Shown piece after piece: positions 1-64,000 of a DNA stretch of 64,000 nt. A model generated the notes under the pieces. The model was not told the origin of the DNA. It made no database searches and saw only the letters and a program-made list of their open reading frames with translations. The position numbers were made by a program, and so were the translations under genes. How positions within the stretch are numbered: position 1 is the first letter of the stretch; the number at the start of each line of letters is the position of its first letter. The DNA comes from Botryllus schlosseri (taxonomy: Eukaryota). The stretch lies in assembly GCA_051294905.1 (NCBI GenBank), contig CM119372.1:34226001-34290000 (forward strand). The letters are read 5' to 3'.

Positions 1-616
1 TTTGAGGATTTCCAAGGCAGTGTGCAATATGAAAATGGTTCTCCTGAACTGACAAATATATACAGTGAGATTTTGCATCACCTCAAACCACAACAGTTGC
101 CTAAACCCTGACATATATGGCATTTTAGTATAGGCTAAGTAAAATCGCGACACTCAAATTTCAGGGGAATTCCATATTTTAAGCCGATATTCTTCCAGCT
201 CACCATGGACACAGATGCAAGGGTGAGTAACAGAAAAAAGTAGCTTGATTATATTTTTAAGGCATAAGGCATGCGAAACGGACTGAAAACCATGACTTTT
301 TAAAAGTCGGTCAATTCTGAACAACCCTAGAGGACGTATGGTAACCCTGTGTAAGACGTCAATCCAACATATCTCGCTCACAGGTTTTCATAACAAAATA
401 GGAATAAAAGAGTCAGTGGTAAGTGATGACTGATCGACTTTTACGTTGACCTAGTTTTCATTTGCTTTACCCTACACACTTATTGGGTTGGGAACGCTTC
501 AGACGCAACGTATATAAAGGTAGAACCACCTAAACAGCATTTCGCAATAACTAAATGACTTGGCGAAGTGAATGTAATGTGCGCAATAACCATGCAGCTG
601 CAAACGACCAGATACG

Positions 617-890
617 TAGGGTTACCATATTTTGGAATCGGGAAAGGAGGACACTTTTTCAAAATTTTCAAACCCAGAATTCCGGAGAAAAATCTTAAGA
701 AAATGGTAAATTTTTCTCACTTCGTGGTCGGTTGCCTAAAAAAAGGGCATTTGACAGTAAATTCGACCAAAAGACTCAAAAAGAGGCGAAATCTCAAAAA
801 GGAGAACATTTGGGCGTCCTCGGAAGACATTTTCAAAAACCGGAAAAAGGTGGGAAAATCCTCCCAAAGGAGGACCTATGGTAACCCGTA
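617..890. mobile_element. hAT-type MITE (TAGGGTTACCATA TIR) inserted in the GPCR TM5-like exon
   Basis: TIR tagggttaccata / tatggtaacccgta; flanking direct repeat AGATACG on both sides. Related copies at ~24096-24411, 33957-34323 and ~52150. Confidence 0.8.
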
Positions 891-1686
891 AGATACGGAA
901 AATAAAAAAGGTTTTCAATAACGACTGTGAAGGTACCGTATTGCCGATAATTGTGCTACCAAACCCTACCTTGTACTTGGTTCATCTTCCGTATATTGTA
1001 ACAAATGATGATCGAGCATACAACGATTCCCACAGTCGGTATATGTACAAGAACGGGTGCCGTATACTTCATGTGCACCCTCTTAACTCCTTCCCTAAAT
1101 ATATCAGGGATGGTTTAAGATCCAACCCAATTGACAATACGATTCAGGTCTCGCACATGCGGCTGGGGGCAATAGTCAGGGGGCGAAAAGCGTGAATTCA
1201 CCCCCAAAGTTTCGATTGGCGTGTTACGACTCCATTCGTTTTCACTACAAAACATTGAATATGTGCGATGCCAAGTGTTTATTTCATAATTTTTACCTCC
1301 CATTCCCAAGAGTTTATTCCCGGCTACGCCTCTGCTCAGGGATAATGTCATTCAATAGGAGGGGGTTGAAATTGAGTCTCAATGAATCGATCATATCTAT
1401 ATTGTAGTACGAGTGTTACGTATTGGAGGGGATTCTGCATATTATTCCATCAAACAAATTTCTCTTTCATATAATATTCTCAGTATATAGCAAATATGGG
1501 TGTTCCGTTGTAATGTCTCTCCTCTTGCTATACCCTGCTGCAGATGGTCTGACTGCAAGGGTACGAACCTATTAATGACCACTGACCAGTGTGGGTTGAC
1601 TAATTAAAATAAGAGCATGCTTTGAACTTCAAATCATAATTTCATAGGCTGTTGACTAATTCAGCATCGGTAAGATATCAACATAC

Positions 1687-2109
1687 CAGTGCGGAGCGGT
1701 TCGACAAATTCTCTGGTCCGGCTCCGATCCGGTATTTCAATTCTCTGGTCCGGCTCCGGCCGTTTCAGGAAGAAGTACTGATCCGGCTCCAATCCGACTC
1801 CGGCCCAAAATAAAAAAAAAGTCCGGCCGGAAATCCAGCCTAACACGGTACTGTGGTTCCGTCAATTTATAAATATGGCTCGTTTGTTTTCGCAATGGCT
1901 CGGCGGTTACTTGCGTGTGGTTGGTTGGTTGGTAGTTATTTAGTTACAAACGTCATGCTTATCCATACAGATTTTAGCCTTATCAAAAAAGTACTGATCC
2001 GGCTCTGACCGTGTCAGAAAAAGTATTGATCCAGCTCCGATCCGGTCCGGCCAAAATTGAAAAAATCCGGCCGGATATCCAATCCGGTTCCGGTCCATGC
2101 TCCGCACTA
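1687..2109. mobile_element. hAT-type MITE with CCGG-rich subterminal repeats
   Basis: TIR cagtgcggagc / gctccgcacta; TSD caacatac/taacatac (7/8). Confidence 0.85.
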
Positions 2110-2639
2110 TAACATACCAGTCCCCATATGCATTTGAGCATATTTGAGTGTTTCCACTTTTGTCATCTAGAAGCCCTGACGTAAGCATGCGAACAACACC
2201 AATCGAAAGAATAGACTCAATCCAGAGTATCCATGCAAGAACCTGCGATTTTGAATAGATGTATAAGCATTTACCAAACACCGCGAGAGTATAGAATATC
2301 AAAGTTTTTACCTGAGCTTTGGACGCTGTGAAGTTCGACACAGCTTTCGGGAATTTGAATAAGGCAAGTCTGACGATGCAGCAACACAGAATATGGTGGC
2401 ATGTACAGATTTCGGTCACTGCGGCAAGGGAGTGAGTTAACTGTGGAAAAATGCATCGCCATAGGTATCGTCGAACCACTGCGAGTTTTAATAATGTTGA
2501 ATTTCAGCGCCAACAATGCAGACTTGTAGCAAATCTTAAAAAGTGTACCTTTCTAGAAGGGCAGGTAGGGCTGAAAATACTGAATAGGAGAAGAGCTTCT
2601 TGGAGGTACAGAACTTCAATATACAATTAAATAGTATAT

Positions 2640-3560
2640 TCATATTGAAATGAACCCGAATATTTTCGGCTGACACTCGTCAGGGGTAATCGTCAGCAAC
2701 TAGTAGAGAATTGGAAAGAACATTGTATATCAACAATCGTATCACAAAATATGACGTCACCAGCATGAAATTTCGAATGAGAGAGCGTTCAATGTACTAT
2801 TTTTAGGTGATACACGAACTCCTTTTGTTGACAGAGTTTTGGTTGGTGTATTTTGATAAAAGTTGATTCCAAGGCACACAAATGGAATTGTGAACGACCT
2901 CGACCTACGATTCGAAATCGGTCGTCTCGATAATTATTCGCACAAATCGGATTATCGGATAATCTCGATCGTCTCGACCTGAATATGAGAATATCAAGGG
3001 ATATTATATTACATCGTAAATAAATAAAATATTTGTACGAGAAGAATGAAATCAATCAGATATATACTCGAATCTGCCCAACAGTTTGGGTGCAGGTATA
3101 CAATTACAATATTGCATAGTCTACTCAAAGTTACCATTGTTCCAAAATTATCACCAAATGGATGTCAAAATCGCAGGGAAACCGGTGACTTATAATTGAC
3201 AATACCTTGCAAATAAACGATGGGAGTTGAAACACTTTCAGGCCGAAAGTCTTCCGGTAGACAACAAACATGCTGTTCATGGCCGAGACGATATCACTGG
3301 CGCAGAGGCTCAATAAGAGGCGGTTGAAAGCCATACTGTATGAAACAGAGAATGTCATGTGGTTATCTCGCACCAAACTAAAGCTTCCGTTGGTTGGTTC
3401 AATACTTTTGGCTAATTTATCATTAATCATACCAAGGTTGCGATACAATGACAAATTAAGTGACGCCTACCAGTTGCATTCTTCGAAGAACAAGAGGCGA
3501 AAGACAGGAATGGTTAAAATGAGACTTATAAAATGAAAAAGGATACATACAATTTAATAA
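2640..3560 (-). mobile_element. Decayed Penelope-like retroelement, 3' part (GIY-YIG endonuclease C-terminus)
   Basis: ORF 3055-2789 ends LSDNPICANNYRDDRFRIVGRGRSQFHLCALESTFIKIHQPKLCQQKEFVYHL, resembling the PLE GIY-YIG C-terminus (F.I....S.F.L..LE...I....P.LC.QK). Frameshifted upstream remnants; hammerhead motif downstream. Boundaries approximate. Confidence 0.7.
2654..2687 (-). ncRNA. Minimal type I hammerhead ribozyme motif (PLE-associated)
   Basis: Minus strand ACCC-CTGACGA-G TGTCAGC C-GAAA-ATAT-TC-GGGT: complete catalytic core, 4-bp stem I, 1-bp stem II, palindromic stem III, UC cleavage site. Confidence 0.65.
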
Positions 3561-3658
3561 AAAGAAGGGAAGCGACTACAACGATGAGACGTGTGCCAGC
3601 AGCAGTCAGCCTATGTAACTGAAATCCATATGTCAATATGCGATGCAGTAATCGGGAG

Positions 3659-3927
3659 CAGAGATGGCCACAGTCCATTTCAGGAGCCGGAGCCGGAGCA
3701 GGATTTCATTGAATTTTTACCTGGCCGGACTGGATCCGGATTTTGAATTTGCGGTGATGTTCGGATTTTGGCCGGATTTTTTGCTGCAATATGATTAATT
3801 AGCATTGTTATGGCAGGATTTTTTCGGATTCCAAGCTGGACCTTCAACAGCCGGACCCCGAATCTCACATTGCCAGCCGGATCCGGATAGATTCGGATCC
3901 CGAAATTTGGGAATCCGCCCATCTCTG
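3659..3927. mobile_element. hAT-type MITE (CAGAGATGG TIR)
   Basis: TIR cagagatgg/ccatctctg; perfect 8-bp TSD ATCGGGAG; CCGGA/GGAT subterminal repeats. Confidence 0.9.
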
Positions 3928-4234
3928 ATCGGGAGACATTTGATATAACCCGCTAAAATTGGTCTCTCAGTTGGGCAATATAGCGAGGCAGATTTGCGGA
4001 CGCTCGATAAGATGCGCAGAATACCGCGATATGGTCTGTTAAATCCAGTATGATTTCTAGCCATGTGTGCTTTGCGTGCATGCAGTCATTCTTAAAAAGT
4101 TGATAATAAAATATAGAAAAGGGTATGAAGGTAGTTCATTTTCATCCGCAACATCAATACGCTTGGACGGTTGAGATTCGAAGTTATCGAGTGTTATCGA
4201 GTCAGCACTATAGTTTTTCATTCCACAAATCTCG

Positions 4235-4349
4235 TGGTGATGAGCGCCTATATAGCTAGGAACGCATGGACATCATATTTTTGATCAAGTCTTTGGCGTG
4301 ACCCGGTCGGGGATTGAAACCACGACCAAGTAGATTCGATGCCGATCAC
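4235..4349 (-). mobile_element. Partial tRNA-derived SINE (same family as 30295-30575)
   Basis: gagcgccta..agtctttggcgtgacccggtcggggattgaaaccacgacc matches the core and B-box region of the 30.4-30.6 kb copy. Confidence 0.6.
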
Positions 4350-4356
4350 CTAGGGA

Positions 4357-4946
4357 CAGGGTTGTAACCAAGTCATAGCTCCGAGTCACAAGTCAATCTC
4401 ACTTTTATAGTTTTGACTCGAGTCAAGTCGAGTCATTTTCAATTCACCACCGAGTCAAGTCCGAGTCCAAGTCATCGAACAGAAGTTCGAGTCCGAGTCA
4501 TGGTGTTATGACTCGAGTCCGAGTCCAAGTCATTGTGTTGACTACTCAGTTTCCAGTTAAAGTCTTGTTAAACCCACTTTTATAACTCTGCTTGGTGATA
4601 TCGAATGGTTTGCATTTATAAAATACTCATTTTCCTCACTTTTAATAGTTTTCGGTCGCATTTTCAAATACCCGTACCGATAGACGAAATCCCAATAGGG
4701 TGGTTGCTTTACTTGTTCTTCGAAATTACAATGAAATGTCGGTCTTGTCCGTCTGAGTCTCGAGTCATATGACTTGGTTCGAGTCATGCGCAATGACTCG
4801 AGTCTAAGTCGAGTCAACACACAGATTGATTCGAGTCGAGTCATTTCAGTAATTTGAGAAAATGACTCGAGTAAAGTCGAGTCATCAGAAAATCGTGACT
4901 CGAGTCTGACTCGAGTCGAGTCATGACTCGAGTCATTACAACCCTG
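4357..4946. mobile_element. hAT MITE family C (CAGGGTTGTAA TIR, GACTCGAGTC repeats)
   Basis: TIR cagggttgtaa/ttacaaccctg; perfect TSD CCTAGGGA; dense palindromic GACTCGAGTC motifs at both ends. Confidence 0.92.
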
Positions 4947-5335
4947 CCTAGGGATCATGTTAAAATGGATCCAGCGGCTAGTAGAATGGATGAAAAAGAA
5001 GGATATATATAAAAATAATTTCTGACTGCGATAAATACTGCATACCTATATATATTCCCCTTAAATCTACTTACGCTTTCAATGTATCGCTGCTGCTGAT
5101 AACAAGAATAGTGGTAGTATTGGCAACGAGGCCAAATACAGCCAGAATCGCTGTCAGCACGACGAAGATGATTGCTTCCCAGTCTGTAAATGCACCTCTG
5201 AAAACGATGAATTTGTAAACGCTAATATACTTGGTGAGATGTTTAGCATGCAACATTTATAAATAATCCACCCCTATACAGTGACATTGCAAGTGTCTTA
5301 AGTGATAAATGGAAAATCTGGCGATTTGGCTGTAC

Positions 5336-6212
5336 TAGGGTTACCATATTTTGTGTCTTCAATTCCGGATACTCTTTCGCGCCTACTAGCGGGTTATGAA
5401 CACATTGTTTGTCAATATGACGTCACACTAGCAAAGCTATGCCTGCATGGACTGTATACGGGAGTGGAGTGGAACATAGGTCTTGAATTAGTCCATCTCT
5501 AATGCGAGCTCTGGCGATTGCTAGGACCGGATAAAATGGTAGACCGTGTGTTTGACAGCCATCAGGCCGGTGCGGGTATTTGGTTGTGTGTTGTAACTAG
5601 GTCCGAAACAACATTTACTCGGCCGGCCGCCTTTCTCTTAAAATAACACTGATCTTGGGCACACCTTAGGGTAATCGATGCAAACTCTCGGGGGCTAATG
5701 CATCCGGTTAGTAAATTTTTCGAATGAATTTTGTCAATAATATTGGTTTTTCCATAAACCATATATTAATATAAAATGCACCAGCAGGTTGCACATCCGA
5801 TGGTTTCCAAGATTTTATGGCCACGACCTAATTTCTGTCTTAAAAATGTTCCGTGGCCCAGGTTCAGAATCACTGGAATATACCGTTAGCTTATAAATGC
5901 GATTACAATTTGACTTATTTCTGTAAATGACGGTTATTTTTATCTATTTCTGATTGCATTTTTTGCGAGAGCGATGTTCCATATATTAAATACAATAATC
6001 CGTCCACTAATTGGCGCGCAGCGCAAAGAAAAAGTTCAACTAGTATATATCTGCTTAAAATGATACTGTTAATGTTGCTTTACGAAACAATTTTGAGCCC
6101 CAACCTTCAAAATTCCGGACATTTATGCATATTTTCAAATTTGCTTACGGACGCAGTTTTTATAGTGAAATTCCGGACAAGTCCGGTGAAATCCGGACGT
6201 ATGGCAGCGCTA
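5336..6212. mobile_element. Non-autonomous hAT element (TAGGG TIR, TCCGGA subterminal motifs)
   Basis: Ends tagggttaccata / tatggcagcgcta; TSD ggctgtac/ggctgtat; second copy at 23816-24647. Confidence 0.8.
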
Positions 6213-6339
6213 GGCTGTATTTGCTACATACCAGGGAATTGGTACGATGAATGCGGTACGTTACGACTGGATTTACCCGAAATTTACGTTACGGATTTTG
6301 ACCAATGTACTAATATATAGTACGGAATTATGTTACTAT

Positions 6340-6660
6340 TATAATCCAGTTTAAAGTTGCTACGTCGTTGCATGAATACTATAGCCAGTCTCCGGGATTA
6401 CCGGACCACGACCGAACATCGACCTAGCCCTCCGCCACATGCCACCTCATTTTGTCGCTTGCGTATTATATTCTCTGCATTACTTTTCATTCAGTGTGCA
6501 TGCCTCTTATTTACTTCGCCTAGGCTAAGGTGCGTGTCTGATATTAACGGCTACTCCAAGTTGTTTCGACACCTTCCTATCTTTTCATTGTATCGCAGTC
6601 TTGTGATGTTTTGAAACGATGAAAATATTAATAAACCTGATTGATTGATCGATTGATTGT
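6340..6660 (+). mobile_element. Probable 3' end of a non-LTR retrotransposon
   Basis: AATAAA followed by a (GATT)n tail at 6630-6660; left boundary uncertain; no protein motif confirmed. Confidence 0.35.
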
Positions 6661-8794
6661 TGGTATGCTAATGCTACATTAATTCATGTTGCTACCATCG
6701 AATATATCCATCACAATGTAGTTGCGCATTGTGACTTGTAATAATTGGTGACAGAGGCCGCGGGGCAGACAAGAAAGAATATGCTGTAACCAGATGGGCA
6801 AAAGCAATTTGAATTTTTCGACTTGGGCTTCACTTTCGTTTAATTTTTCACAATGTATCCGAGACTACACTGCAATGCGAGGAATTTGGCATCTCCCAAA
6901 TTGTTATTTTGGCTATATAGTACCTTGCTGACTGCAGCACGACCTTGCTGACTGCAATTGTTGTATCACGGGACGAAGCAGGCAGCTCGTGGGATCTCCC
7001 CATTTCTACATCGACAGCAGCGTAAATCGTATGAAGTGCCATCAGTAAAAAGATATTCGCACCGTGCCAAATAGAGGTATAAGTAGGATATTGTTCCTAA
7101 AATGTACCAAGCATTTGCAGTATTCGCGTAAGACAGTGATTCTCAAACCATGGTACGCAGTAGTTGCCTTGTTTAAAGCTGTTCGGTGGCGGGGGCGGGG
7201 ATTACGATATACATATAGTGTGAACCTATATCGATGATTAACTTGGCGATTGAGTGGCACCATATGCCTTCAATATATCGGTGGGCAGCATTATGGCATA
7301 GATCAAGGGTGGCCCAACTGCGGCCATGGAAGGAAAATTAAGCTACCGTTGACACATAATTCAATTAGTATGTATAGGCAGCTGTCAACATGCAAATTGA
7401 ATATACGAATTGACTCTCAAATTTATGAGAGATTGTCCAAGTATGGTATGGAACGATTGGTCGGGTATGGAGTATGGAAAATTACTGTTCCATTCCATAC
7501 CATACCATGCCCCGAATTAGTCAGACGATATGGATAAACTGACTAGTCCGCAGTTCACCGGACTTGAATATGTACACTTGTACAGTTTAGCATGGCTATT
7601 TGGCGTCCAGTTACTTCATTACGACTGTGCGCTGGAATGCAGCCGCAGGCTATATAAGTAGGCCTAATCGAAATGCGGCCGTGAATACCAACAAAACTAG
7701 TCACTCCTGGACTAGATGCACGTTGCATAGCGGGGATATTGGGAGTGCGTGGCAAGAGAAACAAAATACTTACTCATATCGATATAGAGATCCGTTTGAT
7801 GCCATCCGCGATGTCGTAATATTGAAAGAGTATGTAGATACCATTTCGGTATTTAATTGCCTAGTTATGCTTAGGCGCATTCGGGATAACACACAGTGGT
7901 AAGCTACGTTACTCAGGTACATATATCTCCCCCTTGTTCCTTACAATTATGCCATCTCTCGATTAGATAAAGTTATAGTCGATGTTATATCCCAGTACAG
8001 CAAGCACGCGAATGTATAATTACTACAATGTACTTTGTGCGATGACATGAAAGACCAAACGAAGCTACATCATGGGTAAGGGCATAAAGCCATCAATTTG
8101 TACGAGATCAGATGACATAAATTGGAAATGGGAGAAGATGCAGTGGTGATTATGTCAGGGTAACCTTGATATTATGGGGTAGAGACGGAATGATTTGCGT
8201 TATATTGCATTGGATGTGAGCGATGATCATGGGCATTACATTTTCAAATTTTTACTATTCTCATGTGTCTTTTTTGAAAATAAATCAATCCTCAACCAAT
8301 ATGAACTTGGATTCGGGAATTTATTCTGGATTTCGATATCAATGTGAATCTCAAGGTCCGAAGAAGGACTTAGATCTGATAGTACTAAATCTGCTAATCT
8401 CTGATAGACACAAGTAATTAATACGGCTTTATGATCTTGTATTTCAACATCGCCAAAGGCCCAAAGGACAGCTGATGACAATCTGCAGGATGACTGCCTG
8501 ACTGCATAACATTAACAGAAATGGTATCAATCGAAAGTTACCGCGAAAAGGGTGGCGGAAATACACATGCTATTTTATATCATTGAAAAAAAAGTGCAAT
8601 GTTGATTCACACCAGTGTGAGGACATTATGGTGATGCAAATGATGACATAAATACTTCTTCCTATTGTTGTTGAACAAGATGACAACGGTCAATTGATTC
8701 TCATCAGTTTGACAGTTGATGCATGTACGCCTCGAAGTCAATAAGAAGATAATCTTATAATCATAATCCGCCGATCTGTTTACGATTCCTAGTG

Positions 8795-9110
8795 CAGTAG
8801 TTCTCAAACTTTTTCAGACACGGTACCTTTATGATAGTGAACACTTTCGCGCCCCCATTCATCGTCGTATCGCAAAATGCAACCAGAATGCTAGCAATCC
8901 ACACGGATAGTTTGCTGGCACGGAAGGTTATGACTGCTGATGAGAGAATTCTCAAATATGAAATTAGGACTATGCACAGAGCAATAACTATGGATTGGAG
9001 GTAAATCGAACGGAGCGCGAAAAAAGTTTCATTTGACCGCAGCTTCGTGCCCCCTTCAGATGCTTTCACCCCTCTCCATGGGGCGTGTCTCTCCGGTTTG
9101 AGAACCACTG
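8795..9110. mobile_element. Buster/Charlie-type hAT MITE (CAGTGGTTCTCAAAC TIR)
   Basis: TIR cagtagttctcaaac/gtttgagaaccactg; same family as 19902-20208 and 29822-30143; TSD degraded. Confidence 0.8.
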
Positions 9111-9924
9111 CTATAGAGTTTCAATGATAGCTTCGATTAATGGCTTGAAGTTTTATGAATATTATATATACCGACAACGAAATTTTATTCACACATCATA
9201 CTTCAAGGTTATAAAAATGCGGCGCGGATGAATCAACGATCAGAGGGTTCCAACAATTGCTACAAGCCTTTACTGTAGCGTGATCCTTGAGTTTTTTCCG
9301 AAATAACCCTACGTTCCGTTATCTAGTGCAATAAAACTATATATTATTACAGCCATCTTACTAAATAACACTCCCGCGACACTGAAACGCTGGGGCCTCC
9401 CAAGTAAACCATGAATGCTGGCGTAGAAAAATTAAGTGATTCGGCAATCTAGATCGCAGCGTAGCTCTTTGTATCAGTACCGTACAGTAAATCAGATACG
9501 CGCGACTGTTCGCTCTACTTTGTTTTGTGACTTTTGTTAATCTGAATGAGATTAGCTTTTCTGTCTAGTAGTCTAGAGAATATCATTACATTTTATTGAT
9601 GTATTCGTATGCTAGGAGAGACGTTCATCACACCGCAAAGCAATATCTAACTGTGTGTGCAATCTCAAGCGGTAGCGTGTGAGAATATATGCGTAAGCTA
9701 TGTACCTTTCGGTACGTTTCATATTTGGCCACCCATGACTATCAACACATATGTTTTGTATGATTTGCATTAGAAGTATTTTCATATCAGCCAGAAATTA
9801 CAAATTACAAATTTAAGTAGGGATGCAATCGCATCATGTATGCCCAAAGCATCTTCATTCTTTATCCTAAACAGTTTTACTGTCAATTCGCAATGCTTGG
9901 GCAGATGGCCAGTGGTGTAGCAAG

Positions 9925-10306
9925 TAGAGCGGGGCAGGAACCGCAGCAGAACCGGATATACGGCCCGTTTGTTCCATTTTTGGTCGGAGTCGGCTCGGAG
10001 CCGGTGCATACTTTTTTATATGGCCAGAATCGCTATTGAGGCTATTGATGAGCGTGACCGTTGCAACTAGCAATTGTCATATTTTTTGTTGTGTCAAAAT
10101 TCAATATATGACCTGGACCCGCACGGTATTACTTTTTTATTGGTGTACTAGAAATAAGTACTCGCGGACGATTAATATCGGATTTTTTCAGACGGGATCA
10201 CGGTCATTTCAAGAATCCGCCCACTGAGTCGCACCGGAGCCGGACGAGACAACCGAAGAAATAGGATCGGATTCAGACCATATAATTTGTCTATCCGCTC
10301 GCACCA
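9925..10306. mobile_element. CCGG-rich hAT MITE (family of 1687-2109), inserted into the end of another element starting at 9910
   Basis: Degenerate TIRs; TSD gtagcaag/gtagccag; removing it restores cagtggtgtagccaggggtggcc. Confidence 0.65.
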
Positions 10307-11277
10307 GTAGCCAGGGGTGGCCTAAGGGGCCATGCATCACCACCAAACCTATATCAAGTGTTAGCAGAAAATGACGCCTTGAAAAGTGCTTATGTAGGTA
10401 TATAGTTTCAAAATATAGATTCATTCGAAACGGTGCATACTTTTAGTAGCCGTTAGAGGGGGGTATTTTTGAAATCGCAAGCTGCATCTTCACCACTGTC
10501 GTAAAGTGATTAATGTCATCGCAAATTTGTGCTATTTCGCCCAGTCTATTTCACTCACGACCGTGACGCCCGAAATATCCCAAAACTATCTTCTACTTTA
10601 CCAAGTAAAAATTATGAAAAGTTAAAAGGTTTTGCCCAACTGTTTAGTACAGTGGCTCTCAAACTGGGAGAGGGGGAACATCTGAAGCGAGGGGGCGAAG
10701 CCTCCCGAGAGAAATGAAATTTCTGGACTTCGGAATTAATTTAATATGTGTCGAAACTTGCAAGTTTAAACAACGGTAATAATCTGAATTATACAACGAT
10801 TTTAAATGTCATAGCTGCGTCGCGCCATCCATACGCCGATGATGATTGATACCGGACCTTGCACTGATCAAAATATGTCTCAGAATTAGGAGTAACTTAT
10901 GAATGCGTGTCGGTATTAGCTGATGCTTTTAGAATCTGTCTCACTGTCTGTCAATCATATATGTGCAGATCACATAGTAAGAAACAACATCATAAAGAAA
11001 TCAAATATTTCCTTATAAGGCCTTGCCATATGCCATGTCTAATATGCGTTAGGAATGAGGATTTAAATCGAAGTGGCTTAGAACGGCGCCGTTGGTTTTT
11101 GATTTAGCTCATGTCCAGATACGCTTGAGCCAAGCCTAGGTCAGGAATAAAATGTATTACACACAAAAATTGCTAAAATATGTATATGCTACGTACTATC
11201 ATCGCACATGATTATTATTGACAAATTATTCCACTGAAAATTTTACTCGCTCCGCGCGATTTACCTCCAGCTGATAA

Positions 11278-13346
11278 CACCGGACTACAAATTTCGAAAA
11301 AAGTTGGGCGCCAAAAATTTTAATGATTGATTCGGGCTATTTTAAGGTTGCTGAATCCGATTCTGTGCTCAGAATTTCTTTATCACGATATATTTTTTCC
11401 GTATGATTTTTTCCCATTTTCGTAAAGTAATCAAATTTCGAATTCCGTTAGTGGCACCACGGTTAGCATACAACAGCAACTGATCAAATATTGTTATTGA
11501 AATAATCTATCATAAAACCTGGGTGGTTGTAGTACAGAATGAGTAAGTTTTCGATGAACTTCAATCCAGTGATCCTCTATCTTCGTTCAATCAGAGGCTC
11601 TTTTCGACTCATAAAATTACACTGATCTACAAATTAAAAATTATTTGCTCCAAAAATTTTAATGATTGATTTAGGCTAATATTGGGCTGCTGAATCCGAT
11701 TCTGTGCTCAGAATTTCTCTATCACGTCAACTTTTTTCGGTATGTATTTTCTCATTTTCATAAATTATTCAATTTTCGACTTTCGTTAGTGACATTACGG
11801 TGAGCGTACAACTGCAACAAATCAAATATTGTTATTGAAATAATCTATAATGATGAAACCTGGACTGTTGTAAAACATATAACTGAGTTTTCGGTGAACT
11901 TGAATCCAGTGGTTCTCTATCTTCTTTCGATCAGGCCCTCTTTTCGACCAATAAATTTATACGTGGATGATCGGTAGCAGCTATTATCTGTATATACCAC
12001 TCTTCGTTTAAAGATTGTGATTATTAGCTCCGCACCTAATTTCGTTACCTACGTTATCTATCTTTAAACATTTGTCCTGCAGACTTCATCGGTCAATGCA
12101 TTGTGTGACAGCATACTGCTCTTTCGTAAAACGCAAAAGTTTGCAAACAAGAAACATTGTATTGTTGGTATATTATGTAGAAGAGAATTGTTCAATCCAG
12201 TACATGACCTAAATATGAGGCCCTTTAAGCTTGTTTTGGAACATTAGAGGAAACAGGATGTCTGCTTTTCCAATGAAAAAAGTGCTTATCATGGTAACTT
12301 GAAAGAATTCATGATCATTAATCCACGCCTGTACTTATCATGCTAATTCTTCTTCTCCAGTTTAAATATATCGGAATCGAGGAAAGTTGTTTCCGAACGC
12401 TTTTATCTTTTGGTTTATTGCCATGGTATAAAGGGCTTCTTTTGCATGGTCTATTATAGACCACCAGATGCATGGAGACTGCTTACTAACAGCTCAACAC
12501 GAAACCCGAAGTGCGTGTTACTTCACAATAGAAATATTTATGCATTGTTGTTGTTGTGGCCTACACCAAACACCATGTGTTTTATGCTGGAAGAGAGCCT
12601 GAGATGAGCATTGGTTAATTTTTAGTAATGTTTTTATATGGTTTCGACTATTTTTCATAGTGTTTTACATGATTAAACGCCAGTTCTAAATATAAACGGC
12701 TTACATTTTTGGTGGTTTCTGATTTGCCGTAATATTTTACGATGGACTAGGGTTGGTCGAAGTGATCGGCGTTGCTACTCAAGTAGCACAAGTAGCGCCT
12801 TACACTTATACTCAATTACAAGTAGAAGTAATAATTTTCAAGACATCTGAAAACTATTTTAAGTGGAAGACGAAATGAAAGGTCCGTACATATACGAAAT
12901 CGCAAGATGCATCGTTGTAGCTAACGCAAAATGACTACGATGACACCACCGATGGGTAGAATCGTTGAAAAATATATTCAGGTACCGTGATTAAGAGGCT
13001 ATTTCACGCGTTTCTTATGACAATTTAACTCATGATTGTGGTGCAATATTATCCCTGGACTACTTTCTACTAACCAAAAACCAAATTGCAAATGTAATTA
13101 TAATTCACCCAGAATACTGTTCAGGTAGATGTTGAAGTAGTTGTTAAACGTTACCCCTTCAGTAAGCATTGCAAGTAGCCCAAATCTATTTGAGTACCTC
13201 GAAATAGTAGAAATATTCAACATATATAATATCCCAAAAAACGTGATGTGAGAGAGCAAAAATAACGCCAGATTCGTATTCAGCGCCCCCAAATTTGGCA
13301 TAGCTGACCCATAGAAGTCCTGGCGCAAAAATCGTGTAGACCAGTG
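11278..13346 (+). mobile_element. Chapaev3 (CMC superfamily) DNA transposon, decayed
   Basis: CAC..GTG termini (caccggactaca / tgtagaccagtg); 3-bp TSD TAA; subterminal gctgaatccgattctgtgctcagaatttc..atcacg loosely mirrored at the right end; transposase remnant inside. Confidence 0.75.
12405..12620 (+). pseudogene. Chapaev3 transposase remnant
   Basis: LVYCHGIKGFF..PDAWRLLTNSSTRNPKCVLLHNRNIY followed by frameshifted YTK.PC..CW, resembling the recalled Chapaev3 motifs WRLFIDSS..SLK.VLLHNGN.Y and YTK.PCF.C.WDSR. Confidence 0.7.
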
Positions 13347-13835
13347 TAATTAATGCTCTGTGTATAGTCCTAATTTCATAATTGAGAGGTCTCTCAACAG
13401 TCATGACCTCAAATGCCATCACAATATGCGCTTGGATTACAAACGTTCTTGCTGCTGTTTTTAATAGTTTTCTTAATATGTTGTAAAGGGGGCGAAATTT
13501 TCCACTATCATCACGGGGGCGTGACTAAAAAGGTTTCAGAACCACTGGTTTAGTAGAAGTGAAAGCAGTGATAAAATCTTACCACAATGTTAAGTTCAGG
13601 TAGACAACACCTAATCGAATACTCCGACAATTTAGACGTACTCACTAAGTTCTGAGTACAGCTGGGCTGATATCTTTGGTGTAGTGACAATCTTTACGGG
13701 AGGTCACGAAATAATATCATGCTTTAAGAAATGTAGTAAAAACAACGGGAACGCCCGATGATAACCCGCGAGCACATCACGAATAGTCTTAAGTAGAGCT
13801 CAGCTTTTCCAAACTAGATTCGAATTCTATTAGAG

Positions 13836-16088
13836 CATAGGTCTCACACACTCGACCCGCGAGACTATTTCGTGCGGCCCGCGAAGGCATTTTTGAATTA
13901 CAAGTATTCAACAATATATTCAAGTGTCATATATCTTTTTTAGATTTAAGAACTTGAAGTTCACTGTCAAACTACTTCAAAAACCTGAAATCCCAACAAA
14001 CTTCACTATCACATCACTATTACGCTATCACGTCACATTTCTAGTTCATGATGATAAGACATGACTCGTTGATGATTCGTGACTGAAAATTGTGATTTTG
14101 TTTGGTGCGATATTTCGTCAAATTACTCGATTTTGAAAGAACTGGGTGATAAATTAAAAATGACTCGAGTTGAGTCGGGTGAAACGTTGAAATCAGAGAA
14201 GGAGTTGCGTCTCGCAATAGTAACTTGGTAATCCTACGGACGATACAATCTATGAAACTGTCATGGGAATATAGTAATAAATCAAAAGGCCGTAGCTTGC
14301 GTTGCGTGGGATATATATTTAAGTAATCAGGTCAGTGTGGAAACCATTGGCATTATGTGGCCCCCGTGACGTATATTTGGATAAATCCTAAGTATTGTTT
14401 GTCGTCTTTATCCATGTTCTTATCTGTGGCGAGTAAGGTGGCGGATTCTTCGGCGATTGGACATTTTTATTCCATGGGTTCATAACCAGTGGTCCGTGGC
14501 CCCTTTGTGGTACGAATCACCTCATCAGGGGTACGAGGTGCATTGTGGAAATAGGCCTATATGCTGTGGAATATTTTTTGGGCCTATTTATTCAACTGAA
14601 AAATATTCTTCGCGCTACGTCTTTCTGATCTTTATATGGATACTATCAGAAATTGTATTGAAAATTGACAGGGGCACGGGAAATCTTATTGAAAGCACAA
14701 GGGATAACAAACAAACAATGCAAACAAACAAACAATGCAAAACTTATCACCAGTGTTGGGATCAAGTCATTACCTTCGAGTCACGAATCATTTCGATTCA
14801 TTGCACATTTTGACTCGAGTAAAGTCATTCGATTTTCGAAAGTGACTCGAGTCAAGTCGAGTCACTAGATTTTTGGAGGTGACTCGAGTCAGGTCGAGTC
14901 AAGTCAAGTAAAGTCACGAGTAAAGTCACAATTCAAGTTAAGTTGCCTTTTCGAAGTATGAGGCATGATTACGTCATTGCATTTTGCTAGCTGTATGAAA
15001 TACAGATTGAGTGGTCATTGGATCAGAAACGATGAACGAATATAGAGTTAAATGTACATGCAAGAAGGCGCTGCATAGCTCACATATACGTAGAACTGCC
15101 AAACTACCTAAGTAATTGCATAGCCTCAGTTTATAGTTACCAGCCAAAATAGAGAATTGAGAATAGAGAAACTAATTGCTGAGAACTAATACATCACCCA
15201 TTTACATATTGATATGATACAATTCGAGCCTGCGCCAATTGCTGGGGAGTATATAAATTGTATTCGAATTCAATTTCAATAAAACAAGAGGTTTGGTTAA
15301 GGTAAGAACAGAGAACAGAAATATATATTCTGCTACTAAATTACTTTAATACTAGTTTACGACAACGTAAGCTGTAAGCTTCGGTCACTTCGCTTGTTGT
15401 CAATTTATTTGTGAGAGAGCAATGGAGGCTCAGTCAAACACACGTTCAATAAATGATTGGTCGCTCTCACGGGTTACACCAGCGTTTTGCGAACAATCCG
15501 AACATATACAAGATACAGTGATTTTTATCGACACAGATTATTTGATGACTTGAAATTGACTTGTGAATTTTGCTCCGAGTCACGAGTCAATCCACATTTC
15601 AGAGCAAATTGACTCGAGTCAAGTCATACGAAAAATGTGGCTCGAGTCATCCCAACACTGCTTATCACGACTATATCAGAAACCCGGATTAGGCAACACC
15701 GTTCACATGCTCTGATATCAGATCAATCTTTAGTAAATAGTAAAACATTCTACACAACATTGTGGCACGTCAAAGTTCCACAAGCTGCAGCATTATAACC
15801 CGACAGTTTTTACGATGTTATCATGCGTACTCTCGCATGATGTCTATACCTCATTATTTTAACAAATTATGCCCTCCTCAAAAATTAATTCATCCAAATA
15901 TTTGAAATTGTGATTTTTTGTGCCAAGCGGGAATAGTATAATAACAAATTACATTTTCGCGATGTTTGTGAAATGCCTGTCTGCAAGGTGCCGTCAAATA
16001 AGACCTACCTGGATGCCTTGAATACCCCTACTATTGATGCTGCGGCCCGCGGCGTCATCAGCGAGCACATTTGAGTTTGAGACCTCTG
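13836..16088. mobile_element. hAT family B (CAGAGGTCTCAAAC TIR) with nested MITE
   Basis: Ends cataggtctcacac / gtttgagacctctg; TSD tattagag/tatcagag; homologous to 37117-39659 and 26212-29390. Confidence 0.85.
14751..15660. mobile_element. hAT MITE (CAGTGTTGGGAT TIR, GACTCGAGTC repeats)
   Basis: TIR cagtgttgggat/atcccaacactg; perfect TSD CTTATCAC; inverted copy at 45280-46216. Confidence 0.92.
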
Positions 16089-17959
16089 TATCAGAGCTAC
16101 ACAGTTTTTTCCTAATTAGACTAGAACTAGAGTTATAGCTAAACAGTTTTTTTCCATATCAGAACTAGTGAATTCAGGAAAACTTGGAAATTTAATCAAA
16201 TTCAGTTCATATCCAAGCATCTCATAGGCATGTGAATGGCAAAAGTCTGTACACCGAGCTTGGCTTGTTGCGTAATTTCCCGTTCTCTTGTAGCATTTTC
16301 GGGATATCCAGAAATTAGAATAGAATTAAAAATAGACTATAGAAACATTTCACAAATTAGATTATTAGGATTAGAATTAGAGCAAAGAAACATTTCACAA
16401 ATTAGATTATAATTAGGTTACCAGCATTTTGCTCTAATAACTCTACTTGGAAAACTAGAATTATCCAGTTGTTCAAGTATGCCCGAGCAATTAATATCGA
16501 TTTGCCAGTAATGTGACACTTTGAAAGTAAAATCTGCATCGGTCATTAGTGGTAACAAATATCATAAATTTCCATGACGTTACAACATGGTGGAGTCGCA
16601 GTACTATAATCTTCAACTGCTAGAATATGAATATTGATCTATTTCTGATAACCTACAGGAGTCCAGATGCAGCCTCTATGGTTGATTTCATGTCCAAGCA
16701 TATCAATGACTGTAAAGCGTTTAAAATATATCCATTGAAGTTTTGGAAACGCGCCTCAAGCTAGATAACCCGTATCATTAGAATATGGGCTGAATATATC
16801 TGGATTATCGGAGAAGTTACTGGTTAACTGTTTTATCAGTGTAGACTAAAATCCGATATTAGTCGGACTCTATTCCTTATGTTGAGCATGAACACGGTTG
16901 AAGATATATATTATATGATTGCGTGCCTTACATTCTCAAAGACATCACCTCCCCGAGAAAGGGGGTGGAAATTTAATATATTTATGCATGAAAGCATCAA
17001 TAGTATATGCACAAAATTGTTCACAGTAGTAAAAATGTTGGAGTCGCGAGTAGACTACGCATGCACACTGACTTTCCATAGTATTACTTTTCGATGTTGG
17101 TGCGTATAGTAAGACGATCAAAATAAATAGAAATGTCTCGCGTTTGCCGTTACCTGTTCCGCCGCTTTCGTTAATCGTCTATTATACACCGGACATAACT
17201 AACCACGGATTTATTATTACTATTTGAGTCAATTCGACTTGCATATTTCTCCATAATTTTGTATATGGCGTGCGCATCTCATTAAAACAACCCTTCAATT
17301 TGCTAGAGTTTGCAGCATACTTTTCTGAAGTTCGAGGAACAAATCACAATGGAATCGTGAATATGAGTGGTTACTTTCTAATGTATTCGCAACCGTGTCC
17401 GAGTGCATGGTCAGAGATTCCGTGTAATGGTAATCGTTATCCCGCATTTCAAAAGTCGTCACAATCGAAACGGATTACGTTGAGTCGTCGATCCGTTTCT
17501 GCAGTCACGCCCGTGTCCACACCACTTTGGAGAGCATTCTGGTGATACATGATGCATTAAACATAAACCGATCGTGCTTCAGGTACTTCACACGGATTAC
17601 GAAAGTATCATTTCGTCAACTTGGGTGACTTCTTAATCCGGATAATCCGACGAAAAGACGAAAACTACATTGCGAATTAGGCTCAATCAGGAAGATGGGA
17701 TAAGTAGGATATTTTTTATGTTATAGAAGACGGCGTACTGGGTGTGGGCGCCAGTTTGATTTCATAATTCTAATATGGGAATCAAACATTTGACATGTTT
17801 GTGCACCAGAAGAGATGAGCACGTCGTCGACATCGACTTTCAAAGCAGGATGTGAATATTTTGTCTGTATTTGGCGGATTTGCGATTTTAATTGATTTGA
17901 AATTAGCAGTGAGATTAGATTAGGACGTGATGTCAATTGACAAAAGTCCGGGCACGATT

Positions 17960-18420
17960 CACCTGTGCAATTGAAATTGCAGATCAGCAATTGCTTCAAC
18001 AAAGTCTTAACCTTGACCATGCATGGGATGGAATTATGCTGTTTATGCTAGTATAGTTGCGCTTGCAAAGTGAATAAGCCATCTTGCAATATACGGGTCG
18101 GCAACATTCTGTTACAGATCAAATCTATTATATGAGTTGTTATTATTGATTGGTGATTGAAGAAGAACTGCCCTGTAGCCTACCGACTATAAGAAAGCAA
18201 TCTGCTCGTCGTACAAGCCTGCTATGAAAGCTTGAGATGAGATAGAAATGCTTCCTATTCCACTGGCGCATACTGCACACTTGCACATTCTTTTCAATGT
18301 CAAAAGATACCGATTCCCCGCTATATTCAGTAGCATCTCGCACCATCGGACATTATGAATTAGAAATAAAATATAACACATATGCTCCTCGAGGGAACAG
18401 GACATATAGTATACTATATA
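17960..18420 (-). pseudogene. Possible GPCR relic (TM3 NRY region and TM7/helix 8-like piece)
   Basis: CSLEEHMCYILFL..CEMLLNIAGNRYLLTL resembles ECL1-Cys and TM3 with an NRY variant; frameshifted NSII..KTLLKQLLIC downstream. Confidence 0.3.
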
Positions 18421-18510
18421 AATAGGGTTGGATTGGATGCTATTGTATTGTATGATGTTTTGCTAAGAATACATTTCGTACTGGCGACATATTTTATCAT
18501 CATCCTGAAT

Positions 18511-21112
18511 CAGTGGTTCTCAACTCTTTTTTTCTCCACCGCCCCCTTTCAAAAATTGCCCGAGTCTCGCGCCCCCCCCTATTTTAAGGACTGTAGTAAA
18601 AACAATGGGTAAGTGGTCGAACTCCGTTTTCGCGTTAGGACTTCACTATTAGACCAATCGACTAAGTAACGGTAGAATTGTATGTGCTATTTTCAGGATC
18701 AAGTCCAGGTTGTTATAACAACCATCGGGTAAAACCAACGGGCTTATAGCATTTGGTTCGAGATCGATGTACACATCCCCAATTCTCCCCTGCGATTGGC
18801 AATACGGGGAAGTTAATTGTAATACGTCATGTTTTGGTTTAATGCTTTGTGTGACTACTAAATCAACTAAGAATGTTATAGAGATTTGCTCACATTAAAT
18901 TTAGTCCAGCACCAAGCTCTTAACTTTAACAAGAATGAGGGTATAACAACACTAAGCAGTATCATTCTTTGTGATACGATGAAGAAATATTCTGACGATT
19001 TAATTTTGTAGCTCTCAAATACAAGTATATTTAGTTACCTATTTCGGCCAGAAAGCTTCAAAATATCTTTAATGTACAAAGAGCATCACACTCAAAAGTT
19101 GTACCGTAGCCTACGGTGCCTTTTCGATTTCGACAGGCAGTGATCTGCAGGATAAAATACTTAGTTCAAATAGTTTTGTGGAAAATAACGCGAGCTATCA
19201 GTTTCAGTATCATTTTATTAATATTCTCATCATTTCAAAACACCACAAAAATGCGATATAATGAAGAAAAAAAAGGAAGGTGTCGAGTAGCTAGCGTGAC
19301 GGGAGTGTTATAACGTGGAATTGGGAATCCAAAGCTACGCTAAATTGATTTTACATTTATTATTATTATTATTAGTTTTGAAAATGGGACATTGGGGCGC
19401 TTGTCACCTTATCGGTCTGGTGCGCCACGACAGATTTATCCAAATAAACGACTGCATTCATCGAAACATGATCGGTGAATATTTCGCGATGAGCGCAACG
19501 AAAAACGTCGTTTTTGACAGATTTTGTCTATAGTTTTGCCATGAGAACTCAGCGATATATAAAACTGTTGTTCTACTATATAATCATATGTCCGTAGTAC
19601 ACCATCTACTGCAGGGGTGGGCAATTATTTTCCTCCGCGGGCCAAACGAGAAGTAGAAAATAGGTTGGCGGGCCGAGTGAAAATTTTTAGCTATATTCTC
19701 CAGTGTATTTTAATTTCATTTCTATATTACATTATTGATAAATGCTGCTCATTGAATGTGTTGATTGATATTATGTAATGAGAAATTGACGGTTACCTAA
19801 AAAATATCTATTTGCCGTCATGATTCGAAACAATGTTAAACATGATACATTTTTAAATCTTTTTAAACCCCTAACTACGTTCATCTATTAAGACTTTAAA
19901 ACAGTGGTTCTCAAACTTTTTTAGGCATGCTCCTCTTTATGATAGTGAACAATTTCGCACCCACTCTTTTCATGATATCACAAAATATTAAAAAGTGCAA
20001 CCTGAATGCTAGCAATCCCAGCGGATAGTTTGATGGCATGGAATTATGGCTGTTGATGAGAGAATTCTGAAATATCCAAGTCGGACAATACACAGAGCAA
20101 TAACTATAAGCTGGAGGTATATCGCGCGGAGCGCGAAAATGTTTTTAATAAACTTCGGCTTCGCGCCCTCTATCTGATGCTTTCACGCCCCCAGTTTGAG
20201 AACCACTGCACCGAAATGTATAAATGCAATAGTACAAAGCTTATTTTCTTGTTCACTTCCTTCCGAGCAGTGTGCAGCTTAAATAGCCTTTATGTTGAGC
20301 GAAGCTTGCAGTTATTCAGAACTTTGCCCTCCCTTGACCGAGTGTTTCGTGTTTTTGTCATAAGACCAACTTAAAATACTTAATCTCACCAACATGCTTG
20401 GCAAAAACTGAAAGGACGGGTTTACCCCTGACTCCAGTATACAAATATTTAGTGCTCTAAATTCTAAATCTAAACCTTCTTTGAATTCAGTTTTCTGCTT
20501 TATTTTTATTTTGGCATGCCCGTTAATCCTTTATGGGTGATAGATATGACGAGTCATATAGAATTGCGAGCACTGATTGACTTGTTTTACGAAGTAGGGA
20601 CTTGCAAACGTATCACGTAACAATTTGAAACATATACCGTGTAACGCATAATGTGAAAAGGAAAGTCTGAACTAAACTATATGGAAAGAGAGATTTCTTG
20701 TGACTTCAATTGCTACTCATACTTTGCCACATTGCCTTTATTTTGAATCAGGATTACGCATGCGAGGTACGTAGGCAATGTAATCGTGTCATATTGATGA
20801 ACATGCTTCAAAGTAAACGAATTTCCTGTTCATTTGATACAGCCTATGGTTTTAGTCATTCAAAAAGAAAGTTGTATGTTTTGAATTCCAAGCCACCTTT
20901 CGCGGGCCGCACAGAATAGCTTCGCGGGCCGCATTTGGTCCGCGGGCCACACTTTGCCCAGGTCTGATCTACTGCGAGGCTATTTTTCTTCAGCGCCCCC
21001 CATACCACCCCCTGTGCCCAGCGCCCCCCATTTCGCCCCCTGAGTGTTTCCGCCCCCTTCAAAATTCATATCGCCCCTAGGGGGGCGCTGGAGACAAGGT
21101 TAAGAACCACCT
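18511..21112. mobile_element. hAT family E (CAGTGGTTCT TIR) hosting a family A insertion
   Basis: Ends cagtggttctcaac / gttaagaaccacct; TSD tcctgaat/tcctaaat; internal part homologous to ~41990-42730. Confidence 0.75.
19612..20966. mobile_element. hAT family A, carrying an internal MITE at 19902-20208
   Basis: Ends caggggtgggcaa / ttgcccaggtctg; perfect TSD ATCTACTG. Confidence 0.9.
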
Positions 21113-21649
21113 TCCTAAATGCTAACAAGCGGGACTGTTACTAGACTTCAGAAGGTCCATGGGAATGTTGAAAGTTCACAGGATTCTAAAGCAACAGGTA
21201 TTTAATTAATCCATTGATAAAAACTTGCAAGCACAACAAGATTTGAGTGCAGCAATGAACGTCACCGCAAACCTCGGTAAGCTGTTCACCGTATGCCGTA
21301 AATATTATGCAGTGGAACTGCTTTCTTCCTACCTCGGTAAAACTTTCGATAATTTATTTCATCTTCGAAGATCAAGTAAATAACATTTTACACCGTGATA
21401 TACAGCATCGTCGTCTAATTGTGTTTATCGACCGCAATTTAGTCCAATTTAAATCCAGCCATATCAAATGGGAAAACAAATATCGTGGCGAAAAACATTA
21501 TGCGATGAGAATATTCATATATTGATTCGCCAACACGGTCATCGGATGAATGCAAGAGTGAGACGCTAAGGTATGCTTCGAACGCCGATCTGCGAGAGAC
21601 CTAGCGTTGACACAAATTTCGTTCCGGACTCCATCCTATATGGCGGCAC

Positions 21650-21672
21650 AGAGAGAGAGAGAGAGAGAGAGA
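21650..21672. repeat. (GA)n microsatellite
   Basis: About 11 perfect GA units. Confidence 0.9.
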
Positions 21673-23334
21673 GGGAGGGATACGGATCGAAGGACATTTA
21701 AATTCTTCGTTCCTAGTACTGGTACGCCTCGCGAAGGGTTACGAACGATGGGATTTAGTCCGCCAAGGTGGGTGAAGAGAAGCGTAAACGAGCTTTCAAT
21801 CATATGATTTTATTTTTTTACCGTAGAAGAGGATTCGATTTATTCTCATGTCAATTACAATGTCTTAGATTGTCGTGTAATTACAGGAGATAATCGTAAC
21901 AGCTAAGCTACATAAGAAAATATATAAGGCGCCGTAAGAACATTGCCACATTAGGCTACTGTGTGCAACTTAGCCGTTTATGTAGCCGGCCGGTTACTCT
22001 TTTTTGAAGTTCTGTATATGTGGATCATCCATTTCCTGTGTATTCGCTGCCGATAGATTAAAATCGATGAGTTCAAGTTTACAGAATTCGGTAGTAGGCT
22101 ACTAAATGACATTAACGAGCTAGATGCGTAGACATTTTCGAATGAATATACGAGGGATGATAAGTTTCGATTGAAACTATGTCGAATGTCAAATTCCTGA
22201 CCTAAACTCGATGTTCCGAAGCCACTCACTGAGATTAGTGGCAACATTGGGAATTCGTCAGCCCTCTACATGTATATACTCGCTGAATGAAGTTCGCAAA
22301 ATGTCTGAGAAATTGCTTTCACAAATAGATATGTCACCAAACATGGCGCGTATATATTTAACGCAAACGCGTTGGTGATGATGTCCACTTAATTTGCAAG
22401 TAACCAAAATTTGTACAGAAAATGTGATTTGTCTTAGATAGTACACCTATTTATGGTCTTTTTTGCCCTCTCCGAATTATCTGATACAGGTATTTCTTAC
22501 TATAAATCAAAGCATTTGTTAGAAATATGGTGGAAATATAAGCATTTTTGAATATACTCAGAATTACTTCACGGGCCGTATGTTTGAAACCTCTGTCAAC
22601 AAAGAAAATCACCCTATCGACAAAAAATACAATGTCATCGGCGGACATCCGCTCACATATTTTTACTTGAGATCACAATCGATATTGATAATTGAACATT
22701 CTTTGCAGAGAATGCGCAGAAACTATGCGGACAATGCTAACGATTATATTGTGCATCATTTACTTGAATATGGGATCTGACACAGTACCTGGGTCGAAAA
22801 CAGGGCTATTTTTTGCAAACGCGATAGTCGAATCGTCCCGCAAGAAACAAGATGATACCCTACTGCAACCGACTCCACCTCACGAGACAAAGTAGGTGCA
22901 GGTGCTCTTGTTTAAGCAGGTCGGCGGTAAAGTGCATTGAATCGATACTATCAGAGATTTCGTCTCGGAATCAATAACGAGGCATATGTCAGCAAATTGT
23001 AACTCTTCTCAGGTCGACAACTTGTTTCTTGCTTGCCTTGTAACCAGGTCTGATAACGCAAAATATTCTCAGGAACGTTATGTATAAGATATACCCTACT
23101 ATGACATTTCGGACCACTATATGCATGGCGCCGGCAGCTAAAAAAATAAACATTGTTATATGATTCGATTGTTCCAGATGATACATTTGGTGACGTTTAA
23201 AACGACAATATGTAGGCCTACGTCAGCATTGCGGCATTAATATGTGGACTGAGTCGTCGCTAGGTTTCGTGTTCATTGTTATAGGCTATCACTTCACTGA
23301 AATAACGTCAAGTGGCGTCATGAGGTTCACCCTA

Positions 23335-24993
23335 GACAGCCCCCTCCCACGCTGTGCGCTTTTTGCCGCTATACTTATCATCTACATTGGGTGTCTGCGT
23401 AGTGAGTGAGCTATAATTCATGATTGAATCGGTCAATACGATCGGGAATTGCATATATATCACTATCAATTTTATCCTCTCCCTGCTCACGTAATCAGAT
23501 TTACCGGTAGAGACAAGTGAGGTGTGTTGGAAAAGGTATGACCCCTAAACATAATAATTACACATCTTCGGGTGGACCCGTTGGTATAATGACTTCCCTG
23601 CATGATACTGTTCGTGCTATGTCAAAAAATATTGAAATCGCACAAATGTACTAAACTAAAAGACGCACAAGATTTCATATTGGTATTTCTGTACTGGCAA
23701 ATAATGTTCCCTGCGGGTTGGCGTTTGTCTTCCGGTGCTCAGATCGCCAGGACAGGAGGATTCGGCGCCAGCCATTTAGGCACATATGGACAATTTAACA
23801 TATATGTATATATATTAGAATTACCGTATTACTGTGACCCAAATTCCGGGCACTCTTTAGCGCCCACTAGAGGATTTCAAAATGAGTTATGAGCACATTG
23901 TCTGTAAATATGACGTCACACTAGCAAAGCTTTGCTTATAAACCAGAGGTGGCCAGGATCCGGCTCAGGAGTTGTATGTGGCTGTGTATTGTGTCAGCGT
24001 GACCGAAACCACATTTTCCCAGTCCCTTCCCGCCCAATTAAACAACTATGTTGGGCCTACCATAGGGTAATCGATGAACCTTCTGGGGGGGCTTGCTACA
24101 TGCCATACGTCCTCCCTTTTCAGGTTTATAAAAATGTCATCCGAGGAAGCCTCTAAATGTCCACCTTTTTGAGATTTTGTCGTCTTTGTTAGGAATTTGA
24201 CCAAAAGTCCTCCGAGATGCCGTAAATCAGCACCGAAGTGACGCTCCGGCGGGTATTTCTGGAGCTGAGTGAGAAGTTGACCTTTTTTTCAAGTCAACCA
24301 CCTGATAAAGTGAAGGAAAAAACAGTATTTTGGTCGCTCAGCAAAAAGTTGAACTTTTTTTAATTTTGAAAATGTGCCCTCCTTTCGTGATTCCAAAATA
24401 TGGTAACTTTAGTGGTAGTTCCCATATTAAAATCAATAAATGTGATAGCAGCGCGAGGAAAATATCATGTAGCATATATATTCCCCAAAATAATGTTAAT
24501 ATGTTGATTTACGAAAAAGTTATGAGCTTACGTCAAGCCTTCAAAATTCCGGACATTCAGGCATATTTTAGAAATTCTTTCCGGACGCAAGTTCGAACAG
24601 TGAAATTCCGGACATGTCCGGGAAATTACGGACGTATGGCAACTCTAATATACATCGAATTTTTCGGTCAGCACAAGAGCAGTCCTTTACTGTCAAGGTC
24701 TTCTCGCTGCTGATCGTTCTGGCACACTTCTTGGGGTCGCATGTTACTTGGCCTTCATATGTCTTGGTGCGTCGTGGCTCGGTAACGGCGGACGCCGAAG
24801 TGACCATTTTTATAAATTATGCGTATTTTTTGTTGGGGGAAGGGTATGCAATAATGAAAACATTTGACAACGTTAGAAGTTGCGTAAATTTCCCCCCTAA
24901 AAATCTATGATTTTTGTAAATTCACGTAATAAATTTGAGCCCCTTTCGAGCTCGGCCCCATTGTTGGCTTGGGGTGCGGCAGTTACGATCCTG
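23335..24993. mobile_element. Family D element (left end missing) with nested TAGGG-type hAT at 23816-24647, itself containing a MITE at ~24096-24411
   Basis: Right TIR gcggcagttacgatcctg; homology to 61921-63214; the nested element has TSD atatatat/atatacat. Confidence 0.75.
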
Positions 24994-26872
24994 TATATAT
25001 GCTTCACATTTGACACGATCTTATATTGTACGTTCTTTCGGCCTGCTAAACATGGACCATTCCGGCCATCTTTGTTTATGCGGTCTTGATATCATCATGT
25101 TTTACAGATATCACGACTGCCCTGCGGGATGGCTCCGTTGCAAAAGACGGTAATTTCCACAAATCAGGTAAGGTCGTAGGAAAATCTGTACTCCGTGCGT
25201 TCCACTGCAGACGGCAAATTAATTAAAATTGTATATATGTAATAGGGGTGTTGCGAACGTTTGGCTAACCTTCGTCTTCGGCGCGAAACAGTGTTTGGAT
25301 CAAGTCACTATACTTTCGATCCCCCATTCATTTGGAGTAGAAGCAAATGTCGTCACGAGACAAGTTGTCTCGCATTTTCCAATCGTGACTCATTTACAAG
25401 TCATAAAATAATTTTAGTTCAAGTCGTGCAAGTTGATGTGTGGATGTAGATACACATGTCCCTACATATTGCATATAGATAGGCTAACGGCAGACCGCGT
25501 TAAACATGATTCCATGCAATTTCAAAACTAATAGGGCGATATGAGTCATTATTTCTTCATGTTGGAATACCTCACACAGAGTATACTCCAAGGTAATTAC
25601 TATGGCAGCAAAATTCAATGTAAGTGACGCTTATAACATAAATTTCATAGGAATGCAACACCAACAGTCAGCACCAACCCGTATCCGTTGTAATATTATA
25701 TATGTCCCATCTAAGTCTATCGATCCCGGTAAATCTGGGTGATAGTGAACATCCTCTTCGGACAGTTACAAAGATCATATAACGAACGCAAACTTATTTC
25801 TAGGGAATTCTGTTAGTTCACGGGGCAGAACCTGCCTCGGTTCGTACAACGAATACGAACGAGAAGCGAGCGTTGGCCCTATACCAGGCCTGGGCAAAGT
25901 GCGGCTCGCGAAGCCATTCTGTGCGGCCCGCGAAAGGTTACTTGGAATTCATAACATTGAACCTGCTTTTTGAATGGTGATGCGTGGACTAAAATCATAG
26001 GCCGTATCAACTAAACAGGAAATTCGTTTACTTTGAAGCCTGTTCAATAATATGCCACGATTACGCTGCCTACGTACCTCGCATGCGTAATCCAGATTTA
26101 AAATAAAGTCAATGTGGCGAAGAATGAGTAGCAAAAATTTGCCAGAAACCAATCTTTGCATATAGTTTAGGTCAAATTTTTTTCTTGCCATTGTCTCATT
26201 ACGCATTACACCAGAGGTCTCAAACTCAAATGTGCTCGCGGGCCAGTTTTACAGTTTTGACGACGCCGCGGGCCGCAGCATTTATAGAGTATTCTATGTC
26301 TTTCCAAGTAGGCCTTATTTGGCGGGAATGAATCGTCCTATTGAGAGTGAGCCGATCCAGCAGACTGACAGTAAACACACATCGTCAAAATGTGATTTAC
26401 TATTGTATTAATTCAGGCCTGGCACGAAAAGAATCATCACATTTATAACTATTTGAATAGAATCGTTGTTGTACTTGATATATATTAATTATACGATATA
26501 GACACCATATGGGAGGACAAATGTATGATGCCATCATGAAAGCTATCGGGTCATAATTTTGCAGCTACTATTGAATATTGTGAATAACAGATTGATAATA
26601 GAGACTGATCTGACATCAAAACATTTTTAGGTTGAGCTGTGACTCCAATCCAAGATTCGGGTATACTTCTGATAAGTGGGCCATTAATCTCATGGTCAAA
26701 TATCTTCAAATATAGGAGCAGAAAAAATATAAATATATTAATGAATGTGTCCTAGTTATTGAGATGTCGGAACGCTGAACGGCCCATTGTTGTTACATCA
26801 TTGGAGCGTACCACATACGGTACTCGGTACCTTTTGAGTGGCCTTAATAACATGGTTTAGCGACCAAAGATG

Positions 26873-28888
26873 CAGGGTTGTAACCAAGTCACATGGTTCC
26901 GAGTCACGAGTCAATCATACTTTTGTGGTTTTGACTCGAGTCGAGTCGAGTCATTTTCAATTCATCACAGACTCGAGTCCGAGTCCAAGTCACCGTTTAA
27001 AGGGTCAAGTCCGAGTCATGGTGTTATGACTCGAGTCGAGTCCAAGTCACAGTATTGAAGTCATGTTCAACTCATGTTTTCAATCCTGCTTGGGTAATAT
27101 CGAATTCCTTGTTTGCGAAACATGCTCATTTTGTCCCTATCAGAGTCTTGGCACGTGTTTATTTAGGCAGATAGCGGACAGGTCCTGGCCTCATTAACCG
27201 ATGCTAAAGATAACTTTACTAATCTTAGAACTTAAAATCGAATATCTCTCTTGTCAGTCTGATACATCACCAATACAAGCATTCAGTTTTTATTATGAAC
27301 ACATCGACGATAGTTCACGAATAGCTGATAGAGAACCAACAAATTCACGTCAAGATACTAGTTGATAGAGAATCAATAGATGCATGTTTATGTAGAGGTA
27401 TTTACAATAGGCCAGCATGCTGTAAAAGCGTGCATGCAACTATGTGCATTGTGCAGTGACAACAGAACAGATACCCTTTGATTATACTAAAGGTTTTCCC
27501 AATTGCATTACAGACTACATCGCAGTTACAGCATTGGAGAAATAATTGTACAATGGGGCTGTTCAAAAACATTTTTTCAAATTTTCCGGCTACTTCTTAA
27601 AATTGCTAGATTGCCTAAAAAATCAAATTTGGCTCAATTCCAACCATTAGAAAGCAATGCTATGAAAGAAAATTTTAGACTAATTACAAATAGAGATTTT
27701 CGAATTTTACCGGCTATCTCATGATATTGTTACATTGTGTAAAAATATGATTCATAGCAAATTTGACTCAATTCCAACTAGAAAAAGTGAAGTTATTAGA
27801 GTAGAATGTTTTGGATATGAAAAAATAGTCGGCTTACTACTATGTAATTATAATATATGAAAGAATTTTTCACTAAAATACTCCATTTATTTTCAAATCC
27901 AAAATATTCTCCTCTCACATCATTGATTCCACTTTTTTCAAATTAAGCCAGATTCAGTGTTCCTTTTATGCAACATAACAATTTTATCAAGTAACCACCC
28001 AGTAAAATAAAAAAGAAGTTATTTTAGAACAGCCATATTGTACAAACATCACACAACATTAGCCATTCATTATTTTTCACGTGCACAATGCACATACCTA
28101 ACAAAACGTCAAATGGACGAGGGGCATCGTGTGTTTTCACAGACAGCAGATCAAATCAATGAGTTACACCTCAAAAATACTAATGTGGAAAGGAGATCCT
28201 CAAATATGTTAAAGCGGCATGGCCGTACAATGAATCCACATCTACTGAATACACGCTCCACTAGTGCACTCGATGCAGGAATTGACAAGCATTTTTGAAC
28301 CACACTGAAGAGCATTTAATACTCATTCTTTCTAGTCGCATAAAAATGCAAAGAATCATCGCCTTCAAATCTACACATGAGCTTATCAGTCTCTTCACCA
28401 TCTGAGTCATTTCATTGGCTCTAATTGAACTTTGATCCAATTGTTTGCTTGTATAATTGAAAAGTCTTGAGTACTTTAATTGCGGAGGATCTATTACCTC
28501 TTCATCACTGGACGATTTTGTACAATGCATTGCTACTATGTATCATTTTCTGTTGTTTTTACGGCGGCATATCTGATATCAGACAAGTGCAACGAAAGCA
28601 GTGGTGACAAATAGCGATGTCGGCAGAATTCGTCGGATGCGTTGATCTAGCCATTATGATTCGCAAATTTCTTCATCTTCAAGTCATATAAAATAAGCCG
28701 AGTCAATGACTTGGGTCGAGTCATGCGTAATGACTCGAGTACAAGTCGATTCAATCCAAATATTGACTCGAGTCGAGTCGAGTCATTTTCCCCTTTCAAG
28801 AAAATGACTCGAGTCAAGTCGAGTCATAAAAAAATCGTGACTCGAGTCTGACTCGAGTCGAGTCATGACTCGAGTCATTACAACCCTG
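26873..28888. mobile_element. Long hAT family C element nested in family B
   Basis: TIR cagggttgtaa/ttacaaccctg; perfect TSD CAAAGATG; GACTCGAGTC arrays; transposase remnant inside. Confidence 0.92.
28151..28375 (-). pseudogene. hAT (Ac-type) transposase C-terminal dimerisation domain remnant
   Basis: DSLHFYATRKNEY*MLFSVVQKCLSIPASSALVERVFSRCGFIVRPCRFNIFEDLLSTLVFLRCN: the hATC motif LSIPAxSAxxERxFS, with an in-frame stop. Confidence 0.85.
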
Positions 28889-30291
28889 CAAAGATGTAAC
28901 CAACAGAATGACAATGGTTTCCATAACCACTTGCTTAATTAGCGAAATACCAATCTGCCCCCTTCAGATCTATTAATATTCCCCTGATACGCGATTAGTT
29001 TGTTGGGTCCATGATTCTAACAAATTCACGGCATTCCGAGTCACTCCGAGTCTGGGTAATTCTAAGAAAGGTCGCGTCCAAGCCCAACTCACAAATTTCA
29101 GTCACGAATCGTCTAAGGGTCAGGTTTTGTCATCATGAATGGGAAATGTGGCGAAATAGCTAATCTTTCACTGCATATGGTAGCGTTTGCAAATGATGCA
29201 ATAGTGAAGTTTGCTGAATACCTTCAGGCTTTCGGAGCAATTCAAGAGGGAATTTTCACTTTATAACCTGAAAAGATATGTGACACTTATATATTGTCAA
29301 ATTAATAAAAATCTAAAATGTCGCCGCGGGTCGCACAAAATGCTCTGGCAGGCCGCATGCGGCCCGCGGGCCGCGTGTTTGAGACCTCTGCATTACACAG
29401 TACGTGTATCAAATTCTTACGTGAGGCGTTTCCTAATCCGTAATTCGTAAAATCGATCAGTGGTCACTGGCCAGTGCTCGCGATTACTGTATGACTCATC
29501 ATATCTATCACCCATAAAGGATGAACGGGCATGTCGAAAAGAGAAAGCCAAAAGCTGAAATTCAAACAGGGTTTCGAGCACTAAATATTTGTATACTGGA
29601 GTTAGGGGTAAACCCGTCCTTTTAGTTTTTGCGGAGCATGTCGTAGAGATTAAGGATTTTGATTATAACGAAAACACGAAACACTCGGTCAAGGAAGGGC
29701 GAATCTCCGAATAACTGCAACCTTCGCTCAACATCAAAGCTAATTGAGATGCACATGCACAGTTGCACACTGCTCGGAATGCAGCGACCAAGACAAGCTT
29801 TGTACTATCCCAAATACATTCCAGTGCGGTGGTTCTCGAACTTGGGAGGGGGGCGTGAAAGCATCTGAAGGGAGGCGCGAAGACCAAGTTAAATGATTTT
29901 TTGTCGCGCTCGCGATCTACCCTAGCTCGTAACACGGTTAATCCCCTGTGTATTGTCCGACTTTGATATCACAGAATTCTCTCATGAACAACAATAATCT
30001 ACCATGCCTTCAAACCGTCCGTTGGAGATGGTAGCATTCTGGTTGCTCTTTTCAATATGCTGAGATAACATAATAGGATTAGGTCGCGCGAGATTTTTCA
30101 CTATCATAAAGGGGGCGTGCCTAAAAAAGTTTGAGAACCACTGCTTTATTGTCTTAATAGAAGAACGTGGATAGTGGTTTAAAGAGAGTTAAAAGATATC
30201 ATGTTTAACATTGTTTCGAATCATGACAGCAAATAAATATTTTATAATTAACCGCCACTTTCTCATTACCTAACATCAACACATTCACTGA

Positions 30292-30294
<3 letters not shown>

Positions 30295-30331
<37 letters not shown>

Positions 30332-30575
30332 TATTCTTTTTCGCCTGCACCACCGAGATGCTTTGACGACGGAGATGCGATACGGCCTTTATAGTAAGGT
30401 CATCTAGTCTGCACCCCCGGTTTTATTCTCCTCCATGCTATCCGTGATTGCTGAGCGCCTAGCAGGATAGCCGCGGATACCAGTTTTCGAGTCTTTGGTC
30501 TGACCCGGCCGGGGATCGAACCCACGACCTACCGATCGAGAAGCCGGACGCACAACCATTACACTATCTCGCTCG
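30295..30575 (-). mobile_element. Full-length tRNA-derived SINE with a Meta-like central domain and (TC)n tail
   Basis: Minus strand: A box TAGTGTAATGG, B box GGTTCGATCC, core GGGTCAGACCAAAGACT..AAAACTGGTATCC..CCTGCTAGGCGCTCAGCA, about 17 TC units; GAGCA duplicated on both sides. Confidence 0.8.
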
Positions 30576-31309
30576 GAGCATCATTTATTAACAATGTAAT
30601 TTAGAAATAAAATTAAAATACGCTGGAGAATATAGCTACAAAATTTCACTCGGCCCGCCAACGTATTTTCTATTTCTCATTTGGCCCACGGAGGAAAATA
30701 ATTGCCCAACCCGTCCTATGCTGACCTAACTGCTCATATTAACCGTGCATGGTGATGAATATCACGAAATCCATATTTTCATTATACTGCAATCTTGCGG
30801 TGTTATGGAATTGACAAAACTTTTAATGATTGACTGATTGACTGAGATGAATAAATGATTTTTTGCAATCAATAACCACAAATTTATGGCGAAGAATTCA
30901 TTATACTTGTTTTAGCCCGGAATAATTACTTGGAATGTAATTGTTTTGCAGGACTGATGCAGGGAAGGAAAGATATCTCGATTGACATTCTACGGACAGT
31001 ATTTCAGTTGTAGCGTATTCCGCAAATATATTTGAAGCTATCTGCTTTCAACCTTTACATTACTGGCAAGGCAAAGCATAAGCTCTGGTATTCATGGTCT
31101 GTCGACAACTAGCATATATATTCATTTGCACCAGATCGCTCATCATACACATGATTCATGTGCAAGTGCAGCCGACTTACAGCAAGGCCCACTTTCGTTC
31201 TAGGCTGCTATAAGACACTTATAATCGTCGGGTCGTTGATCTAACTAACTCTCTGAAGCGGATGCCAAGGCAGATTTGAGGGATATATTGCAACGAATGC
31301 ATAGTACGC

Positions 31310-31395
31310 GCGGCGAGATAGCGCAGTGGTATAATCCACGGCTGCAACACCAATAGGTTGCGGGTTCGACTCTGACCGAGGTCAACTTCGGACAC
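31310..31395 (+). mobile_element. tRNA-like SINE head (second SINE family); inverted body fragment at ~31090-31230
   Basis: A box TAGCGCAGTGG, B box GGTTCGACTC; matches the copy at 55652. Confidence 0.6.
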
Positions 31396-33956
31396 ACATT
31401 ACCTCTCCATAATAAGAATGGTTCATCGGTAAAAAGATATCACTCATAATCAATGTTTCCCCGTTTTTCATGAGTCTGCGCGCACTCATCAATTCGGTGC
31501 GCCGTCCCTTGGACAACATTTGAAGATCCGAAGCAGAGGACAGTTGACTAACCAAAAATTTAAAATAAGTTCATCAGTTTGACTAGACAGCTAGGGTTGT
31601 CCAAAATAAGAAAAATCTCGAAAATGCTTCGGTGTATTGTCTCATTCTATAGATTATTGTTTAAAAAATACAATAAGCCTGGAAGAAGCTCACAATAAAG
31701 TGGTTAAGATTTCGTGCAGAGCATTTAAAAGTAGCTACTGAAGAATGGGCGTGCCACCGAACATAGAACGGCGCGAAGACTATTAATCACGAAATCACGG
31801 CTCAGTGCCCCCTTGATTGACTATAATCAGATATGCCTTAATTATCGCGACAGCGGCAGCTTGCTGATTAGGGTGGAGTGAAAAATGAAAATTTTTGAAT
31901 TTCAAAAAAGTGCCGTGATATGAGGTGCCAAATAGTAAATAAATAAATTCTATCATAATTTTGGGTTCATACACCATCTAGTGGTCGTGCATTTTCACAG
32001 AACGTGCCGAAAATAGTCAATTTCATCATATCTTGATAACCTCTTACACTAGAAAGCTAGTTATGAGCTTAAAAGATGCAGCAACAACATGTTTCTATCG
32101 CACTTCCATAGAACTTACTCTTAAAAATGAAAAGAGCAAATTACTGACTTTATAGGTAAAATTAAGCACTGAAGCAGTGGGTAGGATGTCAAAAGCGTGT
32201 AGTGATTGATCTTATGACTGAGCTGTGACGTCTGCATTGTAATGGAGTTTGGCATTGCGGCATTGGGGCCATGACATTTCGGCGCTAGAAGATATCAATA
32301 TCGAAGGTCGATACGGAATAGCGTACGATCGGTCGGTCGCATTCCAGCGGATAGCCGTACTCGACCACCTGTAAGTCATATATCCGTGTTTGTGTCGAGA
32401 CTGCATGAGGAAATATACTAACTATGCGCACCGAAATAGCGAGTAATAATATCATGAAAATATAGCGCGATTGTTGTCGGAGCGCAAAAACATATTAAAA
32501 TTCACGAAAGAACATCGTCAATAATATGAGTAGTTGCACATATCACTATCAAATTTGTATCTTTCTCACCCTATTTCATTAGAATTACCGTTAGATCTGA
32601 TAGATGGGATGAATTCGAAATTTAGGGCACGTATTTTAATGATCGTGCATTGTCGGATGTGCCCATTGTTATTAATCACTTCATTGCAATATGTTGTTAC
32701 TCGACTTCCCATCATGATTGTCGGTTATGGTGAAAAGATAGTGGAATCGGCGAAACGTACCAGAAATCAAGTCGTGAGACGCACGCGATTCCAAATTGGT
32801 ACTGTCTTATGGGGCGTCAACTTTTTGTATGACGTTTGCAATGGTACTGTATATGACTCGCACTTCATAGGTACTACAATCGAAAAATTGAATTGCGCTG
32901 ATCGCGTGAAGCGCGAAGAGAATTTTTGAAGTGGAATTGCAATGTCTCCATGCATTTTGGTTGGATGAAAATAAAGACTCTCTCTTTCTCTCTCTCCGAA
33001 ATTTTGGAACCGATAGGTTTAATTCAAATTGCATGACGGCCGCCAATGCTAATTGCATTACGTGTAAATACACCCGCATAACTATTCGTTTACCGCCGTG
33101 GTCACCTCTGATCTTAGGCAATATTTTGTTGAACGCAGCGTTGTGTCAGATCAAGAGTATGTGGCTATATGTTCGTAGCCGGAGGGTTCCAGGTTACCGT
33201 CGCAGGTTATCGGACACAACGTCCTTTATTGCCACAGCCTGCGTGCGAAAAGTTCTAATGTGATAGCAAAAAGTCGTCAACTGAATCAGCTAGCCTTTTA
33301 GAATTTATATCTTTGCGAAGTGATTCTAAAAGAGAATCTACGTCCCCAACCCCGAACTTCACCGCACGTGACTGATTAAATTGATAAAAAGTGGCAAAAC
33401 AGATTGATTTTTATACACTTATGCTCTCTTTGGACTCCGGCACGCTAGATGGTGCACGGACTGCACGCGCACCATAACGTTGCATGTTATTTCCCCAATA
33501 TCAAAGCGCACACGCTTTCGTCACGACGTCGGATCCCATGACCAATGTGACCATTGACCATGGGCGTTTCAGTTTTAGCGCGACGTGACTTATCGAGAGT
33601 GGCGATGATGCAGGCGGGTATACTGTTTAGTGACTCCAGTATAGTTCAAGGCTGCAGAATTGATATTATTAGGATATATCGAGTGAATCAGTTATCATGG
33701 GAAATGTATGCAATGCATATTATAATCAATACCGCCTTTATGCTATAACTTCTATTAGGCTATCCCCGGTAAGTCACTGACGTGATTGATGCGACGTAAT
33801 CGGTGTAGCTTGTAGGTGTTCATGGAAAAGAATAGCCGTAAATCGGAGAACCAATGTTTTCCACCCGATCAAAGGGATAAATAGGTCGTGGCACCCCATC
33901 GCTTGATCAGTAATGAGTTGCTTATATATAGCTTATATATTTACTTACATATAAGA

Positions 33957-34323
33957 TAGGATTACCATACTTTTTTGACTTTTTTGAAAGTGTCCCCAGA
34001 GGACGCCTTTTTGTCCTATTTTTAGAGATTTTGTCCTCTTTTTTGAAAATGTAGGTCACATTTAAAGCAAAATGCGAGTGATATGCCGTAAATTAGCACA
34101 GAAGTGACGCTTAGAGCTCTGAGCGAAAAGTTGACCTTTTTTGAGTCAACCACCTAGCAATGTGGAGAGAAAAACGGTATTTTGAAAGTGGACCTTTTTT
34201 TTAGTCAACCGATCACAAAGTGGGAAAAATTCACCGATTTTTGAGAATTCTTCTCCGGTTTTGCAAGTCTCAAATTTCTGAAAAAGTGTCCTCTTTTTAG
34301 ATTTCCAAAATATGGTAAGCCTA
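33957..34323. mobile_element. TAGGG-type hAT MITE (family of 617-890)
   Basis: Ends taggattaccata / tatggtaagccta; GTCCTC/GAGGAC motifs; no TSD seen. Confidence 0.65.
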
Positions 34324-35063
34324 AAACAGCAGTGTTATTATATCAGCTGATTGTCTTGAAAGCTCACAATGAACTACGCCAGTCCTCTTCAGCCGCGATC
34401 GCTATGTTTTACTCAAATTTCCTCAAAACTGCATATCTCAATCTACATAATATATCAAAAATGCGTACTGCGTTGTAATCCTAAACGAGATAAGGCTGCA
34501 AGGTTTAATACATGTTAATGCTAAAACCTAACAACGCTCGATATTCCTAGACCGCGACCTCACTAGATGGTTATCGACCGGAGTCTGTGCAGCATTTTCC
34601 GGAAAGCCTTTTTGCGAAACAATTGAAAGTCAAATTTGTGATAATGTAAGCCAGGGACGGGCAACATACGGCCCGCGACGGCATTTTGTCCGGCCCGCGT
34701 ACAGTTTCCCGTCTTGCATGATAATGTGACCCGCGGCCACAGTCTGCCGAGATTCCCCACTACTTGTTTAAACGTCAAATTTTAGTGACTGTTTGTTATT
34801 ACATACGTGTCTGCGCAGCCTGCGAAAGTAGAGGTTACGCGTAAGTTCGTTGAACCGAGAAGACTTGCATTATCGGCATTTACCATGTACTCAACCCTAA
34901 TGAATTGATATATTGGTAAATTTGCGGCGGGCTTATCAAACGCCTTGAAATCTTAATTAATGATTGCACCATAGTGTCCTATATGATGTGGACACAACCA
35001 AATCTCACGGCTCAGTGAGATTGGTATCTCACGGCTCAGCGAGATTGGTCTACGCCACACTTT

Positions 35064-35509
35064 CCGTCTTGCCGAACGTTAATTTTGATAAAACTGGTAT
35101 CGATCGAAAGCTACCGCGGTACTGATTGCGTAAATATAAATTTTATTTTGCGCGTGGCCCTGGACCCCCCCAGAATCAGCCTCGAATGTTGCATTGTAAC
35201 GTACTTTGATATTGTGACGCAACCATGACGTCTGAGCAACTCGGGAGCAAGTGCGCACGAGAGTGAGAGTGTGACTGCCCAATCGGTTGCGCAACAATGG
35301 CCAATACGCTTGCGGTTTGCGCTGCTCCCACTTGCTCCCAGACGGCCAGGTGGCGTCACAATACCAAACTCCGTTATACTGCAACTTTCGAGGCTGATTT
35401 TGGGGGGTTCCAGGGCAACGAGCAGCATAAAATCTGTAATCTCGCAATCAGTACCGCGGTGGCTTTCGATTGATACCCGCTTTATCAAATTTCGCGCTCG
35501 GCAAGCCGG
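35064..35509. mobile_element. Foldback-type MITE with long imperfect TIRs
   Basis: Arms of ~170 bp, e.g. atcgaaagctaccgcggtactgattgcg vs cgcaatcagtaccgcggtggctttcgat. Confidence 0.8.
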
Positions 35510-36241
35510 TAATTATAGGACATTATGATTACACCGTGTGTTAATTGATCAGAGAGAAGCAGATATGGCGGCGCCTGTATGACAATGCTGTTCTCAAATC
35601 CACGTTGTCTTCGTCATTATCGGCGAGAAATAGCTTTGAAGTGAATACGATCTATTCCGTGTATATGTGGATAAGTAGGCTAATAATGTATCGATTCAGC
35701 AATCCGGCCTGCCGACTGGAGAAGTTGCCCGCAGGTGGATCATATGAAGCAGTTTGCTGATTAGCTGCTAAAACTTCATGGCTTACATTTGCCGACCGGC
35801 AGTTAGCGGTAAAATATCATACTGTAGCTGCTCATTTAAATTGCGTGCAAGTTATCTCGTTAACGAGTAGGTCCATCGATAGACAGAGATTGCTATTGTT
35901 CAGGTCTGTTTCATAAAGATTTGTGGAAGAATGCGAATTTCGAATAGAAAGGTCATTCTGGGTAATGAAAATCAGAAACCGTCGAAGCACGATGACATTC
36001 TCGGTGTTCTCATATTTGGCGTCGGTAGTTTATATGTGTATTTTCCAATGCTTTGCTAATGTCGGGAAATCCCGGTTTAAGGAGTAAAACTTCTTGAAAA
36101 TCCCGATCCCGTGATTTCAATTGTGATCCGGACAAATTCCAACCTAATTATGACTGCCTGTGCATACCTTCTTATAATTTGATACCAATTCACTAGTTCT
36201 AATTCGTATCAGGCAGTTGAGGAAAAGCACGAAGTGGTCGT

Positions 36242-36785
36242 TAGGGGTCTTCAAAAATGAATATTTCTCAAATCGTACTGGCTACTTGATAAAATTGTTA
36301 GGTTACCTAATTTAGGCCTACACACCAAATTCGGTTCAATTCCAGTCAGTAGCCGGTAGCCGCGTTGCTACAGGATAAAAAAGTTTCTATTTATTATAAA
36401 AAAATAAATAACAAAAAATTCCAACCAGTGGAAGCGGAGTTATTGCCGTCGAAAAATTTGGATTTGAATGAAATAGTATTTACTCTAATATACTATAATA
36501 AATAAATAAAGAATTGGTCACCGTAAATACTATTTTATTCATAATCCAAATTCGGTAAACATGATTTCTATAGACAACCTAACACTTTCATGGGGTGAAC
36601 AGAAAATTGTCAAATTTTTTGTTATCTATTTTTATATAATAAATAGAAACTTTCTTCTCCTGTAGCAATACGGCTACTGATTGGAATGGAACCAAATTTG
36701 GTGTGTAGGCTTAAATTACGTAGCCTAACGATTTTATCAAGTAGCCAGTACGATTTGAAAAAAAAGTCATTTTTGAAGACCCTTA
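36242..36785. mobile_element. Long-TIR MITE with 8-bp TSD
   Basis: About 190-bp inverted arms starting taggggtcttcaaaaatga; TSD gtggtcgt/gtggtcat. Confidence 0.85.
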
Positions 36786-37116
36786 GTGGTCATCTATATC
36801 CACACTACGATTGTGTGCTGGGTAACCCTAAAATGATTAGAACTTTAATCGAGCATAAATTGTCAAGATTCGAGTATTGAAAGACGATTTTTATTAACCA
36901 CACCATAAAGCAGACGGTAATAATCATAATTATTTTCCTGACTACATCCCCAAATCTTTGCTGACTGTTAGATGTTTGAGATTCCTTCATCAGTATAGTT
37001 TGACTGTTCCGCGATTTAGGACCGTACTCCACTATTCTCGGTACACGTCCTCAGCCTAATTCGACTCATACTCATACTCAATCGTTTACCTCTTCAGCTT
37101 TATGCATGTTCTAGAG

Positions 37117-39659
37117 CAGAGGTCTCAAACACGCGGCCTGCGGGCCGCATGCGGCCCGCGACGGCATTTTGGAAAATAAGTATTCAACGATACAATCAAG
37201 TGCCATATATCTTTTTTTAGGTATAGGAACTTGAAGTTCACGCTAAAACTACTATAGAAATTACTGAGATCTCAACAAACATCATTATCACATCACTTCT
37301 AACAACTACCATGAGGTAGAAGATCAGTTATTACGTCACATTTCTAACTCATGATGATAAAACGTGATGCATTGATGATTCGTGACTGAAAATTGTGATT
37401 TGGATTGGGGTGCGACCTTGTCGTAAAATAACTCGACTTGAGCTGGGTCAAACGCTGAAATCGGAGGAGGATATGCGACTCGGAATGGTGACTTGGCAAT
37501 CCTATAAGGACGCAACCAGGGCCGTAACTGCCGCATCCCAAACCCCAATTGGGGGGGGCGAGCTCGAAGGGGGCCCAATATTATTTCGAGAATTAGCATA
37601 AATTATAGTCTTTTTTGAAAAATTATGCAACTTTTTCAAAATATTTTCGCGCCGACGCGCGATTTCAAATTGCCAGATATGTGGATTATTAGGTACTCTT
37701 CCCCCAAGAAAAACACGCAAGATTTATAGAAATAGGCATATCACCGTTGGCCATTACCTTGCCGCGATGCACCAAGACATATAAAGTTTTAGGCCATGTA
37801 ACATGTGACTCCAAGAGGTGAGACAGAACGATCGACAGCGAGAAAACCTTGGCCGAAAATGACTGCCCTTATCCTGACCGAAAGCTTCCTTATCTATACA
37901 AAATACATATAAGTTAAATTGTCTTTAGGCGCCTAAATGACTGGCGCCGAAAGTTCCTGTCTTGGCAATCTGAACCTTACTAGACAAATACCATCCCGCA
38001 GGGAAAAATTATATGCCAGTTAAGAAATACCAATTTGAAATCGTGTGATCTTTTAGTTTAGTACGTTTAGGCGATTCTATATTTTTTGATATAGCAGGCA
38101 GGAGGTCACGAAATAACATCACGTAACGAAGTTATACCAGCGGGTCCGCCGGCCCGAAGATGAATAATTATTATTTACGGGCTCTACAGTTTCAAGACAC
38201 CTCACTCAGCTCTACTGGTAAATCTGATCACGTGAGCGGAGAGGACAAGAAATTGATAGCAATATATATGCAATTCCCGATCTTATTGACCGATTTTATC
38301 ATGAATTATTGAAAATTTTCGCGCCTGGTGCTGGCTCACTAAACGGTACGTGGCAAAGGCGAACAACGTGAGGGGAGTCGGTTTATCCCCCAATGGGAGC
38401 CTAAGATTCCCGTCTTTTTGGGGTGGACTGACGAAGTGTCGTTTCGTTCCTGCCAACGGGTATAGACCCGGAGATGTTTGATTATTATTGTGGGGTCATA
38501 CACCTTTTCAAGCACACCTCACTCTGCTCTACTGATAATCAGATTACGTGAGCAGAGAGAGGAAAAATTTGCTAGCAATATATATGCAATTCCCGTCCAT
38601 AATGACCGATTCAGTCATGAATTATAGAAATTTCTCGCGCTTGGCGCGTTTAGGCGAGAAAAGCTGACTCCCCAAACGGAACCCAATGTAGATGTTTAGT
38701 AGCGGTAAACAGCGTACAGTGTGAGGGGGGGGTATGGGGGCAGAAGTTCGGTTTATCACCCTATGGGGGGGCCAAGACTAACGTTTTTTGGGAGCCTGAC
38801 GTAGTGCTGCTACGGCCCTGGACGCAACAATCTATGAAACTGTCATAGGGAATAGTAATATATCAAAAAGTCGTAGCTTGCGTTGCGTAGGGTATATGGC
38901 TATCTCATCAGGTCAGTATGGCAACCATATATTTTCTTGGCCAATTTATTCAACTAGAAAATAGTGTTCGCGCTACGCGCGATTTTGTGAATGGGCTTAC
39001 TGATTTTAATAGGTTAGGTACCAACAGAAATTGTGTTGAAAATGGATTGGGGCTACGAGAAATCTTATTTGAAGCACAGGGGGTACGATCGCTAAGAAGG
39101 TCAATAAGCAATGCTATTACTATGGCTCAATAATGATTATATTTAAGTTGTTATTGATATATGGAAGGTAAAATCTCATGGTTATTTAATTTGAGTCTGA
39201 CAATGACAGTAACAATAGCCTATACTTATCACGACTATCTGAAAACCAGGATTAGACAACACCGCTCAAATGCTCTGATATCAGATCAATCTTCAGTAGA
39301 TTTTAAAATATTCTACATAAAGTTGTTGCTCGTCAAAGGTCCACTAGTTGCAATATTATAACCCCACAGTTTTACGATGCCCTGATGCATCCTCTCACAT
39401 GATGTCTATAACTCGAATATTAAAAAAAAAATCTGTCCGGCACAAAAACAATTTTATTCAAATATTTGAAAATGTTTTTTTCCTTGTCTCGCGTGAATAG
39501 TACAATAGTAAATTACATCTCCACGATGTTTGTGGAACGCCTGTCTGCAAGGTTCCATCAAATAAGGCCATTGATTATCCCTATTATTGATGCTGCGGCC
39601 CGCGAAATCATCAAAACTAGGAAATTGGCCCGCGAGCACATTTGAGTTTGAGACCTCTG
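37117..39659. mobile_element. hAT family B with nested family D
   Basis: TIR cagaggtctcaaac/gtttgagacctctg; perfect TSD TTCTAGAG. Confidence 0.92.
37517..38820. mobile_element. Family D non-autonomous element (CAGGGCCGTA TIR)
   Basis: TIR cagggccgta/tacggccctg; perfect TSD GACGCAAC; internal ~300-bp duplication. Confidence 0.92.
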
Positions 39660-41989
39660 TTCTAGAGTTATTTTCCTTATGGTCGATTTGGGTGATAGAG
39701 TCGGTCAGAGTTTATCGACTTTCGCAAAATCGTGGCTTTCAGTCCGTTTCCTGTGCCTTATACCAGAAAGGCGTATTCTGTCTATTTTTTCTCTAATTCT
39801 TTTTTCTGTGTGCATTTTGAACTGAATGAAAATCGGCAAAAATGAGAGATACCCTTATAATTTGAGCGCCGCAATTTTGCCTAGCCTAGTAAATGCAATA
39901 TATATATCAGGGCTTATGCGGTTGCTATGGTTTGGACTTCGGAGTGATATAAAATCTCACTATAAAACAGGGGTCATCAACACGAGACCCGCGTGGTCAT
40001 ATTTTGCCGCCAGCGATGAGTTGAAAATTCGGAAGAAGGTTTATTAAAGAATTTTGAAATTCTGGAATTTCAACTTCAAAATATTATTGTTGTTGTTCAA
40101 AGTAGGAGGTGAACAGGACGAAGTTAACAGGTGATTAGCACGCATGTCTTTTATTGCATGATTTTTTTAGTCCAAATTCTATATTGTAGGCCGTGAAGTC
40201 GTTTACAAATGAGGAGACCCTGTTTAGCTACGTACCCAGTGAGCTATTGAACGACGATGATATTGTCTTTCGAAAGGTAGAGTTTGAACATTCAATGTTA
40301 ACATGCCTACCAGCCCACGACATAACTTTGTGTACAAGGAATTCTGCTCTTGAAATTAAACCCAAAATACATTTCTACAATTATGTTGATACGCTTTTGA
40401 GAGGACTTGCAATCGAAACAAGGCTATGCCTTTCTTCGCACAATTGGCTAAAGATAATTAATAGGAACGCTCGCATAACTGACGGATTTTTTGTTTGTAT
40501 GTTGAGTAGGCCGCGCATTTGTTTGTTTGTTTTTCATCAATTACAATCACCAAAACATCACGATGCAATTATAAGATAGGAAGGAGTCGAACTGATATAT
40601 ACCTTGGCATTGCATATAGAAAATTCAAATATGAGGCATCCACTCTGAATTGGAAATTATTGTAATATTCGCTTGATTTCCTGCAAAAGATATTCGCTAA
40701 TTGCGCTATACTCTTCTTAAGGTTAAGTCCACCGTGTTTCAGTATTATATCCAATGGGTGTTGAAAGTCGCTACGATAATATGGATTGGTCATGAAACAT
40801 GTCCCTCTATTCTTGTATTGCACAATTGGATTTGATGTCATGGTAACATTTGTCTGACATTTGGTTTCTTCGAAGAGGTTCAACGTGCGTGGTAATATGC
40901 CAGAAAGGCTGTTTCTGTTCGACCTACTGCAGTTAAGTAGTCGTATCACAGTAGCCTAACGTTTTCTTACGAGCTGGTCGTCATTTACTGCCATGGCATC
41001 CTACAAAATAGTTATTGAACGCAGGGATGGTTTGAACGTGAGATTCACGTTCGCGTTCTGTGTATGAACCCCTGGAATTTGGAGGTTCACGTTCACAAAC
41101 GAACCTAGTGAACCTAGCACTAAACGAGTATGCACCTTTCCAATTTCAAAAATTATTTTCTCGGAATATTCAGCTCTTCGTTTGTGAATCATTTGTACCT
41201 CAGCTGTGAGCGTTGCCCTCAATAACGTCATAGCAAGAACGAAACACACCGCATGTAGGAAGCCAGTGAATTGTGCTTAGTCAACAAATCAGTTATTTAC
41301 AGCAACGTAATTGATATAATGCAGCGGTATCCAAAGTGGTGCCCGCGGGCTACCGGTAGCTCGCGAGAACCACATGAGTCGTCCGCGCTCGCAGTAGGAA
41401 GTACTTGAAGGGGCACTGCACTCTAAAATTTTGGCCGCAGCCGTTTGCTTCAGGACGCCACCGTAATGGAGCTGCAATGTATTGAAATTTCCACAAACAC
41501 ATCACGCTCCAGCAGTCACGCAGAGATCGAACTTTATATAGTTGTCGGCCAATGTTATGAAGGAAATATGTCGTACACGACAGAAATAGAATACACTAGG
41601 CCCGATTTTGACATAAATCTTATGACTGAATATCTTCCGTTGAACGCGGTATGTAAACCACGTTAGCGTGATTATTTCGAGAAAACTTTTGTAACAAAGC
41701 AAGTCCAAAAATGATATTGTAAATCACCATAAGTATCGTGTTTTGAATCAGTTTCTATTTTACTTGAAAATTATCTATACGCGATTTAGTTTTATCGGAT
41801 ATCTTGATTTTAATATGGGTGCATAAATATCTAGAAAAACCAATCGTATCAGCAATACGTCATTCTAATATCGCACGATACGGCTGGGATGCTTTAGTCA
41901 AAGGGTAGGAGCGGAGATGTTAGGCATGGGCGTTTTCTGCAAGAAATTAGGCAAATATTACGTGTAATAAACGTTAGCTATGATGCTTT

Positions 41990-42730
41990 GGCAACCCAAA
42001 GTATACTCCTCTGGACATATACTTTACGACTCGCTGGCGTTCAAGGTTTTTATAACAGCCATCGGGTACGAGCTCATACCATCTGGTTCGGGCTCGATGT
42101 ACACCTACCGAATTCAAATCCGCGATTGGCAATACCGGAAGGTAATTGTATTGGGTTTTGTTTTGTTTTGTTGCTTTTTGTGGCTAGTAATTCAACTGAC
42201 AACGTGGCAACGAGTAATTAACTTTAACATGAAAGTATTCCAAGCCAAATCAGCCTTTATGATACGACGAGGAAATATTATGAGGATTCAATTTTGCAGC
42301 TCTCGAATTCAGGCATATCTAGTTAATCATTTCGGCCGAAAGCTTCAAAGCATCGTTAATGTACTAAGGGTTCTCTCTCAAAAGTGGTACAGTGCCTCTT
42401 ACTTCGACTTCTACACGCTGCTCGCTGCAGGATACAATACCTCGTCTGGAACATTTTGTGGAAAATAACCTGAGCTAGCGTGACGGCGAATTGGCGATGT
42501 AAAAGTACGCGCAATTTTGCCTGAATTATGATAAACCTCTGTATGCATGGAGACATGTCGCAAACAGCTACGGTATATATTTCGCGTGTAGGTCGACGAA
42601 AGAATTCATGATTTTACAGATTCTCAGATCTTAATTTGCAATGAGAACTCGGGAATATGTATAGAGCTATTATTCTACTATAACCATATGCCCCTCATAA
42701 GACCAGCGTCCCCCTTATCGCCCCTGGGCA
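41990..42730. mobile_element. Internal fragment of hAT family E just upstream of the zinc-finger ORF
   Basis: Colinear similarity with ~18690-19600 (e.g. tcgatgtacac..gcgattggcaatac, ttcggcc.gaaagcttcaaa, ttttgtggaaaataac). Confidence 0.7.
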
Positions 42731-42962
42731 GATCAAATAAAATTGTGCAGTATTGCTGCTATTGAGTTTGACATCAACTAACCTACAGTCCCTGGAATGT
42801 TCCATGCGAATTTTACTTCCTTGACTTGCTATTTCAGATCGTTTTGTTACAAATACCAACAAGCATTTTTATCATACATATTCAATACTTTGAAGTTCAC
42901 CAAGACCAGAATTCCCGGTCTCTGAGATCTGCGACAAACATTTTCGTCAATTGAGGAATGTC

Positions 42963-44858
42963 ATGGAGTCGCATCATCAACATTTTCATGATGATAGTAT
43001 CAGTCATAATTGTTCAATTTGTGGGAAGGAATTTGCTCAAGAGGGTCTCCTCACGGCTCATACCAATATTCATCACTGGTGCGACATATGTGGAAAAACT
43101 TTGTCTACAAAAAGCAATTTGAAGTTGCACAGGAATAGACATGCCGGTGTCCAAAAAAATCAAAAGACTTATAAATGTGGTGTTTGTGATAAAGAATTTC
43201 CTTTGCGATTTGACTTTAAGATGCATATGAATGTTCATTTGGGAGCTGAAAATTATGAATGTGAAGTTTGTGGTAAGACATTCTCCATGAAAAGTTACCT
43301 GAAGCGGCACATGGATAGACATACTGGAGTTACAGTCAAATGCGATATCTGTGGAAAGGAGTTTTCTATGGCACACTACTGGAAGACGCATATGGCTATA
43401 CATTCGGGTGCTGGGAAACATAAATGCACTATTTGCGGGAGAGACTATTCTTGCAAATCCTACTTGAAGACTCATATGGTACTGCATACTGGAGACAAAC
43501 ATTATAACTGTGATATCTGTGGGAAAGGTTTTTCATGGAAATACCACCTGGAGAGGCATATCAATCATGTACATGATGGTGTGAAAAACCATAAATGCGA
43601 AATTTGCGGTATACGGTTTTCTTTCAAGTGCAACTTGAAGAATCATTTGGATGTACATGCTGGTGTCAAAGCTCACAAATGCGATGTCTGTGGTAAGGGT
43701 TTTTCTCGAAAATCAATGCTGATGCTACATCTGGGTGAACATGGTGGACTCAGAAATCATAAATGTGAAATTTGTGGGAAAGAATTCCTTATCGATAGTT
43801 CTCTCAAGAGTCATATGCTAATGCATTCTGATGTGAAAAATTATAAATGCGATATCTGTGGGATGATGATGGCTCGAATGGATTACCTAAAATCTCACAT
43901 GAGAACTCACACCGCGGAAAGAGATCATAAATGCCATGTTTGTGGAAAAACATTCGCGAGAAAATACTATGTCAAGTCTCATATGAAGAGCCATAATACG
44001 GAGAAAATCCACGGATGCGAAATTTGTGGAAAGGATTTTTCATCGAAAGAACACCTCCAGATTCACATTAAAAGTCATAGTGCAGATAAAAGTCACAAAT
44101 GTGACATTTGTGGCAAGGAATTTCATCTAAAGAATAACCTGAAGACTCACGTAAATATTCATAGCGGTGTTAAAGATCATCAATGTGAGATTTGTGGAAA
44201 AGAATTTAATCAAAAAATTAACCTCAAGACTCACATGAATATTCATACTGGTGATAAAAATCATACATGTGATATTTGTGGAATAGAATTCGCTGCGAAG
44301 CAGAACCTCGAGAAACACTTGGCTCTTCATAGTGGCGTTAAAAATCATCAATGTGACGTCTGCGGGAAACAATTCGCTACTCGTCAAGTTCTGAAAACTC
44401 ATTTGAATATTCATAACGATGTAAAAAATTACAAATGTTACATTTGTGGAAAAGAATACGGTAGAAAATTTTGCCTTACAAGTCATATGAAAATTCACAG
44501 TGACGATAAAAATCATGAATGTGCGATCTGCGGTAGGAAATACCGTCATAAATGCGCCTTGAAGACTCATATGAATATACATTGCGGTCTTAAGGAACAT
44601 AAGTGTGATGTATGTGGAAAGGAGTTCTCAAAAAAGAATAACCTCCTTACTCATTGCAAAATTCATATTGGTGCAAAAGATTATAAATGTGAGATTTGTG
44701 GAAATGAATTCACTCAAAAGTCAAATCTCAATAAGCACACACATATTCACAGTGGGGAAAAGAATCATCAATGTCAAATATGTGGAAAGAAATTTACTCA
44801 GAAGCACACCCTCGATACTCACTTAACAAGTCATGGTCGAGAGCAATGTTCCCTCTAA
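42963..44858 (+). CDS. Tandem C2H2 zinc-finger protein, 22 fingers, no effector domain seen
   Basis: Uninterrupted ORF; 22 CxxC-x12-HxxxH(H) units counted from the translation. First ATG at 42963 (the ORF track starts at TTG 42951; in-frame TGA at 42891). An upstream spliced exon cannot be excluded. Confidence 0.9.
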   Translation: MESHHQHFHDDSISHNCSICGKEFAQEGLLTAHTNIHHWCDICGKTLSTKSNLKLHRNRHAGVQKNQKTYKCGVCDKEFPLRFDFKMHMNVHLGAENYECEVCGKTFSMKSYLKRHMDRHTGVTVKCDICGKEFSMAHYWKTHMAIHSGAGKHKCTICGRDYSCKSYLKTHMVLHTGDKHYNCDICGKGFSWKYHLERHINHVHDGVKNHKCEICGIRFSFKCNLKNHLDVHAGVKAHKCDVCGKGFSRKSMLMLHLGEHGGLRNHKCEICGKEFLIDSSLKSHMLMHSDVKNYKCDICGMMMARMDYLKSHMRTHTAERDHKCHVCGKTFARKYYVKSHMKSHNTEKIHGCEICGKDFSSKEHLQIHIKSHSADKSHKCDICGKEFHLKNNLKTHVNIHSGVKDHQCEICGKEFNQKINLKTHMNIHTGDKNHTCDICGIEFAAKQNLEKHLALHSGVKNHQCDVCGKQFATRQVLKTHLNIHNDVKNYKCYICGKEYGRKFCLTSHMKIHSDDKNHECAICGRKYRHKCALKTHMNIHCGLKEHKCDVCGKEFSKKNNLLTHCKIHIGAKDYKCEICGNEFTQKSNLNKHTHIHSGEKNHQCQICGKKFTQKHTLDTHLTSHGREQCSL

Positions 44859-47281
44859 TTTTTCAAGAGTCTGCGCAAACACGCCAACTCACTGCGCAGG
44901 CCCTCGGACAACAGTGCGCAACCACCCACCAATAGGGTGATAAAAGTAACTACTGGGGGGCGAAGCGCCCCAGACCCCCCGACGACTCTAGGCTTCTTCC
45001 GGTACTTATCATGTATATTGGGTGCCCATCTAGTAGTAACGTCCCTAAACGCGCGAAGCGCGAAAAAATTTCTATAATTCATGATTGCATCGGCCAATAT
45101 GATCGGGAATTGCATATATATTGCTATCAATTTTTATCCTCTCCCTGCTCACATAATCAGATGTACCGGTAGAGCTGATCCAGTGAGGTGTGTTGGAATA
45201 GATAGGCCCTCTAAACAATAATAAAACATCTGCGGGCGTACCCGTTGATATAATGACTTCGTTACATGATGCTATTTCGCAGTGTTGGGATGACTCGAGT
45301 CACTTTTTCGTATGACTTGACTTGACTCGAGTCACTTTGCTAAAATGACTCGACTTGACTTGACTCGGCGTATCAGAAATGTGGATTGACTCGTGACTCG
45401 GAGCAAAATTCACGAGTCAATTTCAAGTCATCAAGTAATCGGTGTCGATAAAAATCACTGTATCTTGCATATGTTCGGATGGTTCGCGAAACTCTGGTGT
45501 AACCCGTGAGAGCGACCAATCAATCAAAGATCGTGCGTTTTACTGAGCCTCCATCGTTCTCTCACAAATATATTGATCGCAAACGAAGGGATCGAAGCTT
45601 ACAGCCTACGCTGTCGTAAACTATACTATAGTAAGGTAATTTAATAGCAAAATGTCTATTCCTGCTCTGCGTTCTTAATTTGACCGAACCTCTTGTTTTG
45701 TTGAAATTGAATTCGAAAATAGTTTACATAGTCCTCAACCATTGGCCCAGGCTCGAATTGTATCATATCAATATGCAAAAGGGTAATGTATTGTACCTTA
45801 TCTATTCGTTTCTCTATTTTGGCTGGTAACTATAAACTGAGGCTGTGCAATTACTTACGTAGTTTATTAGTTCTACTTGTATGCGAGCGATACAGCGCCT
45901 TACTTGGGTGTATATTTAACTCTATATTCGTTCATCGGTTCAAAATCAATGACCACTCAATCTGTATTTCAGACAGCTAGCAAAATACAATGACATAATC
46001 ACGCCTCATACCTCGAAAAGGCAATTTGACTTGAATTGTGACTTGACTCGTGACTTGACTTGACTCGACTTGACTCGAGTCACCTCCAAAAATCGACTGA
46101 CTTGACTTGACTCGAGTCACCTTCGAAAATCGACTGACTTGACTTGACTCGAGTCAAAATGTACAATGACTCGAAATGACTCGTGACTCGAAGGTAGTGA
46201 CTTGATCCCAACACTGCTATTTCGTGACCCCCTATCTGCTATGTCAAAAGATATTGAAATCGCCAAAACGTACTAAAGTAAAAGACGTACACGATTTCAA
46301 ATTGGTATTTCTTGGAAAATAATGTTCCCTCGATATGGGACTCGGATCGCGAGGACAGGAACATTCGGCGCCAGCCATTTAGGCGCCCGTGGACATGGAC
46401 AATGACACATATATTTGTATATATCGAAGTTTTCGGTCAGCACCGGGGCAGTCTTTTTCGCCCAAGGTTTTCTCGCTGCTGATCGTTCTGGCGCACTTCT
46501 TGGATTCGCCTGTTACGTAGCCTTTAACTTCATATGTTTTGGCGCGTCATGGTGCGGTAATGGCCGACGCCCAACTGCCCATTTCTATAAATCATGCCTA
46601 ATTTATGTTGGGAAAGGGTACCCAATAATCAGATATCTTACAATAATAAAACGCGCGTAGCGCGAAAAAAAATCCTGAAAAATTTCAAAAAATACACCAT
46701 GATTTATGTTAATTCTCGAAATAATTTTGGACCCCCTTCGAGCTCGGCCCTCCAATTGGGGGGTTTGGAGTGCGGAAGTTACGGTCCTGAGTAAATCTTA
46801 CGCAATGTTCATGCCACACGGAGAAGACTATCATTCGTTAGTTTCTCGCAGATTAACTTCGAGCTAGCCCATTGTTATTTATAACTTTGTTAAACCATGT
46901 TATTTCGCCATTCCCAGAAAATAATGTGCTATTGAAATGGTATCAGTATCGCTTACGTGTACGAGGCCCTACTAAAAAATATTTTCCGTGAGGCGCAGGT
47001 GATTGTGAACTCTCAATTCTTCACGGAGCGCAATAGTTACATTTGCGGGGTGCACTTGTACCTCGGTTTCAGATTTCAGTGATAACACTATTTGGCCCTG
47101 ACAATGTTCCATCTTAATTTTCACGAATCTGCGCGCCTGCGTGGTCCATTGGACAACAGTGCGCAACAACTATAAAAAAAACATCATTTCTGATTTGTTG
47201 TGCGCAGCGTATATTTTCTGTGCGCAGAGACCGTTTCAGCACTGCGCATTTGCGCACGTGCGCAGCTTAGAGGGAACATTG
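44844..47281. mobile_element. hAT family H inserted into the 3' end of the zinc-finger ORF; contains family D (~44925-46789), which contains a MITE
   Basis: Perfect 15-bp TIR CAATGTTCCCTCTAA/TTAGAGGGAACATTG; perfect TSD GTCGAGAG (44836-43, 47282-89); TGCGCA subterminal motifs. Confidence 0.92.
45280..46216. mobile_element. hAT MITE (CAGTGTTGGGAT TIR), inverted copy of 14751-15660
   Basis: TIR cagtgttgggat/atcccaacactg; perfect TSD CTATTTCG. Confidence 0.92.
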
Positions 47282-47289
47282 GTCGAGAG

Positions 47290-47435
47290 TACAGTTAGAA
47301 AAGTGGGCATTTGTAGGAGGTAATATCTGGAAAGGATAGCCTCAAAAGGCATCTATATGTCCATTTTCTCGTCAGAGCGGGAAGAAGAAATTCGTTCAGA
47401 AGAGCAACCTCGATAATCACTCATTAAGTCATAAT
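47290..47435 (+). pseudogene. Decayed zinc-finger repeats, former continuation of the array
   Basis: Frameshifted IC..SGKDSLKRHLYVH, and GKKKFVQKSNLDNHSLSH at 47379-47432, resembling the last intact finger GKKFTQKHTLDTHLTSH. Confidence 0.7.
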
Positions 47436-48374
47436 TCTGGCAAAAATTCGGAATGAAGCATTTATGGGACGGAGCCTCAAAGCACATTCAGATATCCTTT
47501 GTTAGTGTAGTGTAACTATTAGATAGAAGTCTCGGCGGAACTTGTATGACTCATCTGATTTCACGAGTCGTCAATGCGTTTTGCTTTTAAATGACAGTCA
47601 AAACAACATCGTAAAACACTACTCTTGCTTTACTATTGGAGTAAATTAGTAAACAATGCATGTGAACATTAGTGCTGAAAATGAGCTGTGAGGCCCAGGC
47701 GCTCTTTTTGAAGACATAATTCGTTTTCAACTGCTTGCATACTGACTTCTCTATAATCACATTAACGTTGAAGTTGAAAATTTTGTTGTCGTGGTCTTTT
47801 ATTTTACCGCATACCTTCGCATTTCTTGAGTGTTTTAATAAATTAGCCAAACTTCATTTAGGGACTATTAGGGCATTTCATAGTACTACACAGTGAACAG
47901 TAGATTCAGTAATACTGAGCAGTGAGCATCAGTAAGAGAACGGCACACGTTGGTTACGGCGGCTCTGTCATTGTTTGCGTGTGGACCATTGTCACGTCAA
48001 GTCAAGACCCATTCGTTGCTATCAGAAAGTTTACCGTCGTTCCCGACAAGAACATGTTCTATAGCGGAGATGGCCAAACTGCGGATCTGGACATTTTATT
48101 GTGGTTCTTAAATGTTTGCACAGATGCAGCTATCCCGTTATTGGTGAGATAAGTAATATGATTAAGCAATCGATCTCTGGTATCGATTTGAGATGGTCGT
48201 TTCCTGCGCAACAATGTCTACATTGCGTTCAGTGATGAACTAGAATTCTGTGTTTCCCAAATTTTGTTGAGCTACCGCCCCCTGGACAGCGAATAAACTG
48301 CCAGCGACCCCCGACCTCCTTCGCCACGCCTGAATCATAAAAACGAAAGTTATTCTGCATTTACTACAGCTTAA

Positions 48375-48980
48375 TTAATGACACGGATGAAGTTGGTGTA
48401 TTCTTTTCACCATCCTCGTCATATTGGGTTTGAGTTTTGATATGAACAATCTCATTCTAAATTCTCCAGTCTCCACGTCCCATGCTTGCACGTAGGTTTT
48501 GCTGTGAGTCAGAAACTTAGTCACGGCACTGAAAGCACATTCTATTAAATAACAGCGGGGAAATGCAACGACGAAAAAGACAACCCTACCCCAGTGGGGG
48601 TATTACTATTCGATTTAATTGTATATCCAGAGTTGTTGATTGGAGATATTGAACTTTCACTTGAACTAAAAATTGTTCTACACTTCAATATAATCAGCTC
48701 CACAATTATTTCATGCTCGGAAACTTTACAGAATGGCTTGATTATCCGGCAAGGGATTTGTAATAGGGATATATCCTGGAATCAAATCACCACATCATCG
48801 TGCAGTTTTCTGAAATGGTCGATATATGTTTCTCCGTCAAAGTAGGATATTCGAGCTGGACTGGTAGCCCATGCAAGCTTTAGATTCGGAACAATTCTCG
48901 TGTCGCAAAATTTCGGTGAAATATCACGGGCTTATCACTAAATCCAGGCAGTGCCATTTCCACCTTTATGCGTTTTCATA
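48375..48980 (-). pseudogene. Buster/Charlie-type (ZBED5/SCAND3-like) hAT transposase C-terminal remnant; host element possibly ~48248-52347
   Basis: HWGRVVFFVVAFPRCYLIECAFSAVTKFL..RMRLFISKLKPNMTRMVKRIHQLHPCH* resembles the Buster C-terminus (AFP.SYL.E.GFSAV..HQ.HPSH*); upstream YIDHFRKLHDD..FQDI..IP..I.PF with stops. Confidence 0.8.
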
Positions 48981-48996
48981 TTACTAACAACGGATA

Positions 48997-50888
48997 CAGT
49001 GGCGGCTCGTCCTATAGGGCAACTGGGGCATTGCCCCACCTAAAATTCTGTTCAATAACAATTCTTTACCATTTATAGACGCACACCTATCTATATAAAC
49101 CGAAATCACAGCGAAAATCGTATACTTCTTGTCCTTTCGCTTGTAAATGCCCATATATAGCGAAGTCTATGCGAAAATCGAATTCTCTTCTGTGTTTTCG
49201 CTTTGCGAATGCCTAGCCGGGGCTTGCCCCGGTAGCGCTCATAACAAGCTTTCACTGTCTATTCTCTCAAAACCGCGCACAATAAAGAAACGGTGATTTA
49301 TACTCTCCTATTCATAAAATTACCGAGCAACCGGGGCACGATAGCTCTGTGCCCTTAAGGTTTGATGTAACAATCGTATCTATAGCTGAACTCTGTTACC
49401 GTCATATGCGTTTAGTCGACCTTTGCTGGTATAGGTCGATTTTAATGGGGTTTCACACCATGAAAACTCTTGAAACTTGTTATGTCATGTCGTGATGGTG
49501 GTATTTAACACTGCCCCAAGTTTCAGGGTTTCTACTTAAAGTTTAGGGTAGTAATTCCGTTTCCGAAGTTGAGTGTGTGCTGATCCGTCATGTATCGCAA
49601 ACAGATTTTACTCAAAAGCCGGTATTGGTATCCATTGGTTTTGACGGTGTTCCATACTGAGATCGGTTATGACATTTGGCACGGTAAGTCTTAATGTTAG
49701 TATCGAACGCTGTACCAAGTTTTAAGTTTGTCACTAAACTGTGTTAGTGGTAATTTCGTTTCCTAATTCGAGTGAGAGCTGACTCGTCATTTATCGCTAA
49801 CAGATTATACGCAAAGCCGGTATTGGTCTCTATTGATTTTAACGATGCTCCTTACCTAGATCCGTCATAAGCTTTTGCACGGTATGTCTTGATTTTAGTA
49901 TCGAACGCTGTGCCAAGTCTCAAGGTTGACACTCAATGATTAGGGCAGTAATTTCGTTATCAAGGTCGAGTATGGTAAAGATGTGCTCCGATCTGACACT
50001 TTAGCCTACAACACATTGCGGATTTCACGCAAAAGCCGGTGTATCTGCGGTAACGTTAAGTGAGATGATGCTATCATTCTCAGTTTGCATTCAAATATTT
50101 ACTTTGATCGTATATTCTCCAATGTCAATTTCACCGTGAAATTGTGGCCTTCAAGCCATTTGCGTACAACCCCCCCGTCACTTGATCAGCCTATTCCTCA
50201 GTAAATTTTACGCAAAATTCGGTGTTGCTCTGTTCGCATTAATTTTGACAGTGTACCATACCGAAAAGGGCCATGAGGCCACTTCTCGATAATGTCATGT
50301 AACAGTGTACCAAGTTTAGGGCTTTCATCCACGTATTTATTCGGTAATATATTTTTCAAAGGCGATTTCGCAGCAGACCTATAAGACAGTAATAAAAACG
50401 TATGTGTCGTGTTACAGTCTCCAGTTTCAAGGCCAAAATCTCTTATGCTGTACCGAGACCAAATTTCCGAGGCTGCTATTCTTAGTCCTTTACAATGATG
50501 TTTTGGATTCAATAGGACAGGCCCAATCTATGAGATAACAATTGCGTATCTGTCCGAATTCGTTGACCTTTCCAATTAGGCTTACGCTATCTCTCGAGTT
50601 ATAGTCATTTCCATTTCTGCAGATAATTAGTCAGGTCTAATGCGAACATGAACCGTGTTGAATCTTTGTTCCGTACGCCGTTTACGCAGTTACCACACTT
50701 CAAGTCACAGCTCACCAGCGGACCTCTCGTGGCACATACGTTAAAATCACTGTTGCCGGGAAATTCATGTTACTGTACCATCATTAAGTTACTTGTTTAC
50801 GTTGGAAAACGCCATTGTGACGTCATCTTGATAAAAAGTCGCTTGCAGCCCTTGCCCCACCACCCGATATTGTCACGAGCCGCCACTG
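48997..50888. mobile_element. 8-bp-TSD DNA element (CAGTGGCGGCTCGT TIR) containing a tandem repeat
   Basis: Perfect 14-bp TIR; perfect TSD AACGGATA. Confidence 0.9.
49500..50040. repeat. Diverged ~198-bp tandem repeat, about 2.5-3 copies
   Basis: gcacggta.gtctt.at.ttagtatcgaacgctgt at ~49679 and ~49877; aaagccggt recurs three times. Confidence 0.8.
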
Positions 50889-51627
50889 AACGGATATATT
50901 CTACCCATGAAGTTTGGAAAATATGCCCGTCAAGTAGAAACGATATTTGCTTCTCGCAACCCTGCCGAAAGCCACGGTGACAGCACTGTGGATAATCCAC
51001 GATCGTATGAAACAGAGATTAGAATCACGCAAGCCAATTTCTCCTACAAAGCTATCACAACTTGCAGTGAGCAACAGCTGCTCAAATACTTTGTAGACCT
51101 CACAGCACACAATGAACAACGATTACTAGGGATTTTGCCGACTGCTAAATTAGCCATTGATGTAGGTGTTTCAGCGCGGCAGTCTGAATCCTGCACTGCC
51201 GATTATAGGCGCATAAGCCTGTCTAATGGGTTATTTACTATGCTACTCGTTGTAATTCATACATGTACTCCATGACTTTAATAACACAATAGCACGCTCA
51301 ATTCGGATTCGAATGAATATATAGCTGAAAAATAGTGTAGCAACAGCAACATACAGCTAGATGAAGATAGCAGGCACGCAGTACAGCAACATCAACATAT
51401 AACAACAACGGAATAAAAGTAAGATTCACGCAGGAAAGTCGTATACGGAACGAACGTGAGTAAGATTTACAATTAAATTTGCGGCAACGTAAATAACCAA
51501 CAATTGGTAGTTCACACACGCTTTATATAGTGGCGAGAACAGCCTATCTGAAAAGGCTTGATCACAAATTATTACTAAAATCAGGATTAACAAATTTATC
51601 CGTAATCGCAGACACTGGGGTTACCAT

Positions 51628-52049
51628 CCGAGATGAGGGGACTTGGAATTTCCATGTCCTAATGCAATCCAAATCCGAATCTTCAAATCCAAATCCTAAT
51701 CCATAACTTTTTCATATTCAAGTCCATGTTCAATCCTAATCCGATTCCAACTGGAAATTCAGAAAAAATGCTAATTTATGCAAGGGAGGGATTGGAAAAT
51801 TTTCTTTCGCAACCAACGGTTGCCTTGGTTCAAGATAACCTAGTAACCATAAGTACATTTATAACTGATCTGTATAAAGTTTGTCGCCATTCGCCACACG
51901 ACATACCAATCTCCCAGAAAATAGGTAAATCCAATCCAAATCCTAATCCGTTCAGAAAAAATCTCTAATCCTAATCCAATCCAAATCCGGCAAAATTTCA
52001 CAAATCCTGTTTTTTTTCAAATCCTAATCCTAATCCATGCTCATCTCTG
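51628..52049. mobile_element. hAT MITE with AATCC(T) subterminal repeats
   Basis: Ends ccgagatgag/ctcatctctg; perfect TSD GTTACCAT. Confidence 0.88.
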
Positions 52050-53009
52050 GTTACCATACGTCATAGTACAGGAGTCATTATCGCCAGATATCGTCCTATG
52101 GCAGAATGCCGAGTATAGCTAAGCCCCGTTTTCCTCTAATATCTACCTACCTACCATACGTTCTCGTTTAGGAGGATTTGTCCTCTTTGTTCACTAAATT
52201 GAAAGTGTCCTCGGAGGACCCCTAAATGTTCTCTTTTTGTGAATTTGTCCTCTTTTTATTAGAAAAAAACATTCTCAAATTATACTATCACCCATTTGAT
52301 GCCCAGCGCTCCTTCGCATTCGCGAGCGCCCACTTTGGGAACCACTGAACTAGATCAATGGTTGGAAACCGCTGGTTCGCGGAAAGCTCATGTATTTTGA
52401 AAGTTAAGTGGCGATGCCGAATTATGGTAGCCAAAGTCGGTGATAAAAATTGAAAAGTAATAGCCTAAGCTAATATCTTTATCCGAGAGACGTATGTTAG
52501 TGGGTTAGGTAAGATCGGATAATCCTATTTCGGAATTCGAATATAGACTAGTTATCAACGTTATCGCTAAATGGTAAATTGATGCACGCTGAGCGTTTCC
52601 AACTGACAATGCGGCGATGTAGCTTCCTCCGTATAGTGAGAAATCGGAGATAATTAGGTTATTGTTCCTCTGAACGTACTGACCCAGTACTAAAAACTAT
52701 CACACACACCGCAGGCGAGAAAAATGAGATCGCGCACTCACATTTTGACTCGTGAAGTCTTACAGCAGGGGTCGGCAACCTTTTGCTAGTCACGGGCCAA
52801 ATTTCGAGTGTACAACTTTTTTGCGGGCCAGAATTTTTCCTAATTCTATATTTTCCGCTCACTTCGGTATATTATCCTACCTTGCTGCAATCTCAATCAT
52901 ACCAATCATAAATCACAAGTATTTACACTTCAACAACGCAGAATAAATATGGCAATTGACGCAGCTTGCTTTGTGAAAGGTTTTCAACTTCTGGTAACAG
53001 TCAGATGAA

Positions 53010-55290
53010 GCAAGAATCAGACCACATTCTAAATGGGCGTCCGAGATACGTGATCTTGGCTTTCTATATTCGTGAATTTCATTGTTCAAAACTATTGCTC
53101 ACATGCGTACGTGCTACCAAAAATCGATGCGATGTCTTTTGCATCGTTTGATAAGCTGGGATAAAGATCAATTTCAAGAACGTACTCTTTGTCAAAGTCA
53201 TGCAGCGATATGCTCTTTGTATGAAATTTGTCATTAAATCCAACTGCATCGCATTTCAAAAAGGCCCATTTGAAATTTTCAGACAATGGTATTGGCGTCC
53301 ACATTAAATGGAGTACTGAATAGTCAGAGTTTATTTTGTATAGAAGGAATGTCGGAAAAGCGGGTGAATATTCAGTAATTAAATTTCGTATCACAGTTAC
53401 AACCAGAGGTGGTCAAAGTAGTCAAGAAAGCTACTCAAGTAGAAGTAGAAGTACTTCTTCCATAAGCAACCTAAAACTACTTCAAGTAGAAATAGAATTG
53501 ACTGACTTTAAATCTACTCAAGTAAGTAAGTAGTTTTGAAAACGATCCTAATTTGTTCACATGGATTGTCAAAAAGGTACAAATTGAGCAATACGAAAGG
53601 TGCCGAGCTTGATTTATATTGATGCATACCAGGAGGTATCCAATTTTCGACAGAATAAGCATTCGTCCGCATCATGGGATGAAAATGATAGTATTGGTTT
53701 GGAAAGGCGATACTAATCCTCTGTTTTCACGAACAGTATGTTTTAGAAAATATCATGGAAAGGCGCCCTCCCCCGTATTATAACGCCCGTAGTTTAGTCG
53801 AAGAGCAATTCGGAGAAGTTGTATAGGATACGGTGTAAACATTTTGCGCGATTAGTAAACGGCAATAAAAGATATGGTGGACCTTAAAAATGCCATATTG
53901 TGTCGTTATTTCCGGAAATTAAAGGCATTACTACACTTGCTTTTATGCTTCAACATGTATGGTATCCAGACAAAAGAACGGATATTAATTAGAACTCAAA
54001 GCATATGATACTGGTAATTGAAAGTGAAATATAAATACTACTTCTAAAAGCGGAACATGTATTTCATGTCTTTAGTCAAGAAAGTTTCAAAGGTGGTATG
54101 CTATAACACTTTTCGAGATTAGGACACGCCACGGACATGCTAGATTATACGATATGATGAGTATAAGTGCTAGATTGCGAAACATCAGTTTCAAACGTTA
54201 TGATGAGCCATATATACTGTGATGAAATATTTGATATAACGAAGGGCGACAATGCGGTGAGAACGGAACCACGCCAACGCTACCTAAATTATATTCACCG
54301 ATTCAATCGTGAAATTCTACTCGTTACTCCGTATCCACTGCGCGCCAAGCGCGACGAAAATTTTGGGCTTTACTCAACTTTTATGAAAATTAAATGTTGA
54401 TACTCCGTGAAAACAGCCCCGAAATTCCTTAGGCTATCTTCCGGATTGGTGGATTTAACTAGTTCTACTTGACAAACTGAAAATAGCGAGAAGTAAGTAA
54501 GTAGATCACAAAATATTACGAAGTAGAATTAGAAGTAGCGAAAATCAGATCTACTTAATTGAGTACCAGAAGTAGAGGAAAACTACTTGAGTACTTCGAA
54601 AAAGTAGAAGTACTTCGTTACTGACCACCTCTGGTTACAACTATAGTGTTGGTATTAGGTTTTCTCTTTTCCAGTATAGGAAAGTGAGCATAATTTACTC
54701 TGTACTGTTGACATTCCCCGAGTGGCAGATTTGTTTCAAATGCGCCTCAACATCTCATGTATTCAGTTGTCCCCCCCCCCCCCCCGAAGTTGCGAATTCA
54801 ATTTGTTCAGATGTGACGTTCAGCCTATCAGGAGAGCAAGATTAGATACCCATTTTCGATTACAAGATTATGAGTCGGCGATATTTGTATTTCATTTCTC
54901 AGTTCATAGACTCGTGCAAGCATAGCTGCTCGACTTAATGCGCGAACATGGCAGATTTACATTACATCGCCATATTGATTCTATGCTTCTAGTTATCTGT
55001 CGTAACAATGTTGGTGATTCAGTTTGTGAGACAAAATGGTATTTACAGTTTTAATCATTGTGGCCAAAACACTTCAGGTTTGTAGTATTGACGCACATTG
55101 CCTTCTGGGGAATTAAACCATGAATAACTAGCTACGGGGGCTAGTTATCTGTAATTAAACAGTTTAAGTTTGAGATTTTGTCATTGCGTCTGAGATGTTC
55201 CAAGCGTTTTTGAAGCAGAGGAAAGACACCTTTATTGTCACACCCCATCGGAAAACCCTTCAAAAAGTATGGTACACCTACGGCTGCGAG
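53010..55290 (-). pseudogene. SPIN/GTF2IRD2-like hAT transposase remnant, split by the insertion at 53404-54633
   Basis: Motifs KTVNTILSHKLNH, QYGDV..CHVRALSRAAMLARVYELRNEI, TSHLNKLNSQLRG and YPSLSNDAKDIASIFGSTYACEQ; multiple stops and frameshifts. Confidence 0.85.
53404..54633. mobile_element. hAT element with AAGTAG/CTACT subterminal repeats
   Basis: Perfect TIR cagaggtggtca/tgaccacctctg; perfect TSD GTTACAAC; partial relative at ~12748-13215. Confidence 0.92.
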
Positions 55291-55560
55291 ATAAACCCGA
55301 TTGGTAAGCACTGATCTAGTCCACTCTAGACAATCTCCATCTCCTACTTCAACCGCCTTCGTTTTGTGGCGTCACAATAGACTAATACGGCTTAGGCAAC
55401 TTATATCGTATCAATGCCGAATTCTTTCCAAGCAGTGCTGCACTGCTGATTGAAACTCATTGTGAAACGGCGGGCCGCATTCTTGTGAAAACTAAATATT
55501 ATGTCGTGGGCCGGACGATTTCGCTTGGCGGGCCGTAGGTTGCCGACCCTTGTCTTACAG

Positions 55561-56527
55561 CAGTGGTTCCCAACCGGGGGGAATTTTGAAATTTTTAGGG
55601 GGGAATCTGGCTTTGGCGTTGTATCGGAAGACACACAGGGTTCACAATGTGTGGCGAGATAGCGCAGTGGTAAACTACACAGCCGCAACACCAACGGGTT
55701 CTGGGTTCGATTCCGACCAAGATCGACTCCAGAATTCCTACCTAAGTGTTGAGGGTTTATCTAGGCTCCTCCTTGCCATCTCATCCGTGTAAGCGGTGTC
55801 TTATAAAAGCCTAGATATGGCCCGTGTTATAAGTCGACCGATACGGAATACAGAAATGGAGGAAATTGGCCTGGTGTAAATGACCATAGTAGTCAACACA
55901 CACCATGAACACCTCGAAACAAACAAGCTGAGTTCACAAGATTTTAAGATTTTTATGGTAGAACTGTTATGAATAGAAACTAATTCTTTACAATTGTATG
56001 TTTCTTAGGCGGATTTCCAGCTGGGTGTATGTTTAAATGCCTTCCGTAGATATATACATCCCCTGATAAAGTGCGAGGCTTGCGAGACGATTTTGTTGGG
56101 CCCGCGACAGTCTCCCGACCAAATTGCTACTAAGCAGGAAGAAGTCAAGCCGAATTCAGCACAAGGACGCTGGTGAAATTGTTAACGTCTTCAAGTCAAC
56201 ATATATGAGCCAATGTGAAAAACGTCAAATTCATCGATTCGACTAGAGGCCATAGCAAGCCGACTTAGTGATTTATGTTTCGTTAGTGGCTACCCGACCG
56301 GTAAAAAAAAAAAAAAATTTAGTTGTACTTTACCACTGTGTATTGCGGTCCGCATTCGACATAGTTCGGACATATCTGAATATGATTGTCCAGTAATTGC
56401 TCAGCGAACAAATGGTTGCGCGTTAAAAAGCACCTTTTTTGTTCACGGGCAATTTTTTCATAGGGGGGAATTTCAGCTCAAATATCGGCCAAGGGGGGCA
56501 CGAGACGAAAAAGGTTGGGAACCACTG
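55561..56527. mobile_element. Buster/Charlie-type hAT element (CAGTGGTTCCCAACC TIR) containing a SINE
   Basis: Perfect 15-bp TIR; perfect TSD TCTTACAG, shared with the neighbouring element. Confidence 0.9.
55652..55920 (+). mobile_element. tRNA-derived SINE (second family)
   Basis: A box TAGCGCAGTGG, B box GGTTCGATTCC; body similar to the inverted fragment at 31090-31230. Confidence 0.65.
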
Positions 56528-56647
56528 TCTTACAGGATGCCGAGGTGGCGTACTTACCGAAACCTGAAATTACTACGAGTGATAACTAGTTCAGACGCCA
56601 AATGCCGCGCTGCGGCTGAGATTACGTGGCGTTTGGTGGGCGAACGG

Positions 56648-57602
56648 TAAGGATGGTGTGAACCTCTGAAAGGTTCAGATTCGCGTGAACGCGATAGTGA
56701 ACCTCATGACGTCATGTGACGTGATATTCCTAATTCCAATTATAGATTTCAGTGAAGTGATAGCCTATATCAATGTACAATTGTACATGATACCTATAGC
56801 GACGACTAGGACCACATCATGTCACAATGCTGATGTCTATATTGACGTTCTGAACGTCGCCAAATGTATCAACTGGGGTAATCTAATGAGAAAATAATCC
56901 CATAAAATCAATATCTTCCGTCGCTTTGCCAACAATTTCGACGAGAACTTGCAAGAGAATATAAGCTTACGCCTTAACGGTCTGGGCCGGACCAGACAAT
57001 GTGTTCAGCGTCTGAGTATTGTAACGTTGATATTGAGCAGAGTGCAAAACGGGGTTCTATACTTGCTACCGATATTACCTCATTAACAAGTTACAGCAGT
57101 AGCCAACACCCAATCGCATGGCTTTGGTTTTTATGATACAATAAACATATGAAATCAAGATTGCTCGTACGCCTGGTAGATATTTTTTACATAAGACAAG
57201 GATATCAATTTCATTGATTGGTTGAATAAGCATCATTCGCTGACTCTGCAGGAAGTGTATTTCGCTATTGATGTTGTGTGATTGCGGGTCAAGTTCACAG
57301 CCGAGATTCACTAAATATTCGAGCAAACTTTTGTAACAATACCAGTAAAATTTTGGAGGTTGTCAAAGTGAATACTAGCTTAGTGTTGATTTTTTGATGC
57401 TGCCAGCGCCATGCATATAGTGGCCTGCAGTTGAAATGCAATAAATTCCAACTAAAGATGTTATAATGAAGTGAAAATTGTGATTTATCAAAATGGCTCA
57501 CGGTGCAGAACCTATCAAGGTTCGTTTGTGAACGTGAACCTCTAAAGTTCTGAGGTTCACACACAGAACGCGAACATGAACCACACGTTTACATCATCCC
57601 TC
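56648..57602. mobile_element. hAT family F (TAGGGATGGTGTGAAC TIR), inverted relative to 59304-60184
   Basis: Degenerate TIRs, GTTCAC/GTGAAC repeats, TSD gcgaacgg/atgaacgg. Confidence 0.8.
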
Positions 57603-58731
57603 ATGAACGGGTTCAAAGCAGCGCGGCGGATGAATAGCTATATGGCGTATGAAAGTATTCAACTAACTCTTGAATGCGAAAAAGAGGACATTTCGGGATT
57701 TTTTAGCGTGATATTAGACGATCATTCACTGCTATGTTGGAGATGGCCTTATTGCACGATTCGCATCAACCTGACATGGAATAACATACTCGTTTGATTA
57801 AGCAGAACTTGACCGTTCTGTTTTCGGTAGCCTTCACAATTATAACGGCCCAGTCTTCAGATTGGTAATGTTTTATTATGGAGCTTCACACGCAAACTTC
57901 AACGTATCGACACCACAACATAAAACGGCCTTAAGCCGGCGGTCACGCGATCGGTCAGCAATACGTCCAGACCTGAAAGAGCGAATCTAATGATTACAGG
58001 AAATCACGTGCACAGTTCATGACCAGTGACCACAGATAGCATAAATAACAAGGTGTACAGCAAAACCAGGTCCGCCACATAATCTCGTACCGAATGATCG
58101 AATTATAGGTCTACTTCCTGGAACTGCAGTAGACAGTAGAATTCCACTGGCTAGTGAGAGAATGGTACATTGTTTTTCAAATTAGACCCTACTACATATG
58201 GACATAAAACCCCTCAAAGCAACTACTCCACAATTAAATCCAGCTATTTGTACACTTGTCCTAGTACATTATAGTCTGGAAAACAGAAACATGCATGAGT
58301 AGGTTCGGACTTGGTTCTACCTATCTTCTCTGGATTCATCATCGACTATCACACTGCAATTGGAATGTCTTGAAAAGCCTGGAAATGATAGTGATCCAAA
58401 AGAGAAGTCGGTCTGATGAATGACGCTGACGCATCATGGGAGCGTGAGAAATGAGACTGTGTCGTGGAAGAGAGATATAGCATGGAAAAGATGTCTGAAA
58501 ATGCATTGGACCGTCAAAATACTTATCAGTATCGTGGTGCACATAGCCTTTACACTAGGGCTAAAAGCGACACTGTACATATAATATTAATAATAAACAC
58601 ATGCTGTAAGAATGATATCAATTATTTTATAGTAAACAGGCTGTATTTACAGTGTTTCGTAATGACGTACACTCATAATGCTGAGATGCGAGTATTCTGT
58701 CACTATTACGCATATTAAAAGCAATTCCAAG

Positions 58732-58960
58732 CTATATGCCGCCATTTATGCCTACTGGTAGTGCGGTGGTTGCATTCAGCGGCTTCGACTTGTTGAGCTG
58801 CGGTGGCAGTGTTGCACCGATCTTCTGTTTCTTGTTGCTAATATATTCATGCTCTACTACTTTTGGAACATCATCTTTTCTTGAGGCGCTATCGCCAGAG
58901 GCACCCGAAACCATGTCTGGCCGTCTATGCAGGTACGCTTTGGTTGCTTCCCACAATTGA
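58732..58960 (-). CDS. Class A GPCR, terminal coding exon (helix 8 + C-tail)
   Basis: Acceptor actatttcag; phase-compatible with exon 60587-60449 (AG|T = Ser); QLWEATKAYLHRRPD..GINGGI*, open to the stop. Confidence 0.7.
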
Positions 58961-59303
58961 CTGAAATAGTTTAATATGTCAGGTAATATTTGCTGGCCCA
59001 AGCATGATTCGTAAGGTGTCGAGTCGGTTAGTGAGGGACGGCATTTTCGAGTACCGTAATTATATGCTGTTTCTCCCTAAACGTTTGCTTTATTCGTGGG
59101 AAAACCCGTTTCTAAACATCCTTTTTTGTTCACTGCCAGCCCTAGAATCACGGTCAATTGTACCCCAGCATCTCGAACATGTACGGAACGGCCTGCTGCA
59201 CGCTTAGGGAACGATTTTTCTGTGAAAACACAATCGGCCGCGAATTACTATTGGTAGGGTCAGAAAGACAAAAACCGGACTAACATTGATGTGATGAAAC
59301 TAT

Positions 59304-60184
59304 TAGGGATGGTGTGAACGTGAGGTTCACGTTCGCGTTCTGTGTGTGAACCCCGGGAATTTAGAGGTTCACGTTCACAAACGAACCTTGGTAGGTTCTG
59401 CACTGTGAACCTCTTTCATATATTACAATTTTCACGTCATTATAACATCTTTGGTTGAAAGTTATTGCATTTGAACTGCGGGCCACTCTGTGCCTGGCGC
59501 TGGCAGCATAAAACATCAATACTAAACGAGCATGCACCTTGACAATCTCAAATATTTTACCTGCTTTGTTACAAAAGTTTGCTCGAAATATCCAGCTTTC
59601 TGTTTGTGAATATTGATATCGTTGTCTGATGTAAAAAATCTAGCAAGCGTACGGGATCCATCTCGATTTAATGTGTTTATTGTATCATAAAAACCAAATG
59701 CGTGCGATTGTGGTGTTGGCTATTGATGTATAACTTGTTAATGGCGTAAAACCCATGGCGCCATAGCATACTCTGCCAATATCAACGTAGCAATACTCGA
59801 CGCCGAATACATTGTCCGGTCTGGCCCAGACCGTTAAGGCGTAAGCTTATATTCCCTTTCAAGTTCTCGTTGAAACTGTTGGCAAAGCGACGGAAGATAT
59901 TTATTTTATGAGATTATAATATCATTTGATTGCTCCAGTTGATACATTTGCGACGTTCAAAAAGTCAGTATGTAGGCCTACTTCAGCATTGTGGCATTAT
60001 GTGACCCGAGTCGTTGCTAGGTATCGTGTACATATTAAATATCATTAGTCTTAAATGTAGGGTTGCAATTAGCAAAATGACGTCACGTGACGTCATGAGG
60101 TTCACGTTCGCGTTCACACAGAACCTTTGAAAAAGGTTCGCGTTCACACGAACCCGAACCTTTCAGAGGTTCACACCATTCCTA
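59304..60184. mobile_element. hAT family F in the last GPCR intron
   Basis: TIR tagggatggtgtgaac/gttcacaccattccta; perfect TSD GAAACTAT; other fragments at ~41022, ~21270 and ~23190-23335. Confidence 0.92.
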
Positions 60185-60448
60185 GAAACTATCATAGCTT
60201 TCCTTATGCTAGAAGAAAAGTATATAATTGAGCATTCCAAGTCGTTGATATTGTTACAACGCCATAATGAGAGATAGGCCTACTCAACGCGACTCGGAGT
60301 GTAAACGGGCTCGGAATCGAATCACTCAGCAACTAGATTTTGCCCAGCCCAGACTTGGTACGATGCCTTCTAGCTGGTATGTATGAAGTTTACCTTTTCA
60401 ATATGTTTATGATATTGAAGCTTTATTCAAATTTGTAAACACACAAAC

Positions 60449-60587
60449 CTGGATCCATAGTTGTAGCAAAGAGGATTGACACATTCCGTCGCTCTCAATA
60501 TGGTGTACGATATGTTCCAGGAGAGCCATTTTGAACGTGACGATAGTACAGTTTGAGAAATGCCAAATGAAGCCAAATACCGATAAA
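60449..60587 (-). CDS. Class A GPCR, TM7 exon (upstream exons not found in the window)
   Basis: ccttgcag|..|gtttgt, 139 bp; YRYLASFGISQTVLSSRSKWLSWNISYTILRATECVNPLCYNYGS contains NPxxY (NPLCY). Confidence 0.75.
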
Positions 60588-60697
60588 CTGCAAGGTAAAA
60601 GTAGCTTTGTTTTATTCGGAACCCGATCTTGGGTATTTGTATTATATTGTATGGACATATATAAATATGTAGTTAGACGAGATACTGTAGTGGTAGA

Positions 60698-61310
60698 GCT
60701 GAGGTGGGCAATTACTTTTTTCCGCGGGCCAAATGAGAAACAGAAAATACGTTTGCGGGCTGAGTCAAAAATTTTAGCTGTTCTCTCAAGTCTAAGAATT
60801 TTATTTGTAAATTGATAGAAGAGATTTACACTGTTAATAAATGCTGCTCAGTGAATGAGAAAGTGACGATTAATTACCAAAAAATAATATTTATTTGCCG
60901 TTAAGCCCGTCATATTTCCAAACAATGTTATCTGATATGATATATTTTGAACTCTCTTTAAATTCCGATTCGCGTTTTTCTATCAGGACTTTAAAATGTG
61001 TCTGGGATACTTTAAAGCTTATTGTCTTGGTCCCTGGACTCTCAGCCATCCGAGCATTGTCCAGCTTGGTGAAATAGCCTGTTTGTTGAGTCAAGCTTGC
61101 GGTTCTTCTGAGATTCGTCCTCCCTTGACCGAGTGAATGTATTCGGGTTTTTGTCACAAGACCGGCTTGAATTAAACTCCTTAAACATGGCAATCTGCTC
61201 GGCACTAACCACTAAAAAGACGGGTCTACCCAATACTTCAGTAAACAAATATTCAGTGCTCTAAACCTTCTATGAATTTCGACTTTCTTTTTTTGACATG
61301 CCCGGTATTC
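60698..61310. mobile_element. Truncated hAT family A copy lacking the internal MITE
   Basis: ggtgggcaatta..ccgcgggccaaatgagaa.. is colinear with 19612-20520 but continuous across the MITE site (~60990). Confidence 0.75.
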
Positions 61311-61920
61311 AGAAAACGAAGCGAGAGAACTAGTTTGAGTTCAACTGGAGTCGAACTTGGTGCTCTTTCGAGTTGTACTCTTGTGGTTATGGTATTCAAT
61401 GACGATCTGAGGTTGAAGTCGGTCTCGAAATGCAGCGTTTGAGCAAGCGTTTCCCGAGTCAAGCCGTTTGCAGACTCAAGGCCTTACTCGTTCTCATTTT
61501 TACCGTTTGCCGTAAATACATTGTGGGAATTGCGCTGTGGGCATATTTGGTGCATGAATTCGCAATTTCAACTGTAATATATAGCACTGTTATAAGAAGA
61601 AAATCATGTTCTAGTGCCGTATTGCTTCATCGTTGGCTGAGTATTAGGCTATCCCCAAATCGGCGGAAATTTTTCATCAGAAAGGTTTCCGGTGGATTCG
61701 CAAAATCGGGTAATTCCTCACAACGCTATGTTCATCATTTTATATAAAACGTAGCATATGGATATGTCGAAACGAATGGAATATGAATGCTACTGAAAAA
61801 CCACACACAAGCTGTTGTCTATAATAGCGATCTTCCAATCCTAAACAAAAACTGAATCATCGGCGATGCGGACAAATGCATTTCACGATGGTAGATGACC
61901 TGGCGCTTTATGGATGTACG

Positions 61921-63214
61921 CAAGGCCGTAACAGCACTTAGTCAGCCCCCCCAAACGTTGGTCTTTGGCCCCCCCATAGGGTGATAAACCGAACTTATGG
62001 AAGGCTTCGCCCCCCAGGCCCCCTCGGCTAGTTCGTTTTTACCGCTACTTATCATCTATATTGGGTTTCCGTTTATTGAGTGAGCTTGTCTCGACTGACC
62101 GCGCGAAGCGCGAATTTTTCTTATAATTCATGATTGAATCGGTCAATATGATCGAGAATTGCATATATATTGCTATCGATTTTTATCCTTTCGCTGCTCA
62201 CGTAATCAGATTTACCGGTAGAGTGGAGTGAGGTGTGTTGGAAAAGTTAGGACCACTCAATAATAATTAAATATCTTCGGGCGTATACCTGTTGGCAGGA
62301 ACGAAACAGCACTTCGTCAAGCCCCGCAAACAAACTAGGGTCTTGGGTTCCCATAGGGTGATAACCCGACCTTCCCCCATCACGTTGTTCTCTTTTGCCG
62401 CGAAATTAGTTGTACTATTTAGTGAGCACGCGCCAGGCGCGAAAATTGTCAATAATTCATAATAAAATCTGTCAAGATCGGGAATTGCATATATATGCTA
62501 TCAATTTCTTGTCCTCTCTGCTCGCGTTATCAGATTTGCCGGTAGAGCTGAGTGGGGTGTTTTGGAAACTGTAGGGCCCGTAAATAATAGGCTAATTAAA
62601 CATCTTCAGGCGGACGGACCCGTTGGTATGACTTCGTTACATGATGTTATTTCGTGACCTCCGCTATATCAAAAATATATATAATAGCATAAATGTACTA
62701 AACTAAAAGACGCACACGATTTCAAATTGGTATTTCTTCACTGGCATATAATATTTCTCTGCGGGATGGTATTTCTCTTGTGAGGTTCAGATTGCTAAGA
62801 CAGGAACACTCGGCGTCGGTCATTTAGACGCCGATGGACAATAAACCTATACGTATCAGCATAAGCGCAGTTCTTTTCAGCCAAGGTTTTCTCGCTGCCG
62901 ATCATTCTGACACATTTTTTGGAGTCGCATGTTGGTCTAAAACTTTATATCTTGGTGCGTCGCGGCGCGGTAATGGCCTACGCCGATATGGCCATTTCTA
63001 TAAATCTTGCGTATTTTTTCTTGGGTGAAGAGTACCCAATAATCAAGATATTTGACAACTTGATATCGCGCGGAGCACGAAATAATTTTGAAAAAGCTGC
63101 ATAAATTTTCAAAAAATACTTTATAATTTATGCTAATTCACGAAATAATTTTGGGCCCCCTTCGAGCCCGCATCCCCCCCATTGGGTTTTTTTTGTGCGG
63201 CAGTTACGGTCCTG
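61921..63214. mobile_element. Family D non-autonomous element, inverted relative to 37517-38820
   Basis: Ends caaggccgtaac/gttacggtcctg; perfect TSD GATGTACG; internal duplication. Confidence 0.92.
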
Positions 63215-64000
63215 GATGTACGCAATACAATACAGTTGATAAAACCGTCCATCCCTGCCTGTGGCGGAAACGTCAACAACGCGGTACCAATACCTATCAC
63301 CAGTAATCCAATAATAGCCTGTGCTTATGCCTGAAGACTTCAGGATGAAGTCTGGTGTTTCGTTCTTGAAAAATACTTGCTTTGGCTCCTTTGGCAGTAT
63401 GTCAAATAGTCGTGCTGTTGAGCGGTGTTATTTCGTCTATACATCCAGCGTATAATTCTAATATAATGTGTTGACGTAATTGAAGGCAAATACTAGGCAA
63501 CCAATATCACATCTAAAACCGCGGATTGCCTGTTCGCTGGAAGTTAACAAAACCGCAGACGTCTGCAAGCAGTCATCAAGCTGCTGAGTAATGACTCGAA
63601 ACCGAGAAACGCTCGAAATCCTAACCGAATACCAAAAGCACTCCCGAATCGAGCTGGACTCGGCCTTTGCTCCGTTGAGCGCGACTTGAGTTTGAGACAA
63701 AGACGTGTCTCTGAATAGGAGCCTTAAATGAGCTTCAGCTTTCTTAATTGCTGATAAATAAGCACATGTGACGATGAAACCAATAATGGCATTGTCTTAT
63801 ATCAAGGAATCTTTCAGTAGAATAGCTGCTAATTGATTTACCAAAAAGTCCATTGATAGAAAACTATTTCTAGAAAAGAAATTGGATCAGTTTAGCTGTC
63901 TGCGTTCAGATCCTATCATATAATCAGTGGAAAAACAATTAAAATTGTGTGAACATTTCCATCGTCGAGGCTGTGTGAAGGTCGCCTTTCCTTTTTGACC

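What the first reader, a model, noticed from the sequence alone, without database searches (positions are those of the whole stretch)
44836..47435. A transposon TIR supplies the C-terminus and stop codon of the zinc-finger protein, cutting off further fingers
Seen: the ORF ends H-G-R-E-Q-C-S-L-stop, and CAA TGT TCC CTC TAA is exactly the 15-bp TIR. GTCGAGAG is duplicated at 47282, and two decayed fingers follow. The insertion falls in the linker right after finger 22, so every retained finger is complete, while the distal part has frameshifts. The sequence 3' of the stop is a three-level TE nest. Inference: TE-mediated shortening of a ZF array followed by purifying selection on the proximal part. 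Caveat: the reconstructed empty site reads GREYS-stop (TAG 47296), so the distal fingers may already have been non-coding.
Basis: partly seen in the sequence, partly recalled or inferred. Interest (0 to 1): 0.7.

Follow-up and report, generated by a model that had tools for sequence, protein, structure and literature searches.

The report
Transposon end replaces zinc-finger gene's stop
A small jumping element landed just after the last working finger of a 22-finger DNA-binding protein gene and now spells its last four amino acids and stop codon, but the fingers beyond it were probably already dead, so this is most likely an ordinary, harmless insertion and not a transposon that shortened the protein.

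Summary
Observation confirmed: the 22-finger C2H2 ORF (42894-44858) ends G-R-E-Q-C-S-L-stop; the last 15 nt are a perfect TIR (44844-58 / 47267-81) flanked by an 8-bp TSD. The element is a high-copy, non-autonomous, hAT-like MITE; the 2,438-nt insert is a composite, not a clean nest. The causal reading is mostly not supported. One low-depth contig from another run bridges the site without the insert (X15 record 4). It has at most 7 extra letters over the distal 496 nt, so it cannot hold the 19 nt lost from finger 24: that finger died before the insertion. Finger 23 carries five disabling lesions; whether it was alive at insertion is not shown (about 15-20% likely). Constraint on fingers 1-22 is supported but cannot be dated after the insertion. 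No displayed RNA read joins the ORF to the TIR. Most likely the MITE swapped a short junk tail (YS-stop) for QCSL-stop and lengthened the 3' UTR. Dead fingers behind a stop and TE-supplied stops are both described in print.

The parts
42894..44858 (+). C2H2 zinc-finger ORF, stop to stop 654 codons, 22 fingers; first in-frame ATG at 42963; true 5' end unresolved
44772..44834 (+). Finger 22, last intact finger
44836..44843 (.). Left copy of the 8-bp TSD; covers most of codons G-R-E of the linker as it read when the element inserted
44844..44858 (+). Left TIR, read in frame as Q-C-S-L-stop (TAA 44856-44858)
44844..44922 (.). Left arm (79 nt) of the short outer MITE; other copies continue differently after 44922
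   Evidence: tables 5 and 7 (loose ends at 44844 and 44922; joint 44922->47214)
44925..46789 (.). Middle non-autonomous TIR element, left end missing, no TSD here; relatives at 23411-24993, 37517-38820 (full, 8-bp TSD) and about 61920-63214
45280..46216 (.). Inner MITE with its own 8-bp TSD (45272-45279 / 46217-46224); 83% copy at 14751-15661
   Evidence: empty-site joints 45269->46215
46790..47101 (.). 312-nt repeated sequence carried inside the insert; weak relative at about 32660-32850
   Evidence: (X5 depth 132,138 in bin 46771-47021)
47102..47281 (.). Complete 180-nt copy of the outer MITE family: diverged left arm (TIR 12 of 15), perfect right TIR 47267-47281
47282..47289 (.). Right copy of the TSD
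47290..47364 (+). Remnant of finger 23: TAG at 47296, first Cys lost, a 1-nt insertion, a TAA in the finger frame, a 1-nt deletion; net spacing still 84 nt
47365..47432 (+). Remnant of finger 24: 19-nt deletion over the linker end and the Cys pair plus a 3-nt insertion (net -16)
47433..47469 (+). Start of a third remnant (linker and decayed Cys pair)
47837..47842 (+). AATAAA, likely native poly(A) signal; two more lie inside the insert (45220, 46645)
   Evidence: sense single-cell reads at depth 5.17 in 47524-47774; function inferred

Best explanation
The finger array had already been cut back to 22 working fingers by ordinary point and indel decay; fingers 23-25 were junk in the tail and 3' UTR. 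A non-autonomous hAT-like MITE (or a composite bounded by two of its ends) was then inserted by a transposase supplied in trans, three codons after the last His, duplicating 8 bp. It landed in the one phase of three in which the TIR reads QCSL-stop, so it replaced a short unconstrained tail (probably YS-stop) with four new residues and added 2.4 kb to the 3' UTR. No DNA-reading finger was lost, so the change is neutral or nearly so. Shown: anatomy, frame, an empty site in nature, finger 24 dead without the insertion, constraint on fingers 1-22. Inferred: finger 23 dead before the insertion, hAT transposase, neutrality, translation of the TIR stop.
For: table 8: X15 record 4 (967 nt, depth 2) aligns to 44399-44841 and to 47291-47786 with 3 letters between, the exact spacing of an empty site with one TSD. 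Its distal piece is 498 letters against 496 with 12 gap letters, so at most 7 extra (gap count and net length are consistent as letter counts in 16 of 16 displayed pieces). Rebuilding finger 24 needs 19 letters back, at least 10 for the Cys pair. Finger 23 has five disabling lesions in under 50 nt; if these and the insertion are exchangeable in time, the insertion is first about 1 time in 6 (inference). The TSD preserves the linker at insertion time and has Arg at position 2, seen in 0 of 17 regular linkers. TSD and TIR are perfect (23 of 23), as for a young insertion. Sense single-cell reads pile at 47524-47774 ahead of AATAAA 47837 (10 reads, 9 starts at 47704), placing the remnants in a 3' UTR. 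The TIR stop falls in 1 of 3 phases from either end; the other phases stop within 14-31 codons, so the early stop needs no special cause.
Against: The bridge rests on one contig of depth 2, and its letters were not displayed, so the TAG at 47296 and finger 23 were not read in it. It is 12.9% different on both sides and may be a paralogue or a deep allele. Finger 23's two indels cancel, so an intact finger 23 fits the 12 gap letters. The remnants' decay at conserved columns (6 of 38, against 35 of 426 in intact fingers, p=0.11; against 0 of 23 in TSD+TIR, p=0.05, or 0.08 with another gap setting) is not clearly older than the split from that contig (about 6.5% per lineage). No displayed read joins the ORF to the TIR.
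Confidence: 0.64

Rival explanations
1. One-finger truncation. The 19-nt deletion had already ended the protein after finger 23 (with a ~20-residue junk tail); the MITE then removed a still-working finger 23, which decayed afterwards, and the 22-finger allele was tolerated or favoured.
For: Finger 23 keeps its exact 84-nt spacing; its state in the insertion-free contig is unknown. Excess decay at conserved columns is modest and not significant. The insertion sits between fingers, leaving 22 whole.
Against: It needs two tolerated truncations in a row, and all five disabling lesions, two of them indels, to fall after an insertion whose TSD and TIR are still perfect. The linker was already atypical in the TSD.
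Confidence: 0.18
2. The window's allele is a recently disabled or N-terminally cut allele, so the insertion is a passenger on a gene copy that no longer makes the normal protein.
For: Two contigs from two runs are 8 letters longer than the window within 42846-43481, and a third is 19 shorter within 42849-43315; all three are offset from the window by the same frame. Eight letters placed in 42894-42922 would join a 47-codon open frame (42782-42922) to the ORF, where a finger-like motif lacks its first Cys.
Against: The place of the 8 letters was not displayed; only about 30 of some 165 possible positions give that join. The ORF is intact from ATG 42963, with all 88 zinc ligands and no stop, which neutral change of 2% would leave in 9 of 2000 simulations. 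A few RNA reads close to the window's type lie on the ORF (2 at 43535, 2 at 44319).
Confidence: 0.1
3. One reading: the insertion removed two or more working fingers, and all distal decay came later; the bridging contig is then an excision product, a recombinant or a misjoin.
For: The contig has depth 2, and a precise excision would also leave one TSD. Perfect TSD+TIR after 6.5% neutral change has probability 0.21, so an older insertion is not excluded.
Against: A misjoin would not give the exact one-TSD spacing with 443 and 498 letters on the two sides. A recombinant needs a crossover in the ~90 nt between the site and the deletion. hAT excision usually leaves a footprint (recalled, not tested).
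Confidence: 0.04
4. The TIR stop is not used: splicing or an earlier transcript end bypasses it.
For: No displayed RNA read joins 44843 to 44844 (782 joints and 4005 loose ends were not shown).
Against: No displayed RNA joint starts within the ORF. Finger arrays usually lie in one last exon (established for KRAB-ZNF genes, recalled). RNA depth at the 3' end of the ORF is about 2, too low to test.
Confidence: 0.04

Closest known systems
Dead zinc fingers behind a stop codon in ZNF genes, e.g. human ZNF252 (PMC2865497, passages read)
   Same: A tandem C2H2 array cut by an in-frame stop, with complete and degenerate finger motifs left in the 3' UTR; the paper calls this a reviewed feature of KRAB-ZNFs.
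   Different: Here the present stop is spelled by a transposon end; no KRAB or other effector domain was found; only two to three remnants follow.
TE insertion supplying a stop and an altered C-terminus: wheat Mariam element (PMC6824096, passages read)
   Same: A short non-autonomous element in coding sequence gives a few new residues and a stop; alleles with and without it exist.
   Different: Mariam has no TIRs, stops at its nt 41 and removes part of an enzyme domain; here the stop is the last codon of a 15-bp TIR and probably removes no working domain.
Non-autonomous hAT elements / MITEs, Ac (hobo) family (PMC8961557 and PMC8969392, passages read)
   Same: 8-bp TSD, 15-bp TIR, no coding capacity, many copies; the TSD fits the nTnnnnAn consensus given for hobo/Ac.
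   Different: No transposase partner was found, so the superfamily rests on TSD and TIR alone; the insert is a composite with two left arms.
Lineage-specific, fast-evolving metazoan ZNF families (Wells et al., bioRxiv 10.1101/2022.11.29.518450, abstract and outline read)
   Same: A long tandem array with no close relative in the protein databases and with paralogues in the genome.
   Different: That work is about ZNFs repressing TEs; nothing here shows what this protein binds.

Membership tests
hAT-type non-autonomous TIR element (MITE) | 8-bp target site duplication | tested here: met
   44836-44843 = 47282-47289; empty site with one copy's spacing. 8 bp is also made by P and some other superfamilies (recalled).
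hAT-type non-autonomous TIR element (MITE) | Short TIR of 10-25 bp | tested here: met
   15 of 15; range from PMC8961557
hAT-type non-autonomous TIR element (MITE) | Short, non-coding, many dispersed copies with shared ends | tested here: met
   156 and 153 X5 contigs leave the window exactly at 44844 and 47281; no ORF of 100 codons in the insert; family unit about 180-200 nt
hAT Ac/hobo family | TSD consensus nTnnnnAn | tested here: met
   GTCGAGAG has T at 2 and A at 7; one site only, about 1 in 11 by chance at this base composition
hAT superfamily | Autonomous partner with a hAT transposase and the same TIR | not testable with these tools
   No genome is held; no Pfam hit in 20 other ORFs of the window
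TE-derived C-terminus and stop codon | TE sequence in frame with the host ORF and holding its stop | tested here: met
TE-derived C-terminus and stop codon | Present in the mature transcript | tested here: inconclusive
   RNA depth about 2 at 44512-44762; junction bin swamped by other copies; no such joint or read displayed
TE-mediated truncation of a working domain array | Insertion-free allele encodes more working fingers | tested here: inconclusive
   Not met for finger 24; finger 23 not readable
TE-mediated truncation of a working domain array | Selection on the shortened ORF after the insertion | tested here: inconclusive
   Constraint along the lineage is shown but the insertion is not dated against the near haplotypes
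Tandem C2H2 ZNF gene | Array of C-x2-C-x12-H-x3/4-H motifs at about 28-residue period | tested here: met
   22 motifs; Pfam zf-C2H2 E 4e-96, zf-H2C2_2 E 2e-107
KRAB/ZAD/FiNZ-type ZNF | N-terminal effector domain | tested here: inconclusive
   None in the ORF or in 20 other ORFs scanned; short upstream exons were not searched

The most novel reading that the evidence does not exclude
A high-copy MITE whose TIR reads QCSL-stop from either end acts as a portable terminator for zinc-finger arrays: here it removed a live 23rd finger and the shorter allele was kept, and the same TIR ends other paralogues of this family, giving a route to array-length change that leaves whole fingers.
Probability: 0.06. 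Interest if true: 0.6.

Novelty: new member of a known kind. Interest (0 to 1): 0.2.

Why it matters
If the best reading holds it matters little: it is a tidy example of a MITE end overwriting a dispensable tail, and a warning that a TE sitting at the border between intact and decayed sequence need not have made that border. If finger 23 was alive, it would be a datable case of a DNA transposon changing the length, and so perhaps the DNA target, of a zinc-finger array, testable by comparing alleles that still exist with and without the insert.

Tried and rejected
No whole genome is held, so paralogues could not be searched for the same TIR-derived stop. Protein searches found no close relative: best listed identities 26-44% among 120 shown of 7304 hits; 8 hits among 15 candidates for residues 500-634 in shorter proteins, 34-49%. 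The metagenome scan gave 11 loci at 32-45% identity, generic fingers, not used further. Only 4 of the 24 listed runs could be laid (X5, X15, X23, X21); the likely source-sample runs X1-X4 were not. The tables are cut (40 of 1649 differences, 12 of 104 indels, 15 of 797 joints, 16 of 50048 pieces shown) and dominated by other TE copies, so X5's state at the junction is not visible. The test of remnant decay against the perfect TSD+TIR was inconclusive (p 0.05-0.08; one search cut remnant 24 three letters short, corrected). Finger-to-finger pN/pS within the array (all 0.34/0.70; core 0.06/0.86; helix positions 0.64/0.63) is near saturation and describes old history only. RNA depth over 43508-44511 was not taken as expression of this locus, because X5 depth there (1575-4702 against about 115-165 single-copy) shows paralogues aligning. 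Rejected: chance repeat; a clean nest with a TSD at every level. No earlier scan notes matched this stretch or these words. Seven paper searches (listings and abstract starts only) showed no report of a TIR-derived stop in a ZNF gene; the library lacks most subscription papers and no supplements were read, so this does not show it is unpublished.
Full report
Verdict. The sequence is as described, but the transposon probably did not shorten the working protein. It most likely replaced a short junk tail and old stop of an array that had already been cut back to 22 fingers.

What is there. The window's only long ORF is a C2H2 array at 42894-44858 (+), 654 codons, 22 fingers. After the last His it reads GREQCSL-stop. 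The last 15 nt are the left TIR of an insert at 44844-47281; the right TIR matches at 15 of 15, and the 8-mer before the insert recurs only once in 64 kb, directly after it. Only 3 such TIR-plus-TSD pairs exist in the window under the criteria used. Removing the insert and one TSD copy gives GREYS-stop (TAG 47296). Behind the insert lie remnants of finger 23 (47290-47364), finger 24 (47365-47432) and the start of a third. No close relative of the protein is in the protein databases or the metagenome collection, and no genome is held.

The insert. The outer family is a short, high-copy MITE: 156 and 153 contigs of run X5 leave the window exactly at 44844 and 47281, reads from other copies leave the left arm at 44922 and rejoin near 47213, and two contigs join 44922 to 47214. 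The 8-bp TSD, 15-bp TIR and nTnnnnAn target fit hAT/Ac elements as described in PMC8961557 (passages); no transposase partner could be sought. The 2,438 nt are not a clean nest. The inner MITE (45280-46216) has its own TSD. The middle element (44925-46789) lacks its left end and has no TSD here, unlike its full copy at 37517-38820. A 312-nt repeat and a second left arm follow, so 47102-47281 is a whole MITE copy by itself. Two origins fit, neither tested: a composite moved by the outer ends of two copies and later deleted inside, or repair of a break in one MITE that copied another copy's upstream flank. In both cases the inner elements need not be younger than the insertion, so they do not date it.

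The key test. I laid 4 of the 24 listed runs on 41500-49000. One contig, X15 record 4 (run labelled organism B, 967 nt, depth 2), aligns to 44399-44841 and to 47291-47786 with three letters between: an empty site with exactly one TSD's spacing. Its distal piece has 498 letters against 496 and 12 gap letters, so 7 extra and 5 missing; the gap column behaves as a letter count in 16 of 16 displayed pieces. In the window finger 24 has lost 19 nt over the linker end and Cys pair and gained 3. Seven letters cannot restore that, so finger 24 was dead in a lineage without the insert. Limits: it is one low-depth contig; its letters were not shown; it differs 12.9% on both sides. X5 holds a near type (4-7% from the window, depth 72-88) and a far type (13-14%, depth 44-57), and one far-type piece starts at the same base, 44399, so the bridging contig may be a paralogue or a deep allele. 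Either serves as an outgroup for the order deletion, split, insertion.

Finger 23 stays open. Its two 1-nt indels cancel, so an intact copy would fit the contig's gap count. For earlier death: five disabling lesions in under 50 nt; an Arg at linker position 2 frozen in the TSD, seen in 0 of 17 regular linkers; a TSD and TIR with no change in 23 nt; and the need for two tolerated truncations otherwise. Against: decay at conserved columns (6 of 38) is not significantly above intact fingers (35 of 426, p=0.11) and only borderline against 0 of 23 (p 0.05-0.08). Treating the five lesions and the insertion as exchangeable in time gives about 1 in 6 that the insertion came first; this is inference. 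The neat look needs little explaining: the TIR stops after four codons in 1 of 3 phases from either end, other phases stop within 14-31 codons, and linkers are 7 of 28 codons.

Selection on the proximal part. Three displayed pieces lying wholly in the ORF (X15 records 3 and 4-left, X5 record 12) have 0 gap letters in 1,920 nt; two more diverged ones have 2 and 4 with net zero. Five pieces outside the ORF and outside the insert (X15 records 1, 4-right, 6; X5 records 8, 15) have 54 gap letters in 1,886 nt, in 4 of the 5; X15 record 7 (1 in 551, repeat-rich) was left out of that sum. In simulation, 2% neutral change, half the distance to X5's near type, leaves no stop and all 88 zinc ligands in 9 of 2000 runs. 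So fingers 1-22 were constrained along the window's lineage. Whether that was after the insertion is unknown, because the near type's junction is not displayed.

Expression. Single-cell run X21 has sense-strand depth 5.17 at 47524-47774, single-copy sequence just ahead of AATAAA 47837, with 10 reads from 9 starts at 47704. This places the remnants in a 3' UTR. The cleanest of those reads has 7 other differences in at most 90 nt, so they likely come from the far, insertion-free type (inference). Bulk run X23 has 2 reads each at 43535 and 44319 with 5 other differences in 150 nt, nearer the window's type. Most RNA depth over 43508-44511 may be paralogues. No displayed read joins the ORF to the TIR, and depth there is too low and too swamped by other copies to test it.

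A caveat at the 5' end. Two contigs are 8 letters longer than the window in 42846-43481 and a third is 19 shorter in 42849-43315, the same frame offset in all three. If the difference lies at 42894-42922 the other haplotypes have a longer ORF and one more N-terminal finger, and the window's allele is frameshifted there. The position was not displayed; I give this about 0.1 as the main story.

Comparison with what is known. Dead fingers behind a stop are described for ZNF genes, for example eleven in the 3' UTR of human ZNF252 (PMC2865497, passages). A miniature element supplying a stop and altered C-terminus is described in wheat (PMC6824096, passages). Fast turnover of ZNF families across animals is the subject of Wells et al. 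(bioRxiv 10.1101/2022.11.29.518450, abstract). Seven searches (listings only) did not show a TIR-derived stop in a ZNF gene, which is weak evidence of absence. An earlier, unchecked note on this genome describes a large, fast-changing zinc-finger family (e1-7804400); it is context only.

Score. A real, neat, ordinary event: new member of a known kind, interest 0.2. The bolder reading, a TIR that serves as a portable stop for finger arrays, is not excluded (about 0.06) and is testable in the full genome.

Noticed in passing
window 42846-43010: Contigs from two runs are 8 letters longer than the window here and a third is 19 shorter (same frame offset); a finger-like motif lacking its first Cys sits at about 42915-42990, with a 47-codon open frame upstream at 42782-42922. 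Possible window-specific 5' frameshift.
   Followed up: partly
window 41900-42141 and 42830-42838: Candidate splice donor after 42141 and acceptor before 42838; an X5 contig matches 41703-42104 with no gaps at 7% difference. Possible upstream exon; no Pfam hit in two of its frames.
   Followed up: partly
window 44399-44724 and flanks: Run X5 holds two types of this locus, about 4-7% and 13-14% from the window, at depths near 80 and near 50; either a deep allele pair or a duplicated gene with flanks.
   Followed up: partly
window 47102-47281 and 44844-44922: Two left arms of the same MITE family in one TSD-bounded insert, with the middle element's left end missing at the first junction: composite transposition or copied-in filler DNA.
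   Followed up: partly
window 55561-56527 and 56970-59841: Two further elements with perfect >=15-nt inverted ends and exact 8-nt flanking repeats; the second has long (150-210 nt) inverted arms.
   Followed up: no
window 37517-38820, 23411-24993, 61920-63214: Three more copies of the middle element; two carry an internal duplicate of the left part and one an 830-nt internal insert (23815-24649).
   Followed up: partly
window 31451-31518: An isolated, 76%-identical left arm of the outer MITE family with no right end nearby.
   Followed up: partly
window 43011-43175: Fingers 1 and 2 are joined by a single residue and fingers 2 and 3 by eleven; none of the 21 linkers is the usual TGEKPY type (name recalled).
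   Followed up: no
window 35061-35512 and 36264-36762: Long hairpin-like inverted repeats (174-nt and 92-nt arms), probably further MITEs.
   Followed up: no
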